A DNA stretch of 64,000 bases from an uncultured Candidatus Bathyarchaeia archaeon (GCA_964636425.1 CAZWRU010000005.1:4982-68981), one strand, 5' to 3'. Positions 1-64,000 are shown, numbered from the stretch's first letter. Notes: a model not told the origin generated them from the letters alone. Program-made: numbers and translations.

Positions 1-1021
1 AGGCGGGTATGTCATAGACGTCTAGTGAGCGGGTGCCTACGAACCGTTTGAGCATAAGCAGAAGTAATGATTGAGGTGAGCCGTAGCGGAACCAAACTTG
101 CGGAGTAAACACGTTACCGGCGGATTTGCTTATTTTCTTTCCACCTTTGTCGAGGAACATCTCGTATTTGGCATGGCTTGGGGGTTCAAATTCGAGTACC
201 TCTCTGCATATGCGGTCATTGATGCGTACGGAGTCAGCGATGTCTTTTCCGTAAGCTTCAAAACGTATATCGAGTGCTTTCCATCGGGCGGCAAATTCGC
301 TTTTCCAGGTCAGTTTGCCTTCGCCTTTGGTGATGTCGGCTTCTCCTTCATGGCCACAACCTTGAATAAGTTTACCACGGATTTCTAACCCTTCACATTT
401 GTAGGTGACTTTGTCGGTTTTGGGGTCATATTTGTATGCTCTTGTTGTGTAAAGGTGGCCGCATTTTTCACAGACCGCAAAATAGGGTAGAACCTCAGTG
501 TAGGTTTCCTGACCTACCTCCTGCTTAACAATTTCTCCAACTTGCTTTGCCTTTTTAAGTATGGTTCGGATTTCATTCAGAAGCAAGCCTTTTTTGTAGA
601 CCTCATTTGCCGAGTAATACTTGTATTGGATATTACATTTGTCCAAAGCTTCCAGCAGCAAAGAACTCATATGCTTGCCGTAGCTTTCGTGGCAGCCAAA
701 CGGATCAGGTATCGCAGAAACCGAGTAACCTAAATATTTTTCCATGTCCTTGGAAAGCCCCGCCGGAACCTTTCGTAAACCATCTTTATCATCACAAAAC
801 GCGACCAATTCAGAATTACAACCTAAATTCTTTAACGCCAATGTGACCGCGTATGAACGTGTTGCATCACCCAAACTGCCTATGTGAGGAAAACCTGAGG
901 CGCCCAGACCCATTTCGGTGCGGACTTTATCCATGTTTCTGCCCAGTTTACGCTCGCGGTCGATTATCTTCTTAGCCATCATATCATACCATGTGCCGTG
1001 GCCGATAGTCTCTTCACTCAT
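1..1021 (-). CDS. lysK: lysine--tRNA ligase, class I (N-terminal ~340 aa; gene runs off the window start)
   Basis: Absent from the ORF track because it is truncated by the window edge. Reverse translation from ATG at 1019-1021 gives MSEETIGHGTWYDMMAKKIIDRERKLG... It has a HIGH-type motif (GFPHIGSLGD) and a KMSKS-type motif (KISKSAGN). No stop back to position 1. Confidence 0.8.
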   Translation of the reverse strand, partial: MSEETIGHGTWYDMMAKKIIDRERKLGRNMDKVRTEMGLGASGFPHIGSLGDATRSYAVTLALKNLGCNSELVAFCDDKDGLRKVPAGLSKDMEKYLGYSVSAIPDPFGCHESYGKHMSSLLLEALDKCNIQYKYYSANEVYKKGLLLNEIRTILKKAKQVGEIVKQEVGQETYTEVLPYFAVCEKCGHLYTTRAYKYDPKTDKVTYKCEGLEIRGKLIQGCGHEGEADITKGEGKLTWKSEFAARWKALDIRFEAYGKDIADSVRINDRICREVLEFEPPSHAKYEMFLDKGGKKISKSAGNVFTPQVWFRYGSPQSLLLLMLKRFVGTRSLDVYDIPA

Positions 1022-1090
1022 AAAGTAAGCCTTCTGCAACAGTGACTATACAATGAAATAGAAAAATGTTTAGAGCAAAAGCTCGCTTGA

Positions 1091-1432
1091 TTACCATCTA
1101 TTTTTTAACGCTTCTGTGATGGCCAAGATGCCAAAGACTAGCAGAATCAGCGCAACCGAATATAACCAGTTAAACATTGCAAGATACCATGCTGCGCCAA
1201 CCGCGATTAAAATTAGGCCCATGCTAAAAGTGCCGAAAGTACTATGTGAATACATCTTTGCGTTGGGTCCTCGTACTGCCGACAAAGCAATTATCCAGAT
1301 GCCGAAGAGGATCAAAATAACTGGCGCTACTAAATTATCTTTTATGAGGCCGGATACGTAAAGCAGTATTGCTATTACAAGGATGATGAAGAAAGCACCG
1401 ATTGTTAATAGAGACCGTTTAGATTCAGTCAA
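1091..1432 (-). CDS. small integral membrane protein (about 4 predicted TM helices), function unknown
   Basis: 113-aa ORF, almost entirely hydrophobic helical segments (LLTIGAFFIILVIAILLYV, VILILFGIWIIALSAV, LILIAVGAAWYL, LILLVFGILAI). Confidence 0.5.
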   Translation of the reverse strand: MTESKRSLLTIGAFFIILVIAILLYVSGLIKDNLVAPVILILFGIWIIALSAVRGPNAKMYSHSTFGTFSMGLILIAVGAAWYLAMFNWLYSVALILLVFGILAITEALKNRW

Positions 1433-1568
1433 TTCCCTGCTTCCTCAGATAAAGAAAGGCGTATTTTAAGTATAAATCCTTTTTCTCGCCTAATTTATAA
1501 TCTCCGCCAATATTATATTCGATGAAGATAAAATGGCTCTTTTAAAGTTCTTTTGAAGTGAACTGGGC

Positions 1569-2315
1569 CTAAAATTTAGATAAGGGTATATCGCCTTTAA
1601 GCACTGTTCCTGTAGCTCCATCAATAATGAGTTGATACCGTTTACTCCTGTACTCATATTTAATGAACCAGAACGGAGCATGCAAATAAACCATTCGTTT
1701 CAGGTCTAACTCGGTCTTTAAATCTACAATGCGGTCGACATCCTGCTGAAGAAGGTAGCGATTGTGTTCTTCAATTTGCTTACTAGCAAGCTTTAAAGCA
1801 GTCTCACGATCAATTTCGCTATTCAATAATTTAGCAAAGCCTTCAATTTTCCTAAAATCGTAAGGTATCTTTCCCTCTATGGGTACCTGGTACTCACGTG
1901 TAGGGAACTCTGCGGCTTGTCTAGCCAATACAAGCCAATCATGTTCCTTCTCAATTGTGCCTTCTTTAACTATTGCTGGAGATATGCGCTCGAATATGCC
2001 TTTATATGTTGTTTTAGCCTGAGTAGAAATTATCCAGAACGGTAGATAGATTAGATTCTTCTCAATAAACTTTGATCTTCTGAATAAATCACCTGGTTTT
2101 AGAAATCCGCCCTGCATCCAACTGGCTATTGGTGCTTCTATTGTTGCCTGATCATACTTGTTAAGAATCAGTGAATGTTCAAAAGTGAATGCTTTGCCGG
2201 TTTCGATTACTGTAGTGAAGCCACAGTATTTGCATGTGGCAATGATTTCTCCTGGTTTAAAATCTACAGGGCCGCTGCAGTGACTGCATCTGATGCTTCG
2301 AGCTACTACATGCAT
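1569..2315 (-). CDS. zinc-ribbon protein, function unknown
   Basis: 248-aa ORF. N-terminal CxxC...CxxC ribbon (CSHCSGP...CKYCG). Two similar hydrophobic motifs (YLPFWII; HAPFWFIKYEY...IDGATG). Starts 2 nt after the upstream FAD-protein gene, so probably co-transcribed. Confidence 0.55.
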   Translation of the reverse strand: MHVVARSIRCSHCSGPVDFKPGEIIATCKYCGFTTVIETGKAFTFEHSLILNKYDQATIEAPIASWMQGGFLKPGDLFRRSKFIEKNLIYLPFWIISTQAKTTYKGIFERISPAIVKEGTIEKEHDWLVLARQAAEFPTREYQVPIEGKIPYDFRKIEGFAKLLNSEIDRETALKLASKQIEEHNRYLLQQDVDRIVDLKTELDLKRMVYLHAPFWFIKYEYRSKRYQLIIDGATGTVLKGDIPLSKF

Positions 2316-2317
2316 TA

Positions 2318-3700
2318 TTATGCCTTCATATTTTCGCGTTTCATGATTTCTCTTGCCACAATAACTCCTGATGCTGAAGCCTGGATTAATCCTCTGGTGA
2401 CGCCTGCGCCATCCCCGATGGTGAACATGTTCTGTATCTTGGTTTCTAATGTGTGGTTGAGTTGAAGGTGTGATGAGTAGAATTTTACTTCAACACCATA
2501 GAGCAGAGTGTCTCTTGAGTGTACTCCAGGCGCTATGATATCTAATGTTTGAAGCATTTCTCTTATGTCTGAAAGGTACCTGTAGGGTAAAACAAAGCTT
2601 AGATCTCCAGGAGTGGCGTTTTTCAGTGAGGGCGTTACGATGCTTCGGGCAAGTCTTTCTTGTGTTGTTCTGCGTCCTGCAACTAAGTCCCCTAAGCGTT
2701 GAACCATTACTCCCCCGCTTAGCAGGTTAGATAATCGCGCGATATATTTGCCGTAGGCAATCGGTTCTTTAAATGGTTCTGTAAATGAAGTGCTAACTAG
2801 CACTGCAAAGTTAGTGTTATCGGTTCTTCTTTCAGCGTAGCTTCCACCGTTTACAGTTAAGACTCCATCATATGATTCAGTGGTGACTTCGCCGTAGGGT
2901 GAAACACAAAATGTTCTGACCATGTCATCAAAAAGTTTTGAGTAGTAAATGAGTTTAGGCTCATAAAGCACATCGGTTAATCTTTCCATGGCAGTGGCTG
3001 AGACTTCAACTCGAACACCCACGTCTACTGGATTATTTACGGTCTTTAAGCCACGTACTTGGGCTTCGGTTTGTAACCATTCCGCGCCACCTCTGCCAGG
3101 GGCGACAATCACATATTTGCCCTTGATTTTTTCTCCACTTGCAGTTTCAATACCTTGGATAGTGTTATTTTCAACAAGTAGCCCCTTAACGTTTGTTTTA
3201 GGCATGAAGGTTATCTTATCGTTTAGTTCTTTGCGCATACGGCGCAGGGTATCTGCACATTTTTCGGTGCCCATATGACGTACTTCTTGCCTAACAAGTC
3301 TGAGACCTGCGGCGGCTGCTTGGCGTTCGATTAAATCTACCTTATCTGTATCTCCACCGAAAACTTGCTCGCTTGCGCCGAACTTTAGGTAAATGTTATC
3401 AACATATTTGACCAACGAGGTGAGTTCGCCATCTGAGATGTACTGATTTAGCCAACCCCCTACTTCATTGGATAATGTAAGTTTACCATCACTGTATGCG
3501 CCAGCGCCACCCCAACCTGAAAGAATAGAGCAAGGATCACAATGGCGACATTCCAAGCCCCTGCTTGAAGGGCATTTGCGCTTGTCGATTTCTGGACCTC
3601 TATCAAGAATAAGGACATCTAGTTTCTTTTTTTGTGCAAGCTCTAATGCTGAGAATATACCTGCTGGACCTGCGCCAACGATAATCACATCGTACTTCAA
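2318..3700 (-). CDS. FAD-dependent oxidoreductase (uncharacterised NAD(FAD)-utilising dehydrogenase type)
   Basis: 460-aa ORF. N-terminal dinucleotide fold DVIIVGAGPAGIFSALELA and C-terminal GDGAGVTRG FAD motif. Confidence 0.8.
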   Translation of the reverse strand: MKYDVIIVGAGPAGIFSALELAQKKKLDVLILDRGPEIDKRKCPSSRGLECRHCDPCSILSGWGGAGAYSDGKLTLSNEVGGWLNQYISDGELTSLVKYVDNIYLKFGASEQVFGGDTDKVDLIERQAAAAGLRLVRQEVRHMGTEKCADTLRRMRKELNDKITFMPKTNVKGLLVENNTIQGIETASGEKIKGKYVIVAPGRGGAEWLQTEAQVRGLKTVNNPVDVGVRVEVSATAMERLTDVLYEPKLIYYSKLFDDMVRTFCVSPYGEVTTESYDGVLTVNGGSYAERRTDNTNFAVLVSTSFTEPFKEPIAYGKYIARLSNLLSGGVMVQRLGDLVAGRRTTQERLARSIVTPSLKNATPGDLSFVLPYRYLSDIREMLQTLDIIAPGVHSRDTLLYGVEVKFYSSHLQLNHTLETKIQNMFTIGDGAGVTRGLIQASASGVIVAREIMKRENMKA

Positions 3701-3879
3701 AGGGCATTAACTCCTCGGAACCCAAAAGTAGATGCAATAACTAGCATATATTAATAGCGAAAAAATAAGCGAGGAATTTAATCATTATAAGTTAACAAAT
3801 ATTCTTCGCAGTTAAGAAAGAGAAGGATTTTGTTTTTCCCTTTTTATTTATCAAAAAAATTCGTAGATTTATTGATTGT

Positions 3880-4242
3880 CTATTGTTTTGAATAAGGGAT
3901 CAGACAGATGAACTTCAAAGTTGTTTTGCCGCTGTTTATAAATTGATGTAATTCGTTTGAGGGAATAAAGACTATATCAGCCGATTTTAAGGGCAAATTT
4001 CTCTCTCCATCAAACAGTTGCCCTTCTCCCTCTAAAATGAAACTTTCGTGTTCCCATTGATGCTTGTGAAGTGGAGTGTACCCGTTTGGCTCAACTTCAA
4101 AAACTCGCATTGCAAAATTTTCTGCGCCCATTTCCTTTGTGATAAGCCAGCGTACTTTAACTCCCACAGACCCTTCGGTAGTAACATCCTCCGCTTTTAT
4201 TGTATCATAGCGGAAAACTTTGCTCATAGTGTTTTGGCTCAA
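3880..4242 (-). CDS. cupin domain protein
   Basis: 120-aa ORF with cupin motifs (GYTPLHKHQWEHESFILEGEG ... FIPSNELHQFIN). Confidence 0.75.
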   Translation of the reverse strand: MSQNTMSKVFRYDTIKAEDVTTEGSVGVKVRWLITKEMGAENFAMRVFEVEPNGYTPLHKHQWEHESFILEGEGQLFDGERNLPLKSADIVFIPSNELHQFINSGKTTLKFICLIPYSKQ

Positions 4243-4260
4243 TTTAAATAATTTTATTGT

Positions 4261-4551
4261 TTAGTCTTTTATGGCTTCGATTAAACTCATAATGTTCCAG
4301 AGTTTAACTCTTGTATAGGCAGGCATATTCGGATCCTGTAGAATTTCATCAAGAATCGATATTACATTTGAAGCGCGAACTGCATTTGTAAATTCTCCAC
4401 TTTGTAGAGCGCTCATCGAATCTTTAGCTGCACGTCTGATGTTTCTTGGCGTGGTGCTGTCCTCTGAAACTTGTCCCAAAACAAACAATGCTTGTTTTAT
4501 TCTCTCTTCGTACTCCTCAGTTTTTTTCTTTCGTACCATGACGGTAGCCAC
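4261..4551 (-). CDS. UPF0147-family small archaeal protein
   Basis: 96-aa ORF. The helical pattern (PRNIRRAAKDSMSAL ... ILDEILQDPNMPAYTRVKLWNIMSLIEAI) matches my recollection of the archaeal UPF0147 family. Confidence 0.65.
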   Translation of the reverse strand: MATVMVRKKKTEEYEERIKQALFVLGQVSEDSTTPRNIRRAAKDSMSALQSGEFTNAVRASNVISILDEILQDPNMPAYTRVKLWNIMSLIEAIKD

Positions 4552-4602
4552 CTACTGCATCTCGCAGTGAACCATCTTAATAAGTGTTGATACCTATTTA
4601 CT

Positions 4603-4977
4603 TTGGGGTCAAAAATGCAACCAAAAACAAACGATGACCATATCAAACGAATGGCTGATTTACTAAGACAAGGAGCAACCCTTACCGATCTAGCATGTCC
4701 AGTCTGTTCTTCTCCCCTCTTCAGACTTAAAGACGGCACTTTATGGTGCGGTAAGGACGAAAAGAAAGTCATCATAGTTAAAGAAGGAGACGAACCAACT
4801 AAACCGGCAGTTAATCCAGCTATGGAAACCCTTGAAGCTACATTAATGGCTAAAGTCACAAACCTGCAAGATAAAATACAAAAAACCGATGACGTCGAAG
4901 AACTAGGCAAGTTAACAAATGCGCTTTCAGAAATTCTCGACAGTCTTGAGAAGATAAAGCGGATGAAGAAGAGCTAA
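4603..4977 (+). CDS. UPF0148 / autoantigen-p27-like zinc-ribbon protein
   Basis: 124-aa ORF. MADLLRQGATLTDLACPVCSSPLFRLKDGTLWCGKD ribbon followed by a coiled-coil tail. Confidence 0.6.
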   Translation: MGSKMQPKTNDDHIKRMADLLRQGATLTDLACPVCSSPLFRLKDGTLWCGKDEKKVIIVKEGDEPTKPAVNPAMETLEATLMAKVTNLQDKIQKTDDVEELGKLTNALSEILDSLEKIKRMKKS

Positions 4978-4984
4978 GCACCAA

Positions 4985-5494
4985 ATGCTCGGTTTATACG
5001 AAAATTTTCCCCATATATTACATTTAACTAAAGTCTACACATCTAACTTATCAAAAAAGGCCTCCCAAGAGCGCATAATTAAGATTCTCAAAGAAATAAA
5101 CCGTAAAAATCTCACTTTCGAAGAAGTGGGCAATCCAGAAATACCCAATTCAACTGTAATTTTCGAGATAGGCATAGCTGATTCCCACTGCTTTACCTTC
5201 ATGGACAAAGAAGAAACTCAAAAAATACTAAACACAATCGATGTTCAAGCCTTCAATATAATGGATTTCTTTTGCGTTATTCGATACTACAAAAATACCT
5301 CTCCAAAGAAGAAGCCCCTAAAATTCGACTACTACATGATACGCATAATCTTCGGTAAAGATCGCAGCATCGATTTTCAGATTTTTCATGAACGAGGCCC
5401 ACGCTATATCTCCCCTCACGGCCTTCTATCGTTCATTATCAATAAAATTAATGCTGGTTTTTCAAAAAAAATCTTGAAAATGGAATCCACTTAA
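4985..5494 (+). CDS. hypothetical protein
   Basis: 169-aa ORF in a tight gene array. No motif recognised. Confidence 0.45.
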   Translation: MLGLYENFPHILHLTKVYTSNLSKKASQERIIKILKEINRKNLTFEEVGNPEIPNSTVIFEIGIADSHCFTFMDKEETQKILNTIDVQAFNIMDFFCVIRYYKNTSPKKKPLKFDYYMIRIIFGKDRSIDFQIFHERGPRYISPHGLLSFIINKINAGFSKKILKMEST

Positions 5495-6099
5495 TTTCGA
5501 GTTTTTAAAAACTTAGATATGATATCAAATGCTTCTTTTGTTACCTCTTGTTTAGGTTTATTGCCATCAACGAGAACGAGTTCTCCCTTCTTAACGAATT
5601 TAAGATATATCTCGCGTACTTTGCTTTGAGTTTCCAAGTTCTCCATTAAACTCTTCTTACGTTTTAGTCGTTGTAACACTACCTCAGGAGTTACATCTAT
5701 GAAAATAGCTAAATCTGGCTTTAGAGCAAGCTGATTAATTGTTTCAATCCACTCTAGTGTTAATCCTGCGCTTCCTTGATATGATAAGGACGAGTAAATG
5801 TATCGATCAGAAACCACTATTTTTCCCTCATCTAAAGCTGGCTGTACCTCCTTCTGTATATGATCAATACGATCAGCCGCAAAAAGTAAGGCTTCAATAG
5901 AAACTGAAGTGCGATTTGCGCCGTAAAGTATACTTTTGCGGATAAACGAACCTATTTTACCCCGACTCGGTTCTGCAGTATAAACTGTATTATGACTTTC
6001 GCGTAATTTTTTAGAAAGTATTTTTGCCTGTGTAGTTTTTCCAGAACCATCCAATCCTTCAATGACTATAAAAACGCCTTTCTTGCTCACTTCAATCAT
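5491..6099 (-). CDS. tmk: dTMP (thymidylate) kinase
   Basis: 202-aa ORF. P-loop IVIEGLDGSGKTTQ and a DRY-type motif (SDRYIYSSLSYQ). Confidence 0.9.
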   Translation of the reverse strand: MIEVSKKGVFIVIEGLDGSGKTTQAKILSKKLRESHNTVYTAEPSRGKIGSFIRKSILYGANRTSVSIEALLFAADRIDHIQKEVQPALDEGKIVVSDRYIYSSLSYQGSAGLTLEWIETINQLALKPDLAIFIDVTPEVVLQRLKRKKSLMENLETQSKVREIYLKFVKKGELVLVDGNKPKQEVTKEAFDIISKFLKTRN

Positions 6100-6172
6100 C
6101 CTGACTTATGTGTAATGGTTAAGCATTAATGAGAGACGCATAAATATAATTTGACAAAAGAGACGATGAAAA

Positions 6173-7453
6173 ATGCCAAAAGCTTACTGGGGGGAGGTTA
6201 AAGATCCCGTACACGGATACGTGTACCTTACTGAATCTGAAAAAACAGTTATGGATTCTTATCCCATGCAGCGATTGCGCAGGCTTAGACAACTAGCCGG
6301 TTCAGAGTATGTCTATCCTGGAGCAAATCACACACGCTTTGAGCACTGCATTGGCGTCATGTATCTAGCTGGCAAAGTACTAGAAAATCCGTCAATTAGT
6401 CGTATAGTTACCGATGAGGAAGCAGAAGTTGCTCGTATCGCTGCATTACTTCATGATGTTGGGCATGGCCCATTTTCCCACGTTTTTGAACATCTTTTAC
6501 TTCGCGATTTGAATCGCACCCATGAAGATATGACCACATGGCTTGTCGAGAAAAGCGAAGTAGGTGAAGCGCTCTCAAAGATGGGGTATAATCCTGTAGA
6601 GGTTAGCAAGCTTGCGGTGGGCAAGTTGCATAAACCAAAAAAAGCCTTTCTAGATCAGGTGATAAGTAGTGCAGTGGATGTGGATAAACAAGACTTTATT
6701 GTAAGAGATACCTTCCACACCGGCGCTGAATATGGTTTTATAGATGTTTTTAGACTCATTCATGCGTTAGATGTTTTGGATGAGAATTTAGCTGTTGAAG
6801 TAGGTGCGTTATCTGCACTAGAGTCATTTGTTATTGCCCGTATTGAGTCCTTCAAAAGCATCTATTTCCATCGCGTTGGTAGAGCTGCCCAAATAATGCT
6901 CGCAACCGCCATGGAAAAAGCAAACGAAGAGCTCGGATTAACCTCATTTAAGACTCCTGAAGAATACCTTGCTATGGACGATTATACTGTCTGGGCCGCA
7001 GTGAAGAAATGCGAAAAATCACGTCCAATAATAGAGAATTTAGAGCGTCGCAAAATGCTCAAATGCGCCTACGAAAGAACCTTCTATGAAAAAGACACAA
7101 TGGTATCGAATATTTTTAGCCGTGATACATACAGGAAACAGGTTCAGACTGAAATCGCACAAGCCGCAGGATTAGAAACTGATGCTGTAGTGATTGATGT
7201 GCCCACTTTACCATCCGTTCCTTATCACCATTCCGCAGTGATGGAGCACATGGAAATCCCCGTCTTTAGTCGAACCCAAGCAGGCGAACGAACCCTTTAT
7301 AGGCTAAGTGAAATTTCCAAGATATTCGAAACGCTCAAAGGGTTCATCAATATCTTACGTGTCTACAGTGATGCGGAAAATCGTGAACGTGTAGAAAAGG
7401 CGACATTAAAAGTGCTTGGCAGAATTCCTGCAACCGCAAAGATTTCATATTGA
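6173..7453 (+). CDS. HD-domain phosphohydrolase (dNTP triphosphohydrolase / SAMHD1-like class)
   Basis: 426-aa ORF. HD signature RFEHCIGV ... LLHDVGHGPFSH ... DVDKQDFIVRD. Confidence 0.85.
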   Translation: MPKAYWGEVKDPVHGYVYLTESEKTVMDSYPMQRLRRLRQLAGSEYVYPGANHTRFEHCIGVMYLAGKVLENPSISRIVTDEEAEVARIAALLHDVGHGPFSHVFEHLLLRDLNRTHEDMTTWLVEKSEVGEALSKMGYNPVEVSKLAVGKLHKPKKAFLDQVISSAVDVDKQDFIVRDTFHTGAEYGFIDVFRLIHALDVLDENLAVEVGALSALESFVIARIESFKSIYFHRVGRAAQIMLATAMEKANEELGLTSFKTPEEYLAMDDYTVWAAVKKCEKSRPIIENLERRKMLKCAYERTFYEKDTMVSNIFSRDTYRKQVQTEIAQAAGLETDAVVIDVPTLPSVPYHHSAVMEHMEIPVFSRTQAGERTLYRLSEISKIFETLKGFINILRVYSDAENRERVEKATLKVLGRIPATAKISY

Positions 7454-7510
7454 CCAGCGTATACAGTACTAATCAGCAAATTGATTGATGCTCAACCGTG
7501 AACTAAAAAA

Positions 7511-8041
7511 TTGAGGGGCAGAAAAATGGAAAAGAGTACAAAAAATAAAACTAAAAACAAAATAATCAAGGTTAAAATCAGTAAAAAGCAGCCCGAACAA
7601 GCAACGCTTTTTACATCTAATGAAGTTAGGCGATTTGTAAATGAATTTGTTACCTCTTGGATACGAGGTGAAATCATTATACGTTTTCCTACTGCTGTTG
7701 AATTAAGTAAAAAGAATCCCTTAGCAATAGCTTTTCCTACCGATCCCTCCGTTAGTCAAGAACTAAAAATTAAGGAGCATTACGTTGATCTGCTCTCAAT
7801 ATGTGCTGGAATTAAACCCGCATCCGTAAGTGAGCAAGACCAAGCAATCGCAGATGTTTTCCGAATACTGCTCATGTTTCGTTCAGCTAACAGAATAGAA
7901 GGCAAAATCCCCTCTGCTGATTTCGAAAAACGTGTAACTAACCTTGAAGAAAAAGTGCAGTCAACAGGCAAGTTGGTTGAGCAAATAACTGGCTTTTTGT
8001 TTAAACCTAAAGAAGCTACCTCTGAAGCACCTAAACCATAA
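7511..8041 (+). CDS. hypothetical protein with Lys-rich N-terminus
   Basis: 176-aa ORF (TTG at 7511, alternative ATG at 7526). No motif recognised. Confidence 0.4.
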   Translation: MRGRKMEKSTKNKTKNKIIKVKISKKQPEQATLFTSNEVRRFVNEFVTSWIRGEIIIRFPTAVELSKKNPLAIAFPTDPSVSQELKIKEHYVDLLSICAGIKPASVSEQDQAIADVFRILLMFRSANRIEGKIPSADFEKRVTNLEEKVQSTGKLVEQITGFLFKPKEATSEAPKP

Positions 8042-8103
8042 AAAGAAGGGTAAGGTTTATTCGAAAGAATTAGCATTCTGCTTGTGCTCTTCTCAAAAGA
8101 CGT

Positions 8104-8178
8104 GCTCCGGTAGTATAGTCCGGTCAAGTATTCCGGCCTTTCGAGCCGAAGACCCGGGTCCGAATCCCGGCCGGAGCA
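8104..8178 (+). tRNA. tRNA-Glu (anticodon UUC)
   Basis: Cloverleaf folded by hand. Acceptor GCTCCGG/CCGGAGC, anticodon loop CTTTCGA, T-arm CCGGG-TCCGAAT-CCCGG, discriminator A. One C-A mismatch at the top of the anticodon stem. No encoded CCA. Confidence 0.9.
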
Positions 8179-8228
8179 CCTCGTTCTCTTTACTCAAAAC
8201 CTCCAGAGTGAAATGTTCAAGATACAAA

Positions 8229-9170
8229 TTAATCAAGTTCAAAAACTTTTTTCAGTAGTGGGTCAATTGTATAGCGTGCTTGCAAGTTCCATTCGTCATT
8301 AGTTATTATGTCATGGTCTCCATGTATTTTTAAAAAATGTGTTTCAACTTTTGTGGCCTGTAATTTGGAGTTAAATGCTTCAGCGATTTGTATCGGCACA
8401 ACTTCATCGTAATATCCGTGTATGAACACAAAAACGGGGCTATCAGCCGCGGCATAAGTTGATGGTGAAGCTTCTATCCATAAATCAGGATTCTGTTCAT
8501 AGGAAACGCCGCCAAACGCGTTTCTTATTATATTATAGAGGGTGGATGACTTAAAATGTTCTCCAACATATTTTAGGTCTGTAACTCCTGCATAATTGAT
8601 AACTAAGCGGATTTGGCTCTTAATTGACTCCTGCAGACTTAGTTCAGAAAGGAATGGTTCGTTCCCTGAAATGGTGCCCATAAGTGAAGCCAATTGTCCT
8701 CCCGCACTGGTCCCTAACACCGCTATTTTTTTTGTATCAATTCGATAAAGTTCTGCGTTATCCTTGATGAAACGAAGGGCCGCAATAACATCACGAATGT
8801 TCTCCGGCCAAGCTGAGCTATTAGGAGCTGATAATGTATAGTCAATTGAGAATCCGGCTATTCCTCGTTTAGCATAAAGAATTGCTGTTGCATTTAGATC
8901 GCTTCGGTTGCCTCTTACCCACCCCCCGGCATGAATGTATATTATTGCTGGGAAGGGTCCATCACCGTTTGGTAGGTAGACATCCATAAGATGATAGGGA
9001 TTAGAATCATTTAGGTAACGAATGCCACTTTGACTAGTATAGTCTGTGATTTCTGGGAGTAGTGCTGATTCATCTTGATTATTTTGTTGCTCGTTGCTCA
9101 AGAAAATAAACAAAGTTAACATGATAGCCAAAAGAGAGATGATAGTAGCTACAATGTAGCGGTACTTCAA
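8229..9170 (-). CDS. alpha/beta-hydrolase (esterase/lipase type) with N-terminal membrane anchor
   Basis: 313-aa ORF. Oxyanion-hole motif IHAGGW, nucleophile elbow GTSAGG, C-terminal HGDHD. N-terminal TM helix. Confidence 0.8.
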   Translation of the reverse strand: MKYRYIVATIISLLAIMLTLFIFLSNEQQNNQDESALLPEITDYTSQSGIRYLNDSNPYHLMDVYLPNGDGPFPAIIYIHAGGWVRGNRSDLNATAILYAKRGIAGFSIDYTLSAPNSSAWPENIRDVIAALRFIKDNAELYRIDTKKIAVLGTSAGGQLASLMGTISGNEPFLSELSLQESIKSQIRLVINYAGVTDLKYVGEHFKSSTLYNIIRNAFGGVSYEQNPDLWIEASPSTYAAADSPVFVFIHGYYDEVVPIQIAEAFNSKLQATKVETHFLKIHGDHDIITNDEWNLQARYTIDPLLKKVFELD

Positions 9171-9241
9171 ACTATTTGTCCCCTACTACTATAGCCCAGC
9201 GCTTTAACTATTCATTCTGGTTGTTCAGGTTAAAATATTTT

Positions 9242-10324
9242 TTACATGATCTTTTTCTTTAAAAAGCCCGTCCAGACGTGATATTTACTGCGATAATCCC
9301 AGACCATGAATCCGAACGGAACAATAACAAGCAGGACAACGATTCGCGTAACTTGATAGATATAGAACATTACATCATTGAGAGCAAAACATTCCACCCT
9401 GCCAAATAAATAATTTAAGATAACAAAACTAACAAAAGGCTCAGACAGGTAGATAAAGGCACTACGATCTACTATCTGTTTACTGATGCCGTGAACTGGA
9501 ACTTTTATTTTTCGTAAAATCAACAAAGTTAACAGAACAAAGCTTAACGTTAGCATTATACTGCGACAATTAAAGTAAAATTGAGCTTGCAACGCGTTAA
9601 AGGTAGTGTTGTAATTGAATAGACCTGATAAATCAAATGAGAAGAAAACTGCTGTTGGTATAGCAAAAAACGCCATCTTGTAAGTCATTAATTTCTCATA
9701 CAGGTTAAGTTTGCTGATGAAGAAGCCAAAGACAAAAACTAACAGGTACTGACTGAAAAGGGAATCAAACCTTAAAGGAGAGTTATAGACCCAAAGAAGA
9801 GAAGTGCCTAATAGAACCGCTGAGATAATCAGCAACTGTTTTTTTGTACTCTTGACATACCTTTCTAATACACAGGTAATTGCCATAAATAATAAAAGAA
9901 AAGGGATGAACCAAAGTGTGCTCCAATTATAAGCCGCATTTAGATCAGCAAAAACGTTTAACATAGAAACCTGAGTAATCACGTGCATCGGTCCTACTTT
10001 TGCTCCCATCGCTGCCTCCAGAACTAAATAAAACAATACTGCCATAACGAATGGAACATAAAGCGTTTGAATTTTGGATTTAAAAAAGAGCCTGAGACTT
10101 TTTCCCCGACTATGAAATGACGAATATGCCAAATATCCTCCTGTAAAGAAAAATATACTCAATAAATACCATTGAACTGGATTCATAATTTTTGGATATG
10201 CAACCGCCAGGTCACTGTGAAAAAAGATTAGTAAAATAAGCGCGATGACTTTTAGGATAGTCAATTCGGAAATCGAATGTGACCGCGAAGTAGCATCGCC
10301 GATAAGTCTGTCGCCTGACGCCAT
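9242..10324 (-). CDS. acyltransferase-3 family integral membrane protein
   Basis: 360-aa polytopic membrane ORF, about 10 TM helices. The early conserved His region (LLIFFHSD) is typical of membrane O-acyltransferases. Confidence 0.65.
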   Translation of the reverse strand: MASGDRLIGDATSRSHSISELTILKVIALILLIFFHSDLAVAYPKIMNPVQWYLLSIFFFTGGYLAYSSFHSRGKSLRLFFKSKIQTLYVPFVMAVLFYLVLEAAMGAKVGPMHVITQVSMLNVFADLNAAYNWSTLWFIPFLLLFMAITCVLERYVKSTKKQLLIISAVLLGTSLLWVYNSPLRFDSLFSQYLLVFVFGFFISKLNLYEKLMTYKMAFFAIPTAVFFSFDLSGLFNYNTTFNALQAQFYFNCRSIMLTLSFVLLTLLILRKIKVPVHGISKQIVDRSAFIYLSEPFVSFVILNYLFGRVECFALNDVMFYIYQVTRIVVLLVIVPFGFMVWDYRSKYHVWTGFLKKKIM

Positions 10325-10501
10325 CAGAATTCCTGTTTTTACCTGCCAAGCAACAAAATAATTATTAACTGTTTAGGAAAAATCAAGGAACATTATGAAA
10401 AATATACAATAAAATAAATCGTGATACCAAACAAACAAAAGCCGTATCCTATCTTAATGACTCATATTCGAACCCGAAAACATTATCAAACATCTCAGAA
10501 A

Positions 10502-10828
10502 TTAAAGCCAGCCATGTGCAATAGTCGATGGGGTTGTGGCGCTTTTCTTTTGTTTTTCATGTTTTTTCTCTTTATTCTTGAAAGTGTTGATTTTAACAGT
10601 GTTTTTTTCTGAAGAAACCCAATGCGAACCGTTAAGCTTTCGCTGATAAATGAATTTATTCACTACTCGCTCTAAGTCCTGAGGAGAAATACCATCTGAA
10701 TCTGAAACCAGTTTATTTTGAGATGGGGTAAACTCGATTTTCAGTTTTGTATTCAGGAAAATATTCAGGCGTTCTCTTTCTTTATCAAGATCGCCTAAAT
10801 CCACCTGCAATTTGTGTCCAAATAGCAA
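10502..10828 (-). CDS. hypothetical protein (weak eukaryotic-L22e-like pattern, see findings)
   Basis: 108-aa ORF with a Lys-rich C-terminal tail. No firm motif. Confidence 0.4.
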   Translation of the reverse strand: MLFGHKLQVDLGDLDKERERLNIFLNTKLKIEFTPSQNKLVSDSDGISPQDLERVVNKFIYQRKLNGSHWVSSEKNTVKINTFKNKEKKHEKQKKSATTPSTIAHGWL

Positions 10829-10967
10829 AGTGTATCACTATATACCTGCAACTTACTTCTAGTATTAATAAGATGCGAATAAATTTAACTTGCTTAACCT
10901 TTTTACGCTATTTTTATGGAGCTTAAACTTTTATTAACTTGAGCAAGAAAGTGGCTTTAAGCGTGAA

Positions 10968-11819
10968 TTGATGACTAGGTACAATGCTTTACCTCTTTCA
11001 ACTAAATTTTGGCGACCGGGAGCCGATTACCTATTTGCTATAACATGTGCCCTTGAAAAAAGCGTTAATGATGGCGATTTTGTGGTTGTTTCTGAAAAGG
11101 CCCTTTCTACTGCTCTGGGCTATGTGATAGATGAGGATGAGTTTGTACCAAGTTTTTCCGCTAGGCTGATTACTAAGTGTTGGATGCGGTGGGGCTGGGG
11201 CTATTTTCTAGGGGTGCTCTGCAATTTTGGGCAAAGGTTGTTGCGTAGACTTCGTGAGTATCCGGTTGAATCAGGTAGCCGACATAAACAGGTTGCGTTG
11301 CAGCAGTCGGGGCTTATGCAGGCATTACTGTTTGGTTCTGAAGCTGGTATAGACGGGTCTAATTTGCCTTATGCGTTGGTGAGCTTGCCCTTGAAGGATT
11401 CTGGCGCAATCGCTGAGCAAATTTACCGACACATACGGCAAAAACTGGGAAAATATGTTGCCGTAGTCATTGTGGATACCGACAAAACTTACACTTTTCG
11501 TAATTTTCATTTTACTCCTCGACCAAAACCTCTCCGAGACATATATTCCGGAGGCAGTATTGTAGCTTATCTCTTGGGCAGATTGTTCAAGTTGAAGCGC
11601 CGTTCAACTCCTCTTGCAGTTGCAGGATGCGAAATGTCTGCTGAAACGGCATTGACCATTGCTAATGTTGCAGACCGTGCCCGTGGTCCAGGATCAGGAG
11701 CAACAGTATGGGACATGGCTTCCAGATTCAAGGTAACTGCGACTGGCGTAAGTTGGGAAATGCTTGAAGCGATAACCCATAAACCTATCGTTATCGTTCG
11801 AAAAACAAAAAACAAATAA
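10968..11819 (+). CDS. CofE-like (F420-0:gamma-glutamyl ligase family) protein
   Basis: 283-aa ORF. DGDFVVVSEKALS, GSEAGIDGSNLP and VAVVIVDTDKTY resemble the F420-ligase fold motifs as I recall them. Confidence 0.55.
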   Translation: MMTRYNALPLSTKFWRPGADYLFAITCALEKSVNDGDFVVVSEKALSTALGYVIDEDEFVPSFSARLITKCWMRWGWGYFLGVLCNFGQRLLRRLREYPVESGSRHKQVALQQSGLMQALLFGSEAGIDGSNLPYALVSLPLKDSGAIAEQIYRHIRQKLGKYVAVVIVDTDKTYTFRNFHFTPRPKPLRDIYSGGSIVAYLLGRLFKLKRRSTPLAVAGCEMSAETALTIANVADRARGPGSGATVWDMASRFKVTATGVSWEMLEAITHKPIVIVRKTKNK

Positions 11820-11869
11820 AATTTTAATTATTATCCAACTCATCAACAAAATAAAGTTTGAAAAGACCC

Positions 11870-12259
11870 TTAGAGATAGGCAACAACTACTACTCGGTCG
11901 TCATCTTTCAATTTAAGTGCATCACGCAAATAGATAGGCGCTATAATTTCTAACATATTAGCGGGGTATCCTTTAACTTGAGGTATTATAATTGAGCAGT
12001 CTAAGCTATTGATTGCCGCCTTGAAAACTTTTCCAAAACAGTACCCCTCAGCAGGATAAATCTGAATAGCTTTTTTTCCTTCAAGCTTTTTCCTTTGGTC
12101 CATATCTTCCTTTTTTATTCTTATATTCAGGGTTCCCAGGTAGGCAGTGTATCCCAGTTTTTCCAGAATTTGTGATTTAACCCAAGGTAATTCAAGATAC
12201 TTTTTTCCATTCCCTTGTCCCGAAGTAACAACACCGTTAAAAATTAATCGGTTCACCAT
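11870..12259 (-). CDS. ribK: CTP-dependent riboflavin kinase (archaeal type)
   Basis: 129-aa ORF. GVVTSGQGNGKKY ... LGYTAYLGTLNIR is characteristic of archaeal RibK. Confidence 0.85.
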   Translation of the reverse strand: MVNRLIFNGVVTSGQGNGKKYLELPWVKSQILEKLGYTAYLGTLNIRIKKEDMDQRKKLEGKKAIQIYPAEGYCFGKVFKAAINSLDCSIIIPQVKGYPANMLEIIAPIYLRDALKLKDDDRVVVVAYL

Positions 12260-12312
12260 ACCTTCTCAACAAAAAAATGTTTGATTTTATAGTCAGTCAA
12301 TATGGGGCATGA

Positions 12313-12687
12313 TTATTTTTGTTCTTTAAACCATAGAGCTACTTTACTAAGCATAGTATTTGCAGATATGTTGATGACCGGTATTATCATTTTTTCTTTG
12401 GTTTCTATAGTTGATTCATATCTTGGCATCATTGCATAACCAACGAATGTCCAGTAGACTTTTCGGCTTTCGATGAGCATTTTTGCAACTGCCGCATTCG
12501 AGGGCGGAAGTGGAAAATATAGAAAAACAACGCCTTCAGCCCAATATAGTCCCGCTAGTTTGCCACCTGCTATAACAGAAGTGAAACGTGCCAGCTCATC
12601 GGGGGTATTGAAACATGTTTTTTCTAAAATTATGATTTCTTTGAAAGGTTCATATTTGATGTTTATCTCGCCTGCAATTTTGCTCAT
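12313..12687 (-). CDS. hypothetical protein
   Basis: 124-aa ORF. No motif recognised. Confidence 0.45.
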   Translation of the reverse strand: MSKIAGEINIKYEPFKEIIILEKTCFNTPDELARFTSVIAGGKLAGLYWAEGVVFLYFPLPPSNAAVAKMLIESRKVYWTFVGYAMMPRYESTIETKEKMIIPVINISANTMLSKVALWFKEQK

Positions 12688-12807
12688 AAACCTTCATCAC
12701 TTAATAAACTAGTTTAGGTGGGTTCCCTTTTAACCTTGTCATGTCTAGAAAAAGTTATAGCGTAGTCGTGCATTAAGGCTTGCATCGGAAATAGAAGGTT
12801 ATTTGAT

Positions 12808-13887
12808 TTGCCAGAAATACGTGTTGCGCTTGTAGGTGTAGGTAATAGCGCCTGTGCTCTTATCCAAGGAACTCAATATTACAAAGAAGCAAAAGATAAT
12901 GCCACTGTTCCTGGGCTTATGCACGTCAACTTTGGCGGTTATCGCATAAAAGACATCAAATTCGTAGCTGCTTTCGAAGTTAATAAAAACAAGATCGGAA
13001 AAGATCTTTCCGAAGCTATTTGGGTTGCACCGAATTGCGCAGAAAAATTCGCCGACGTTCCCAAATTAAATGTAACGGTTTCACCTGCACCTATCCTAGA
13101 CGGTGTAGCTCCTCACATGAGAGAAGTCTTTAACGTTTATGATGACAGTAAGTATGACAAAACAAACGTTGTTAAAATTCTAAAAGAAACTAGAACACAG
13201 GTGCTCGTGAACTATTTACCGGTTGGTAGTCATGATGCAACTCGCTTCTATGCTCAAGCAGCCATGGATGCAGGATGTGCCTTTGTCAACTGCATGCCTG
13301 AATTCATAGCCTCAGAAAAAGAATGGTCTGAAAAATTTGTCAAAGCAGGCGTGCCGGTCCTTGGTGATGATATCAAAAGCCAAGTAGGAGCCACCATACT
13401 CCACCGTAACTTGGTACGTCTCTGCCTAGACCGCGGTGTCATAGTTGACGAAACCTATCAATTAAATCTCGGTGGCGACACTGACTTCCAGAACATGACC
13501 GTTGAAAATCGCCTCCAATCCAAACGCATCAGTAAAACCCAAGCAGTAACCAGTCTAGTTCCCTATGCACTGCCCACGCGTATAGGTCCATCAGACTTTG
13601 TCCCCTTCCTTAAGAACAAAAAAATCTGCTATATCTCTCTTAAAGGCCGCAAATTCGGCGATCGCCCAATTAACATAAGTGTTAAACTTGAGGTTGAAGA
13701 CTCTCCTAACAGTGGTGGTGTAGTAATTGACCTTATCCGAGCAGCCAAAATCGCACTTGATCGTAAAATTAGTGGTGCGCTGTTGAGCATGCCCAGCTAT
13801 GCTTTTAAACATCCCCCCGTTCAGGTTCCAGATTCGGAAGCAAGACAAAATACCGAAGATTGGATTGCGGGTAAACGGGAACGTTAG
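12808..13887 (+). CDS. inositol-3-phosphate (myo-inositol-1-phosphate) synthase, archaeal short type
   Basis: 359-aa ORF (TTG start). IRVALVGVGNSACALIQG Rossmann start, plus GDDIKSQVGAT and LNLGGDTDF motifs. Confidence 0.9.
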   Translation: MPEIRVALVGVGNSACALIQGTQYYKEAKDNATVPGLMHVNFGGYRIKDIKFVAAFEVNKNKIGKDLSEAIWVAPNCAEKFADVPKLNVTVSPAPILDGVAPHMREVFNVYDDSKYDKTNVVKILKETRTQVLVNYLPVGSHDATRFYAQAAMDAGCAFVNCMPEFIASEKEWSEKFVKAGVPVLGDDIKSQVGATILHRNLVRLCLDRGVIVDETYQLNLGGDTDFQNMTVENRLQSKRISKTQAVTSLVPYALPTRIGPSDFVPFLKNKKICYISLKGRKFGDRPINISVKLEVEDSPNSGGVVIDLIRAAKIALDRKISGALLSMPSYAFKHPPVQVPDSEARQNTEDWIAGKRER

Positions 13888-13905
13888 ATTATTTTCCCAC
13901 TTTCG

Positions 13906-13918
13906 TTTTTTGTTTTTT
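13906..13918 (+). terminator. oligo-T tract (two T6 runs) after the inositol-phosphate synthase gene
   Basis: TTTTTTGTTTTTT lies 19 nt after the stop. Archaeal terminators are typically oligo-T. Confidence 0.35.
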
Positions 13919-14055
13919 AAAAATAAAAGTTGTTGCCCGTGTATTCGGGCTATCTCTGTTTTTATTCTTCTATTTCTTTCTAAATTTCATCTACTTCCTT
14001 CACACGTTCGTTTACTGTGATTTTTATTTCTATAAGCTCATTTGACATTCGAACT

Positions 14056-14237
14056 TTAGCTTTGGCCTGACTTTTCAAGCTTCTTGAGATTCACCTTTGC
14101 AAGTGCCCTGCTTATATTGAGGGTGTTTGCAATCTCGTTGAGGTACATTTCGCAATTGACGAGTGTTGCTGTGATTCTTAGCCTTACTGGAAGCCTTATG
14201 GAATTGAGCTTTTTTTGAAGTTATTGATTTCGGGCAT
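14056..14237 (-). pseudogene. ArsR-like HTH remnant, frame broken at an A7 run and lacking the wing
   Basis: ATG at 14235-14237 opens MPEINNFKKSSIP*. The -1 frame continues ...KKLNSIRLPVRLRITATLVNCEMYLNEIANTLNISRALAKVNLKKLEKSGQS*, which resembles an ArsR HTH core. The break is at the homopolymer 14210-14216. Confidence 0.3.
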
Positions 14238-14344
14238 GGTATGCTCTCTGTATTAATTTAATTGGATGTGATCAAAAAATTACATGTAAATTTATTCTGG
14301 AAACATTTTTCGTGAAACTTTTTAAGGTCGACACCAACAGAGTA

Positions 14345-14785
14345 ATGAGCACAAAAAGGTGTACATCATTGGTCAACATTGAAGGGTACGAAATTCCTGA
14401 AGGGCTTTATTACTCAACAGACTTTGTCTGGGCTAAAACTGAAGACGACAAAGTTCGCATCGGATTCACTGATTTTGCCCAGAAACGACTTAAAGAAATC
14501 GTATACGCCGAATTATTAGAAGCGGGAACCACAATTAAACAAGGCGAATCATGCGGCACAGTAGAATCAGTCAAGGCAGTTTCTGATGTGATAGCTCCAG
14601 TCAGCGGAACTATAGACGAAGTAAATCAAGAGGTACTATCAAAACCAGAACTCCTAAACGAGGATTCCTATAACGCAGGCTGGCTTCTTATTCTCAAACC
14701 TACAAACCTGGACGCCGAATTGCCTAACTTAATGGATTTCGAAAAAGCAGTCGAGTGGCATAAAGCCCAAGTCGAATCGAAGTGA
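14345..14785 (+). CDS. gcvH: glycine cleavage system H protein (lipoyl carrier)
   Basis: The ORF track starts at GTG 14312. ATG 14345 gives a typical N-terminus (…YEIPEGLYYSTDFVWAK). Lipoyl-lysine motif GTVESVKAVSDV. Confidence 0.9.
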   Translation: MSTKRCTSLVNIEGYEIPEGLYYSTDFVWAKTEDDKVRIGFTDFAQKRLKEIVYAELLEAGTTIKQGESCGTVESVKAVSDVIAPVSGTIDEVNQEVLSKPELLNEDSYNAGWLLILKPTNLDAELPNLMDFEKAVEWHKAQVESK

Positions 14786-14794
14786 AGGCAATAT

Positions 14795-16138
14795 ATGCCT
14801 AATCGAATAGTAATTATCGGGGCAAGTGCAGCAGGAGTAGATGCGGCTTCAGCAGCAAGGAAAAAAGATCGCACAGCAGAAATAACTCTAATCACTCAAG
14901 AAAAAAATGCGGGCTACTCCCGCTGTGGTTTACCTTTTGTAATCGGGGGCCAAATTCCCGCCTTCAAAAATCTAATTGTTTATCCTCCTGCATATTTTCA
15001 AATGCTTAAATTGAACCTAAAAACTGAAACCGCAGTTAAGATAATAAACATCAAAGAAAAGACCGTTACCTTCATCAAATCTGGTGCCTCTGAAACAATT
15101 CCCTATGATAAACTTGTTATTGCTACTGGAGCATACGCATTTATGCCTCCCATAAAGGGGAACGACAAATCTGCCCTCTTTTCTCTCCGTACAATAGAGG
15201 ACGGTGAAAAAATAGAACAAGCCGTCAAGTATGGTGCAAAAACCGCAATTATAATGGGCGCCGGATTAATCGGGCTTGAAACCGGTGTTGCTTTAACGGA
15301 ACAAGGGGTGCAAGTAACTGTAGTTGAAATGCTATCCCAAATTTTGCCTAATATGCTTGACACAGACATGGCTAAACACGTCCAAAATTATCTAACCGAA
15401 AAAGGCTTGCGTATTCTAACAGGAAAAACCGTTGAAGAAATAACCGGTGACGAAAAAGCAACCGGCATAATAGCGGGTGGAGAGCAAATGACTGCCGACA
15501 TACTAATAAATGCCTTCGGTGTAAGGCCAAACATCGCACTCGCAGAAAAAACTGGTATACCCATCGGTGAATCTAAAGGCATAAAAACAAATATGCGCAT
15601 GGAAACCGAAATACCAGATATATATTCAGTAGGTGACTGCGCAGAAACTACCAATTTCGTAACCCAAAAACCAATCTGTGCACAACTAGGAACTGTAGCC
15701 GTTAAACAGGGGAAAGTCGCTGGCATAAACGCTGCTGGCGGAAACACTGAATATACAGGCGTTATTGGATCAGCAGTAACTAAATTATTCGACTTACAAA
15801 TCGGAGTTACGGGACTAACTGAGACCGCAGCGCAAAAGGCAAAAATTCAAGTTATTACAGCTACTATACACTCCAAGACAAGAGCCGAATATTACCCCAA
15901 TGCGTCGCCAATAAAAATCAAGCTTATTGTTAGAAAAGATACCCAGGAAATTCTGGGAGCCCAGATAATTGCTGGCGAAGAAGTAACCCAACGCATAAAC
16001 GCTTTATCTTTTGCCATACAAAAACACATGACAGTTAGCGAGCTCGCAAAAGCTGACACTGCATATGCCCCCCCGCTAAACGAAACTTGGGAACCTATGA
16101 TTACCGCTGCAGAAATAGTTCTTATGAAAATGAGGTGA
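14795..16138 (+). CDS. pyridine nucleotide-disulfide oxidoreductase, NADH oxidase / CoA-disulfide reductase family
   Basis: 447-aa ORF. FAD fold IVIIGASAAG, single redox Cys motif YSRCGLPF, NAD fold IIMGAGLIGLE, plus SVGDCA. Confidence 0.85.
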   Translation: MPNRIVIIGASAAGVDAASAARKKDRTAEITLITQEKNAGYSRCGLPFVIGGQIPAFKNLIVYPPAYFQMLKLNLKTETAVKIINIKEKTVTFIKSGASETIPYDKLVIATGAYAFMPPIKGNDKSALFSLRTIEDGEKIEQAVKYGAKTAIIMGAGLIGLETGVALTEQGVQVTVVEMLSQILPNMLDTDMAKHVQNYLTEKGLRILTGKTVEEITGDEKATGIIAGGEQMTADILINAFGVRPNIALAEKTGIPIGESKGIKTNMRMETEIPDIYSVGDCAETTNFVTQKPICAQLGTVAVKQGKVAGINAAGGNTEYTGVIGSAVTKLFDLQIGVTGLTETAAQKAKIQVITATIHSKTRAEYYPNASPIKIKLIVRKDTQEILGAQIIAGEEVTQRINALSFAIQKHMTVSELAKADTAYAPPLNETWEPMITAAEIVLMKMR

Positions 16139-16144
16139 AAACCA

Positions 16145-16169
16145 TTTTTTTTAACACGCCTTCTTTTTT
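16145..16169 (+). terminator. oligo-T tracts (T8 and T6) after the oxidoreductase gene
   Basis: TTTTTTTT at 16145-16152 and TTTTTT at 16164-16169, directly after the stop at 16138. Confidence 0.35.
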
Positions 16170-16260
16170 GTCTATCTAATTAACTGACCTCTTGAATGAT
16201 GATTATTTTAAAATTAATCAAATAGTTGTATCTGAAAGTATGTATTACCTATTTCGTAAG

Positions 16261-16274
16261 AAAATTATTTAAGC
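16261..16274 (+). promoter_or_regulatory. putative TATA-like element for gap-pgk
   Basis: AAAATTATTTAAGC lies about 50-60 nt upstream of the TTG start at 16323. An SD-like GGTGAT is at 16312-16317. Confidence 0.3.
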
Positions 16275-16292
16275 TATAGTCAAAGATAGCTT
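16271..16292 (+). promoter_or_regulatory. perfect 7-N8-7 palindrome (AAGCTAT-N8-ATAGCTT), candidate operator
   Basis: Read directly: AAGCTATAGTCAAAGATAGCTT. It overlaps and follows the TATA-like element and lies 31 nt upstream of the gap start. Confidence 0.3.
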
Positions 16293-16322
16293 CATAGCAA
16301 AAAAGTACATGGGTGATTTTGA

Positions 16323-17342
<1,020 letters not shown>

Positions 17343-17406
17343 TCCCAACTCAAACCTTAAAAACAAAACGTCCCTTTCTTTTTTAGTTAACGGGAGATAT
17401 GGTGAA

Positions 17407-18639
17407 TTGGCAAAATACCAAATACTCGACGATGTTAACGTGAAAGGCAAAGTTGTTCTTGTACGAGTTGACTTTAACAGCGAAATCAATCCAGCAACCC
17501 AAAAGGTTACCAGTGATGTACGTATCCGAGCACATGCAGAATCAACAATAAAAGAACTTTCCGAAAAAGGCGCTAAAGTAGTAATTTTAGCACATCAAGG
17601 GCGCAGGGGCGATCCAGATTTTACTTCCCTCAAGGAGCACGCTGAGATTTTAGGAAAAATCCTTAACACCCACATACAATTCGTCGATGATGTTTACGGA
17701 GAAAAAGCTAAGATTGCCGTAAAGAATTTAATATCCGGACAGATTCTCGTTCTGGACAATGTGCGTTCCTTCGCTCAGGAAACTAAAGAAGGTACGCCTG
17801 AGCAGCATGCAAAAACTGATTTGGTTCAAAATTTGGCGCCTCTGGCTGATTTATTTGTTAATGATGCTTTTGCCGCGGCGCATCGTGCACATGTATCGAT
17901 GGTAGGATTTACGGCGGTCTTACCTAGCGCTGCTGGCCGGGTTATGGAAAGAGAGCTTGTCTCATTGAGTAAAGCACTTGAGAAACCTGAACATCCATGC
18001 GTTTATGTTATGGGCGGTGGAAAAGCAGATGATGCTCTTGAAATCTCAAAATATGTTCTTACTAACAATATAGCTGACTATGTTCTCACAGGCGGGGTTG
18101 TTGGACAAATGTTTCTATCTGCCAAAGGTTACAATTTAGGTAAACCAACTAAGGACCTGATAGTAAAGAAAGACCTCGCCGGTTTTATTCCTGGATTAAA
18201 AATACTTCTTAAGCAATATTCTGATAAAATTATCGTACCGTCAGACCTTGCAGTAATCATTGATGAAAAACGCAAAGAAATACATGTCGATGATTTGCCT
18301 GTAGAGTATCCAATTTTTGACATAGGATCCAAAACAGCTGAAATCTACGGCAAATTTATTGCTCTAGCAAAATCAGTTGTAGTCAGCGGACCTATGGGTG
18401 TATACGAAAACAAAAAATTTGCAATTGGCACAAAAAAGGTCTTCACATCGGTAGCAGACTCGTGTGCATTCAGTTTAGCTGGCGGAGGACACACAATATC
18501 GGCACTGCAAGGGTTTGGTCTGTCCAGCAAAATCAGTTATATAAGCACAGCTGGTGGGGCGTTAGCCGAATTTCTAATGGGCAAAAAGCTTCCGGGCGTA
18601 GTAGCGTTAGAAAATTCAGTTAAAACGAAAATATCCTAA
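17407..18639 (+). CDS. pgk: phosphoglycerate kinase (archaeal type)
   Basis: The track ORF starts at 17320 and overlaps the gap 3' end. In-frame TTG at 17407 follows GGGAGA and gives MAKYQILDDVNVKGKVVLVRVDFNS, a typical PGK N-terminus. ILAHQGRRGDPDF motif present. Confidence 0.9.
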   Translation: MAKYQILDDVNVKGKVVLVRVDFNSEINPATQKVTSDVRIRAHAESTIKELSEKGAKVVILAHQGRRGDPDFTSLKEHAEILGKILNTHIQFVDDVYGEKAKIAVKNLISGQILVLDNVRSFAQETKEGTPEQHAKTDLVQNLAPLADLFVNDAFAAAHRAHVSMVGFTAVLPSAAGRVMERELVSLSKALEKPEHPCVYVMGGGKADDALEISKYVLTNNIADYVLTGGVVGQMFLSAKGYNLGKPTKDLIVKKDLAGFIPGLKILLKQYSDKIIVPSDLAVIIDEKRKEIHVDDLPVEYPIFDIGSKTAEIYGKFIALAKSVVVSGPMGVYENKKFAIGTKKVFTSVADSCAFSLAGGGHTISALQGFGLSSKISYISTAGGALAEFLMGKKLPGVVALENSVKTKIS

Positions 18640-18643
18640 TTCC

Positions 18644-18649
18644 TTTTTT
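18644..18649 (+). terminator. oligo-T tract after pgk
   Basis: T6 run 5 nt after the pgk stop. Confidence 0.3.
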
Positions 18650-18735
18650 GTTTGTTGATGCTTTTGTATACCAACTTAACTTAGTTAATACCAGCTTAAG
18701 CTTGTATTGATGACAAATTAGAAATAAACCCTGCA

Positions 18736-20316
18736 ATGTTATTTAGATTAGGACAAGAGGCGAATTTGTTGACCGATATTGTGTTTGTATTTGAAGTCCA
18801 TCAGCCCCATAGGTTACGAAAGAACCTGTTTTGGGAAAATAAAGTTTTTAGGCGGGTCAAAAAAGAGGATTTGTTTGACTATTATTTTGATCACGAGGTT
18901 AATCGGGAAATTTTTAATCGGGCGGCAAAGAAATGTTATTTTCCTACTAACCAAATTCTACTTGACCAGATAGATGCTCACCGTGGAGAGGAACGGAAAG
19001 TTAAGGTGTCTTTTAGTCTCTCTGGGACGTTTTTAGAACAATGCGAGAGGTTCAATTCGGATTTGCTGGACAGTTTTAAACAGTTGGCAAAGACCGATTG
19101 TGTCGAATTTCTCGACCAGACATATTACCACTCAATTGCCAGTCTCTATCACGAAAAAGAAGAGTTTCTTAAACAGGTGACTATGCATCGTGATACAATA
19201 AAGAGCCTACTGGGTTTTACTCCAAAAGTTTTTGAGAACACTGAGCTCCTCTACAATAACTCTATAGCGAAGTTAATTGAAAATCTGGGATACAAAGGTA
19301 TTTACACTGAGGGGGTCGAGAGAATTCTGGGCGAAAAATCCCCAAATTACCTCTATACCCCCAAGGGCGCAAAAAAGATTCGTCTTCTACTACGTAACTA
19401 TAAACTCACAGACGACATCGGTTTTCGTTTTAGTGCTCGATGGTGGAATGAATGGCCACTTACAGCTGAAAAATACGCAAGATGGATTGCTGATGCCCGA
19501 GGGCAATGCATAAACATATTTCCAGACTACGAAACCTTCGGGGAGCATCATTGGCCTGAAACTGGTATACATGACTTCTTAAAACACTTGCCTGATGAAT
19601 TATTAAAATGGCCTCATTTGCGTATGGCAACGCCTTCAGAAGTTATCGATAAGTATTCACCGGCAGGAGAAGTGGATGTGCAAGAAAGTGGTGGAACCAT
19701 TTCCTGGGCTGATGTTGAACGCGATAGCAGTGGCTGGTTAGGTAACACTATGCAATGGGCTTACTACAAAAATCTCCAAAGACTTGAGCCTTTAATATAC
19801 GAAGCTGATGATCCCGAATTTCTAAGGTTATGGCGGTACTTTCAAACAAGCGATCATCTTTACTATATGTTTGCAGCTGGTGGCGGACCAGGAGAGGTCC
19901 ACTCCTATTTTAGCCCCTTTGAATCTCCAGTTAATGCCTTTGTAGCTGCAGAAATGTCCCTTTATGACTTTGAAAACCGAGTGCGCACCGCTATTCTAAC
20001 TGCCAACGATCCTTTTCTTTTCTGCACAGGAGATGGGACAGAGACTTTTACTGGTACAATAGCATGGAGCCTAAAAGGATTCTTAAAAGCACTTCAAACA
20101 GTGGATATTAAGGCAATAGAGTTCCATAACTCTCGAGGCGACTTCGAACGCTGGGCAGAATATTCCTTACATGATGAACTACTTCAAGAACAATTTAAAG
20201 CAATAAAAAAGTTAAAGTCAAAAGGTAAAACTCTAAGACGGAAAATGATATCTGCAGTAAAAAAGCGCTATACTCTAGCTAGTAATCAAGTTCAGGCGGC
20301 AACGAAGCTATTTTAG
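18736..20316 (+). CDS. glycoside hydrolase family 57 protein (alpha-amylase / alpha-glucan-active)
   Basis: 526-aa ORF. N-terminal FVFEVHQPHRL signature, plus EFLDQTYYH and FENTELLYN regions typical of GH57. Confidence 0.85.
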   Translation: MLFRLGQEANLLTDIVFVFEVHQPHRLRKNLFWENKVFRRVKKEDLFDYYFDHEVNREIFNRAAKKCYFPTNQILLDQIDAHRGEERKVKVSFSLSGTFLEQCERFNSDLLDSFKQLAKTDCVEFLDQTYYHSIASLYHEKEEFLKQVTMHRDTIKSLLGFTPKVFENTELLYNNSIAKLIENLGYKGIYTEGVERILGEKSPNYLYTPKGAKKIRLLLRNYKLTDDIGFRFSARWWNEWPLTAEKYARWIADARGQCINIFPDYETFGEHHWPETGIHDFLKHLPDELLKWPHLRMATPSEVIDKYSPAGEVDVQESGGTISWADVERDSSGWLGNTMQWAYYKNLQRLEPLIYEADDPEFLRLWRYFQTSDHLYYMFAAGGGPGEVHSYFSPFESPVNAFVAAEMSLYDFENRVRTAILTANDPFLFCTGDGTETFTGTIAWSLKGFLKALQTVDIKAIEFHNSRGDFERWAEYSLHDELLQEQFKAIKKLKSKGKTLRRKMISAVKKRYTLASNQVQAATKLF

Positions 20317-20389
20317 TTTTGCATCCATGCAAATGCCTTTATTAGGATAAAAATCTGAGTATAAGTGAGCTGTAACGGGGGCTATTGAT

Positions 20390-20641
20390 ATGAGAGATGA
20401 ACTTCCATTTCCGGAAAAAGTTCTGCAAACATTACATAACCTATGCGCTACTGCAGCTGATTTAGCGCGAAGAGGCGAAGAGGTCGCACGAATAATCCAG
20501 CATGACCCAAATGAAATCGAAGTTATACTTGACCAGTACAAAATCGAAGGATTCGCAGAAAGCTTCTTTGATAGCGAAGGAAAGAAACGCTACTATCTCA
20601 CAGGAAGAGGAATAATTAAAGTCTGTTCACTCTTCACCTAG
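20390..20641 (+). CDS. small hypothetical protein inside the glucan cluster (possibly winged-helix-like)
   Basis: 83-aa ORF between the GH57 and glycosyltransferase genes. No firm motif. Confidence 0.4.
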   Translation: MRDELPFPEKVLQTLHNLCATAADLARRGEEVARIIQHDPNEIEVILDQYKIEGFAESFFDSEGKKRYYLTGRGIIKVCSLFT

Positions 20642-20650
20642 TGAAAAATC

Positions 20651-21277
20651 ATGCGTATAATTCTTCTTTCTTGGGAATATCCCCCCAGAATAATTGGGCG
20701 TCTTGCAGAATACGTTAATGCCCTAGCTATTCAGCTTGTAAAAAATAAGATTGAAACTTATGTTGTCACTTATCATGATTCTATGACTGGTACAAGCCAA
20801 GACTCTGATGGTGTAATTACTGTTAGAGTTTCAAATCCGGTTTGTACTCACATAGGCGTCTTGACTTGGGATTTAACATTAAACCAAGAAATCGAGCGTG
20901 CCGTAGCAACTATCTATTATCAGAAATCAAAACATATTGATCTGATAGATGTAAACGATTGGCATTTCTTACCTGCCGCAGTCACGTTAAAGAATGCCTT
21001 AGGTATACCTTTTGTATTTTCAGTTGAAAGCTTAGAAGATCACCGCTCCCCTGGAACAAATTCCGCGTTTAATATGGCTATACGGGGAATCGAATGGTTA
21101 GGCTTTTATGAAGCTGCACAGGTAACTGCGAAATCAGATTGGATGAAAAACGAGATTAATCGAATATATCAAGTTCCAAAAGAAAAAATAATTGTATATT
21201 CTCCAACTTCAAGCTCCTGGGTAGATACTACACTTGATGTTTATAAGACGGTTTTAGGGGGAGCAAAATCCCAATGA
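20651..21277 (+). CDS. glycosyltransferase N-terminal-domain-only paralogue
   Basis: 208-aa ORF. It aligns by eye along its whole length to the first ~200 aa of the next gene (MRIILLSWEYPPRIIGRLAEYV vs VMMLSWEYPPRVIGGISPHI; DVNDWH vs HAHDW). It lacks the EX7E nucleotide-sugar domain. 4-nt ATGA overlap with the next gene. Confidence 0.6.
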   Translation: MRIILLSWEYPPRIIGRLAEYVNALAIQLVKNKIETYVVTYHDSMTGTSQDSDGVITVRVSNPVCTHIGVLTWDLTLNQEIERAVATIYYQKSKHIDLIDVNDWHFLPAAVTLKNALGIPFVFSVESLEDHRSPGTNSAFNMAIRGIEWLGFYEAAQVTAKSDWMKNEINRIYQVPKEKIIVYSPTSSSWVDTTLDVYKTVLGGAKSQ

Positions 21278-22482
21278 AGCATCCTTTAACTGTAATGATG
21301 TTAAGTTGGGAATACCCTCCAAGAGTAATAGGAGGAATATCTCCCCATATCAATTTTCTATCCAAAAGCCTAGCTAAAAATAATGTTAAGGTGCATGTTG
21401 TTACATGTGACTTCCCTGGTGCTCCCTTGCACGAAGTCATAGATGGAGTAGAGGTTCATAGAATTGACTCTTACAAGAATCCTTCTCCTGACTTTGCCAC
21501 TTGGGTTTATCTTATGAACCTTAACATGCAAAAAGAAGCCGCTGCTATAGCCGCCAAATTATCTGGTCCAATTGATGTTTTTCATGCACATGACTGGCTA
21601 GTAGCAAATGCGGGAATAGGCCTAAAACATATTTTCCGCAAGCCCCTTATTGTAACAATGCATTCTACAGAGATCGGACGCCGAGAAGGCCTCCACACAG
21701 ATACCGAAAAAATGATTCACGAAACAGAAGCGTGGCTTACCTATGAAGCATGGAAAGTCATATGCTGTAGCGACTATATGGTCCAACATGTAAAATGGGC
21801 TTTTGGTCTTCCGAACGATAAACTTGTTATGGTCCCTAATGGTGTGAACCACAGCATTTACGATGGTCTAGAAAAACAACACCTCACAGAATTTAGAAGA
21901 AAATTTGCGCTTCCTGAAGAAAAGCTGGTTCTTTTTGTAGGTCGATTAGTATACGAAAAGGGTATACATATCCTCATAAACGCTGTTCCACGCGTACTAT
22001 CCAAAGTCAACGCCAAATTCGTTATAGTCGGCAGTGGTTATATGAAAGATCAACTCTTGACTATCGTCCGAAGCATGGGGTTAGAGCACAAAGTCCTATT
22101 TCAAGGCTTCATGGATGAGGAAAACCTTCTAAAACTCCAAAAAATTGCAGACGTATGCGTTGTACCCTCCATGTTTGAACCCTTCGGAATTGTTGCACTA
22201 GAAGCTATGGCTGCAAAAAGTCCGGTAGTGGCTTCTGATACAGGGGGACTATCGGAAATAATAAACCACGAGGTAACAGGAATTAAAGTTTACCCCAACA
22301 ATGCTGACTCTTTGGCATGGGGCATAACTAAAGTCTTACTCGATGCAGGTTTCAGTACTTATCTTAGCGAAAACGCTTACAATACCATACTGGAAAAATA
22401 CGATTGGAATAAAATAGCAAAACAAACCAAAAACATCTACGAATCTGTCTTGGGTGAATACTCAAAAAGCTTCTGGGCGTAA
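21274..22482 (+). CDS. GT-B glycosyltransferase (GT4/GT5-like; candidate glycogen/alpha-glucan synthase)
   Basis: 402-aa ORF. EX7E region VPSMFEPFGIVALEAMA. Sits next to a GH57 gene. Confidence 0.8.
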   Translation: MKHPLTVMMLSWEYPPRVIGGISPHINFLSKSLAKNNVKVHVVTCDFPGAPLHEVIDGVEVHRIDSYKNPSPDFATWVYLMNLNMQKEAAAIAAKLSGPIDVFHAHDWLVANAGIGLKHIFRKPLIVTMHSTEIGRREGLHTDTEKMIHETEAWLTYEAWKVICCSDYMVQHVKWAFGLPNDKLVMVPNGVNHSIYDGLEKQHLTEFRRKFALPEEKLVLFVGRLVYEKGIHILINAVPRVLSKVNAKFVIVGSGYMKDQLLTIVRSMGLEHKVLFQGFMDEENLLKLQKIADVCVVPSMFEPFGIVALEAMAAKSPVVASDTGGLSEIINHEVTGIKVYPNNADSLAWGITKVLLDAGFSTYLSENAYNTILEKYDWNKIAKQTKNIYESVLGEYSKSFWA

Positions 22483-22559
22483 AACCAACTCCTAATTTTA
22501 TAACTTATTTGAGTAATCTAACGAACTAAAAATAGACTTTAATAAAAAGTTAAGAAATG

Positions 22560-23720
22560 TTAGCTTTGATAGAATTTTTCTTTAGGTATTAGACCTCTTT
22601 TATTTATCCAAAACCATATCAGAACACAACCCGATAAAGTGGCGCCAATCATTAAACTAACATACCACCACAAGTCTTCTGGTCCGTAGAGCCAAACATT
22701 ATTGCCTAAAATTGTGGCTATGGTATTAGGAATCAAAACCGCTGTACCTATTATGGCTAGATAGGCTGCTAGTTGGGAAAAGCGATTATTCAGTATAGTC
22801 AATTGGTTATTTGCTATTGTTAATTGATTATTGTAAATGGTTTGGGTGGCTTCTATTCCTGATGCTAACACCTCGGACATATGTTCAGATAAACCAAGTT
22901 GACTCTTAACCTGATCAATCATGATGCTAACCGCGTTTAACAATCTTTCATCGTCCGTTAATAATTCTGCGTCGCCATATCGCATTGCATGAAGTACATC
23001 TACGCTTTCCCATAACCCATCCATATAGATGATTAATGCGTGTTTCATTTCGTATATTTTAGGTCCCAATTGGACTTTATCGGTTTTAGGATCCATAAGG
23101 TCTCTGTTGAGTTCATCTCCAAATTCTTCTATCACTCTTAGATGCCTAAAGTTACTGTCGTTATTAGCATCGATAATTCGAGATAGAAGCATGGTAAGTT
23201 TATCTCGTGGTATAGCCTCTAAAGGTATTTTTCGTAATATGGCCTCGGAATAGCGTCTTAGTCTGATAAAGCGTTTGTCCACATTTCGCATATGTACCGT
23301 AAAAACAGTATTTTTGTTTATTAAAATCATTAACGAATGAGCTCTGACCTCGGTTCCGCGGATTTGTATAGACGGAAACTTCATCAGCATCTCATTATCA
23401 AAATCTTCGTAATTAAGCTGAGCGCCGCCACTCAAATATTGAACAAACGGTTCAGTAAAACCCATCTTGGCGGCTACTACAGGTAATTCTTGCTCTAAAT
23501 CATCACTGATATAATCTACCCAAGACACAACCGAATTGTTAATCAGTTTTATTAACGGCTCTGCGGTTTCAGCTTCCTGCTTTGAGGTTTTCCCTGAAGA
23601 ATCCAAACTGGCGACGAACCAACGTTTTTGCGTAAGTTCCAGGACGCAACTATTAGTTGCTTTTGAAACCTGAAAAGATGTCTGCTCCGATGATATTTTT
23701 GTCTGTTCTGACTCTTCCAT
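22560..23720 (-). CDS. CorA-like 2-TM-GxN family divalent cation transporter
   Basis: 386-aa ORF. Large soluble N-domain and two C-terminal TM helices bracketing ILGNNVW (GNN where CorA has GMN). Confidence 0.6.
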   Translation of the reverse strand: MEESEQTKISSEQTSFQVSKATNSCVLELTQKRWFVASLDSSGKTSKQEAETAEPLIKLINNSVVSWVDYISDDLEQELPVVAAKMGFTEPFVQYLSGGAQLNYEDFDNEMLMKFPSIQIRGTEVRAHSLMILINKNTVFTVHMRNVDKRFIRLRRYSEAILRKIPLEAIPRDKLTMLLSRIIDANNDSNFRHLRVIEEFGDELNRDLMDPKTDKVQLGPKIYEMKHALIIYMDGLWESVDVLHAMRYGDAELLTDDERLLNAVSIMIDQVKSQLGLSEHMSEVLASGIEATQTIYNNQLTIANNQLTILNNRFSQLAAYLAIIGTAVLIPNTIATILGNNVWLYGPEDLWWYVSLMIGATLSGCVLIWFWINKRGLIPKEKFYQS

Positions 23721-23883
23721 TTCTAAACCCCCACTCGGATACGCTTTTTAAGTATCAGCAATAGTCCTAATGACTGCCTAACGGTAAATACTTTTTGTGA
23801 TACCTCTTCAGTCTTAAGCTAAAGACAATCTCGATTACAACTTCTACTCCTTTACTTTCGTCTACCCATTATTCGCGTCAAAT

Positions 23884-25248
23884 CTATTTTCCGATGACTT
23901 TAACGTTTTCAACTAGAATCCACGGTGTGACCAGTTGACCCATTTTGCGCTCATTATTTGCAACGGCACTTACATTTTTAAGTAGTTCAAATATATTGCC
24001 TGCCAGCATCACTCCGCGACTGGCATGATCTATTTTTCCCTTCTTTAATTTCCATGCTGGAGTTGCAACTACTGAAAATTCCCCGCTAACCGGATTACTA
24101 CTATGTGCACCTTGCAAATAGTATATTAACAAACCATCTTTAACTTCTTGCATTAAGTCTTCAGGCGTTTGAGTTCCTGGTATTATATGGAAGTTGGTCG
24201 TTTCTATACTTGGCGTAGATAAGTATCCTGCTCTTGAGGCATTTCCAGTACTTTCTTTGCCCTGTTTCTTGGCGGTGTAGTTATCATAAATAAAGTTTCT
24301 TAAAATACCTTTTTCCATAAGGAGCGTTTTTTGGTGAGGTACTCCTTCGGCATCGAACATCCCAGTATGCAATCCTCCCGCGAGTAAACCGTCATCGTAT
24401 ATATTTAATGCCTCTGAGCCAACTTTCTTTCCAATTTTATCTTTGAATATTGATTGGTCTCTTTCTACATTATCCGCTTTAATAGCATTAATGAGCGTGT
24501 AATAGAGCAAGTCTTGAAGAGCAAAGGGTGTTAGTATGAGATTGTAGTTTTTAGTCTCGATTCGTTTAGTCTTTAAAGCTGCCATCGCCAATTTAGCTGC
24601 TTCTTTACCTACCCACTCAGGATTAATGTCATATTTTCTTTCTGAGTTAAATTCAAAGCAGACAGGGGTTACTGTGTTTCCTTCATTAGCTATAGTCGCC
24701 AAACTGCAGTCGATTAACGTGCCTTCATCAAAACCTACTATCCCGTTCGAGTTCGCTATTGCATTTGCAACATAACCTGCCCCAACACCTCCTTCAACTG
24801 GAAAAACTCTTTTATCTACTGAGGTTGCAGCATCTAACATGCGGGAGGCTATAGCAACCAAATCCTCTGCATGCAAATCTAATATTTTATTATCAACGCC
24901 TTTTTCCACTTTAGCAAAAGATTTCTTCTCAGGCAGTCCATTCCAAGTGTCATCTGCCTTACTAGCTAAAGCGGCGCCTAAAGCTTTTTGAATTGTAGCT
25001 TCTAATGCTTCTGGCTTTTCCGTTAGATTTGTGTAAGCGAATCCTATGGCTTTCTTTACTTGAACTCTAATGCCTATGCCTTTGTCTAATATGCGGTTGG
25101 TTTTAGTGATTTGTCCGCGTTCAATTCCTACGTTTGTGGCGTTTCCTCCGTAAACAAAAGCTTCGGCTTCTGCAGCTCCATTATTTAGGGCTACCCTAAC
25201 GGTTTTTTCAGCTAAACTTATCATGTCTTCTTTTTTAGGCACTGCCAC
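23884..25248 (-). CDS. pmbA: TldD/PmbA family protein (PmbA-like, no HExxxH)
   Basis: 454-aa ORF. Family-typical C-terminal GEFS and LVENVKVIG-like regions. 14-nt overlap with the tldD-like gene upstream. Confidence 0.85.
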
Positions 25249-26638
25249 CGACTGTCACCTCACTAACTCTAATGTGTGGACCGCCATCTCCTATAAAGGC
25301 GATTTGACCCTTCCCACATCTTCCTGCGCTCAACTCAAAATCCTTGCCTACGGCATCAACCTTAAGTAGAGTCTCAAGGGTATTACCGCTGATTGAAGCA
25401 TCCCGAACCATCTCTCCTAATTGTCCATTCACTATCTCATATGCTTCTTGAATACCCACCTGGAAAGCACCATCAAGATTAGCCTGACCACCTCTAAAAC
25501 TCTTGAAAAAGTAGCCAAATTTTATCCCCTCGATAAGTTCCTCTACTGTATGATCTCTAGGGGCCATGTAGGTATTACGCATTCGAATAATTGGTTCTAC
25601 TCGATAATCTTCGGCGCGTGCGTTGCCAGTGGGAGTGGTGTTGCATTTTTGTGCTGTCTCACGGTTATGCAATAGACCCTCTACAACGCCATCTTTTATT
25701 AGCAGAGTCTTTTGAGCTGGTATGCCCTCATCATCATACTTAAACGAGCCAAATGCACCCTCTATTGTGCCATCATCATAGAAAGTAACTAGATCCGACC
25801 CAATTTTGCGTCCCATGTTATTGAAAAGTACACCACCTGCCAATGCTAAGTCCGCCTCTGATAAGTGACCAAATGCCTCATGAACAAAAACACCTACCAC
25901 ATTAGGTCCAAGGACTATTGGAAAATTACCTCCTTTTGGAGGTTTAGCGACAAGTTGACTAATTGAGCGCTTAACTAATTTATCACCAATCACCTCGGGA
26001 GTTTCAATATCAAAGATTTCATATCCTGCTGTGGATCCAATTTCTTCTCGACTAAACGTAAAAACCCCATTTTGTAATGCTGAAGCTGCTATTCTTGACC
26101 AGACATAGACTTTTTCCTGTTCTATGTATGTGCCTTCGCTATTGGCAAAATAGTTTGTACCAGTTGAATCCAAATAATCTATTGTACAGCTTCTCACTCG
26201 CTTATCTGTCTTAAGCGTCACTCTGTTCATTTCAGAAGCCATTTTGATTTTTGTTTCAATGCTGACCTCTGAAGGAGGATTTTTAGATTTATTCACAACT
26301 TTATCTTCTATCGGTTTGGAGGGCGCAAGTTTGATTGGATTTTTTAATCTAGTACTTGCTGCTCTCGCCATAGAACAGGCGTCTGAAGCGGCCTCAATCA
26401 AAGTGCTTATTTCTAAAGAACCAATCGAAGCAAAACCCCATGCGCCATTAACAAGGACTCGAAGTGCAACACCATTCTCAATGCCTTGCTTTGCTGCTTC
26501 AACGCGTCCTTCCTTCATTGTAAAGCTGGTTTTAAAGCGATTTTGCGCTCGTACTTCTGCGTATGTTGCGCTACATTTTTGGATTGCTGTTTCTATTATT
26601 TTCGACAGAAAATCTTTCAAAGAACTTCTTTCCTCCAA
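25235..26638 (-). CDS. tldD: TldD family metalloprotease
   Basis: 467-aa ORF. HEAFGH metal-binding motif ([14 protein letters not shown]) and a GxC...GDGGP C-terminal region. Confidence 0.9.
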
Positions 26639-26711
26639 ACTGATTCAGTACAACGTCTTTTTTTAATTACTTTTCCTACTCTATCACAAATCTTCAAGCT
26701 GCCTCATTTTC

Positions 26712-26948
26712 TTAACCTTGGGTTGAGCGGGGAGCAAACTTGGATAATATATTTTCAAGTCCTTTTGCAAATAGGTCAATATTATTCGCGAATTCTGATC
26801 TCGGCAAACCATATTGTTCTTCTAAATATTTGTATATCAAAAGCATATCTCTTTCACCATACGTCTGCCGCAGAATATCCTCTAGGATTTTGAAAACTTC
26901 CTCTGGGTTCTTAACAGCTGACGATTCCATATCTAGCTCAATGTACAT
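26712..26948 (-). CDS. small hypothetical protein
   Basis: 78-aa acidic helical ORF. No motif recognised. Confidence 0.35.
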   Translation of the reverse strand: MYIELDMESSAVKNPEEVFKILEDILRQTYGERDMLLIYKYLEEQYGLPRSEFANNIDLFAKGLENILSKFAPRSTQG

Positions 26949-27027
26949 ATCGTGTATCTTAAAACTTTATAAGATTTTATCTGTCTTACTTGAATACACC
27001 CAAAATTTACCCAATACACGACCTATT

Positions 27028-28317
27028 TTATTGCCAGAAGTCACCCAAATTTGACTGTTTTACCCTCGAACGCGTAGGCTTATGGATGGCATTATTTGTT
27101 TCTTTGTTGAGCCTTATTTTTCCATATACACCATCATATCCTGGGGTCACTTCGACTTTGCCCTCTCTGACATTTATGATGGCATCTGCTAGTTTAGAAT
27201 TAACTGTAGCGCAAAGTTCATCTTTACTTGAATCTAATAACACTGCATACTCGTTACCAAATCTCTCAATTAAGGTATTATATTCATTCCAAACTACCTG
27301 AGACGAAGGTGAATCAACATTTAACACCGCTGAAATTAATTCTGATAGCGGTAATAATCGGATAAATCGCGGTGACCCTTCTTTTTGAAATTCTATAGGT
27401 CTATCGGCTAATTCTTCAATTCTTTGCTCGACTCCCTTAGTAAGTTTTCTACGACAAACGGGGCAAATACTCCCAAATTTTCGCGCCTCCTGTGCAGAAA
27501 GAGAAACGTTACAATTACGATGGCCAGTCCAATGGTATTTGCCATATGCGGGATCAGTTTCGATTGTGAATTTAAAATGCTTGGTGTCTTTAGTACAGAT
27601 GGCTTCCTTAATTCCTCTATAGGTAGGCTGCTCGAATTCGAAGACGTTCGCTTCTCTGCCTATACGCCAAGGCCAAAAACTATGACTATCACTATTCGAA
27701 AGCAAAGTAAATCTGTCAAGCTTACTTAGGCGCCAGTTCATAGGCGGATCGCTACTAAGACCAGTTTCTAAGGCATGAATATGTTTGATAGTGTCTTGAT
27801 AACAGTCTTCGATGCTATCAAAGCCACTGAACGCTCCGAAAACGCTAAACCAAGGTGTCCAAACGTGAGCAGGGAAAATTATATTTTCGTTTGAAACCTG
27901 CATAACTTCCTCGGTGAGTTGAGGAGCAGTCATATTTAGAATAGGTCTGCCATCTGAGCTAAGGCTCCCATATTTAATCAGTTTATCATTAATCTGTGCC
28001 GCATGTTCCAGTGTCGGTGTTAGAATAACGTGATGGATTTTTTTTGTATCATTTTTGTATTCAAATATTGTGCAGACTTCAGTTGTCAACATAAAACGGA
28101 CTTGAGATTCCGGGGTGCTTTTTAATTTAAAGAGCTCTGTGTCCGCTTCGGGGATTAAATTTTCTTGAATTTCTTTGAACCATTGAGGATGAGTAAAATC
28201 GCCTGTGCCCACAAGTTGTAACCCCTTAATTTTTGAGAAGCGTGCAACTTCTTTAATGCTCATTTGTTGACTTGTGGCTCGGCTATAACGACTATGAATA
28301 TGTAAGTCAGCGATAAT
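27028..28317 (-). CDS. endoQ: endonuclease Q-like PHP-domain nuclease (N-terminus extended beyond the ORF-track start)
   Basis: The track ORF is 27028-28263. The frame stays open upstream and encodes ...KIRIIADLHIHSRYSRATSQQ-M..., the PHP metal-binding motif. Also LSNSDSHS, GKYHWTGHRNC and the zinc finger CPVCRRKLTKGV. There is no ATG/GTG/TTG in that frame upstream of 28263 (see findings). The 5' end is given at an ATT codon. Confidence 0.8.
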   Translation of the reverse strand: MIADLHIHSRYSRATSQQMSIKEVARFSKIKGLQLVGTGDFTHPQWFKEIQENLIPEADTELFKLKSTPESQVRFMLTTEVCTIFEYKNDTKKIHHVILTPTLEHAAQINDKLIKYGSLSSDGRPILNMTAPQLTEEVMQVSNENIIFPAHVWTPWFSVFGAFSGFDSIEDCYQDTIKHIHALETGLSSDPPMNWRLSKLDRFTLLSNSDSHSFWPWRIGREANVFEFEQPTYRGIKEAICTKDTKHFKFTIETDPAYGKYHWTGHRNCNVSLSAQEARKFGSICPVCRRKLTKGVEQRIEELADRPIEFQKEGSPRFIRLLPLSELISAVLNVDSPSSQVVWNEYNTLIERFGNEYAVLLDSSKDELCATVNSKLADAIINVREGKVEVTPGYDGVYGKIRLNKETNNAIHKPTRSRVKQSNLGDFWQ

Positions 28318-28400
28318 GCGGATTTTTGTACATCTCCGTAAACAGGTTAAGTCTTCTCTTAGAGTTAGTATAGTTTGCTTTAGCTTAACTTAAAAACATA

Positions 28401-29315
28401 TCACGTTTCAGTTTTCGGAGTGAAGATATATTTGGTTTCTATTATGGTTCCGTTTTGCCAAGTGCCTTGCCAATTTACGTTGATCTTTTCTGAAGTTATC
28501 TGAGAGGTAGGTGAAATGTAACTTACGCTAATAGTATATGTCGGGTTAGGATAAATGGGATATTGCATTGTAACATTCCATCCCTGACTAATGTACTTGT
28601 ATGTTTCTGTTCCTACAATCATTCCTTGGGCGATTCTTCCTCCCGTCCACATCAAGTTCAGCATATAAGGAGCTGTTTCAACATGAATTGTTTTAATATA
28701 ATTCATAACCGCTTCGCGAGTTCGTTCTTGAGTGGAAAACTCTCTCATATCCCTGAGCGTATAGTTTGTTTCTTTCAAAGTTCGGTTTTCGCAGGTTCCC
28801 TCCCAAGCGATCAAAATATCGGTGGCAGAATAGTTAGCTGTGATTAAGTATGTTGGGTCCAAAACTGCTGGATACTGAATTGTAATTGTCCAGTTCAAAC
28901 TATTGTAGGTGTATTTTTCTGCGTCTACTATACCTTCAGGGGTAGCTCTTCCCCCTTTCCAAGATAAATTTGTCATAAATTCCGCAGTTTTACTATGATA
29001 AGTTTTTATGTAATCTATTGCGGCATCGCGTATCTGCTCTGGAGTTAAGGATACAGGTGGCGAGGATGGCGAGGGTGATTCTTCAACAGTAGAAGACGCC
29101 GTGGTTGTTGGATTTATTTCAGGGGTCTGAGATGTCTGTGGAGTGGCTGAAGGTAGATGAGTTGCGTTGGGGTCATTGACAATAAGAGACGTCCAACCTA
29201 CATAACTGATGACAATTCCCAGAATTATCACAACTACTGTTATTGTTAGTATGCGTCGCATTTTCCCACCTGTTTCTATTCGATACGCTGAATATCTATA
29301 TAGTGGCTTCTCCAA
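28401..29315 (-). CDS. membrane-anchored extracellular protein with two copies of an uncharacterised ~100-aa domain
   Basis: 304-aa ORF. N-terminal TM anchor, a Ser/Thr/Pro-rich linker, then two internal repeats (IRDAAIDYIKTYH...WKGGR...WTITIQYPAVLDPTY and TREAVMNYIKTIH...WTGGR...WNVTMQYPIYPNPTY). Confidence 0.6.
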   Translation of the reverse strand: MEKPLYRYSAYRIETGGKMRRILTITVVVIILGIVISYVGWTSLIVNDPNATHLPSATPQTSQTPEINPTTTASSTVEESPSPSSPPVSLTPEQIRDAAIDYIKTYHSKTAEFMTNLSWKGGRATPEGIVDAEKYTYNSLNWTITIQYPAVLDPTYLITANYSATDILIAWEGTCENRTLKETNYTLRDMREFSTQERTREAVMNYIKTIHVETAPYMLNLMWTGGRIAQGMIVGTETYKYISQGWNVTMQYPIYPNPTYTISVSYISPTSQITSEKINVNWQGTWQNGTIIETKYIFTPKTET

Positions 29316-29368
29316 ATTAAGCGAGCCTTTTACATAAAAAAGAGAATAATGTTAGTTTTAATAAAAAA

Positions 29369-29827
29369 TTATTGCGCTAACATATAGCTTATTTCTGTTA
29401 TTGTTCCGTCTGTAAAGGTGCCCGTCCAAGCAATGGCGTAGGGTATAGAGATTGTTCCAGAACTGGTAGGAATGTTGTAGTCTATGTTTATGTCATAAGT
29501 CGGGTTTGGTACTACAGGGTACTGAATGGTTACTTGCCAGCCGTCAGCCTTAAAGATGTATGTTTCTGAACCTAGTAAACCTGTTTCCTGTTTTCCGCCT
29601 GTCCAAGTTAGATCGTTTGTGAATTCTTTGGCTTCTGGATGGGTGTCTTTTATGTAAGCTATTGCTGCTTCACGTATATCTTCATAAAGCCGCAACTTAG
29701 GCATCGTTTGAGGCAAACCTTCCTCTTGTGATGCTTGTTGAGCGTTTACAAGTGCCCAACTAATCCCTCCGACAATAGCGAATATTGCTGCAAATACAAT
29801 TAGTGACTTGATTTTTTCATGCGCCAT
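29369..29827 (-). CDS. membrane-anchored extracellular protein with one copy of the same domain
   Basis: 152-aa ORF. Signal/anchor helix, then IREAAIAYIKDTH...WTGGK...WQVTIQYPVVPNPTY, paralogous to the two domains of the neighbouring gene. Confidence 0.6.
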   Translation of the reverse strand: MAHEKIKSLIVFAAIFAIVGGISWALVNAQQASQEEGLPQTMPKLRLYEDIREAAIAYIKDTHPEAKEFTNDLTWTGGKQETGLLGSETYIFKADGWQVTIQYPVVPNPTYDINIDYNIPTSSGTISIPYAIAWTGTFTDGTITEISYMLAQ

Positions 29828-29981
29828 CCTTCATTTCTCCGCTCTATTATTATGCAAAGCATCTTATAGCGCCATGCCTTAGAACAAAATGTGCTACTTT
29901 TTAGGACAGCTTGTTCTAACCTTTTTCATTGCCCCTCAACAAACAACTAATGTTTCTTAATTTGTAACCGAAGACTATGAG

Positions 29982-30467
29982 TTATTCACAGAATCTGCCA
30001 TCATCTTTAGTTGCAGGTAACTTCGCAATTTTTTTAGCGAGCCAACCTATTTTCTTTGTTTTTCTGTTATCAAACAGGGGAACATAAGGTTTTATGTCTA
30101 AAAGCGGAGTGTTATCTACTATATCTAACTCTTCAATATGCAAAATATTATTCTCGATTTTTCTTAAACACACAATAGATAGTCCAATAGGATTTGGTCT
30201 GCTTGGTGCACGTGTGGCAAATACCCCGTGGGGGCTTTGATCAAGAAATGGTACTACACTTAAAGAGTACCCTTTAACCAAATTCAGGTGATAAAGAAGG
30301 ATAATATGGGAAAAGCCCTCCAGCCCCGCTAACCCTTCTACATATTCAGAATTTAACTCGATGGTTCCTTTGACTCCTTTTGATACATTAGCCTGAATAG
30401 GCACGTTTTTAGGCTCCTTAAACGGCGAATGTATAGTCCCAATAGACTTGTAGGTTATATTACTCAT
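29982..30467 (-). CDS. trmO: tRNA (t6A37-N6)-methyltransferase TrmO / TsaA-like (UPF0066)
   Basis: 161-aa ORF. IGTIHSPF start, RPNPIGLS, and TPLLDIKPY. Confidence 0.8.
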   Translation of the reverse strand: MSNITYKSIGTIHSPFKEPKNVPIQANVSKGVKGTIELNSEYVEGLAGLEGFSHIILLYHLNLVKGYSLSVVPFLDQSPHGVFATRAPSRPNPIGLSIVCLRKIENNILHIEELDIVDNTPLLDIKPYVPLFDNRKTKKIGWLAKKIAKLPATKDDGRFCE

Positions 30468-30528
30468 ATAGCGGTCTCTCTACCTTATGTTTTAGTTTAT
30501 ACTCTTCCTTATTTTAAGTTGCAACATC

Positions 30529-31617
30529 TCAATTAATGAAATTTGTTAAACCTGTTTTTTTGGCAATCTGAACTGCCTGTGCTGTTTCATCTTCAGTTAA
30601 CGTTCTCCTCAGTTCAGGAATTTCGTTAGCATGCCATTCTGGCCTATACTGAAACATAATATTAACTCTAGTACCTGTACCTAAGTTATCAGCTATCCAT
30701 CCTAAGATTGGTTTAGTGCAACATTCTAAATGACCTGGCAACACCAATACGCGTATTATAATTTCCCCATGTTTTTTAGCTTCTAAATGATTGTTTGTGC
30801 ATACATTCCAATAGTTAGGTGCTTGAGAAATTCTTTCAGCACAATTCCCTGGGCCATACTTGAAATCCAGTAGATATACATCTGCGAAACCTGCTAAGAG
30901 TTGGGCCGTTTCTGAACTGTAGTAACTATTCGAATTCCAAACCACTGGCACATTAACTTTTACGTACTGAAAGGTTTGTAACCACTGCCTTAGCCATGGC
31001 GTAGGCTCACCCCCAACAAGATTCACATTTATGCATCCTCCCAATCGTAACTTATCAATTTCAGCAGCAAGCATGCTGGGAGTGTACTTTCTGCTTTCTT
31101 CTGTCCATTGGGAAATGGTCCAGTTTTGACAATGACTGCATCGGATAGTACAGCCCATTGTAAAAATAGTTCCTGAAGGTACTAGCTCTGGTTCTTCTCC
31201 AGTATGCACAAAAATACTCGATACATCCATAGTGGTTCCGCACCCACAGTAACCTACATTTCCAGCGACTCGGTCTACACCGCATTTTCGTGCACAAAAA
31301 CTACATTGTTTAATTATTCTGTTTGCAATTTCAAGTTTCAAATCAAAATATGACTTCTCAAGATCAGGATACCTCATTGAAAAGTTTGTTCTATCTGATT
31401 CTTTTTCAATTCTGGAAAATTCTTCTTCACACTTGATATGTTCTCCCCAAAGCATCTCTAAAGAAAAATTTCGGTCAAAAGACGCAGGGGTCTTTTTAGC
31501 TATATTAAATTTAGCTTGCTTACAGTTTTTCATCACATCAAAATATCGTCCCAGGTTTTTCTTTGCAAGTGGGTCATTAGCAACAGTTGTTGCGTCTGAC
31601 CGTAGATTTCTCCACAT
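30529..31617 (-). CDS. radical SAM protein (PflX-like activase family)
   Basis: CxxxCxxC cluster CTIRCSHCQNW plus an upstream Cys-rich region CSFCARKCGVDR...GYCGC. The track ORF extends to 31758 and overlaps the upstream gene by 106 nt. ATG at 31615-31617 (MWRNLRSD) removes the overlap. Confidence 0.75.
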   Translation of the reverse strand: MWRNLRSDATTVANDPLAKKNLGRYFDVMKNCKQAKFNIAKKTPASFDRNFSLEMLWGEHIKCEEEFSRIEKESDRTNFSMRYPDLEKSYFDLKLEIANRIIKQCSFCARKCGVDRVAGNVGYCGCGTTMDVSSIFVHTGEEPELVPSGTIFTMGCTIRCSHCQNWTISQWTEESRKYTPSMLAAEIDKLRLGGCINVNLVGGEPTPWLRQWLQTFQYVKVNVPVVWNSNSYYSSETAQLLAGFADVYLLDFKYGPGNCAERISQAPNYWNVCTNNHLEAKKHGEIIIRVLVLPGHLECCTKPILGWIADNLGTGTRVNIMFQYRPEWHANEIPELRRTLTEDETAQAVQIAKKTGLTNFIN

Positions 31618-31652
31618 TGTCCCTCCATAGATACCGTTTGTAGAGTGATATA

Positions 31653-32708
31653 TTAAAAAAGGGCGTATGGAAATTTGAGGCCTGTTTGATGAAGTTTGCC
31701 TTTGATTGGGATATATTGATCGCAAACTAGGCAATGCATATCTGGAGTGAGATTCCACTGAGTAATTTCAAAACTATATCGCTTAATCACAGGTTCATCA
31801 CAATTTGGACAATATGTATTTTCGGCAGGGTGCCCCGAGACATTACCAATATACGGGTAGTTTAGCCCCACATTCTTACATGTCATGTAGGCTTTTTCCA
31901 ATGTTTCAATTGGAGTGGCGGGGGTAGCTGTCATTTTATAATCTGGGTGAAAACGTAAAAGATGAAATGGTGTATCTTGTCCTAGATACTCTTTGATCCA
32001 AGTTGCCATTTCCCTGATTTTGTCCATTGAATCCCCGGTTTTTGGGATCACTAAATTTGTAATTTCAATATGAACTCCGTTTAATTTGAGTTCTTTAAGT
32101 GCTTCATAAATTGGTTTCACGCTTGGAACCGCAGAGTAGCTCTTATAAAAGGCAGGATCCCCCCCCGCTTTAAAATCAACTGTCGCTGCATCCAAATAAG
32201 GTGCAATAGTTTTCACCGCTTCAGGAGTTAAGTAACCGTTTGTAACAAAGGTGTTAAAGAGACCCGCTTGTTTCGCCAGCTTGGCTGTATCTTTGGCGTA
32301 TTCCATATAGATTGTCGGTTCCGTATAGGTGTAACTTATTCCTTGGCAATTGCTTGTTTTTGCAGCTTTTACAATTTCTTCGGGGGGAAAATCCTTACCT
32401 GCTACTTCTTTTTCTTGACTTATCATCCAGTTGTCACAAAATTCGCAGCGAAAGTTACATCCTGCTGCGGCAACAGACAGTACATAGGATCCAGGATTAA
32501 AATGTGAGAGGGGTTTCTTACTGATAGGGTCAACACATGCCGAAACCGCTTTGCCATAGTTTAAAGAATAGAGAATACCCCCACGATTTTCCCTAACCAG
32601 ACAGAATCCTTTTGCGCCGTCACCGATACGACATCGTCGAGCGCAAAGGTAACACTTTACTTTATTGTCTTTTTCTCTCTGATAGAGTATCGCTTCATGC
32701 AAAGCCAA
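31653..32708 (-). CDS. radical SAM enzyme of the AmmeMemoRadiSam type
   Basis: 351-aa ORF. N-terminal CYLCARRCRI...GFC, radical SAM cluster AGCNFRCEFCDNW, and C-terminal CPNC...CLVC. Confidence 0.75.
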   Translation of the reverse strand: MALHEAILYQREKDNKVKCYLCARRCRIGDGAKGFCLVRENRGGILYSLNYGKAVSACVDPISKKPLSHFNPGSYVLSVAAAGCNFRCEFCDNWMISQEKEVAGKDFPPEEIVKAAKTSNCQGISYTYTEPTIYMEYAKDTAKLAKQAGLFNTFVTNGYLTPEAVKTIAPYLDAATVDFKAGGDPAFYKSYSAVPSVKPIYEALKELKLNGVHIEITNLVIPKTGDSMDKIREMATWIKEYLGQDTPFHLLRFHPDYKMTATPATPIETLEKAYMTCKNVGLNYPYIGNVSGHPAENTYCPNCDEPVIKRYSFEITQWNLTPDMHCLVCDQYIPIKGKLHQTGLKFPYALF

Positions 32709-32794
32709 TCCGATTTCACCTTCAAGCGGAAGAACATAACATAAACTAATAATAAAATAATAATTACGTTGTTAAAAAAAATTATGCGAGTGCT

Positions 32795-33130
32795 TTAGCA
32801 CTCAAATTCGTAGTGAAAACAGGTATCTTTTCCAGTATGACAAACTGGACCTTTCTGCTCTACAACATACAATAAAGCATCAAAATCACAGTCTGCAACG
32901 ACACGTTTTATTTTTTGCGTATGCCCTGAGGTTTCCCCCTTCATCCATAGTTGTTTTCTGCTTCTGCTCCAATAGTGTGCAAAACCTGTACTCAGAGTCT
33001 TTTGTAAGGCTTCTTTATTTGCATAGGCTAGCATAAGCATCTCCTTCGTGTTTGCATCCTGCACTACAACGGGGATGAGGCCGTCCATTTTTTTCCAGTC
33101 CAGATTCTCCACAAGATTCATTTTAGTCAT
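32795..33130 (-). CDS. hisI: phosphoribosyl-AMP cyclohydrolase (monofunctional)
   Basis: 111-aa [29 protein letters not shown], and C...CHTG. Confidence 0.9.
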
Positions 33131-33936
33131 GGTCTAATTGTCACCCCCATCTTTCGTAAATACTCCTTTACGACAGGTATAGGGTAATTGTTATAGTGAA
33201 ATACTGACGCTGCCAACGCAGCATCGGCTTTTCCTTTTGTGAACGCTTCTAGGAAATGTTCAGGTTTTCCGGCGCCTCCACTGGCAATGATGGGTACATT
33301 AACTCTTTCAGAGATTGCACATGTGAGTTCTAAATCGTAGCCATCTTTTGTTCCATCTCGGTCCATTGAAGTCACAAGGAATTCGCCTGCGCCAAGTTCC
33401 ATCGCTTTTATTGCCCACTCAATAGCATCTATGCCGGTGGGTTTTCTTCCGCCATAAGTGTAAACTTCAAACCAGACTGGGCCTTCGATAGTATCTATAA
33501 TAATTTTATCTTTTTGTTGGTTAAAGTTTCTTTTCGCATCTATTGCTACAACTACACATTGCTGCCCAAAAATATCCGCTAGTTTTGTTATCAGATTTGG
33601 ATTTTCTACTGCAGATGTATTCACAGAAATCTTGTCTGCTCCACTGCAAAGAATTAGCCTTGCGTCTTTTTCATTACGTATTCCGCCGCCAACAGTAAAA
33701 GGTATGTTTATCGTGCGTGCCACGCCTTCGACGACGCCTCTAAGCGTCTCACGATTATCCGAGGAGGCAGTAATATCTAGAAAGACTAGTTCATCCGCGC
33801 CTGCATCTGAATATCGCTTCGCTAACTCAACAGGATCTCCTGCCTTTTGTAGCTGAACAAAGTTTATACCCTTAACAACTTGGCCATCTGTTACATCTAG
33901 GCAAGGAATTATTCTCTTAGCTAAGGGCATATTCAT
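33127..33936 (-). CDS. hisF: imidazole glycerol phosphate synthase, cyclase subunit
   Basis: 269-aa [20 protein letters not shown], and SGGAG. Confidence 0.95.
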
Positions 33937-34670
33937 TCTCCACTGACTGTTTTGATCGCTTCTGAGAGTGTAAATCTGCCTTCGTAGAGAGCTTTACCCA
34001 CAACAACGCCTTTAACTCCTACCCGCTTAAGTGTAACTAAATCGTTTATCCCACCGATACCACCAGCAGCGATTATATCAACACCAGGTGTTTTGCTAGC
34101 TTCGTTAAGGGTCTCTATGTCTGGTCCTTGTAACGTGCCATCTACCGCTATTGATGTTATGAAGAATGTCTTAATCTTTAAAGGGCGGAATTTATTCATA
34201 GCTTCTTCTATGGTAAACGATGTAGCAACTTGCCAGCCCATCATCATAACCTGTCCCTCTTTATTATCTAAGGCTACTATGACGTGTTCTGGGCCAAACT
34301 TATCTAATATTTGTGTAATCGCTTCGGGATTTGTAAACGCCAAAGCGCCAAAGATTACATGTTCAATTCCCGCTGATAGAAGTTTTTCTGCGGCTTCATA
34401 AGTTCGGATTCCACCACCAACTTGGATTGGTAAAGAAGTAGCTTTTGCGATTTCGGTAATTGTATCCAAATTATCCCCTCTACCGAAAGCTGCGTCCAAG
34501 TCTATTATGTGGATTCTCTTTGCTCCTTCCGATTTCCATTTTAAAGCAACTTCTACTGGCGATCCTAAATGGTCGTAGATTTTAGCGGTATTTGGATCTC
34601 CACGGGTTAATCGAACAACTTTTCCCTTGATCAAATCTATTGCGGGAATAATTTGTATTTCATTTGTCAT
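33933..34670 (-). CDS. hisA: ProFAR isomerase
   Basis: 245-aa [18 protein letters not shown] and VGGGIR. Confidence 0.95.
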
Positions 34671-35272
34671 TTTGTAATCACCCTAGCAAAGTTTTTCAGA
34701 ATTTTTAAACCAATCTCACCTGATTTTTCAGGGTGAAACTGAGTGCCGTAAATATTTTTCTTAGCCACTGATGAAGTGAATGTCTCGCCATACTTGGTTT
34801 CAGTGCATATTATTTGCTTCTCTTCTGGAACTGGGTAAAGAGAGTGCACAAAGTATACATAGGTCTCGTCGTTGATGTCACTAACAAGTTCGTTTTGCTT
34901 AGTAATTTTAATAGAGTTCCAGCCCATGTGCGGCACCTTCACGGGACCAATTAATCTAACGTCTTTGCCTCTAAAAAAGGATAAGCCTTTTCCTGGACCT
35001 TCTTCGCTTGTTTCAAAGAACAATTGTAACCCCAAGCAAATTCCCAGAATGGGTGTACCGTCATTAACTATGTCTATTAGCTGTTCTTTTATTGGTTTTA
35101 GGGCCTCTGCTGCTGCCGAAAAGTTTCCTACCCCGGGTAATGCAATGGCCTCTGCGTTTTTTATTTTTTGGTTGGGCTTTGCTATTATTGCCTCTACTCC
35201 TACCTTCTCAAATGCGACTTTGAGACTTAGTAAGTTACCTACACCATAATCAATTATGTGAATCTGAGGCAT
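34667..35272 (-). CDS. hisH: imidazole glycerol phosphate synthase, glutaminase subunit
   Basis: 201-aa ORF. LPGVGNF, nucleophile GICLGLQ, and FHPEKS. Confidence 0.95.
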   Translation of the reverse strand: MPQIHIIDYGVGNLLSLKVAFEKVGVEAIIAKPNQKIKNAEAIALPGVGNFSAAAEALKPIKEQLIDIVNDGTPILGICLGLQLFFETSEEGPGKGLSFFRGKDVRLIGPVKVPHMGWNSIKITKQNELVSDINDETYVYFVHSLYPVPEEKQIICTETKYGETFTSSVAKKNIYGTQFHPEKSGEIGLKILKNFARVITK

Positions 35273-35847
35273 TAAATAACTCCTTTTGAGCTGGGGATTC
35301 CTTTTCTCCGCGGATCTAATGCTATAGCTTGCTTAAGTGATAAAGCAAGTGCTTTAATTGCTGCTTCGGCTTTGTGGTGATCATTGCCTCCGTATTGAAC
35401 CCAGACGTGGATATTTGCGGATAATGAAATGGCGAGAGTTTCAAAGAAGTGAATTATGTCTTCAGTTGCCATGTCTTCAATCTTTTTGCCTCTAAGCTTC
35501 AGGTCGATTACAGCATAAGGTCGTTTAACCAAGTCTATGGCTGCAAAAGCTACTGCCTCGTCCATGGGTACAACTGCATATCCGAAGCGAATTATTCCTT
35601 CTCTACCCGCTAATGCCTTGCTTAGAGCTTCGCCTAATCCTATAGCTAAATCCTCTATTGAATGGTGTTTAAGATCACCCTTTACTTTTGCAGAAAGATC
35701 AATTAGGCTATGTGTGGCAAAAGAAGTTATTAAATGGTCAAAGAAGGAAATTCCGGTTCCCACCTCGACTTTTCCTTCCCCATCTAAATTTGCCTTTATC
35801 GTAACTTCGGTTTCACGAGTTTTTCTGTATACCTCATCGGTTCTCAA
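35272..35847 (-). CDS. hisB: imidazoleglycerol-phosphate dehydratase
   Basis: 191-aa ORF. RKTRETEV start, HHSIEDLAI, and NDHHKAEA. Confidence 0.95.
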   Translation of the reverse strand: MRTDEVYRKTRETEVTIKANLDGEGKVEVGTGISFFDHLITSFATHSLIDLSAKVKGDLKHHSIEDLAIGLGEALSKALAGREGIIRFGYAVVPMDEAVAFAAIDLVKRPYAVIDLKLRGKKIEDMATEDIIHFFETLAISLSANIHVWVQYGGNDHHKAEAAIKALALSLKQAIALDPRRKGIPSSKGVI

Positions 35848-36965
35848 GATTTTTCCCTCATATATTCTTTCAGAGCTGATAGAAGTTTAGTGTTCATTTC
35901 AGGTAGCCCAACGGTGGTTCGAAGACAATTCTCATAGTTGATAAGTTTTCCTAGCTTCTTAATTACCAAGCCTTTTCTTAAAGCTGCTTCATATACCATT
36001 TCATAGGGCTTTTCAGTGCGGAACAGTACAAAGTTTGCTTTGGAATCAAAGGCTTCAACTCCTGGTATGTTATTTAATTCGTTTATGAGTCTTCCACGTT
36101 CCGCTTTCAATGCAGTCACTGATTCTCGCATCAATCCGATGTTTTCTATCATTTTACTGCCCATACTTAAGGAAACAACATTTACTGGATAAGGCGCTGG
36201 CATTTTATCGATTGCTTTCGCTAATCTTGGATTTGCGACAGCATAACCTAATCTTAGTCCCGCTAAACTAAACGCTTTAGAGAAAGTACGCAGAACAATC
36301 AAGTTTTCGTATTTGTTTATTAACTGAACAACTGAGTAATCCGCATACTCAGCATAAGCCTCGTCAACTAGAACTATCCCTGGGAACTCTTCGATTAACG
36401 CTTCAATTTCCCTCGGCTTCAATTGATTGGCAGTAGGATTGTTAGGTGAGCAAAGATAAAGCAGCTTCGAATCTGGAGTAAATTCTTTTCTCATTGCATC
36501 AATGTCTACTGAGAAGTCATCTTTGAGAGGTATGGTGACAAATTTTGCGCCCTGATATTGGACACAATACTTAAAGATGGTGAATGTGGGTATGAATGTC
36601 ACGGCGGTATTTCCTGCTTCAAGGAAAATACGTATTACTCTCTCCATAACCTCGTCACTAGAGTTGCCGAGGGTTACAGATTCAGGTGTGACCTGAAGGT
36701 ACTCGCCGATTTTCTGTTTAAGTTTGTTTTCTTCTTCTTGGGGATAAATTCTAAAGTCGCATTCTTCTGCAACTTCTTTGAGTAGCGGAATTACTTTTTC
36801 TCTGGGGATGTAAAGATTCTCATTATAGTTAAGTTTCACAATATCATTTGGAGATAAATCGTATTCTTTGGCAATCGTTTCGTTTGTTTTTTCTGCATTG
36901 TAGCTTTCAGAACTTTGAAGTTTAGAAAGTTTTTTATCTAGCCAATTCTTACAGGTAGCGTTCAC
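35844..36965 (-). CDS. hisC: histidinol-phosphate aminotransferase
   Basis: 373-aa ORF. NPTANQL, VDEAY, and PLP-lysine region TFSKAFSLAGLRLGY. Confidence 0.9.
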   Translation of the reverse strand: MNATCKNWLDKKLSKLQSSESYNAEKTNETIAKEYDLSPNDIVKLNYNENLYIPREKVIPLLKEVAEECDFRIYPQEEENKLKQKIGEYLQVTPESVTLGNSSDEVMERVIRIFLEAGNTAVTFIPTFTIFKYCVQYQGAKFVTIPLKDDFSVDIDAMRKEFTPDSKLLYLCSPNNPTANQLKPREIEALIEEFPGIVLVDEAYAEYADYSVVQLINKYENLIVLRTFSKAFSLAGLRLGYAVANPRLAKAIDKMPAPYPVNVVSLSMGSKMIENIGLMRESVTALKAERGRLINELNNIPGVEAFDSKANFVLFRTEKPYEMVYEAALRKGLVIKKLGKLINYENCLRTTVGLPEMNTKLLSALKEYMREKS

Positions 36966-38269
36966 TTTTCAAACCTCGCTTCTACTGCTTTATAGTGATT
37001 AGGTAATCTTTCAGCAGTTGTTAAGATTTCTATGCTGTCTTTTACCCTTAGAAGTCCCTCTTTTGTGCTTTTAACTATGTTGACTCTTCTGGTGAAATCA
37101 AGAACCGATAGACCTGAAAAAGTATATCCGAAACCTCCAGTAGGCAATACATGATTCGTTCCGCTTCCATAATCGCTTAAGGCAACGGGGCTATATGGTC
37201 CAAGCAAGATTACACCTGCGGAAGTAATTTTTTCGGCTATTTTCATCGAATCTTTAGTCATTATCTCTAAATGTTCAGATGCAAAAACATTCGCCAAATT
37301 AACTAGTTCATCGTTGTTCTCGCAAACAATTACGAATCCATAATCTGACAATGATTGCTCGATAATTTCTTTTCTTTCCGCTGAACTAGTCATCTGCTGA
37401 AGATAGTCTTGAACTTTTTTAGCTATCTCCTCTGAGGTAGTTATCAGTCCCGCAACACTATCGATTCCGTGCTCAGCTTGACTGATCATATCCGCGGCAA
37501 TAAGCTTAGCCTCTGCAGTATCATCTGCGAGAATTAATACTTCGCTTGGTCCAGCCGGCATATCAATGGCTACGTCTTGCGAAACCATAATTTTGGCCGC
37601 TGTCACATATTTGCTTCCTGGACCGACTATCTTCCTTACAGGTTTGATGGTTTCAGTACCATAGGCTAACGCGGCTATAGCTTGGACTCCGCCGACTTTA
37701 TAGATTTCATTAACCTTGCAGATATCAGCCGCCACCAAAATTAATGGATTAATTGTGCCTTGAGCTGTAGGTGGTGAACAGACTACAATTCTAGATACGC
37801 CAGCTACTTTTGCAGGTGTAGCGGTCATAACAACTGTACTGGGGTATGCTGCTAATCCCCCTGGTACGTAACATCCCACGCTTTCAATAGGCCGTAACGT
37901 AGTTTTAACGCAAATGCCTTCTTTAGTTGTTACGAGGGGTTGTTGTGTTAACGTTAATTCATCAATTGTATTGAGCTTTTTCTGCATTAATTTCAGGGCT
38001 TCAATTTGTTCTTTGCTAACTGATTTGTAGGCCTCTTTGATTTCTTCAGCGCTTACTCTTAGATCCTTAGCGGTAAGCACAGTTTTATCAAATTTCTCTG
38101 TGAACTCTAATAAAGCTCTGTCGCCTTTTGCTTTAACTGCTTCTACTACTTCTTTGACTGTTTTTTCGAGAGCTGAGTTGTCTTTTTCATTTAGTGATTT
38201 TATTCTTTTAAACCAATCTGGAGGGAGAGTTGCTGTTGTCCAGATTTTTATTGTGAATTGTTTGGACAT
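36962..38269 (-). CDS. hisD: histidinol dehydrogenase
   Basis: 435-aa [23 protein letters not shown], and SEHLE. Confidence 0.95.
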
Positions 38270-39249
38270 CTGTTTTCTTTTCTCCGTTCTATCTCATCTA
38301 ACGCCAGTACCTGCCTTGGTTCATACACTACTAAGCCTTGTGCGATTTTGCGTATTTTGGGTAAGAGCTCTATTAGGCAGTTTTTCTCAATTACAGTGTT
38401 AACGCTGACCCAAGAATCGTCTGCTAAAGGAGAAATCGTTGGGTTTTTTAGAGCAGGTAACTCGGTGAGCAGTCTCTGAAGATTGTTCTTCTTAACGTTA
38501 ACGAATATGTGGATTCTTTTTGATCCGTCAACGACACCTTTCAGGAGTGCAACTATGTCATAGATTTTCTCACGTTTTTCTAAATCTTCAAGAGCTTTCT
38601 TGTTGGCGATAAGTATGGCCGATGATACCATGACCGTATCTATTATGCGCAGGTTATTTGCCTCAATAGTGGTACCTGTTTCTGTTACATCCATAATACA
38701 ATCGCTGTTTTCTGGCGGTTTTGCTTCTGTTGCACCAAACGATAAGAAAATTTTAGCTCTTGGATTATCGCCCTTCCTCCACCATGGCGTCACAATCATT
38801 GGCTCTTTATCTCCGAAACGTTTCTTGTACTCAGGTGTGTTCTTGAGGTATTCTGAAGCTATGTTAAGGTATTCTGTGCTGACCCGGAAGTTCTTTTCCT
38901 GACTCCAGATTTCTTCCATGAAGCCTCCTAAGGTTATGTTTTCCTTGAGACTTTTTGGAACTGCAATTACAAGTCTAATTTTACCGTATTCCAGGTTCTG
39001 CAAAATCTCTACATCAGCGCGGTTTTCCCTAACCCAATCCTCACCGGTTATGCCGAGATCCTGCAGACCTTCTGAAACAAAAACGGGAATTTCTTGGGGT
39101 CGCAGAACCTTCATCTCTATCTGTGGGTCATTAATGCTTGGTCGGTATGTTCGTTCTGTTAAGCCTATTTTAAACCCTGATTTTGAGAAGAATTCTGCTG
39201 TTGCTTTTTCTAAAGAGCCTTTTGGTATAGCAAATTTTAATTTATCCAT
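38248..39249 (-). CDS. hisG: ATP phosphoribosyltransferase (long form with C-terminal regulatory domain)
   Basis: LKFAIPKGSLE start and DVTETGTT motif. The track start is GTG 39258. ATG at 39247-39249 sits 5 nt after a GGTGAT SD-like motif and is preferred. Confidence 0.9.
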   Translation of the reverse strand: MDKLKFAIPKGSLEKATAEFFSKSGFKIGLTERTYRPSINDPQIEMKVLRPQEIPVFVSEGLQDLGITGEDWVRENRADVEILQNLEYGKIRLVIAVPKSLKENITLGGFMEEIWSQEKNFRVSTEYLNIASEYLKNTPEYKKRFGDKEPMIVTPWWRKGDNPRAKIFLSFGATEAKPPENSDCIMDVTETGTTIEANNLRIIDTVMVSSAILIANKKALEDLEKREKIYDIVALLKGVVDGSKRIHIFVNVKKNNLQRLLTELPALKNPTISPLADDSWVSVNTVIEKNCLIELLPKIRKIAQGLVVYEPRQVLALDEIERRKENRCPNNSQ

Positions 39250-39523
39250 TTCAATCACCTATTTTTATCATAGTAGAATTTTTCAGTCTATTCGCTGGTT
39301 CTTTTTTACTTTTGAGAAAATCTAATTGTTGAGAGAATATGCGTACGATAGAATAAGTTTTCGTGGTTAAACGAACAGTTTTTCGATTGCACTTATTGAA
39401 GATGAATGCAATCGCCTTTGGTGAACGCAATCCCTCATCTTTCTCACTAAGCGCACAATTTAGTGCGTCTTTCTTATAAAGTTATCTTGGGTAATTATCG
39501 ATTTAAAGCTTAACGAAGATTTC

Positions 39524-40114
39524 TTATATGGATACTTTGGTTAGTCCCTTCTTTATTTCAAAAACTATGGGTGGAACACTTGTTTTAGTATCTAATTCGA
39601 TATCTAGTAATCCTTCAAGAAGACCTGCAAGAATTTCTGATTCGATAACGAACGGTGTTTTAACGAGAAGGTACTTGTCTCTTAGGTAAAATTCGCCAAA
39701 GCCCTGTATTCCCAGTCTTTTAAATACACTCTCCCAGTTATTTGGCGTTATAGTCATCACATCTAGAGTTGTTTCCATTGCAACTTTCAAAGCAGACCCC
39801 ATCGTTTTACCTATCTGTCTCCACTTCTCTTTAGGCGTGTTCTGGATGAGAATATTTAACAACTCAATATTTACAAAAGCAATCCTGCTGATGCCATAAT
39901 AGTATTCTCCGGGAAACCTCCAATCATAAACCATCAGGCTCTTGTAGATATCAAGCATTTTGCTGATAAGAGGTTTAATGCCCGCTTCTTTACCCTCTCG
40001 GATCAGTGAGTCTATGTATTCTCTCTCTTCTTTTTCAAGTATTATAGTTGTTCTTCTTGTGGCTTCTTCTCTTTCTGGAGGGCTTGTCGCGGTGTTCTTA
40101 CTATCGCTGTGCAT
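39524..40114 (-). CDS. putative regulator: ribbon-helix-helix-like N-terminus plus V4R-like C-terminal domain
   Basis: 196-aa ORF. TTIILEKEEREYIDSLIREG resembles an RHH strand-helix. The C-terminal GFGEFYLRDKYLLVKTPF...LAGLLEGLL resembles the V4R small-molecule-binding fold as I recall it. Confidence 0.4.
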   Translation of the reverse strand: MHSDSKNTATSPPEREEATRRTTIILEKEEREYIDSLIREGKEAGIKPLISKMLDIYKSLMVYDWRFPGEYYYGISRIAFVNIELLNILIQNTPKEKWRQIGKTMGSALKVAMETTLDVMTITPNNWESVFKRLGIQGFGEFYLRDKYLLVKTPFVIESEILAGLLEGLLDIELDTKTSVPPIVFEIKKGLTKVSI

Positions 40115-40272
40115 ATCTAATATTCCCGCAGATATATTTTATATGTTTTTCTAAAAGATGCGTCATATCAACGAAGACTTAATAACTGCTGAAACGGATT
40201 CTAGAAAATGCCGATGACGAACTTTAAAAAGCTGAAGTGATGATGCACCCTGGGGTATCCGAGGCAAAAAAA

Positions 40273-40518
40273 TTAAGTAATTATTTTCTTTTGCACAAGG
40301 AGTCGCATCATTACTAATCCAATTATGAACAGGACAAGTCCTATTGCGAATGAGGCCGCAAGATTCACGTTTAGAACAACTGCTAGCCCATATATTATGT
40401 AGGTCGGTCCGGCGAAAATTAGGAAAGCAGATATTATAGTTAGAAGTGTCTTTCCGAATTTCGTAGTTATGAAGCTATTGTTTTCTTCGTTTTCTGACAT
40501 GCAAACCCTTCCATGCAT
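40273..40518 (-). CDS. small membrane protein (2 TM)
   Basis: 81-aa ORF with two hydrophobic helices. 9 nt downstream of the PAC2 gene. Confidence 0.4.
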   Translation of the reverse strand: MHGRVCMSENEENNSFITTKFGKTLLTIISAFLIFAGPTYIIYGLAVVLNVNLAASFAIGLVLFIIGLVMMRLLVQKKIIT

Positions 40519-40527
40519 TACTCTTAG

Positions 40528-41184
40528 CTAATGTGTTTCTTGTAATCCTTCTTTTATCTCTTTTCCTAAAACATTCATCAAAAACTTGAAAGTCAGGAAG
40601 CTAGCATTCTTATCAGTCTTAAATCCTGTGGTGGACCCTAATAAACACACGCCGTCTAATCCTTTTTCTTTTGCCAATGCCAAAGTCAATCCTGTTCCTC
40701 CTACTATTTTACCTCGACTATAAATGGCTGCACCTTTGTTTGTAAATTCTGTAGTAAGTTTGGACGAAGTGCCGGCAATAAAAACCTGAGCTTTTTCTTC
40801 AGTTATAGGCACACCCCCGATAGTGATGATAAATTGCGCCCCCTGTTTTTTAACATAATCTACAATTTCACTGCAAACCTGATAATGCGCTAAAACATCA
40901 TCAAAAGAAGGTTGGGTTTCCCCTGTCATTATTATAAAATTAGTGTTGTCTACAGTGGCAGAATAAAAATCGTATCGTGGAAGACGGCATATACCCTTGG
41001 AACTAACGGCTACATAGTCAGGAAAACTCGGTGAATACAATTCCGCGAAAGGCTTGGCTCCAAAATTCTTAACCAGCAGTTGGGCCGTAATTCTTCCAAT
41101 GTTGCCAAAACCTGGTAGTCCCTGAATGAAAATAGGCTTTTCTAAAGATGGCTTTGAAATTTCGTGCAGGTATGGCTTATCCAT
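40528..41184 (-). CDS. PAC2-family proteasome assembly chaperone-like protein
   Basis: IFIQGLPGFGNIGRITAQLL is typical of archaeal PAC2 proteins. The track start at 41283 adds a non-conserved extension, so ATG at 41182-41184 (MDKPYLHEI) is preferred. Confidence 0.7.
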   Translation of the reverse strand: MDKPYLHEISKPSLEKPIFIQGLPGFGNIGRITAQLLVKNFGAKPFAELYSPSFPDYVAVSSKGICRLPRYDFYSATVDNTNFIIMTGETQPSFDDVLAHYQVCSEIVDYVKKQGAQFIITIGGVPITEEKAQVFIAGTSSKLTTEFTNKGAAIYSRGKIVGGTGLTLALAKEKGLDGVCLLGSTTGFKTDKNASFLTFKFLMNVLGKEIKEGLQETH

Positions 41185-41314
41185 TGAGTTATGTCCTCGA
41201 AGTATCAATGAATAATCGTCACTAAAATGGTTTTGTACTTTTAGAAAAGAAACTATTAATATTGGTGGCGAGGTAGTATTCAAAGAACCTGCAGATCATA
41301 CTGGCAGAAACTGT

Positions 41315-41415
41315 AGCGGGGTGGGGTAGCCAGGATTAACCCGCTGGGCTCATAAGAGCAGTAACTTCTGCTCAGAGACACCCAGAGATCAGTAGTTCAA
41401 ATCTACTCCCCGCTA
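41315..41415 (+). tRNA. initiator tRNA-Met (CAU) with a 25-nt intron at the canonical 37/38 position
   Basis: Hand fold. Acceptor AGCGGGG/CCCCGCT gives an A1:U72 pair. Anticodon stem CTGGG/CCCAG has three G:C pairs next to the loop, an archaeal initiator feature. Anticodon CAT at 41351-41353. T-arm AGTAG-TTCAAAT-CTACT. Mature length 76 nt. Confidence 0.85.
41355..41379 (+). other. tRNA intron (bulge-helix-bulge candidate)
   Basis: AGAGCAGTAACTTCTGCTCAGAGAC contains the hairpin GAGCAG-TAACTT-CTGCTC. It interrupts the anticodon loop after position 37. Confidence 0.75.
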
Positions 41416-41566
41416 CTCATTAAATTCTTAATTTTCTGTTAAAAATGATTTTTACCTGCTTACTATTAATAGAAATTAGTAGAGGATTTAGAAAAATTAA
41501 ATTTTGCTAAATAATTAAAGTAAAAAAGTTTGGTGGTAGATTGCATTAGGCCCTTTAATCGTGGTC

Positions 41567-41764
41567 TTATGCTTTCCCTTTTTCTTCTTTACCAAAGTAG
41601 GTTGTCCACTTCAGTTTTCGTGCATCTCGTCCAAATAGTAGAGAGCTCTTTTTGCATTTATTAGAGTCGAACCAGAGAATAGTTCCATCATTCTTGACGT
41701 ACATCGTCCCAGTGCCTGCTGGAAATTCGTTACCGCAAAATGAGCATTTTCTGTTTTTTGGCAT
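41567..41764 (-). CDS. rpl24e: 50S ribosomal protein L24e
   Basis: 65-aa ORF. CSFCGNEFPAGTGTMYVKNDGTILWFDSNKC. Confidence 0.95.
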   Translation of the reverse strand: MPKNRKCSFCGNEFPAGTGTMYVKNDGTILWFDSNKCKKSSLLFGRDARKLKWTTYFGKEEKGKA

Positions 41765-41779
41765 TTAGAAATCCTCTTC

Positions 41780-42007
41780 TTATCTGTTAATTTTCTTTGC
41801 TTCTCTTTCTGTTTCTCGAAGCATCAAGATGTCTTGTGCTCTTACTGGTCCTTTAACGTTACGTGTTATGATGCGTCCTTTGTCTCTTCCTTCAAGTATG
41901 CGTACACGTGCTTGGGTAATTTCCCCTGTTACACCTGTGCGTGCAATAACTTGGATTACTTCTGCGGGCGTTAGTGCATCAGCGGATGCTCTCTCTTCTT
42001 TGCTCAT
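41780..42007 (-). CDS. rps28e: 30S ribosomal protein S28e
   Basis: 75-aa [37 protein letters not shown]. Confidence 0.95.
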
Positions 42008-42387
42008 TACTGAGTGCCTCTTTTCATTTGGTCAAGACGTGAGATGATTTCTTTGATTAGTCCTGTGGCTTCTCCTTCTTTAATGATGCATGCGGACGCT
42101 GCGGGAACGTCAATGCCTAATGCGGCGCCGATTTGTTCCTTACTTGGGACAAATACGTATGGAATTTTTCTTTCATCACAAAGCAATGGTAAATGTGCGA
42201 TCACTTCTGGTGGTTCAACGTCTTCAGCTATTACAACAAGTTTTGCTAATGCTCTTTCAACTGCTTTTGTTGCTTCGTTTGTTCCTTTTCTTACTAAGCC
42301 TGATTTTGAAGCGATTTTTAGGGCTTCATAGGCTGCATCTACTACTTCTTTTGGAGCTTCATATTTTACATAGAATGGTTTTGACAT
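42007..42387 (-). CDS. rpl7ae: 50S ribosomal protein L7Ae (K-turn binding)
   Basis: 126-aa [33 protein letters not shown]. Confidence 0.95.
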
Positions 42388-42494
42388 ATTAGCCTCACCC
42401 TTTTAAGGCACAGTTCTATCAACCTTTCCTGTTTATGAACTTTTCTACTGAAAATTCGCCGATGCGACTTCTATATAACGTGTATTGCAGAAAA

Positions 42495-42502
42495 CTTTAT
42501 AT
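42495..42502 (+). promoter_or_regulatory. putative TATA box for gar1-tfb
   Basis: CTTTATAT preceded by a purine-rich AGAAAA, about 41 nt upstream of the gar1 ATG. GAGAGGGGA SD-like motif at 42532-42540. Confidence 0.3.
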
Positions 42503-42542
42503 GGTGAACCACGTTGAAGATGATGTTTTTCGAGAGGGGAAC

Positions 42543-42788
42543 ATGTTGCAGAGATTGGGAAAAGTTCTCAGCGTGACGCCGTCACAGAGTATTGTTGTAA
42601 AGCTCGATAAGGTTCCGAAATTGGGCTCAGCGGTCGTTGACGAGAACCTGAAAGTTATTGGAAGAATCTTTGACATAATTGGACCCGTTTCATCTCCCTA
42701 TGCAGTCATCAAGTCTTCTGTTAAAGAACCTGAAAAGTTAGCTAACCGGCAGTTGTATGTTTCCTCCTCGAGAAAGGAACGGAGCTAA
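42543..42788 (+). CDS. gar1: H/ACA RNP component Gar1
   Basis: MLQRLGKVLSVTPSQSIVVKL...LGSAVVDENLKVIGRIFDIIGPVSSPY. The track ORF from 42435 adds a non-conserved leader. Confidence 0.8.
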   Translation: MLQRLGKVLSVTPSQSIVVKLDKVPKLGSAVVDENLKVIGRIFDIIGPVSSPYAVIKSSVKEPEKLANRQLYVSSSRKERS

Positions 42789-42794
42789 CAACGA

Positions 42795-43769
42795 ATGAGT
42801 GGAAAAAATGAGTTGCACGAAAATGTAGACTCGACTCCTCAAGCTCAACGCTCAGAACCTCATAAAGTTCAATCCTGCCCCGAGTGTAGTAGTACAAGAC
42901 TTATGCGTGACTATGAATGTGCCGAGATAGTCTGTATGGACTGCGGTTTTGTAGTTACTCAAAAAATTGCTGACAGAGGACCAGAATGGAGAGCATTCGA
43001 CGACGAACAAAGGTCAAAACGAACACGAGTTGGTGCCCCTTTAACATACACGATACATGATAAAGGCTTATCGACAACTATCGATTGGCATGATCGGGAT
43101 ATCTATGGAAAAAGTCTTTCACCCGGTCAAAAGGCTCAGGTTTATCGTTTGCGGAAATGGCAACGACGTATTAGAGTTTCAGATGCAACTGAGCGCAACT
43201 TAGCTTTTGCCCTTTCGGAAATTACAAAGATTTCAAATAACCTCAATCTCCCAAAAAATATCCTGGAAACCGCTTCAGTAATTTATCGTAAAGCCGTTAA
43301 AGAAAGGCTAATCAGAGGGCGATCGATTCAAGGAGTAACCTCAGCAGCATTATACTTAGCCTGCAGACAATGTGGTTTACCAAGAACACTAGATGAAATA
43401 TCTCAAGCATCAACTGTTCCCAAAAAAGAAGTTGGTCGAAGCTACCGTTTTCTCATAAAAGAACTTAACTACTCAATTCCACCGCTTAAACCCAGCCAAT
43501 ACATTACCAAATTTAGTAATCAATTAACTATGCAAGGCAAAGTTGAAGAAATTGCCCATAAAATTCTTGCTTCTGCAAAAGAGCTTAAGCTTACTTCTGG
43601 GCGCGGTCCAACAGGCATAGCAGCTGCCGCAAGTTACATCGCTTCCGTCTTAACTGGCGAAAGAAAAACTCAACGCGAAATAGCTGAAATAGCACAGGTA
43701 ACCGAAGTAACAATAAGAAACCGCTACAAGGAACTTGTCGAAAGACTAATGTTCCAAATCAGCATTTAA
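42795..43769 (+). CDS. tfb: transcription initiation factor IIB (TFB)
   Basis: 324-aa ORF. Zinc ribbon CPECSS...CMDCG, B-reader region, two cyclin folds, and C-terminal [12 protein letters not shown]. Confidence 0.95.
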
Positions 43770-43909
43770 TCCAAAACTCCTCCTACTTATTTTTTTAGTT
43801 AATCGTACTTGCTTATTCTTGGAAAATTGCTTAGATACTAATATTATTAAACTATAATTTACTGCGTGAAAAGAGCATAAATATTATAACTAAACCGGCT
43901 AATTTTGTT

Positions 43910-44395
43910 TTGAAAATGGGATTGAGAAAAGTATTGAGCATTTGTCCTTGTTGTGGTGCCAAAGTGGGAACTCCATTTAAAATTTGGCCTGTTTATTCAG
44001 CGGAACGTAAAGACGCCTCAGATGGCCCTGATTTTTTACTTGGAACCTTCCAATGCGCAACATGCCACACCAGATATAACGAAAAAATGTCTACTGACGC
44101 TATTCCAATCCCGACAGTAAATGTTAAAAACAAAATTGAACGAATTATGCGCATATACGGTGAACTAATGCAAACAATAAAGTCTTTGAAGGAAAAAATA
44201 AGCAAGTTACAAACTGAAAAATCTAATCTGATGAGTGAAATCGAGATGCTAAGAAAAACTGCTGAAGTGCGTGTCACAACACTTGAAACAGAAGTTGGCC
44301 AAATGCGTGAAGAAGTAAAGTCTCTGCGAGAACTCTTAGGCAACAATGAACCAGCGGTAATTACAAATTCTCAGAGTCAATCTGTCTCAAGTTAA
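43910..44395 (+). CDS. zinc-ribbon plus coiled-coil protein, function unknown
   Basis: 161-aa ORF. CPCCGAK...CATCH ribbon, then a heptad-rich segment. Confidence 0.45.
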   Translation: MKMGLRKVLSICPCCGAKVGTPFKIWPVYSAERKDASDGPDFLLGTFQCATCHTRYNEKMSTDAIPIPTVNVKNKIERIMRIYGELMQTIKSLKEKISKLQTEKSNLMSEIEMLRKTAEVRVTTLETEVGQMREEVKSLRELLGNNEPAVITNSQSQSVSS

Positions 44396-44449
44396 AAAAG
44401 TATTTACAATAAGTATTCTTTTTAAGTTTGATTTTTTAACTATTGATTC

Positions 44450-45064
44450 ATGCCATACAAATTCACCTTCGATATTTCTAAGACTTCGCATAATTTATTT
44501 GCAGAGTTAGCTTTGGCTGGATATCAACGAGGAGTGCATACGGTATTTTTGCGAACTCTTCAAGATATCATAAAAAAATTCAAAATTCAAGAGCTAACTG
44601 GGTTAAACATCCAAGATGCTGTTGTAGTTATACAGGATCTAATTGACATGGAGGCTGTCAATATCTTACAACGCAAACAATTCTTATCTGCCCGTAAGCG
44701 AGCACTTTTCATCCCCCACTGTTCTAGAAAGTATATGGACAGCCGTTGTAAGGCTATTTTTGAGTCAAGTTTGCCTTCATATGTATGCGCACATTGCTCT
44801 CCCGACTGCGTAGTTAACAAAGCTGAAGGTATTGCAAAAGAGAAAGGCTATGACGTTTACATATTGCCCGGCGGTTCATGTGTGCCTAAGATTCTGCATT
44901 CAAAAAAATATGATGGTGTAGTCGGAGTTGCTTGTGGAGAAGAAGCAAAAATGTCGGTTGATTTATTGAAAAGCATGAAAGTTGCCAGTCAGGCGGTTCC
45001 TCTTCTGAAAAACGGCTGCGCTGGCACGGTTTTTAACATCGATACACTAGTAAAAACGTTATAG
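44450..45064 (+). CDS. DUF116-like Cys-rich protein
   Basis: 204-aa ORF. FIPHCSRK...C...CAHCSPDC...LPGGSCVPK...VGVACGEE...NGCAGT matches my recollection of DUF116. Confidence 0.55.
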   Translation: MPYKFTFDISKTSHNLFAELALAGYQRGVHTVFLRTLQDIIKKFKIQELTGLNIQDAVVVIQDLIDMEAVNILQRKQFLSARKRALFIPHCSRKYMDSRCKAIFESSLPSYVCAHCSPDCVVNKAEGIAKEKGYDVYILPGGSCVPKILHSKKYDGVVGVACGEEAKMSVDLLKSMKVASQAVPLLKNGCAGTVFNIDTLVKTL

Positions 45065-45089
45065 GAATGAAAAAGAGAATTATTCTATT

Positions 45090-45251
45090 TTACTTAACTA
45101 GTTCTCTCTTCTTCCATCTCAAGTTTTTGCTGTGACATTTTCTGCACTTTGTGGCTGTTGATGCATTTCTTCCTCCGCAGTCTCTGCAGATTTTCATGTA
45201 CAGCCTAGCTTTTTGTGCAATGCTTTTCTTAATTGGGTCTAGTATCGGCAT
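45090..45251 (-). CDS. rpl40e: 50S ribosomal protein L40e
   Basis: Below the ORF-track size cut-off and found by hand. MPILDPIKKSIAQKARLYMKICRDCGGRNASTATKCRKCHSKNLRWKKRELVK* has the L40e zinc ribbon (C-x2-C...C-x2-C). Confidence 0.8.
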   Translation of the reverse strand: MPILDPIKKSIAQKARLYMKICRDCGGRNASTATKCRKCHSKNLRWKKRELVK

Positions 45252-45343
45252 TTGGTAACCTTCTTTTCGGGGTATGACTTTGATAGTTATCTGTCAAATA
45301 TACCTTTTGCCTCAAATCCCCCTGAACTACCTCATTATGTTTA

Positions 45344-46216
45344 CTAAGACCGCAATTGACTGACTATTTTTGGTATATCACTAGGTTTTAAGGCAACTCT
45401 TACTCCTGCACCTTCTAAAGCTGCTATTTTGGATTTAGCCGTTCCTGTCTTACCCATTATTATAGCTCCTGCGTGACCCATGCGTTTTCCAGCAGGAGCA
45501 GTAAGTCCTGCTATGTATGCGACCACAGGTTTGGGGTAATTTTCTTGGAGTATGTACTCCGCAGTAAGTTCTTCAATATTGCCTCCTATCTCGCCAATCA
45601 TTACAACAACTTGAGTTTGTGAGTCATCTTTAAACATCTTCAAAACATCGATGAAAGTCAGACCTATTATAGGGTCTCCCCCTATACCCACACAACTAGA
45701 TTGGCCAATCTTTTCACGAGTTAAAGCTGCCGCTATTTCATAAGTAAGTGTGCCACTTCTCGAAACTAATCCAACATTCCCTTTTCTGAAAATACGCGAA
45801 GGCATTATCCCTAGAAGGCATTTTCCTGGAGAAATAATCCCTGGCGTATTTGGACCCACCACTGTAGTCTTGGCCTCTCGCGCATGAGCCAGAAGTATTA
45901 TTGTATCTTTAATCGGCAAATGCTCTGTAACAATCACAATAGTCTTGATTCTACTTTCTATAGCTTCATAAGCCGCATTTGCCGCAAATGCTGCTGGTAC
46001 AAAAATTATCGATGCTGATGCGTTATGTTTCTTTTTTGCTTCTCGAAGGGTCTCGTATACTGGTATATTGTTGATTATAGTGCCTGCTTTGGTAGGGCTG
46101 GTTCCCGCTACTATCTGTGTACCATATTCCCGCATTAACTTGCTATGAAAACTTCCTTGCGTTCCTGTTATGCCTTGAACTATTACTTTTGAACCGGCGC
46201 CAATTAGTATTCCTAT
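45344..46216 (-). CDS. sucD: succinyl-CoA synthetase alpha subunit (N-terminus extended beyond the ORF-track start)
   Basis: The track ORF starts at M 46135. The same frame is open up to the sucC stop and encodes KIGILIGAGSKVIVQGITGTQGSFHSKL-M..., the CoA-binding Rossmann motif. Phospho-His motif MGHAGAII. No canonical start in the frame (see findings). Confidence 0.9.
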   Translation of the reverse strand: MGILIGAGSKVIVQGITGTQGSFHSKLMREYGTQIVAGTSPTKAGTIINNIPVYETLREAKKKHNASASIIFVPAAFAANAAYEAIESRIKTIVIVTEHLPIKDTIILLAHAREAKTTVVGPNTPGIISPGKCLLGIMPSRIFRKGNVGLVSRSGTLTYEIAAALTREKIGQSSCVGIGGDPIIGLTFIDVLKMFKDDSQTQVVVMIGEIGGNIEELTAEYILQENYPKPVVAYIAGLTAPAGKRMGHAGAIIMGKTGTAKSKIAALEGAGVRVALKPSDIPKIVSQLRS

Positions 46217-46219
46217 TTT

Positions 46220-47362
46220 TCATTTCCCCTTTGTGGCTGTTTCTACGGCTTTCTGGGCAGCTTGTTCCATATTATCAAAAACATATATGTTCGCTTGGGA
46301 CAGGATTCTTTTTCCTTCTTCTTCATTAGTTCCCATAAGTCTAACAATAAAAGGAACTTTAGTTTGTTTATTTTTAACTTTTACAATCGCTTTTGCGACT
46401 TGGTCACAACGTGTTACTCCTCCTAAAACATTTACGAATAAACCTTTAACTGCATCATCCGATAGGACTGTTTCAATTGCATCGATTATTTTTTGTTGTG
46501 AAGCACCTCCGCCTATGTCTAGAAAATTTGCGGGTTTTCCTCCATAAAAGCTAATTAAATCCAAAGTAGCCATAACAAGACCTGCTCCATTTCCAATAAT
46601 ACCAATATTTCCGTTTAACTTGACGTATTCTATGCCTTTTTTTCTCGCCTTGGCTTCTTGAGGATTTGTGTCTCTTTGTTCCTGTAGGCTTTTTTTAAGG
46701 TATTCTGGGTGTCTAAATAGGGCATTATCATCAATTATGATGCGTGCGTCGGCAGCTACGAATTCGCCGTCGGAGTTTTCTACAAGTGGATTAATCTCAA
46801 CCATCTCTGCATCATAATCCATGCACAATTTGTATGTTTTTTTGAAAATCTCTGCTAAAACAGTCGACTGGTTTTTGGCAGATATCAGTTTTTGGGAGAT
46901 TTGCTTTGCCTGGAGAGATTGAAATCCTGTTTGTGGATTAATGCGTAGCCTCAGAATTTGCTGCGGATTCTGAGCTGCAATATCTTCAATATTCACGCCT
47001 CCCTTTGCTGAAGCCACTGCAACATAGCAACGATTGAATCTGTCAACTGTTATGGCAAAATATAATTCTCTTTTGATGAAAAGTTTCTCTTCAATTAGTA
47101 ATTTTTTTACTCGGATGCCTTTTATTGTGCTGTTTAGTAATCTTTCTGCTATTTTTTCTGTTTCATCAGGATTTTTCCCAAATTGTATGCCGCCTGCTTT
47201 TCCTCTACCAGCAACTAGAATTTGAGCTTTAACTGCTAACTCACAATCTAGTTTAGTTGCTATTTTTCTTGCCTCTTGGCTGGTTGTTGCCGTTTCTCCT
47301 TTAGGTATTGGTATGCCATATTTCTCGAAGATGGTTTTTGCTTCATTTTCATAAAGTTTCAA
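46220..47362 (-). CDS. sucC: succinyl-CoA synthetase beta subunit
   Basis: 380-aa ORF. MKLYENEAKTIFEKYGIPIP ATP-grasp start and GGGASQQ region. Confidence 0.9.
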   Translation of the reverse strand: MKLYENEAKTIFEKYGIPIPKGETATTSQEARKIATKLDCELAVKAQILVAGRGKAGGIQFGKNPDETEKIAERLLNSTIKGIRVKKLLIEEKLFIKRELYFAITVDRFNRCYVAVASAKGGVNIEDIAAQNPQQILRLRINPQTGFQSLQAKQISQKLISAKNQSTVLAEIFKKTYKLCMDYDAEMVEINPLVENSDGEFVAADARIIIDDNALFRHPEYLKKSLQEQRDTNPQEAKARKKGIEYVKLNGNIGIIGNGAGLVMATLDLISFYGGKPANFLDIGGGASQQKIIDAIETVLSDDAVKGLFVNVLGGVTRCDQVAKAIVKVKNKQTKVPFIVRLMGTNEEEGKRILSQANIYVFDNMEQAAQKAVETATKGK

Positions 47363-47425
47363 AAAGAGTTTTCCCCATGTCCTAATATTAAGTAGGGGAA
47401 TTATTTTTTTAATTTTTCCTAAACC

Positions 47426-47884
47426 TTATTTGATTATTTCTATAGTTACATAGGATCTAGTGTCTTGAATGCCGTCTACAGTATAGAGTTTTTTTAGTGT
47501 TTCATCCATATTTTCCCTTTCAACCATTATCAATGCGTCTATGTCTCCTGCTATTCGGAATGCTCTAGCTATTGATAATTCTCGGATTTTCTCATAGACC
47601 TGTATGCGTTTAGTTGGTGATACTTTTATCAAAATAAATGCTGGTGTTGTAGATACGCCTAAAGATTTAAGCCCCTTTTCAGTGACGTCTATGAAACCTC
47701 TGCCTGTTCTGATGTACCCTTCGCTTTTGAGTTTACGCAGATGTACATTTAAGGCTTGTCTGCTGATTCCCAACTGCTTGGAAAGTTCATCTTGTTTAAC
47801 ACGCAATGTATAGGTGTTAGTAGAATTTCCCTTGTCGTAAAGGGTTTTGAGCAGTTGGATAGATCGTTTTGTCAATGGTTCCAC
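47426..47884 (-). CDS. Lrp/AsnC-like transcriptional regulator (wHTH plus RAM-like domain)
   Basis: 152-aa ORF. HTH QDELSKQLGISRQALNVHLRKLKSEGYI and a C-terminal beta-alpha-beta-beta-alpha-beta-like domain. Confidence 0.7.
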   Translation of the reverse strand: MEPLTKRSIQLLKTLYDKGNSTNTYTLRVKQDELSKQLGISRQALNVHLRKLKSEGYIRTGRGFIDVTEKGLKSLGVSTTPAFILIKVSPTKRIQVYEKIRELSIARAFRIAGDIDALIMVERENMDETLKKLYTVDGIQDTRSYVTIEIIK

Positions 47885-48221
47885 AGCTTATCAACCTTTA
47901 ACATGACATTGTGTTAAATTAAACCTTTACAATAGTGAAGTTGCTTAAGAATCTGGCGTTCAACACTAAAAGTTTTTAGTTTCTTTTTTATTTTAAGGAT
48001 TTTTGTAGCTATATTGCCGAATCAATTGGAATTGACCATCTGATGCCGAATTACTAAATCAATACAAGTTGAATAAAATTAAAATTAACTTCTTTATTCA
48101 GGCAAAAATATGGAAAATCCTTTATCCGATTTTTCAAATAGTTTACCACAACCTATTTATTAGCCGAGAAAAAGAGCTTAAGAAGCCCAATAAAATAAGA
48201 ACTAGGAGTGACACGTTAGCC

Positions 48222-48509
48222 ATGTCGGAGACTACTGAGGCCAATGCGGTGCTGATCGGGAAAAAACCAGTTATGAACTATGTCCTTGCTTGCATAACGC
48301 TGTTCCATGGTGGAGCAAAATACGTCAATGTTAAAGCTCGTGGGAAATCTATTAGCCGGGCGATAGATGTCGCTGAAGTCGTAAGACGCAGATTCCTGCC
48401 TGACGTAAAAGTGAAAAAAGTCAGCATAGGCACAGACAAGCTTTCTCCTCAGGATGAAAGTGATGACCCAACTAACGTAAGCACAATTGAAATAACATTG
48501 GAACGATAG
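48222..48509 (+). CDS. albA: DNA/RNA-binding protein Alba
   Basis: ATG at 48222 after [56 protein letters not shown]. The track ORF from 48069 is an AT-rich artefactual extension. Confidence 0.9.
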
Positions 48510-48587
48510 GTTCTCACTATTTCAAGTTGAGCCGTTATTCACTCCCGAATATTGAACTATCCGACCTTACGGAAGGAAGTCTTCTCC

Positions 48588-49097
48588 ATGAAGACCGAAC
48601 TATGTAGTTTCTGTTTAAAAAGTGGCATGCTATGCCAAAAGTGTTCAGCTAAAGTTAAGACTGGCGAGATAACTGACTTAGACCTCAAAATTGCTCGCCA
48701 ACTTCTTTTGTTGGAAGAAAAGTACCCCTCCCTTCAAAACGTCACTTTCTATAAAGCTATTGACGCTAACAAAACCTTGGCGTTAATCGTTGGACATGGT
48801 GATGTCCCAAGGCTTTTAGGTTATGGTGGAAAAATAATCAAAGCCTTAAGCGAAGAAACAAACAGGTCTGTTCGTATCCTCGAGAACGGTGTTGATGACC
48901 GCAAATTCCTCGAAGATTTATTCACCCCTCTAAGCATACTTACAATAAACACCATCTGGCTCCCGGATGGCACAACCGAGACTCGTGTGATTCTTAGAAG
49001 GAAACGTGGCGCACAGCTTCCATTCGATTTATCAGCTGTTAAAGAGATAGCTCGTAGCATAAGAAAAATGAGTCTGCGTGTAGAATTCGCTGATTAA
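48588..49097 (+). CDS. zinc-ribbon plus KH-like (NusA-like) RNA-binding protein
   Basis: CSFCLKSGMLCQKC ribbon and a GYGGKIIKALSEE GxxG-like KH loop. ATG 48588 follows GGAAGGAAG. Confidence 0.5.
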   Translation: MKTELCSFCLKSGMLCQKCSAKVKTGEITDLDLKIARQLLLLEEKYPSLQNVTFYKAIDANKTLALIVGHGDVPRLLGYGGKIIKALSEETNRSVRILENGVDDRKFLEDLFTPLSILTINTIWLPDGTTETRVILRRKRGAQLPFDLSAVKEIARSIRKMSLRVEFAD

Positions 49098-49117
49098 TAA
49101 ATCGGAGACATTTGCTT

Positions 49118-50437
49118 ATGATACTTGATTCCTTAGGTGACTGGGTTAGGACATGTTATACCGGTAAAGTAAGTCCTGACATGGATGGACAAGAAATTAC
49201 TCTTTTTGGCTGGGTTCAAGAAGTACGCGACCTAGGCGGAATCCGATTTATAATTCTTCAAGATCGCGAAGGCACAATACAAGTTACTATATTGAAGAAA
49301 AAAGTAGCTCCTGAGGTTCTTTTAAAATCTAATGATATGCAAAAGCGTTACAGTATAGGTGTTAAAGGTACTGTTAAAAAAACAACTATGACTCCCCGAG
49401 GCATTGAAGTACTGCCGAAAGAAATTAAGATATTCAACACTGCTGCTGAACAGTTGCCAATAGACATAACAGGAAAAACGCCCGCAAATATCGAAGTCCG
49501 CTTGGATGCTCGTGCACTAGATCTTGCAATGGAAAAAAATGCAGCTGCCTTTCGCGTTCAACATCATGCTCTATCTGCAATACGCAATTATCTATTCGAA
49601 AAGGGTTTCCTAGAAGTCCATACGCCAAGAATAATTGCCTCAGCTACTGAGGGCGGAGCTGAACTTTTCTCTATAGATTATTTTGGTGATAAAGCCTATT
49701 TAGCTCAGAGCCCACAGCTTTACAAAGAACAATTAACTATGTGTCAGGAAAAAGTCTTTGAGGTTGGGCCTTTTTTCAGAGCTGAGCTTTCTCATACTAG
49801 GCGGCACTTAAGTGAATTTGTTTCTGTAGACATTGAACAGGCATTCGCAAATGCTGAAGATGTCATGAGTTTACTTGAACAGGTAATCTATCACACGTGT
49901 AAAACCGTAAAAGAAGAATGTGCCAAAGAGTTAAGCATATTAAAATATAAAGCAACCATTCCCGAGCTTCCCTTTAAACGATTCACTTATGATGAAGTGC
50001 TCAACGACCTTAAGAGTGCAGGTATAACTATTCCTTGGGGAGACGACATACCCACTCCAGCTTTTAGAACATTAGGTAAAGAACGTGGTTACTATTACTT
50101 CATAACAGATTGGCCCACATCTGCCAAAGCTTTTTACATTAAACCCCGTGATGGAAAACCTGAACTCTGTGAAGGCTTTGATCTAATGTGGCGATGGATT
50201 GAACTTGTTTCAGGCGGAACAAGAATAGCTGATAAGAATCTACTTATCCAGAGAATGAAAGAGAAAGAGTTGAATCCGGATTCTTTCAAATACCACCTGC
50301 AAGCTTTTGATTATGGTATGCCTCCTCACGCGGGATGGGCAATTGGCCTAGAAAGGCTGACAATGGTTCTAACTGGGAAAAAGAACATACGTGAAGTATC
50401 ACTTTTCCCACGTGACCGCGTGAGATTAACTCCCTAA
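49118..50437 (+). CDS. aspS: aspartate--tRNA ligase (archaeal/eukaryotic type)
   Basis: OB-fold start ITLFGWVQEVRDLGGIRFIILQD. Class II motif 2 FFRAE...RRHLSEF and motif 3 GLERL. Confidence 0.9.
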   Translation: MILDSLGDWVRTCYTGKVSPDMDGQEITLFGWVQEVRDLGGIRFIILQDREGTIQVTILKKKVAPEVLLKSNDMQKRYSIGVKGTVKKTTMTPRGIEVLPKEIKIFNTAAEQLPIDITGKTPANIEVRLDARALDLAMEKNAAAFRVQHHALSAIRNYLFEKGFLEVHTPRIIASATEGGAELFSIDYFGDKAYLAQSPQLYKEQLTMCQEKVFEVGPFFRAELSHTRRHLSEFVSVDIEQAFANAEDVMSLLEQVIYHTCKTVKEECAKELSILKYKATIPELPFKRFTYDEVLNDLKSAGITIPWGDDIPTPAFRTLGKERGYYYFITDWPTSAKAFYIKPRDGKPELCEGFDLMWRWIELVSGGTRIADKNLLIQRMKEKELNPDSFKYHLQAFDYGMPPHAGWAIGLERLTMVLTGKKNIREVSLFPRDRVRLTP

Positions 50438-50591
50438 GTCTCTTTCTATACGTTGATTGCTGCTTTTCTACTGCCTCTTCAAAATCTCTTATACCCCTTT
50501 TTTGGTTCTACTATACCGCTTATTCCTTATTTTTATTCATGGCTTTTTAACTGAAAATGTCCTAAAAGCTCATAAAGCACCCTTTGTAGTA

Positions 50592-52109
50592 ATGCCTTCT
50601 GCAGGGGTATCTCAGATAGGTTGCGGTGTCTTTGGAGCAATAAACTTCAAAAGTGAACCTGTATTTTCATTCGTATACTGGGGTCTACGCGCTCAAAATC
50701 ATAGAGGACACCAATCATATGGTTTTTTAACTTTCCATGAAGACGAATTTCACACTCAAAAAAATCTTGATTTGGTGCCTAAGATTAAGACCAGTGCTCT
50801 ACATGATTGGTTCGTTCAATTACCTGGGAGTGTAGGTATAGCTAATGTTAGATATACCACATCGGGAAAATGTGATGATGCATCAATTGTTAAAGGCACC
50901 CAACCCGTTACGGCGCAAGCAAACGGGATAAAACTAGCAGTCTCATTCAACGGAAATATCGTTAACACCCTCAAGCTTAAACAAGAAATAACTCAACACT
51001 TACCCAACTTTTCTTGCATCTGTGACTCAGATTTGGTCTGTAATAAATTGCTAATTGAACTCAAAGACGGTAAAGATCTTGCCTCAGCGGTTAAAACTGT
51101 CATGCTGAGCTTAGACGGAGCCTTTTCTGTAATCGGAATCACTGGAAACGGAGATTTTTTCGCCTTCAAAGATCCTCATGGAATTAAACCATTATGCGCT
51201 GGGCATAGTCCTGATAACTCAATATTCGCTTTTTCCTCAGAAACTGTCAGCTTGGACATAAATGGATTCGAGCGTGACTTTGAACTAGAAGCAGGCGAAT
51301 TAGTGACTGTTACAAAAGAGGGTTTTAAACGTCAACAACTTATCGAAAATCCACGCAAGGCCTTTTGTGCTTTTGAATGCGCATATTTCGCTCGACCAGA
51401 TTCTATATTCAACGGCAAATATGTTTACGAAATGCGCGAAGAATTTGGTCGTAATATCGTTAAAGAATTTTCAGATATAGCAAAGGATGCAGACATAATC
51501 ATGTCGGTGCCCGAAACCGGCGATGACTCTGCTATGGGCGTACATGAAGCCTCGGGGTTACGTTGGGAACGCGCCAGCCGTCGTCACCGTTATGTAACTG
51601 AAAGGGCTTTCATTTTACTAGACGACGATCGTTACTCAACTATAGATAGGAAAGTTAACATCCTCGGTTCTAAAGTAGAAGGAAAGCGAGTTATAATAAC
51701 GGAAGACAGCATCGTACGAGGCGATACCACCAAGGTTATAATAGAGAAGTTACGGAAGTCGGGAGCTAAAAAAATACATATGTTTGTCACCTTCCCCAGA
51801 ATAATTGCTCCTTGCTTCTATGGAATAGACATGAGTAGTTATGGACAACTTATCGGCTCAACTCATGATGAAAAAGGAATTGCGAAAATAATAGGGGCAG
51901 ATACCGTATGCTATCAATCGATAAAGAATATGGTGAAAGCAATAGGTTGTACCCAAGATGAACTTTGTCTTGGCTGTATAACGGGCAAGTATCCTACCCC
52001 TGTTGCTCAAAAAATTGCTGACGAAATGAAGAAAAAATTCCTTAATGGCTATAAGGAAAATGGCAGAATTTACGAAACAGGCGATTCCTCTCAAAATATT
52101 CAATGGTAA
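50592..52109 (+). CDS. purF: amidophosphoribosyltransferase
   Basis: Ntn nucleophile context IGCGVFGA after a short propeptide. PRPP loop VIITEDSIVRGDT. The track ORF from 50457 adds a hydrophobic artefactual leader. Confidence 0.9.
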   Translation: MPSAGVSQIGCGVFGAINFKSEPVFSFVYWGLRAQNHRGHQSYGFLTFHEDEFHTQKNLDLVPKIKTSALHDWFVQLPGSVGIANVRYTTSGKCDDASIVKGTQPVTAQANGIKLAVSFNGNIVNTLKLKQEITQHLPNFSCICDSDLVCNKLLIELKDGKDLASAVKTVMLSLDGAFSVIGITGNGDFFAFKDPHGIKPLCAGHSPDNSIFAFSSETVSLDINGFERDFELEAGELVTVTKEGFKRQQLIENPRKAFCAFECAYFARPDSIFNGKYVYEMREEFGRNIVKEFSDIAKDADIIMSVPETGDDSAMGVHEASGLRWERASRRHRYVTERAFILLDDDRYSTIDRKVNILGSKVEGKRVIITEDSIVRGDTTKVIIEKLRKSGAKKIHMFVTFPRIIAPCFYGIDMSSYGQLIGSTHDEKGIAKIIGADTVCYQSIKNMVKAIGCTQDELCLGCITGKYPTPVAQKIADEMKKKFLNGYKENGRIYETGDSSQNIQW

Positions 52110-52155
52110 AACCATTTAAGCATTATAGTTATTTTCTAACCTAGGTTGTTTGCTA

Positions 52156-53565
52156 ATGGATAGGACAGGTATACTAGTTGTTTCATATGGCGCACGAGAA
52201 GCTGCTATTGTAGATGTTTTAAGCCGAAGCTCAAACCATAAGGTTAAACTTTTCATAGCTGATAAACAAAGAAACCCCTTCAACGCTGAGAAAGCCACTA
52301 AGCACGTCATAATACCCGATTTAAACGTTGAGCAAATCTGCAAATTTGCTCAAACCAACAAAGATGAAATTGATTTCGTTATCCTAGGCTCAGAAAAACC
52401 AATAATCGATGGAATTCGAGATTTGATCGAAAAAAGCACTGGTATACCCGTTATTTGTCCTAAGCAAAAGTATGCAATAGAAGCTAGTAAAGTTGAACAA
52501 CGACTACTTTTCGAAGAAATTGCCCCCGAAGCTAATCCCCGGTTTAAGGTTTTTGATTCCAAAGATTATTCGAGCGTTGATGATGTTAAAAAAGGGGTTT
52601 ATAAATGGCTTGACGAGTTGAACAACCAAGTTGCTGTAAAACCTGATAAGCCAACTGCAGGTAAAGGCGTGGGAGTTTGGGGCGATCACTTTAGTACCCG
52701 TGAACAACTTTTTGAGCACTTTTTATCAAATTACCAATATAGCTCTGTAATCATTGAGGAGAAAGTAAAAGGAGAAGAATCCAGCTCTATGGCTTTCTGC
52801 GATGGCAAGCATCTGATTGCTCTTCCAGATACCCGCGATTACAAACGTGCCTTTGACGATGACAAAGGACCAAATACGGGGGGCATGGGATCCTACAAGG
52901 ACACTGAAGATTTTCTTCCATTTATGACTTCGAAGGATCGTGAAGCCGAAGTTACCATAACTCAAAAAATTTTCCAAGGATGGAGCAAAAAAATAAATGA
53001 TGATACAGCACTTCGTGGTGTGCCTTTGTACTTGGCTTTCATGCACACGAGTGGGGGACCCAAGATTCTTGAAATCAATAGTCGCCCTGGTGATCCGGAA
53101 AGTATTAACATCTTCCCAATTATCAAGGATGACTTTGTTGATATTTGCTATAAGATGATTGATGGTAACCTTAACCGCGTCGAGGTTGAGACAGTAGCAA
53201 CGGTTCTAACCTATAAAGTTCCACCTACCTATGGGGGGTATGCCGAAGTTTACCCCAATTCAATTAACCTTTCACAAATCCAAACTCCTGTTAATCTTGA
53301 TGCAGCATATGCTTTAACCCATAAATATGGAGATAAAATACGCATATATCCTGGTTCAATGGAGCTTAGAAACGATAGTAATTATGCTCTTAAATCAAGA
53401 GTTGTGGGTGTTCTGGGTATAGGTGACGATATAGAAGCCGCACGTTTAATCAGTCAAGAGGGAGCAAAAGTAATTACAGGTGGAGGCCTTTGGAATCGAA
53501 CTGATATTGCCTCAAAGCAGCATATAGCAAAAAGTATGCAGCATATGAAGCAATTGAGGGCATAA
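52156..53565 (+). CDS. purD: phosphoribosylamine--glycine ligase
   Basis: ATP-grasp enzyme with GPNTGGMGSY and LEINSRPGDPE. The track start is TTG 52150. ATG 52156 lies 9 nt after AGGT. Confidence 0.9.
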   Translation: MDRTGILVVSYGAREAAIVDVLSRSSNHKVKLFIADKQRNPFNAEKATKHVIIPDLNVEQICKFAQTNKDEIDFVILGSEKPIIDGIRDLIEKSTGIPVICPKQKYAIEASKVEQRLLFEEIAPEANPRFKVFDSKDYSSVDDVKKGVYKWLDELNNQVAVKPDKPTAGKGVGVWGDHFSTREQLFEHFLSNYQYSSVIIEEKVKGEESSSMAFCDGKHLIALPDTRDYKRAFDDDKGPNTGGMGSYKDTEDFLPFMTSKDREAEVTITQKIFQGWSKKINDDTALRGVPLYLAFMHTSGGPKILEINSRPGDPESINIFPIIKDDFVDICYKMIDGNLNRVEVETVATVLTYKVPPTYGGYAEVYPNSINLSQIQTPVNLDAAYALTHKYGDKIRIYPGSMELRNDSNYALKSRVVGVLGIGDDIEAARLISQEGAKVITGGGLWNRTDIASKQHIAKSMQHMKQLRA

Positions 53566-53568
53566 ATT

Positions 53569-54651
53569 TTGACGAAAATTTTTATTTCTGACTGTGAGGG
53601 TCCAATAAGTAAAAACGATAATGCATTCGAAATAGTTGCTCATTTTATTCCTAACGGGGACAAACTTTTCACTCTCATAAGTAAATATGACGATGTCCTT
53701 GTGGATGTTATTAAAAAGAAAGATTATTTCGCAGGTGGCACACTCAAACTAGTTTTACCTTTTCTTAAAGCCTATAATGTTACGGACAAGCAAATGCAGG
53801 AATTCTCAAGACAAAATATCCTTCTCGTAACTGACATAAAATATACCCTTTCTCATATTAGAGACTTAACTGATGCCTTCATTGTAAGCACAAGTTATGA
53901 GCACTACATCAAAGCTCTCTGCGAAGTCCTCGAGTTTCCATTTGAAAACACATATTGTACTAGACTCAAACTGGATGACTACACAATCACTTTATCTGAA
54001 TCACAGAGACTGAAAGAACTTGCCCAAGAAATAGCCGCTATGCCTATGATAACTATTCCCGCCGATGCAAAGTCGCTTTCTGATTTTTCGGTCGTCGACC
54101 AGGATACTATTAATCGTCTTGACGAAATCTTCTGGACCGAAATTTCAAGCATGAGTTGCGGAAAAATCTTTTCTGATATAGTAACTATTGGTGGTGAACA
54201 GAAAGCCGAAGCTATTCAATCAATAACTGCAAAACTGCAAATTTCTGTCAAAGAAGTCATGTATGTTGGTGATAGCATTACTGATGTTGAAGCTTTTCAG
54301 CTCGTCAGAAAAAATAACGGTTTAACTGTTTCTTTTAACGGCAACAATTATGCAGTTAAGAATGCAGAAATTGCAGTGCTTTCCGAGAACAGTCTCATTA
54401 CGGCGATGATTGCAGATGTATTTTGTACACACGGTAAAGAGTCGGCATTACAAATTGTTAAAAACTGGAATCGGCGATTCCTAAAACGAAGTATGGTGAA
54501 TCCATTTTTATTAGGTCAACTTTTCGCGTTATACCCCAAGGATTTGCCGAAAGTTCAAATACCTGCGGCATCGAATATGGCAATTATAGTGAAAGAGAGT
54601 ATCGAGTTTAGGAAAAAAGTAAGAGGACAAGCTATAGGGAGATTAGGATAA
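53569..54651 (+). CDS. HAD-like protein of the type annotated EhaR in methanogens (function unknown)
   Basis: 360-aa ORF (TTG start, 3 nt after the purD stop). N-terminal [17 protein letters not shown] (DxE in place of the HAD DxD) and a C-terminal [15 protein letters not shown] motif-IV-like region. The name is from my recollection of the family. Confidence 0.55.
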
Positions 54652-54653
54652 AA

Positions 54654-55571
54654 ATGGTTGTAAACTCTAAAATCGAAATTGTAGATACTTATGCTGAAGC
54701 GTTTGAAGGTATTTTCTGTAGAGCTATTATAACTGCAGATGATAAACAGACGTTGCGTAGCGCGGCTTACGATGTCACAGCTACGCCCTCAGCAGTTATC
54801 GGAAGAATTGAAGGTGGCATAGAAAAATGGTTAAGCGAAAAAGAAACGCCTGACAAACGTAAAGGCGCTCTTGTCCAATGGTGGATGGGCGTAAAAGCTA
54901 ACAAACCATTATCAGATCAACTTACAAAGTTTGAAGCAGAACTATCCTTCCGAATACGCCAAGATGTACTCGTTAAACCCTTCACCGCGATATTTGATGC
55001 TCTGTCTAATCCTGAAGGCAAATTCGATATGATGGAACGTGTCGGTCACTGCGGCGACGGTTATGAATGGGTCGAAAAACGCTACGGCCGAGAAATAATA
55101 GTTGTACCTCTTATGACCCCAGATTTCATTATCGAACGCTACTTAGGCTACAGTCATGGTATAAGCGGAGCAAACTTTTGGATTTTATGTAAAACTAAAG
55201 AAGCTGTTCTTGAGGCAGGTCAAAAAGCTCTTGATGCAGTTCAAACTGTGCCTGGGGCAATCACAACCTTTGACATATGCTCTGCTGGATCTAAACCTGA
55301 AACTAAATATCCTCTCATTGGGCCAACTACTAATCATGAATGGTGCCCTTCTTTAAAACGTGCACTGGGCAAAGACTCAAAGGTGCCTGAAGGAGTAGGC
55401 TACATTCCTGAGCTAGTGATTAGTGCGATTAATATGGATGCGGCAAAAGCTGCCATGAAAGCAGGTATTGAAGCGGCGATGAGCGTCAAAGACGTAGTTT
55501 CAATATCCGCAGGAAACTATGATGGTAAATTGGGAAAATACAAAATATTTCTACGCGAGCTGTTTCCATGA
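54654..55571 (+). CDS. formylmethanofuran:tetrahydromethanopterin formyltransferase (Ftr) family paralogue
   Basis: 305-aa ORF. Aligns by eye end-to-end with Ftr: [49 protein letters not shown]. Confidence 0.8.
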
Positions 55572-56482
55572 AACGCTTCGGCGTCGTAGGCTTCGGCGCG
55601 CTCAATGTAGATAAACTCTTCAAAGTCGACCGGTTGGCTCATGCTGAAGAAGAAAGTTTTGTAATCAGCGAAGAAGAGATTTGCGGTGGTTCAGCAGCAA
55701 ACACAATAGTTGGTTTAGCACGTTTAGGGGGTGCCGTCGGATTTATCGGAAAAATCGCTATGGACCGCGAAGGTGAACTGCATCTGGCAGACTTTAGAAA
55801 AGAACATGTCGACACTAACGGTATCATTCAATCCCGGGAAGGTCACAGCGGCAACGTCATGGGCTTCGTAGACACAAAAGGCGCTCGTGCGTTATACATC
55901 CAATCTGGAATCAACGATACCATAACCCTCCAAGAAGTAAACTTGCAGTATATTTCTCAAGCACAGTTTCTGCACCTATCTTCGTTTGTCGGTGAACTAT
56001 CTTTTGAGACCCAAAAGAAAATCGTCCAAACCTTACCTGCCAATGTTAAGGTAAGCTTTGATCCTGGTTTTCTTTATATACGAAAAGGTCTATCTCAGCT
56101 TGAATCCATAATAAAAAAGAGCCATGTTATGCTGCCCAATAGCATTGAATTAGAACTATTAACTGGCAAACAAGAGCCCGCGGAAGGCGCGGCTTTTCTC
56201 ATAAATAAAGGCGTTAAAATAGTGGCTGTAAAGATGGGTGCTGACGGCTGTTATGTTACTAATGGCAAAGAATCGCATAGTGTTGAACCATTTAAAGTTA
56301 AAGTCGTCGATACAACAGGTGCTGGTGATGCATTCTGTGCTGGTTTCCTCTATGGGTTATTAAATAAAAAGAACCTAAAAGAGTGCGGGAGAATAGGGAA
56401 CTTTGTCGGTTCAAGGTGCGTTATGAAAATGGGGGCACGGCCTGGTCTGCCGTACGCTAAAGATTTAGAGCTTCTTGGTTAA
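55568..56482 (+). CDS. PfkB-family (ribokinase-like) carbohydrate/nucleoside kinase
   Basis: 304-aa ORF. GGSAANT and [13 protein letters not shown] motifs. ATGA overlap with the Ftr-like gene. Confidence 0.85.
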
Positions 56483-57295
56483 CTTTTCAAGTAGGCTGTC
56501 AAAAATCAGTTTGCCGTCCCCATACTGGGACATATTTTGCTGGCTGGTCCAGTTGGGTTGTTGCCACCAATAATATGCGCGTTCGGGGTGAGGCATTAAG
56601 CCAAATATGTTTCCCTCCTCGTTGCATATACCTGCTATGTCATGGAAGCTGCCGTTCGGGTTTGTCGGGTATTGCCCTTGAGCGTAATTGCCATTTTGGT
56701 CGCAATAACGAAAGACTACCATGTCGTTTTCGTAGAGTTTTTCAAGCAGCTTTTCCTCTTTTTCCTTGGGAAAGAGAAATCGGCCTTCACCGTGTGCAAT
56801 GGGCATTTGTAGGACTTTGCCTTTGGGGATTTTGCTTGTAAATGCGCATTTTCCTCTGTTGTCGTTTCTCAGATAAATCCAGCGGCATTTGTATCCCTGA
56901 CTGTTTGAAGCCAAAGCTGCTTGAGGATATCCGCTGTGGCCGTCAAAACCGGGAAGTAATCCTTCTTCGACTAGAACTTGGAAGCCGTTGCATATCCCCA
57001 GTACAGATCGATTATCATCGATAAAGGCACGTAGTTCTTTGCCGAGTTTAGCTGAAATTAGTCGTGCTAGAATCACTCCTGACCGAACATAATCGCCAAA
57101 TGAGAAACCACCTGGGAAGACCAATACATGATAGTCAAGAAGATTCTTTTGTTTGACAACTTCATTTAGGTGGAGAATATGTGTTTTTAGTCCTAACTCC
57201 TGAAAAGCGCGTGCAGTTTCAGCGTCACAATTTGTTCCGCCTACCCGCATAACCAGTACACGTACATCTTTTAGCTTCATTTTTTTACGCTCCAC
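56465..57295 (-). CDS. purQ: FGAM synthase, glutaminase subunit
   Basis: 276-aa ORF. Nucleophile GICNGFQVL, and MPHPER. Confidence 0.9.
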   Translation of the reverse strand: MERKKMKLKDVRVLVMRVGGTNCDAETARAFQELGLKTHILHLNEVVKQKNLLDYHVLVFPGGFSFGDYVRSGVILARLISAKLGKELRAFIDDNRSVLGICNGFQVLVEEGLLPGFDGHSGYPQAALASNSQGYKCRWIYLRNDNRGKCAFTSKIPKGKVLQMPIAHGEGRFLFPKEKEEKLLEKLYENDMVVFRYCDQNGNYAQGQYPTNPNGSFHDIAGICNEEGNIFGLMPHPERAYYWWQQPNWTSQQNMSQYGDGKLIFDSLLEKLTKKL

Positions 57296-59666
57296 GGCTT
57301 AAGGTTAGTTTCCAGCTTGTACGTAAATCTACAACCGGCGCATTCACCACTACCCCTGCTCCTTTTAGCCCTTTGATGATTAAACTGGGATTTTTGGTGA
57401 CTTTGCCGATTTCAGCGTAGCTTTTACCCTTCATTATCCTCTCGAAGATTTCTTTGTCTTTTTTGGCTACTTCTACGAGGAAACGGCTGTTTGATTCTGA
57501 GAATAACGCGAAATCGTTTCGTTCAACATCTTTTACTGGTATCTTCTTTAAATCAAGTTCCATGCCTAAGTTGCTGGCTAAAGCCATTTCTGCTGCCGCA
57601 ACGCCTAAACCGCCTTCAGAGAGGTCATGAGCGGCTCTTATCACGCCTTCACCTATTACTTTAGTGAATGCATAGTAGGTTTTTCTAGCTTTCCGCGCGT
57701 TTAGTTTTGGAACAGAATTGCCCAGGTATCCTTTTAGTTTGTAATACTCTGAGCCTCCTAATTCATTGTAAGTGTCGCCAATGATGTAAATGAGATTTCC
57801 AGGTGCTTTGGTGTCCATTGATACTGCTGAGCGTATGTCGGGAACTATGCCGACAGCTGTAATTAGCAGCGTCGGAGTTACTGGGCCTAAAGGTGATTCA
57901 TTATAGAGACTGTCTTTTCCTGAAATGAATGGCGTCTTAAAAGTAGTAGCAATATCGTAACAGGCTTCACAAGCTTTAACCAATGAACCGAGTCGTTCTG
58001 GTTTTTCTGGATTACCCCATACGAAGTTATCCAATATGGCTATTCGTCTTCCACCTACAGCGAGGTTGTTTCTTATGGCTTCGTCTATAGCGGAGGCTGC
58101 CATCCAATAAGCGTCGATTTTTCCGTAATTAGGATTCATGCCGCAAGAGATAGCTATGCCCTTCCATGAATTGTCTAACGGCTTTAAAATTGCAGCGTCA
58201 TTTGGTCCTGCATATTCTCCGTGGAACGGCTTAAGGGTCGTGTTACCTTTAACTTCATGGTCATAAGTACGAACAACGCTTTCTTTGCTTGCAATGTTCG
58301 GAGCGGAAAGAAGTTGAAGTAACATTTCAGTAAGGTTTTTCGGTTCGGCAAATTTGGGCTCTTCAATTTTTTGGGCTTCAATTTTCGCGGTTTTAGTTAC
58401 TTCGGTTGTTGTAAATAGAAACTGCATATCTAATTCTGCTACTATTACGCCTTCATAGCATAATCTTAGAATCCTCTCTTTGGTTAGTTGTCCTATAGCA
58501 TTAGCTTCAACATCTTCGGTTTCAAAAATCTCTAAAACCTTCTGTAGGTTCTCAGGTGGAACAGTTAAAAACATCCTCTCTTGAGATTCAGAAACGTAAA
58601 TCTCCCAGGGCGCAAGTCCGGTATATTTGAGAGGTACCTTGTCTAAATTTACTGTGACTCCGCAATCATATCTGTCAGCTGTTTCACCTACTGCCGATGA
58701 AAGGCCTCCCCCTCCTATGTCCGTTGTTGCTGAACCCAGTTCAAGGTCACGTATTTTCATCATTGCGCGGGTGACCTTTTCTTCTTCGATTGGATCGGCG
58801 ATTTGGACTGCTGGTCGGCTTACTTCTTCGGATTTCTCAGTGAGCTCTGCTGAAGCGAAGGTGACGCCGTGAATGCCATCGCGTCCTGTTTTTCCGCCTG
58901 CTAAAACGATATAGTGCCCCGCTTTTGCTTCTTTTTTGTATTTCTTTAGGGGTAGAAGTCCAATGCAGCCGCAATATACAACGACGTTACCTGTGTAGGA
59001 TTCGTCAAAGTATATTGCGCCGTTTACTGTTGGGATTCCCATGTTGTTGCCGTATGTGGCGATACCTGCAGTGACACCCATGTAAATGTATTTGGGGTGT
59101 TTCATTCCAGCTGGCAACTTGGTGTAATCAAAATTTAGCGGACCAAACCCTAGTACGTCTGTGCAGGCGATAGGATCTGCCCAGACACCTAATATGTCGC
59201 GTATGACTCCTCCTACACCTGTTGCTGCGCCGCCGAAGGGTTCAACGGCGGAGGGGTGATTGTGGGTTTCAACTTTGGCTGCTATTGCATAGCCCTTATC
59301 GAAGTCTATAATGCCAGCGTTATCTTCAAAGACGCTGATGCACCATTTGGAGTTGATTTCTTTAGTGGCTTTTGATATGTAGGTTTTAAAGAGGCTGTTA
59401 ACTTCTTTGCCGTCTTCCATTAGGATTTTTCCTTTGAAGGTTTTATGGCAGCAGTGTTCGCTCCAAGTTTGCCCTAAAATCTGTAATTCAACGTCTGTAG
59501 GGTTGCGGTTTTGGGTCTTGAAATATTTTTGAATTTGCTTCATTTCCGCAAGGTTCAATCCTAACCCTAGCTCATCGCTGATTTTCAGCAACTGTTTATC
59601 CGTGGCAATTGCCAAGTTGGCTTGATGCATAGTGAAAGATGTGTTAGAGTGGATGTAGAGGCTCAT
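57285..59666 (-). CDS. purL: FGAM synthase subunit II
   Basis: 793-aa ORF. ETHNHPSAVEPFGGAATGVGGVIRD and the duplicated PurM-like architecture. Confidence 0.95.
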   Translation of the reverse strand: MSLYIHSNTSFTMHQANLAIATDKQLLKISDELGLGLNLAEMKQIQKYFKTQNRNPTDVELQILGQTWSEHCCHKTFKGKILMEDGKEVNSLFKTYISKATKEINSKWCISVFEDNAGIIDFDKGYAIAAKVETHNHPSAVEPFGGAATGVGGVIRDILGVWADPIACTDVLGFGPLNFDYTKLPAGMKHPKYIYMGVTAGIATYGNNMGIPTVNGAIYFDESYTGNVVVYCGCIGLLPLKKYKKEAKAGHYIVLAGGKTGRDGIHGVTFASAELTEKSEEVSRPAVQIADPIEEEKVTRAMMKIRDLELGSATTDIGGGGLSSAVGETADRYDCGVTVNLDKVPLKYTGLAPWEIYVSESQERMFLTVPPENLQKVLEIFETEDVEANAIGQLTKERILRLCYEGVIVAELDMQFLFTTTEVTKTAKIEAQKIEEPKFAEPKNLTEMLLQLLSAPNIASKESVVRTYDHEVKGNTTLKPFHGEYAGPNDAAILKPLDNSWKGIAISCGMNPNYGKIDAYWMAASAIDEAIRNNLAVGGRRIAILDNFVWGNPEKPERLGSLVKACEACYDIATTFKTPFISGKDSLYNESPLGPVTPTLLITAVGIVPDIRSAVSMDTKAPGNLIYIIGDTYNELGGSEYYKLKGYLGNSVPKLNARKARKTYYAFTKVIGEGVIRAAHDLSEGGLGVAAAEMALASNLGMELDLKKIPVKDVERNDFALFSESNSRFLVEVAKKDKEIFERIMKGKSYAEIGKVTKNPSLIIKGLKGAGVVVNAPVVDLRTSWKLTLSRGA

Positions 59667-59914
59667 TTTTGCTCCTCAACGCTTATGCTATAATTGTCTT
59701 TAGTTGGATTTGCGAGAAGCCGTTTAGCCATCTCTTCAGCTTTCGCTTTTGCCTCTTGGATACTTGACGCTTCAATTTGAACATCGTAACTTTTGCTGAC
59801 GTTTACTGCGCTTACTTTGTAGCCGAGTTCTTTTAAAAGACGTTGAGTGGTGTTACCTTCAGGGTCAGTATGACCAGGTTTTAGGCTGACTTCAATTTTA
59901 GCGCGGTATATCAT
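59663..59914 (-). CDS. purS: FGAM synthase subunit PurS
   Basis: 83-aa ORF. VSLKPGHTDPEG... Overlaps the purL start by 4 nt. Confidence 0.85.
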   Translation of the reverse strand: MIYRAKIEVSLKPGHTDPEGNTTQRLLKELGYKVSAVNVSKSYDVQIEASSIQEAKAKAEEMAKRLLANPTKDNYSISVEEQK

Positions 59915-59970
59915 AGCTAATTGTTAAGCGGTCAAGGTTTAAACTCTTTTGCAATTAGTTTGATGAGTTT

Positions 59971-61050
59971 CTATGCTAATTTTAACTTTTTATTTTGATG
60001 TTTGATTGATACTTGAGGCATGCTTGTGATTTTTCCGATTTGTTCTGGCTCAGCTCCACTTTTTTCTAAGATATCTAGTGTTTTGTCTGTGTCTGTTTTA
60101 TCTACGATTATTCCAAAGCCCCAACCCATGTTAAAAGTCGTGAACATCTCTTCATCTGTTATTGTGTAGCCCAACTCAGTGGCTGTTTTTTGCATTAACT
60201 CAAAGATGGGTTGAGGCTTAAAGTTGTCAAATTGGAAGCCTATACCTTTGGAAAATCTGGTGAGGTTGTTGAATTTTGTATAAGCGTCTCCTGTTATGTG
60301 GACTGCCGCCTTAATTTTGACTGCTTTGGCTACTTTGAGGAATTCTTTGACGTAGATTTTAGTCGGTTTTAACATTTCGCTTACGATATTGCAGTCTAGT
60401 TCTTTTGGGGTATCTTTAGGGTTATATTTTCCACCCCATTCTTTAAGCATGATTTTGCGAGCGAGAGTTATACCGTTGCTATGTAATCCGCTGCTGGGTA
60501 AGCCAATTATGGGGTCATCGGTTTTGATGTCGCATCCTGTGATTATATGTTCTTTATCAACTTGACCTATTGCGGCGACTATCATGTCAAAACCTGCACC
60601 TTCAGATATACCGTTTATAATTTCAGCTACATCGCCGATTTCACCACTAACCACGGGGCACTCAGATTGTTTTGCACCTTCTACTATGCCCGCGAGCCAT
60701 TCTTTGACAAGTTGAGGATTGCTGGCTTGCGCATGAATATTATCTGAGATAGCCAATGGTGTGGCGCCCGAGCGAATTACATCGTTAACTGCCATGGCGA
60801 CAGCGTCTACACCGATGGTGTCATATTTTCCTGATAATTCTGCAAGGAGAACTTTTGTTCCGACACCTTCGATAGTTAAGTCTAGGTAGGAATCTTTTGA
60901 GAATTGGAAGATATTACTATATGGTAGGTGTATGACGGGTCCAAAGCGGCTATACTGGTAGGTCTCTTTTAGCATATCCAGTGCTTTTTTAGATTCGTGA
61001 CGCTGTTTTCGGTTAACACCTGCATCAGTATAAGTGAAGTTTTTTGGCAC
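59971..61050 (-). CDS. purM: AIR synthetase (FGAM cyclo-ligase)
   Basis: 359-aa ORF. EGVGTKV, VNDVIRSGA, and HITGD. Confidence 0.9.
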   Translation of the reverse strand: MPKNFTYTDAGVNRKQRHESKKALDMLKETYQYSRFGPVIHLPYSNIFQFSKDSYLDLTIEGVGTKVLLAELSGKYDTIGVDAVAMAVNDVIRSGATPLAISDNIHAQASNPQLVKEWLAGIVEGAKQSECPVVSGEIGDVAEIINGISEGAGFDMIVAAIGQVDKEHIITGCDIKTDDPIIGLPSSGLHSNGITLARKIMLKEWGGKYNPKDTPKELDCNIVSEMLKPTKIYVKEFLKVAKAVKIKAAVHITGDAYTKFNNLTRFSKGIGFQFDNFKPQPIFELMQKTATELGYTITDEEMFTTFNMGWGFGIIVDKTDTDKTLDILEKSGAEPEQIGKITSMPQVSIKHQNKKLKLA

Positions 61051-61270
61051 AGATACTTTTCTCCTTGCAAGCTAATTGTGTGGATTGGTCTCTGATAACG
61101 ATTTTGTTTCCTATCCCCTTTACACAGCAGATTGCAGATTTTTTGCTTTTTTCGTGTATGCTTCTGTATACGGTTTTGATTTATTCATGTTAGTTTTTGG
61201 ATATGATGATTTTTTGCTTGATGTTTCATTTTCTCTTCCTCATATTGAGTTGCGGTAAAGCCTTGTACGT

Positions 61271-62152
61271 ATGACAAGGTTTTTGTGTTTAGATGCCGAT
61301 ATGCGATTGATTATTGTGAAAGTACCTAAGTATCATATTTACATCGAATACGAAGATTCTGCCAAGTCGGGCATCCGTTTTAATGTTCCTCAGGAAGAAC
61401 TCATCCGTGCATTTGTTACGCCTTTTACAGCGGGGCAGCCTTTTTGGTTCATGGGTAAATTGCTCAATTCCCTAAAAACGGTAAAAGTAGTTCTCTTTTG
61501 GTCATACGAAAATGCGGATAAACTCACCTTGCCTGACCAGCAATCTCTTGTGATCTGCAAAGACAAAAAATATCTAATAGAAAATATTCTCAAAGGCAAA
61601 GTAAAAGGAGTATACCTCTGCACTGAAAAATTCCTGCCCCCAGCCCAGAAAACTGAAGAATCTTCAAGTCCAGGTGTAGCTTCAGCAACGAGTATTCGAA
61701 GGCGTATTTTTGTGATTTCGGGTTCTGATGAAGAAATGAAGCAGGTAACTTCTGTGGCATTAACAAAGCTCGGTTTAGCACCTGTAATTATGCGTGAACA
61801 ACCTCGTCAAGGTCGACGAATCGTCGAGCACTTTGAGGACTACTCTGATGTAGGCTTCGCAGTGATTCTATTATCCCCTGATGACTATGTGTTCTCCAAG
61901 GACGATTCGCCCTCAAAACGAACACTAAAACCAAAACAAGACTTAATTTTCACATTTGGATTCATCTTGGGTAAGCTCGACAAAAGCAAAGTTCTTGTCT
62001 TCTACAAAGAATCTGAAAATTTTGAGGTGCCTACCGACTACGATGGTATTCAATTTACGGCTTTTGATGATCGTGATAGCTGGAAGCTAGCTTTGATACG
62101 AGAATTAAAAACCGCAGGCTACGCCATAGACCAGAACGCTATTCTTCAATAA
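61271..62152 (+). CDS. protein with an unknown N-terminal domain and a C-terminal TIR-like domain (Cap12/Pycsar-effector type)
   Basis: 293-aa ORF. The C-terminal ~150 aa (RIFVISGSDEEMKQVTSVALTKLGLAPVIMREQPRQGRRIVEHFEDYSDVGFAVILLSPDDY...IFTFGFILGKL...EVPTDYDGIQF...WKLALIRELKTAGY) matches the bacterial TIR-like nucleotide-binding family as I recall it. Confidence 0.7.
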   Translation: MTRFLCLDADMRLIIVKVPKYHIYIEYEDSAKSGIRFNVPQEELIRAFVTPFTAGQPFWFMGKLLNSLKTVKVVLFWSYENADKLTLPDQQSLVICKDKKYLIENILKGKVKGVYLCTEKFLPPAQKTEESSSPGVASATSIRRRIFVISGSDEEMKQVTSVALTKLGLAPVIMREQPRQGRRIVEHFEDYSDVGFAVILLSPDDYVFSKDDSPSKRTLKPKQDLIFTFGFILGKLDKSKVLVFYKESENFEVPTDYDGIQFTAFDDRDSWKLALIRELKTAGYAIDQNAILQ

Positions 62153-62245
62153 ACAATAAAACCCCGCCAGTGAGTGTTGAACAGTAAAGTTTCTATATGA
62201 AATGAACTATCCCTATGCAATAGCCCAAGTCATCGCAGGATAGTC

Positions 62246-62319
62246 GCGGTCTTAGTCCAGCCTGGCTAGGACATCAGCTTCCCAAGCTGACGACCCGGGT
62301 TCAAATCCCGGAGACCGCA
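62246..62319 (+). tRNA. tRNA-Gly (anticodon CCC)
   Basis: Hand fold. Acceptor GCGGTCT/AGACCGC, D-arm GTCC/GGAC, anticodon stem TCAGC/GCTGA with loop TTCCCAA, T-arm CCGGG-TTCAAAT-CCCGG. Confidence 0.9.
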
Positions 62320-62430
62320 TTTAAAATCCCAAAGAGGGCTTTATTCAGTTTACTAAAATTATGGCCGGCTTCCCCTACGGGGCGGGCATTATGCTTTATT
62401 TTTTGACAAGAGATACCAAAAAACCCTAAT

Positions 62431-63255
62431 TTATGCTAAATCTTCCTCCGCTCGGATTGTTTTAGCGGAACTCCAAAGGCATTCAAAATATGTTCTGGCC
62501 ATGCCGATTAGGCTAGGGTGATCTGAATATAAATCAGGTCCTTCACCGCCAACATTAAACGGTGAAGGTTTTAGTGCCATACGTAGTGATTTGTTATCGT
62601 ACAAACTGATTAAAGCTGGCGCTTGAGTAAAAACGTATTTAACCTGAAACATTGGCTTTTTGCATAATTCGTTTGAGTAATCTAAACATTGTTTTAATAG
62701 GGATTGTGACGTTTTCATAGAACTTACAATAACTCGAATTCTAACACCCTTCGATAATATTTCGTCTATACTTTTCCTGTTGAGGTGAACCCAGCGCACA
62801 AATCTGCCCCTCAAGGTGACAACATCCATATTTTGCCAGTTGACTCTGTTTAACTCAATGTCTTCCTTTATTATTGACCCCCTGTTTGGGATTTCTATGA
62901 TTTTGAAGTTTTTCAACAAGTTCTGTGTGGTTCTTTGTTTTTCAGCAAGATTTATGATTTTTTCGACTTTTATCTTCAAGTCTGTAGTTTTTTTATCTCT
63001 TCTTTCTAATAAAAGGCGAATTCCAGCTCTTAAGGGAGTTGCTATAAAAATTAATGGTTTAGTTATTGTTTTTTCAACTAATCCTCTTTCAGCCAATTCG
63101 CTTAGTACTCTGTAAATGTCTGTTCGGGTAACTTTTGATAATTTGCAAATCTCTGCAGCTTTTGATTCCCCAAGTTGGATCAAGGCAAGATAGACTTTCG
63201 CTTCTAAATCGGTTAATCCTAACTCTACGAGAGTGTCATATGCTTCTGCTCTCAA
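62431..63255 (-). CDS. TrmB-family transcriptional regulator
   Basis: 274-aa ORF (TTG start). LVELGLTDLEAKVYLALIQLGESKAAEICKLSKVTRTDIYRVLSELAERGLV wHTH plus a TrmB-type C-terminal domain. Confidence 0.8.
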   Translation of the reverse strand: MRAEAYDTLVELGLTDLEAKVYLALIQLGESKAAEICKLSKVTRTDIYRVLSELAERGLVEKTITKPLIFIATPLRAGIRLLLERRDKKTTDLKIKVEKIINLAEKQRTTQNLLKNFKIIEIPNRGSIIKEDIELNRVNWQNMDVVTLRGRFVRWVHLNRKSIDEILSKGVRIRVIVSSMKTSQSLLKQCLDYSNELCKKPMFQVKYVFTQAPALISLYDNKSLRMALKPSPFNVGGEGPDLYSDHPSLIGMARTYFECLWSSAKTIRAEEDLA

Positions 63256-63469
63256 GTTAACTGCCCTCGGGAACTTGTATGGACCTCTCTCTTTAGAGGT
63301 CCTTATAAACTCTTCTTTTGTCAGTTTGAAAACTTACAGCATCATCATATATTGTAAAGAGTACTGATGTGAGCAGAAGTAAAGGAGAGATGAGACAATT
63401 ACATTAGATTTTACAACTAAATCAAATGTTAGAAGGCGCAATGTATTTTTTGCAATTGCGTTTATTCTA

Positions 63470-64000
63470 ATGTTATCGATTCCAGCAACTATAGTAGCCA
63501 TACCCTCCGCTAATGCTGCTGTTACAGTTCCAACCACATGCTTCGTCTATGCAGTTCCAGACCCTGTAGGAGTTAACCAATTAATCCTTGTCACATATCG
63601 CATTGACAAACTTTCGCCAACAGCTCAGGGAACCTCTGGAGGCGATCACTTCGGCGGTTTTACCGTAACCATCACCGATCCAGAAGGCCAGGTCACAACT
63701 AAGCAAGATTTAACTACTGACTCAACAAGCACAGGCTGGTTCGCATATTATCCAACAAAAACCGGAGTCTACAAGTTCAAAGCAAACTTCCCACAAACAA
63801 CCATAGTCAACAACGCTGGAGTAAGCTATACTTTCCTAGCCAGTGAAAGTGTAGTAGATGAAGTTACAGTTCAGGCTAATCCTATTCCAACGATTCAGGA
63901 TAACCCCCTCCCAACGGGCTACTGGACCCGACCAGTTTACGGTGAAAACAAGAACTGGTACACGATTTCTGGTAACTGGTTAATGCAAGGCTACAACTAT
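63470..64000 (+). CDS. secreted/extracellular protein, partial (continues past the window end)
   Basis: Absent from the ORF track because there is no stop in the window. The frame is open from 63383 to 64000. Signal-peptide-like ...RRRNVFFAIAFILMLSIPATIVAIPSANA is followed by a beta-rich region. The first in-frame ATG is 63470, inside the hydrophobic core, so the true start is probably upstream (see findings). Confidence 0.55.
   Translation, partial: MLSIPATIVAIPSANAAVTVPTTCFVYAVPDPVGVNQLILVTYRIDKLSPTAQGTSGGDHFGGFTVTITDPEGQVTTKQDLTTDSTSTGWFAYYPTKTGVYKFKANFPQTTIVNNAGVSYTFLASESVVDEVTVQANPIPTIQDNPLPTGYWTRPVYGENKNWYTISGNWLMQGYNY

Follow-up and report, generated by a model that had tools for sequence, protein, structure and literature searches.

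The DNA analysed was a 64,000-nucleotide stretch from an uncultured Candidatus Bathyarchaeia archaeon (GCA_964636425.1 CAZWRU010000005.1:4982-68981), hereafter the window. Three consecutive open reading frames on the plus strand, at 53569-54651 (360 aa), 54654-55571 (305 aa) and 55568-56482 (304 aa), encode a HAD-like protein, a homologue of formylmethanofuran:H4MPT formyltransferase (Ftr) that is termed Ftr2 below, and a PfkB-family kinase, respectively. The close packing of this trio onto purD, first described in a sequence-only reading of the window, was confirmed by direct inspection of the junctions. The TAA stop codon of purD is followed by "att" and a TTG start (3-nt gap), the TAA of the HAD-like gene by "aa" and the ATG of the Ftr2 gene (2-nt gap), and the Ftr2 and kinase genes overlap by 4 nt at an ATGA (ccATGAaa). 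The peptide motifs quoted in that reading, DTTGAGDAF among them, were found in the translations.

The trio is surrounded by genes for the first steps of purine biosynthesis, and family matches bore out the assignment of purF and purD on its 5' side and of purQ, purL, purS and purM converging on it from the 3' side. On the plus strand, purF (50592-52109; amidophosphoribosyltransferase, step 1) matched NCBIfam TIGR01134 (3e-91) and Pfam GATase_6/7. Its probable start, MPSAGVSQIG|C, gives a 10-residue propeptide followed by the catalytic Cys; gene callers report a 505-aa PurF in an identical contig, and the TTG start at 50457 proposed by the ORF finder was rejected as an over-extension. The adjacent purD (52150-53565, plus strand; GAR synthetase, step 2) matched Pfam GARS_N, GARS_A and GARS_C as well as TIGR00877 (4e-73). 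On the minus strand, purQ (56465-57295; FGAM synthase glutaminase subunit, step 4; Pfam GATase_5, 1.4e-66) overlaps the kinase gene by 18 nt at its 3' end, and is accompanied by purL (57285-59666; FGAM synthase large subunit, step 4; gene-call Pfam FGAR-AT_linker, AIRS and AIRS_C), purS (59663-59914; FGAM synthase small subunit; Pfam PurS, 1.7e-21) and purM (59971-61050; AIR synthetase, step 5; gene-call Pfam AIRS and AIRS_C). Among steps 1-5, step 3 alone, the formylation of GAR, is without a gene in the cluster. A Pfam scan of 30 further ORFs of the window found neither PurN (Formyl_trans_N) nor a PurT-type ATP-grasp protein, in agreement with the sequence-only reading. Neither domain was found by Pfam in the three trio proteins, and purN and purT were likewise absent from all 20-kb loci examined.

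The middle gene had been described as a full-length Ftr homologue, and this was upheld by matches to Pfam FTR (PF01913, 1.5e-43, residues 5-153) and FTR_C (PF02741, 2.1e-53, residues 156-303) that cover the protein end to end. Ftr2 aligns over its entire length with 1M5S, 1M5H and 1FTR, and throughout it has the two-lobe fold of Ftr (1FTR/2FHJ, 1M5H, 1M5S) and bacterial FhcD (6S6Y); 1FTR and 6S6Y were also recovered as sequence matches. The buried catalytic Glu of Ftr, Glu245 in the M. kandleri enzyme, has its counterpart in E253, the proposed catalytic residue of Ftr2. This residue aligns with M. barkeri position 246, and the Glu is kept in at least 85-90% of 28 Ftr1-type and 163 Ftr2-type sequences, as are 30 other core positions conserved between Ftr and Ftr2. 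Since Ftr2 retains this oxyanion-stabilising Glu and its partners retain their catalytic motifs, it is probably still an enzyme, and formyl transfer between amines is presumably kept.

Ftr2 is nevertheless not the Ftr of the Wood-Ljungdahl pathway, to judge from its clade, its identities and its pur neighbours. Its identity to the solved Ftr structures 1M5S and 1M5H was 40% by direct comparison, whereas it was 55-61% to the second Ftr (EhaS or "Ftr2") of Methanobacteriales, ANME-1 relatives and Hydrothermarchaeota. Neighbour-joining trees placed it in a clade apart from the characterised Ftr, and in the genome scan this clade took in the Ftr2 proteins of Methanobacteriales, Methanophagales, Alkanophaga and Hydrothermarchaeota. 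The question raised earlier, whether the protein groups with genuine Ftr, was thus answered in the negative. Its score against the Ftr equivalog model TIGR03119 was 218 bits, below the cut-off of 292.6. Comparison of the 28 Ftr1-type and 163 Ftr2-type sequences gave 12 positions conserved solely in Ftr2 and seven that are systematically switched from Ftr to Ftr2 (T>V107, F>C133, A>G189, S>A211, G>E216, A>P224 and S>T225). Ftr genes accompany fwd, mch and mtd, whereas Ftr2 genes accompany pur genes or the tail of the eha operon. Both types are found in Bathyarchaeum tardum, where the other Ftr (WGM88604) is numbered beside fwdA, mtd and mch and the Ftr2 locus is a pur cluster. Only Ftr1 versions have been biochemically characterised (Chadwick et al., PMC9012536).

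The first gene had been read as HAD-like with DxE in place of DxD, and both features were established. Pfam matches were to Hydrolase_3, HAD and Hydrolase (3e-6 to 2e-4), and the motifs were assigned as D8-C-E10-G-P (I), STSY (II), K212 (III) and GDSITD (IV), with Glu replacing the second Asp of motif I. These motifs, including D-x-E-G-P, are invariant across phyla, from Bathyarchaeia to Methanobacteriales and A. fulgidus. The closest structure was PDB 1Y8A (E=1.4e-26), the structural-genomics "hypothetical protein" AF1437 of A. fulgidus, to which the AF2 model (pLDDT 93.4) gave TM scores of 0.79/0.91. AF1437 shares D-x-E-G-P, STSY and GDSI.D; it differs in that its aligned part lacks the C-terminal tail (...VRG..IG.LG) conserved in the HAD-like proteins, and in having no known adjacency to the second Ftr of A. 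fulgidus. The next folds were those of SerB, ThrH and MtnX, the nearest characterised enzymes, in which all four motifs are also found. The Rossmannoid core, motifs I-IV and a helical C1 cap place the protein in HAD subfamily IB, although NCBIfam TIGR01488 scored 37.6, under its cut-off of 45. Compared with SerB, ThrH and MtnX, it has the Glu in motif I, a larger cap and an additional C-terminal domain of about 100 residues, and its identity to them is just 10-15%. Its putative role is that of a phosphatase or phosphotransferase with a small phospho-metabolite as substrate.

The third gene was correctly recognised as a ribokinase-like kinase, matching Pfam PfkB (PF00294, 1.9e-57) and containing DTTGAGDAF. 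The PfkB fold and its motifs are conserved across phyla, and the best PDB matches were ribokinases (about 1e-30). The N-x-D ribose-binding motif (GALNVD), the GG..N motif (GGSAAN) and the DTTGAGD anion hole with its catalytic Asp are common to RbsK and the trio kinase. The scores were well below the ribokinase equivalog thresholds, however, at 170 bits for TIGR02152 (cut-off 299.65) and 120 bits for PRK11142 (341 bits). Where E. coli ribokinase has Lys43 and Glu143, the trio kinase has Ser and Phe, which suggests that its substrate may be a 1-substituted riboside in place of free ribose.

The arrangement was followed across genomes with a query built from an alignment of eight Ftr2 sequences, a 13-sequence alignment being too divergent. 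The scan gave 49 Bathyarchaeia-type species loci. Ftr2 is immediately preceded by the HAD-like gene in 41/44, purD comes before the HAD-like gene in 41/44, and the gene that immediately follows Ftr2 is PfkB in 46/46. The order purD-HAD-like-Ftr2-PfkB was also found in several other Ftr2 subclades from metagenomes, and one locus carries purL-purQ-purM-purD-HAD-like-Ftr2-PfkB on a single strand. In an unrelated lineage Ftr2 adjoins purB; this context and the Asgard ones came from a homologue search with P0125, which otherwise returned mainly Bathyarchaeia. Because dozens of genomes, each assembled independently, show the identical order, a chance juxtaposition of the trio was ruled out; the cross-genome association of the triad with purine genes, proposed earlier as a check on its role, is strong.

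The sequence-only reading had also stated that the same gene set (EhaR, EhaS/FtrII, EhaT) ends the eha hydrogenase operons of methanogens. This statement was verified and agrees with the JGI name for the HAD-like homologues, "energy-converting hydrogenase A subunit R" (EhaR), with the description of EhaS as Ftr-like and EhaT as ribokinase-like (Kaster et al. 2011), and with the loci themselves. In loci of Methanobrevibacter, Methanosphaera and Methanobacterium the trio is complete and its gene order unchanged, and orthology in R-S-T order was found in 20 loci. Relative to these orthologues at the end of the Methanobacteriales eha operon, phmmer gave 206-307 bits for the HAD-like protein and 216-316 bits for the kinase, in addition to the 55-61% identity of Ftr2. 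The contexts differ: in at least 15 Methanobrevibacter-type loci the trio is directly 3' of two eha polyferredoxin genes, at the 3' end of the operon, while in the window it follows purD and no Fer4 polyferredoxin or hydrogenase gene was found within 10 kb. In Methanosphaera the trio stands alone. Eha is regarded as a mainly anabolic, ferredoxin-reducing hydrogenase that can feed formyl-methanofuran synthesis, so it would plausibly be co-transcribed with genes that divert formyl groups into biosynthesis.

GAR formyltransferase has been listed as missing since 2011 in Archaeoglobi, Methanobacteriales and M. kandleri (PMC3261824), even though at least Methanothermobacter makes its own purines, and ANME-1 were later found to be without PurN and PurT yet to possess Ftr2 (PMC9012536). 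An uncharacterised second Ftr has been reported in these groups, namely Archaeoglobi, Methanobacteriales, M. kandleri and ANME-1 (PMC9012536). The anti-correlation is imperfect, since ANME-2a/2b hold both PurN and Ftr2 (PMC9012536). For Bathyarchaeia the one hint of a similar gap comes from the purine deficiencies that the authors of the B. tardum study describe. EhaR/S/T have been without an assigned function since the eha operon was described, and no assignment for EhaS, EhaT, Ftr2 or AF1437 was found in the open-access literature; subscription journals might hold one. Formyl-H4MPT is not believed to be competent as a formyl donor (Brown et al., PMC3261824). The same authors quote that purine C8 is derived from acetate C2 in M. 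stadtmanae and not in M. smithii, a pattern that, in our interpretation, fits a formyl group drawn from an H4MPT- or methanofuran-bound pool rather than free formate, the pool possibly stemming from serine in the first organism and from CO2 in the second.

From these data, the trio is the best candidate for the purine enzyme missing from several archaeal groups, and it is proposed, with a probability of roughly 0.55, that the module formylates GAR using a methanofuran- or H4MPT-bound formyl group. This hypothesis fits both the gap described in 2011 and the presence of Ftr2 in ANME-1 lacking PurN and PurT. The trio would be a conserved anabolic module whose core, Ftr2, is a re-targeted Ftr paralogue with formyl-methanofuran or N5-formyl-H4MPT as donor and GAR, through its primary amine, as acceptor, the product FGAR then feeding PurLQS. 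The -CH2-NH2 group of GAR resembles the aminomethyl group of methanofuran, so that Ftr chemistry could carry over directly, with the buried, protonated Glu stabilising the tetrahedral intermediate. In net reaction (GAR to FGAR) and in pathway position the module would match folate-dependent PurN and formate/ATP-dependent PurT. The trio has no homology to either, possessing neither the Formyl_trans_N nor the ATP-grasp fold, and its proposed donor differs from formyl-folate and formate.

Ftr2 is taken to have two obligate partners, the HAD-IB-like enzyme and the ribokinase-like kinase. A simple transformylase would need neither a phosphatase nor a kinase, and the strict conservation of both weighs against the proposal, as do the PurN found alongside Ftr2 in ANME-2a/2b, the doubt over formyl-H4MPT as a formyl donor and the many Ftr2 genes that stand alone. 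In its most specific form the proposal is a "riboside bypass" as step 3 that taps the methanogenic C1 pool, and it is put forward tentatively, as a possible but doubtful scheme. The EhaR-type enzyme would dephosphorylate GAR, the EhaS-type Ftr2 would formylate the resulting glycinamide riboside, and the EhaT-type kinase would re-phosphorylate the product to FGAR with ATP, the order of steps being the order of genes. Consumption of ATP would make a near-thermoneutral amide exchange irreversible, at a cost in ATP equal to that of PurT should the kinase reaction be real. Eha would replenish the formyl-methanofuran drained by purine synthesis, which would explain the co-transcription of the trio with this anaplerotic hydrogenase. 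The logic would be analogous to that of the riboflavin-to-FMN route, in which a metabolite is dephosphorylated, transformed and re-phosphorylated.

The same two partners would also be at home in a pathway that makes, repairs or recycles a cofactor or ribosylated metabolite, for instance late in the synthesis of methanopterin or methanofuran or in ribosylamine salvage, with the pur and eha linkages being regulatory. A phosphatase and a ribose-type kinase are typical of cofactor and salvage routes, and the late H4MPT and methanofuran steps are incompletely assigned (Kaster et al.). Occasionally a ribosyl-processing gene interrupts the trio, NADAR in the case of M. filiformis and, in one other locus, a weak GH43-like gene, and many Ftr2 genes lie away from pur genes, as solitary genes with uninformative neighbours. 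Neighbour clustering found no recurrent partner for 65 stand-alone Ftr2 genes, and Pfam identified individual neighbours as unrelated housekeeping genes. This reading is considered unlikely because no cofactor-biosynthesis genes recur beside Ftr2 in that clustering, while more than 40 species and several subclades share the placement of the trio between purD and purQLSM and, in an unrelated lineage, Ftr2 has purB as a neighbour. It also leaves the GAR formyltransferase gap open.

Ftr2 could alternatively be an ordinary formyl-methanofuran:H4MPT formyltransferase isoenzyme for anabolic C1 flux, placed among purine genes for co-regulation only. In addition to the full-length fold and the catalytic Glu, Ftr2 passes the looser NCBIfam subfamily model PRK02114 (333 vs 297 bits), and databases uniformly annotate it as Ftr. 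The distinct clade and the fixed residue switches are difficult to reconcile with this role, as is the coexistence of a canonical Ftr in Methanothermobacter, ANME and B. tardum. Furthermore, no known purine enzyme uses formyl-H4MPT (PMC3261824), so that step 3 would still lack a catalyst, and the obligate HAD and kinase partners would be left unexplained. The isoenzyme is accordingly judged quite improbable.

The acceptor might instead be AICAR, the substrate of step 9, alone or together with GAR, as the sequence-only reading allowed in naming AICAR. Archaeal AICAR formylation is indeed variable, relying on PurH1 or PurP (PMC3261824), and several purine gaps have been described for B. tardum by its authors ("multiple deficiencies in purine biosynthesis"). 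Three points render AICAR a poor prospect, slightly more so than the isoenzyme: Methanobacteriales that bear the trio own a PurP of the characterised cluster Ia, leaving GAR formylation as the only unassigned one; the trio genes lie between those for step 2 and steps 4-5; and, on chemical reasoning, an aromatic amine would be a much poorer analogue of the methanofuran amine. Finally, the view of EhaR/S/T as structural or accessory subunits of the Eha hydrogenase, which was based on their co-transcription with ehaA-R in Methanothermobacter (Kaster et al. 2011) and would suit their position after the polyferredoxins, was rejected as scarcely credible given the purine context without eha genes in Bathyarchaeia, the solitary trio of Methanosphaera and the complete soluble-enzyme catalytic motifs in all three proteins.

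If GAR formylation by the trio is correct, it would represent a third, non-homologous solution to this step. It would also be the first case outside the C1 pathway in which a formyl group bound to methanofuran or H4MPT serves biosynthesis, and would tie energy metabolism concretely to the making of nucleotides. Given the purine operon of Bathyarchaeia as its setting, the hypothesis lends itself to a direct test using three soluble proteins. Annotation routinely labels the second Ftr as the enzyme of the Wood-Ljungdahl pathway or of methanogenesis, which inflates the number of C1-pathway calls made for MAGs, those of Bathyarchaeia and Asgard archaea among them.

Further observations concern the wider family. 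Longer Ftr-domain proteins considered as fusions with HAD, PfkB or Pur proteins were found to be of the FhcA/FhcC type (Amidohydro_3, GXGXG) or to carry unexplained extensions. Two findings weigh against the GAR proposal: Ftr2-like proteins were present in an Aenigmarchaeota MAG, which may lack both C1 carriers and a de novo purine pathway, and Asgard Ftr2 is partnered by a different HAD protein with the canonical DxD.

The three-gene set that the sequence-only reading had described as joined to purD inside a purine cluster was confirmed by the open reading frames, their junctions and the Pfam/NCBIfam matches. The trio spans window 53569-56482 (+) and encodes, in order, a 360-aa HAD superfamily protein with weak Pfam/NCBIfam matches (3e-6 to 2e-4), a 305-aa formylmethanofuran:H4MPT formyltransferase (Ftr) homologue matched by Pfam over the full length of both lobes (1.5e-43 and 2.1e-53), and a 304-aa PfkB family kinase (Pfam, 1.9e-57). 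As read from the sequence, the TAA stop of purD is separated by att from the TTG start of the HAD-like gene, the TAA stop of the latter by aa from the ATG start of the Ftr gene, and an ATGA is common to the Ftr and kinase genes. The Pfam/NCBIfam matches and gene calls placed purF and purD upstream and convergent purQ, purL, purS and purM downstream. The kinase gene and purQ share 18 nt at their 3' ends (window 56465-56482), leaving no space for an intergenic terminator, and a simple terminator scan found nothing exceeding the shuffled expectation. The reported lack within the window of PurN and PurT, the known enzymes of step 3 (formylation of glycinamide ribonucleotide, GAR), was borne out, as neither domain was found in the 30 other window ORFs. 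The identical locus was present on several metagenome contigs, and the best protein matches of the host were 70-96% identical and from Bathyarchaeia. The arrangement is genuine and strongly conserved. For PurF, the TTG start chosen by the ORF finder gives 45 extra hydrophobic residues (window 50457-50591); the gene callers start at MPSAGVSQIG-C, giving a 10-residue propeptide ahead of the catalytic Cys.

By its sequence, the Ftr homologue is a separate paralogue and corresponds to the methanogen 'second Ftr' (EhaS), here called Ftr2. It was 40% identical to the solved Ftr of M. barkeri and A. fulgidus, compared to 61%, 57% and 55% for the second Ftr of Methanobacterium, Methanosphaera and M. 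filiformis, and 57%, 55%, 58% and 56% for proteins from Methanophagales (ANME-1), Ca. Alkanophaga, Hydrothermarchaeota (Ca. Pyrohabitans) and Promethearchaeota, respectively. Neighbour-joining trees, which are distance trees without support values and were relied upon for the deep split only, placed the Ftr2-type proteins in one clade apart from canonical Ftr/FhcD. The protein does not group with characterised Ftr. It scored 218 bits against the NCBIfam Ftr/FhcD equivalog model, under the cut-off of 292.6, and passed the cut-off of a looser subfamily model. When 163 Ftr2-type sequences were compared to 28 of the canonical type (Ftr1), the catalytic Glu (E253 in the window protein) and 30 other core positions were kept in both, 7 positions were fixed to differing residues, and 12 were conserved in Ftr2 only. 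Among the residues that set Ftr2 apart are C133, A211, E216, P224, T225, W77, W176 and H228, and CSAGSK and IGPTTN..CP are motifs specific to its clade. Such a distribution of conserved positions is consistent with a formyltransferase that remains active but whose substrate site has been remodelled.

Assignment to the Wood-Ljungdahl pathway was rejected. Two Ftr proteins, WGM88604 and WGM89568, are given in a supplementary table published for Bathyarchaeum tardum, the former numbered beside fwdA (WGM88596), mtd (WGM88599) and mch (WGM88600). In B. tardum, the Ftr2 locus (L047, CP070820) coincides with the purine cluster and, by elimination, holds the second copy, distinct from that beside fwdA/mtd/mch. 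Both copies also occur in Methanothermobacter (Kaster et al.) and ANME (Chadwick et al. 2022, PMC9012536).

The association of the trio with purine genes was found to hold across genomes. With each GTDB species represented by one genome, a scan yielded 80 loci, which were annotated in phmmer searches using the proteins of the window; 49 were Bathyarchaeia-type. Where these had enough flank, the HAD-like gene was directly 5' of Ftr2 in 41/44, purD was ahead of the HAD-like gene in 41/44, and PfkB was directly 3' of Ftr2 in 46/46; convergent purQLSM came next in most. One locus (L071) carries purL-purQ-purM-purD-HAD-Ftr2-PfkB on a single strand. When metagenomes were scanned with a seed taken from another subclade, the order purD-HAD-Ftr2-PfkB was observed again in several further Ftr2 subclades. 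In an unrelated lineage (L012 3175-6575, GCA_964486205.1), an orphan Ftr2-like protein (P0125), preceded by a radical-SAM/HHH gene, is divergent from adenylosuccinate lyase (purB), which is a second, independent purine link.

Other arrangements were also recovered. Numerous Ftr2 genes stand alone, without a recurring neighbour, and at two metagenome loci the order is Ftr2-HAD-PfkB. In Promethearchaeota (L009 9274-10888, GCA_975958455.1), the HAD partner of Ftr2 is another protein, a 235-aa canonical DxD type, and kinase and pur genes were not found nearby. In a Methanophagales/ANME-1 MAG (L065 317-2375) and a related MAG (L066 3160-6528), Ftr2 lies 3' of an archaeal FBP aldolase/phosphatase gene (PF01950, ~1e-178); in the ANME-1-like L066, a divergent D-x-E-G-P HAD is also encoded 3 kb upstream of Ftr2. 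A Bathyarchaeia locus (L007 8976-9971, GCA_038992015.1) has an extra 331-aa gene between the HAD-like and Ftr2 genes, not present in the window, with a sub-threshold GH43-like match (8.6e-8). Mis-binning of contigs probably explains the implausible taxon labels on some records with archaeal trio genes (L074, L082 and protein P0491), where a Methanobrevibacter-like eha tail is labelled 'Bacteroidaceae bacterium', a 2.2-kb Ftr2 contig 'Nitrosotalea sp.' and an EhaR homologue 'Acidobacteriota bacterium'.

A GAR formyltransferase could not be identified by Brown et al. 2011 (PMC3261824) in two Archaeoglobi, four Methanobacteria (misprinted once as Methanomicrobiales) and M. kandleri, in which the purine pathways were otherwise intact; M. 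thermautotrophicus is prototrophic for purines. PurN and PurT are likewise missing from ANME-1, and a divergent, uncharacterised 'Ftr2' was noted in ANME-1, ANME-2a/b, Archaeoglobales, M. kandleri and M. marburgensis (Chadwick et al. 2022, PMC9012536). When the two papers were compared, Ftr2 was found to be present in every lineage that has neither of the two enzymes; in ANME-2a/b it occurs together with PurN. The link between Ftr2 and this gap is in neither paper, and open-access literature searches found none. The 'deficiencies' in the purine pathway mentioned by the B. tardum authors are only suggestive of missing PurN/PurT. Purine C8 derives from acetate C2 in M. stadtmanae and not in M. 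smithii, which Brown et al. termed inconsistent (PMC3261824). The labelling in both species would be reconciled if C8 came from a carrier-bound C1 pool, presumably serine-derived in methanol-reducing Methanosphaera and CO2-derived in Methanobrevibacter. Purine C2 comes from free formate via PurP.

It is proposed, with a probability of roughly 0.55, that the trio carries out GAR formylation. What the sequence shows is an Ftr-fold enzyme that has kept its catalytic Glu, encoded at the step 3 position of a purine cluster and obligately accompanied by HAD and PfkB partners. Ftr2 would transfer the formyl group from formyl-methanofuran (MFR) or N5-formyl-H4MPT to the glycinamide amine. Formyl exchange between carriers is about thermoneutral (+4.4 kJ/mol, formyl-H4MPT to furan amine), and ATP-dependent PurLQS would pull the formylated product (FGAR) forward. 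The gene order suggests a more specific and clearly less probable version, a three-step bypass in which the HAD enzyme would remove the phosphate from GAR, Ftr2 would formylate the riboside, and the kinase would re-phosphorylate the product. This would parallel riboflavin-to-FMN synthesis, in which a HAD phosphatase is followed by a kinase. Elsewhere in the window, an F420-0:gamma-glutamyl ligase-like protein (10968-11819 (+), PF01996, 2e-17) suggests that the host uses deazaflavin cofactors of the methanogen type, which bears on whether MFR and H4MPT are present.

Both partners look like working enzymes. The HAD-like protein is homologous to A. fulgidus AF1437 (PDB 1Y8A, E=1.4e-26), and its AlphaFold model (pLDDT 93.4) matched 1Y8A with TM 0.79/0.91, followed by the HAD-IB enzymes SerB, ThrH and MtnX. 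The motifs D-x-E-G-P (motif I), STSY, Lys and GDSI.D were invariant in Bathyarchaeia, Methanobacteriales and Archaeoglobus. Its C-terminal VRG..IG.LG tail is also conserved and is a candidate docking peptide for a putative complex with Ftr2 and PfkB. The Glu in motif I is compatible with phosphatase chemistry, since enolase-phosphatase E1 of methionine salvage also has D-x-E. The kinase keeps N-x-D, GG..N and DTTGAGD, scored far under the ribokinase equivalog cut-off, and lacks the residues aligned to Lys43 and Glu143 of E. coli ribokinase. The low score and the missing residues hint that its substrate may be a 1-substituted riboside, not free ribose.

The need for two additional enzymes is a main weakness of the GAR formylation proposal, and the occurrence of Ftr2-like proteins in lineages such as Aenigmarchaeota was also counted against it. 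A cofactor or ribosyl-metabolite pathway for the trio is the best surviving alternative and is deemed unlikely. Ftr2 as an anabolic Ftr isoenzyme is less probable again, and formylation of AICAR is judged slightly poorer still. The remaining probability is assigned to something else.

The same trio was found in Methanobrevibacter and relatives, directly after two polyferredoxin genes in at least 15 Methanobrevibacter-type loci (Pfam Fer4; phmmer). This is the EhaP/Q-EhaR/S/T arrangement given by Kaster et al., and the JGI label for the HAD-like homologues is 'energy-converting hydrogenase A subunit R'. The identity with the end of methanogen eha operons (EhaR, EhaS/FtrII, EhaT) given in the sequence-only reading proved correct, and the trio belongs to a known gene set without an assigned function. 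In Methanosphaera it stands by itself. Since it occurs in the purine cluster, at the eha tail and alone, it is a self-contained module in two differing genomic settings, and that EhaR/S/T are subunits of Eha is scarcely credible. The Bathyarchaeia purine-operon context would be the missing clue joining EhaR/S/T to a long-standing pathway hole, and the open question on EhaR/S/T and step 3 is now directly testable. In Methanobrevibacter filiformis (L085 8032-9066), EhaR and EhaS are separated by two inserted ORFs, one encoding a NADAR-domain protein (PF08719, 4e-53) and the other of 166 aa. Since NADAR/YbiA enzymes cleave intermediates of the ribosylamine type, NADAR would be an intriguing neighbour if the module works on a ribosylamine derivative, as proposed.

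The window also contains a histidine operon (33127-39258 (-)) with hisG (38248-39258), hisD, a class I/II aminotransferase (hisC-like), hisB (IGPD) and a hisH-like GATase; two further ORFs at 33127-34670 could be hisA/hisF. No Pfam match at 1e-5 was obtained for the ORFs 27028-28263 (-), 28401-29315 (-) and 1569-2315 (-), of 411, 304 and 248 aa. Just beyond purM is the gene for a 293-aa protein (61271-62152 (+)), adjoined by a TrmB-type regulator according to the gene call on the identical contig. Its C-terminal half matches the CAP12/Pycsar-effector TIR domain (PF10137, 3e-22), and the protein may represent a defence-type effector encoded by an archaeon.
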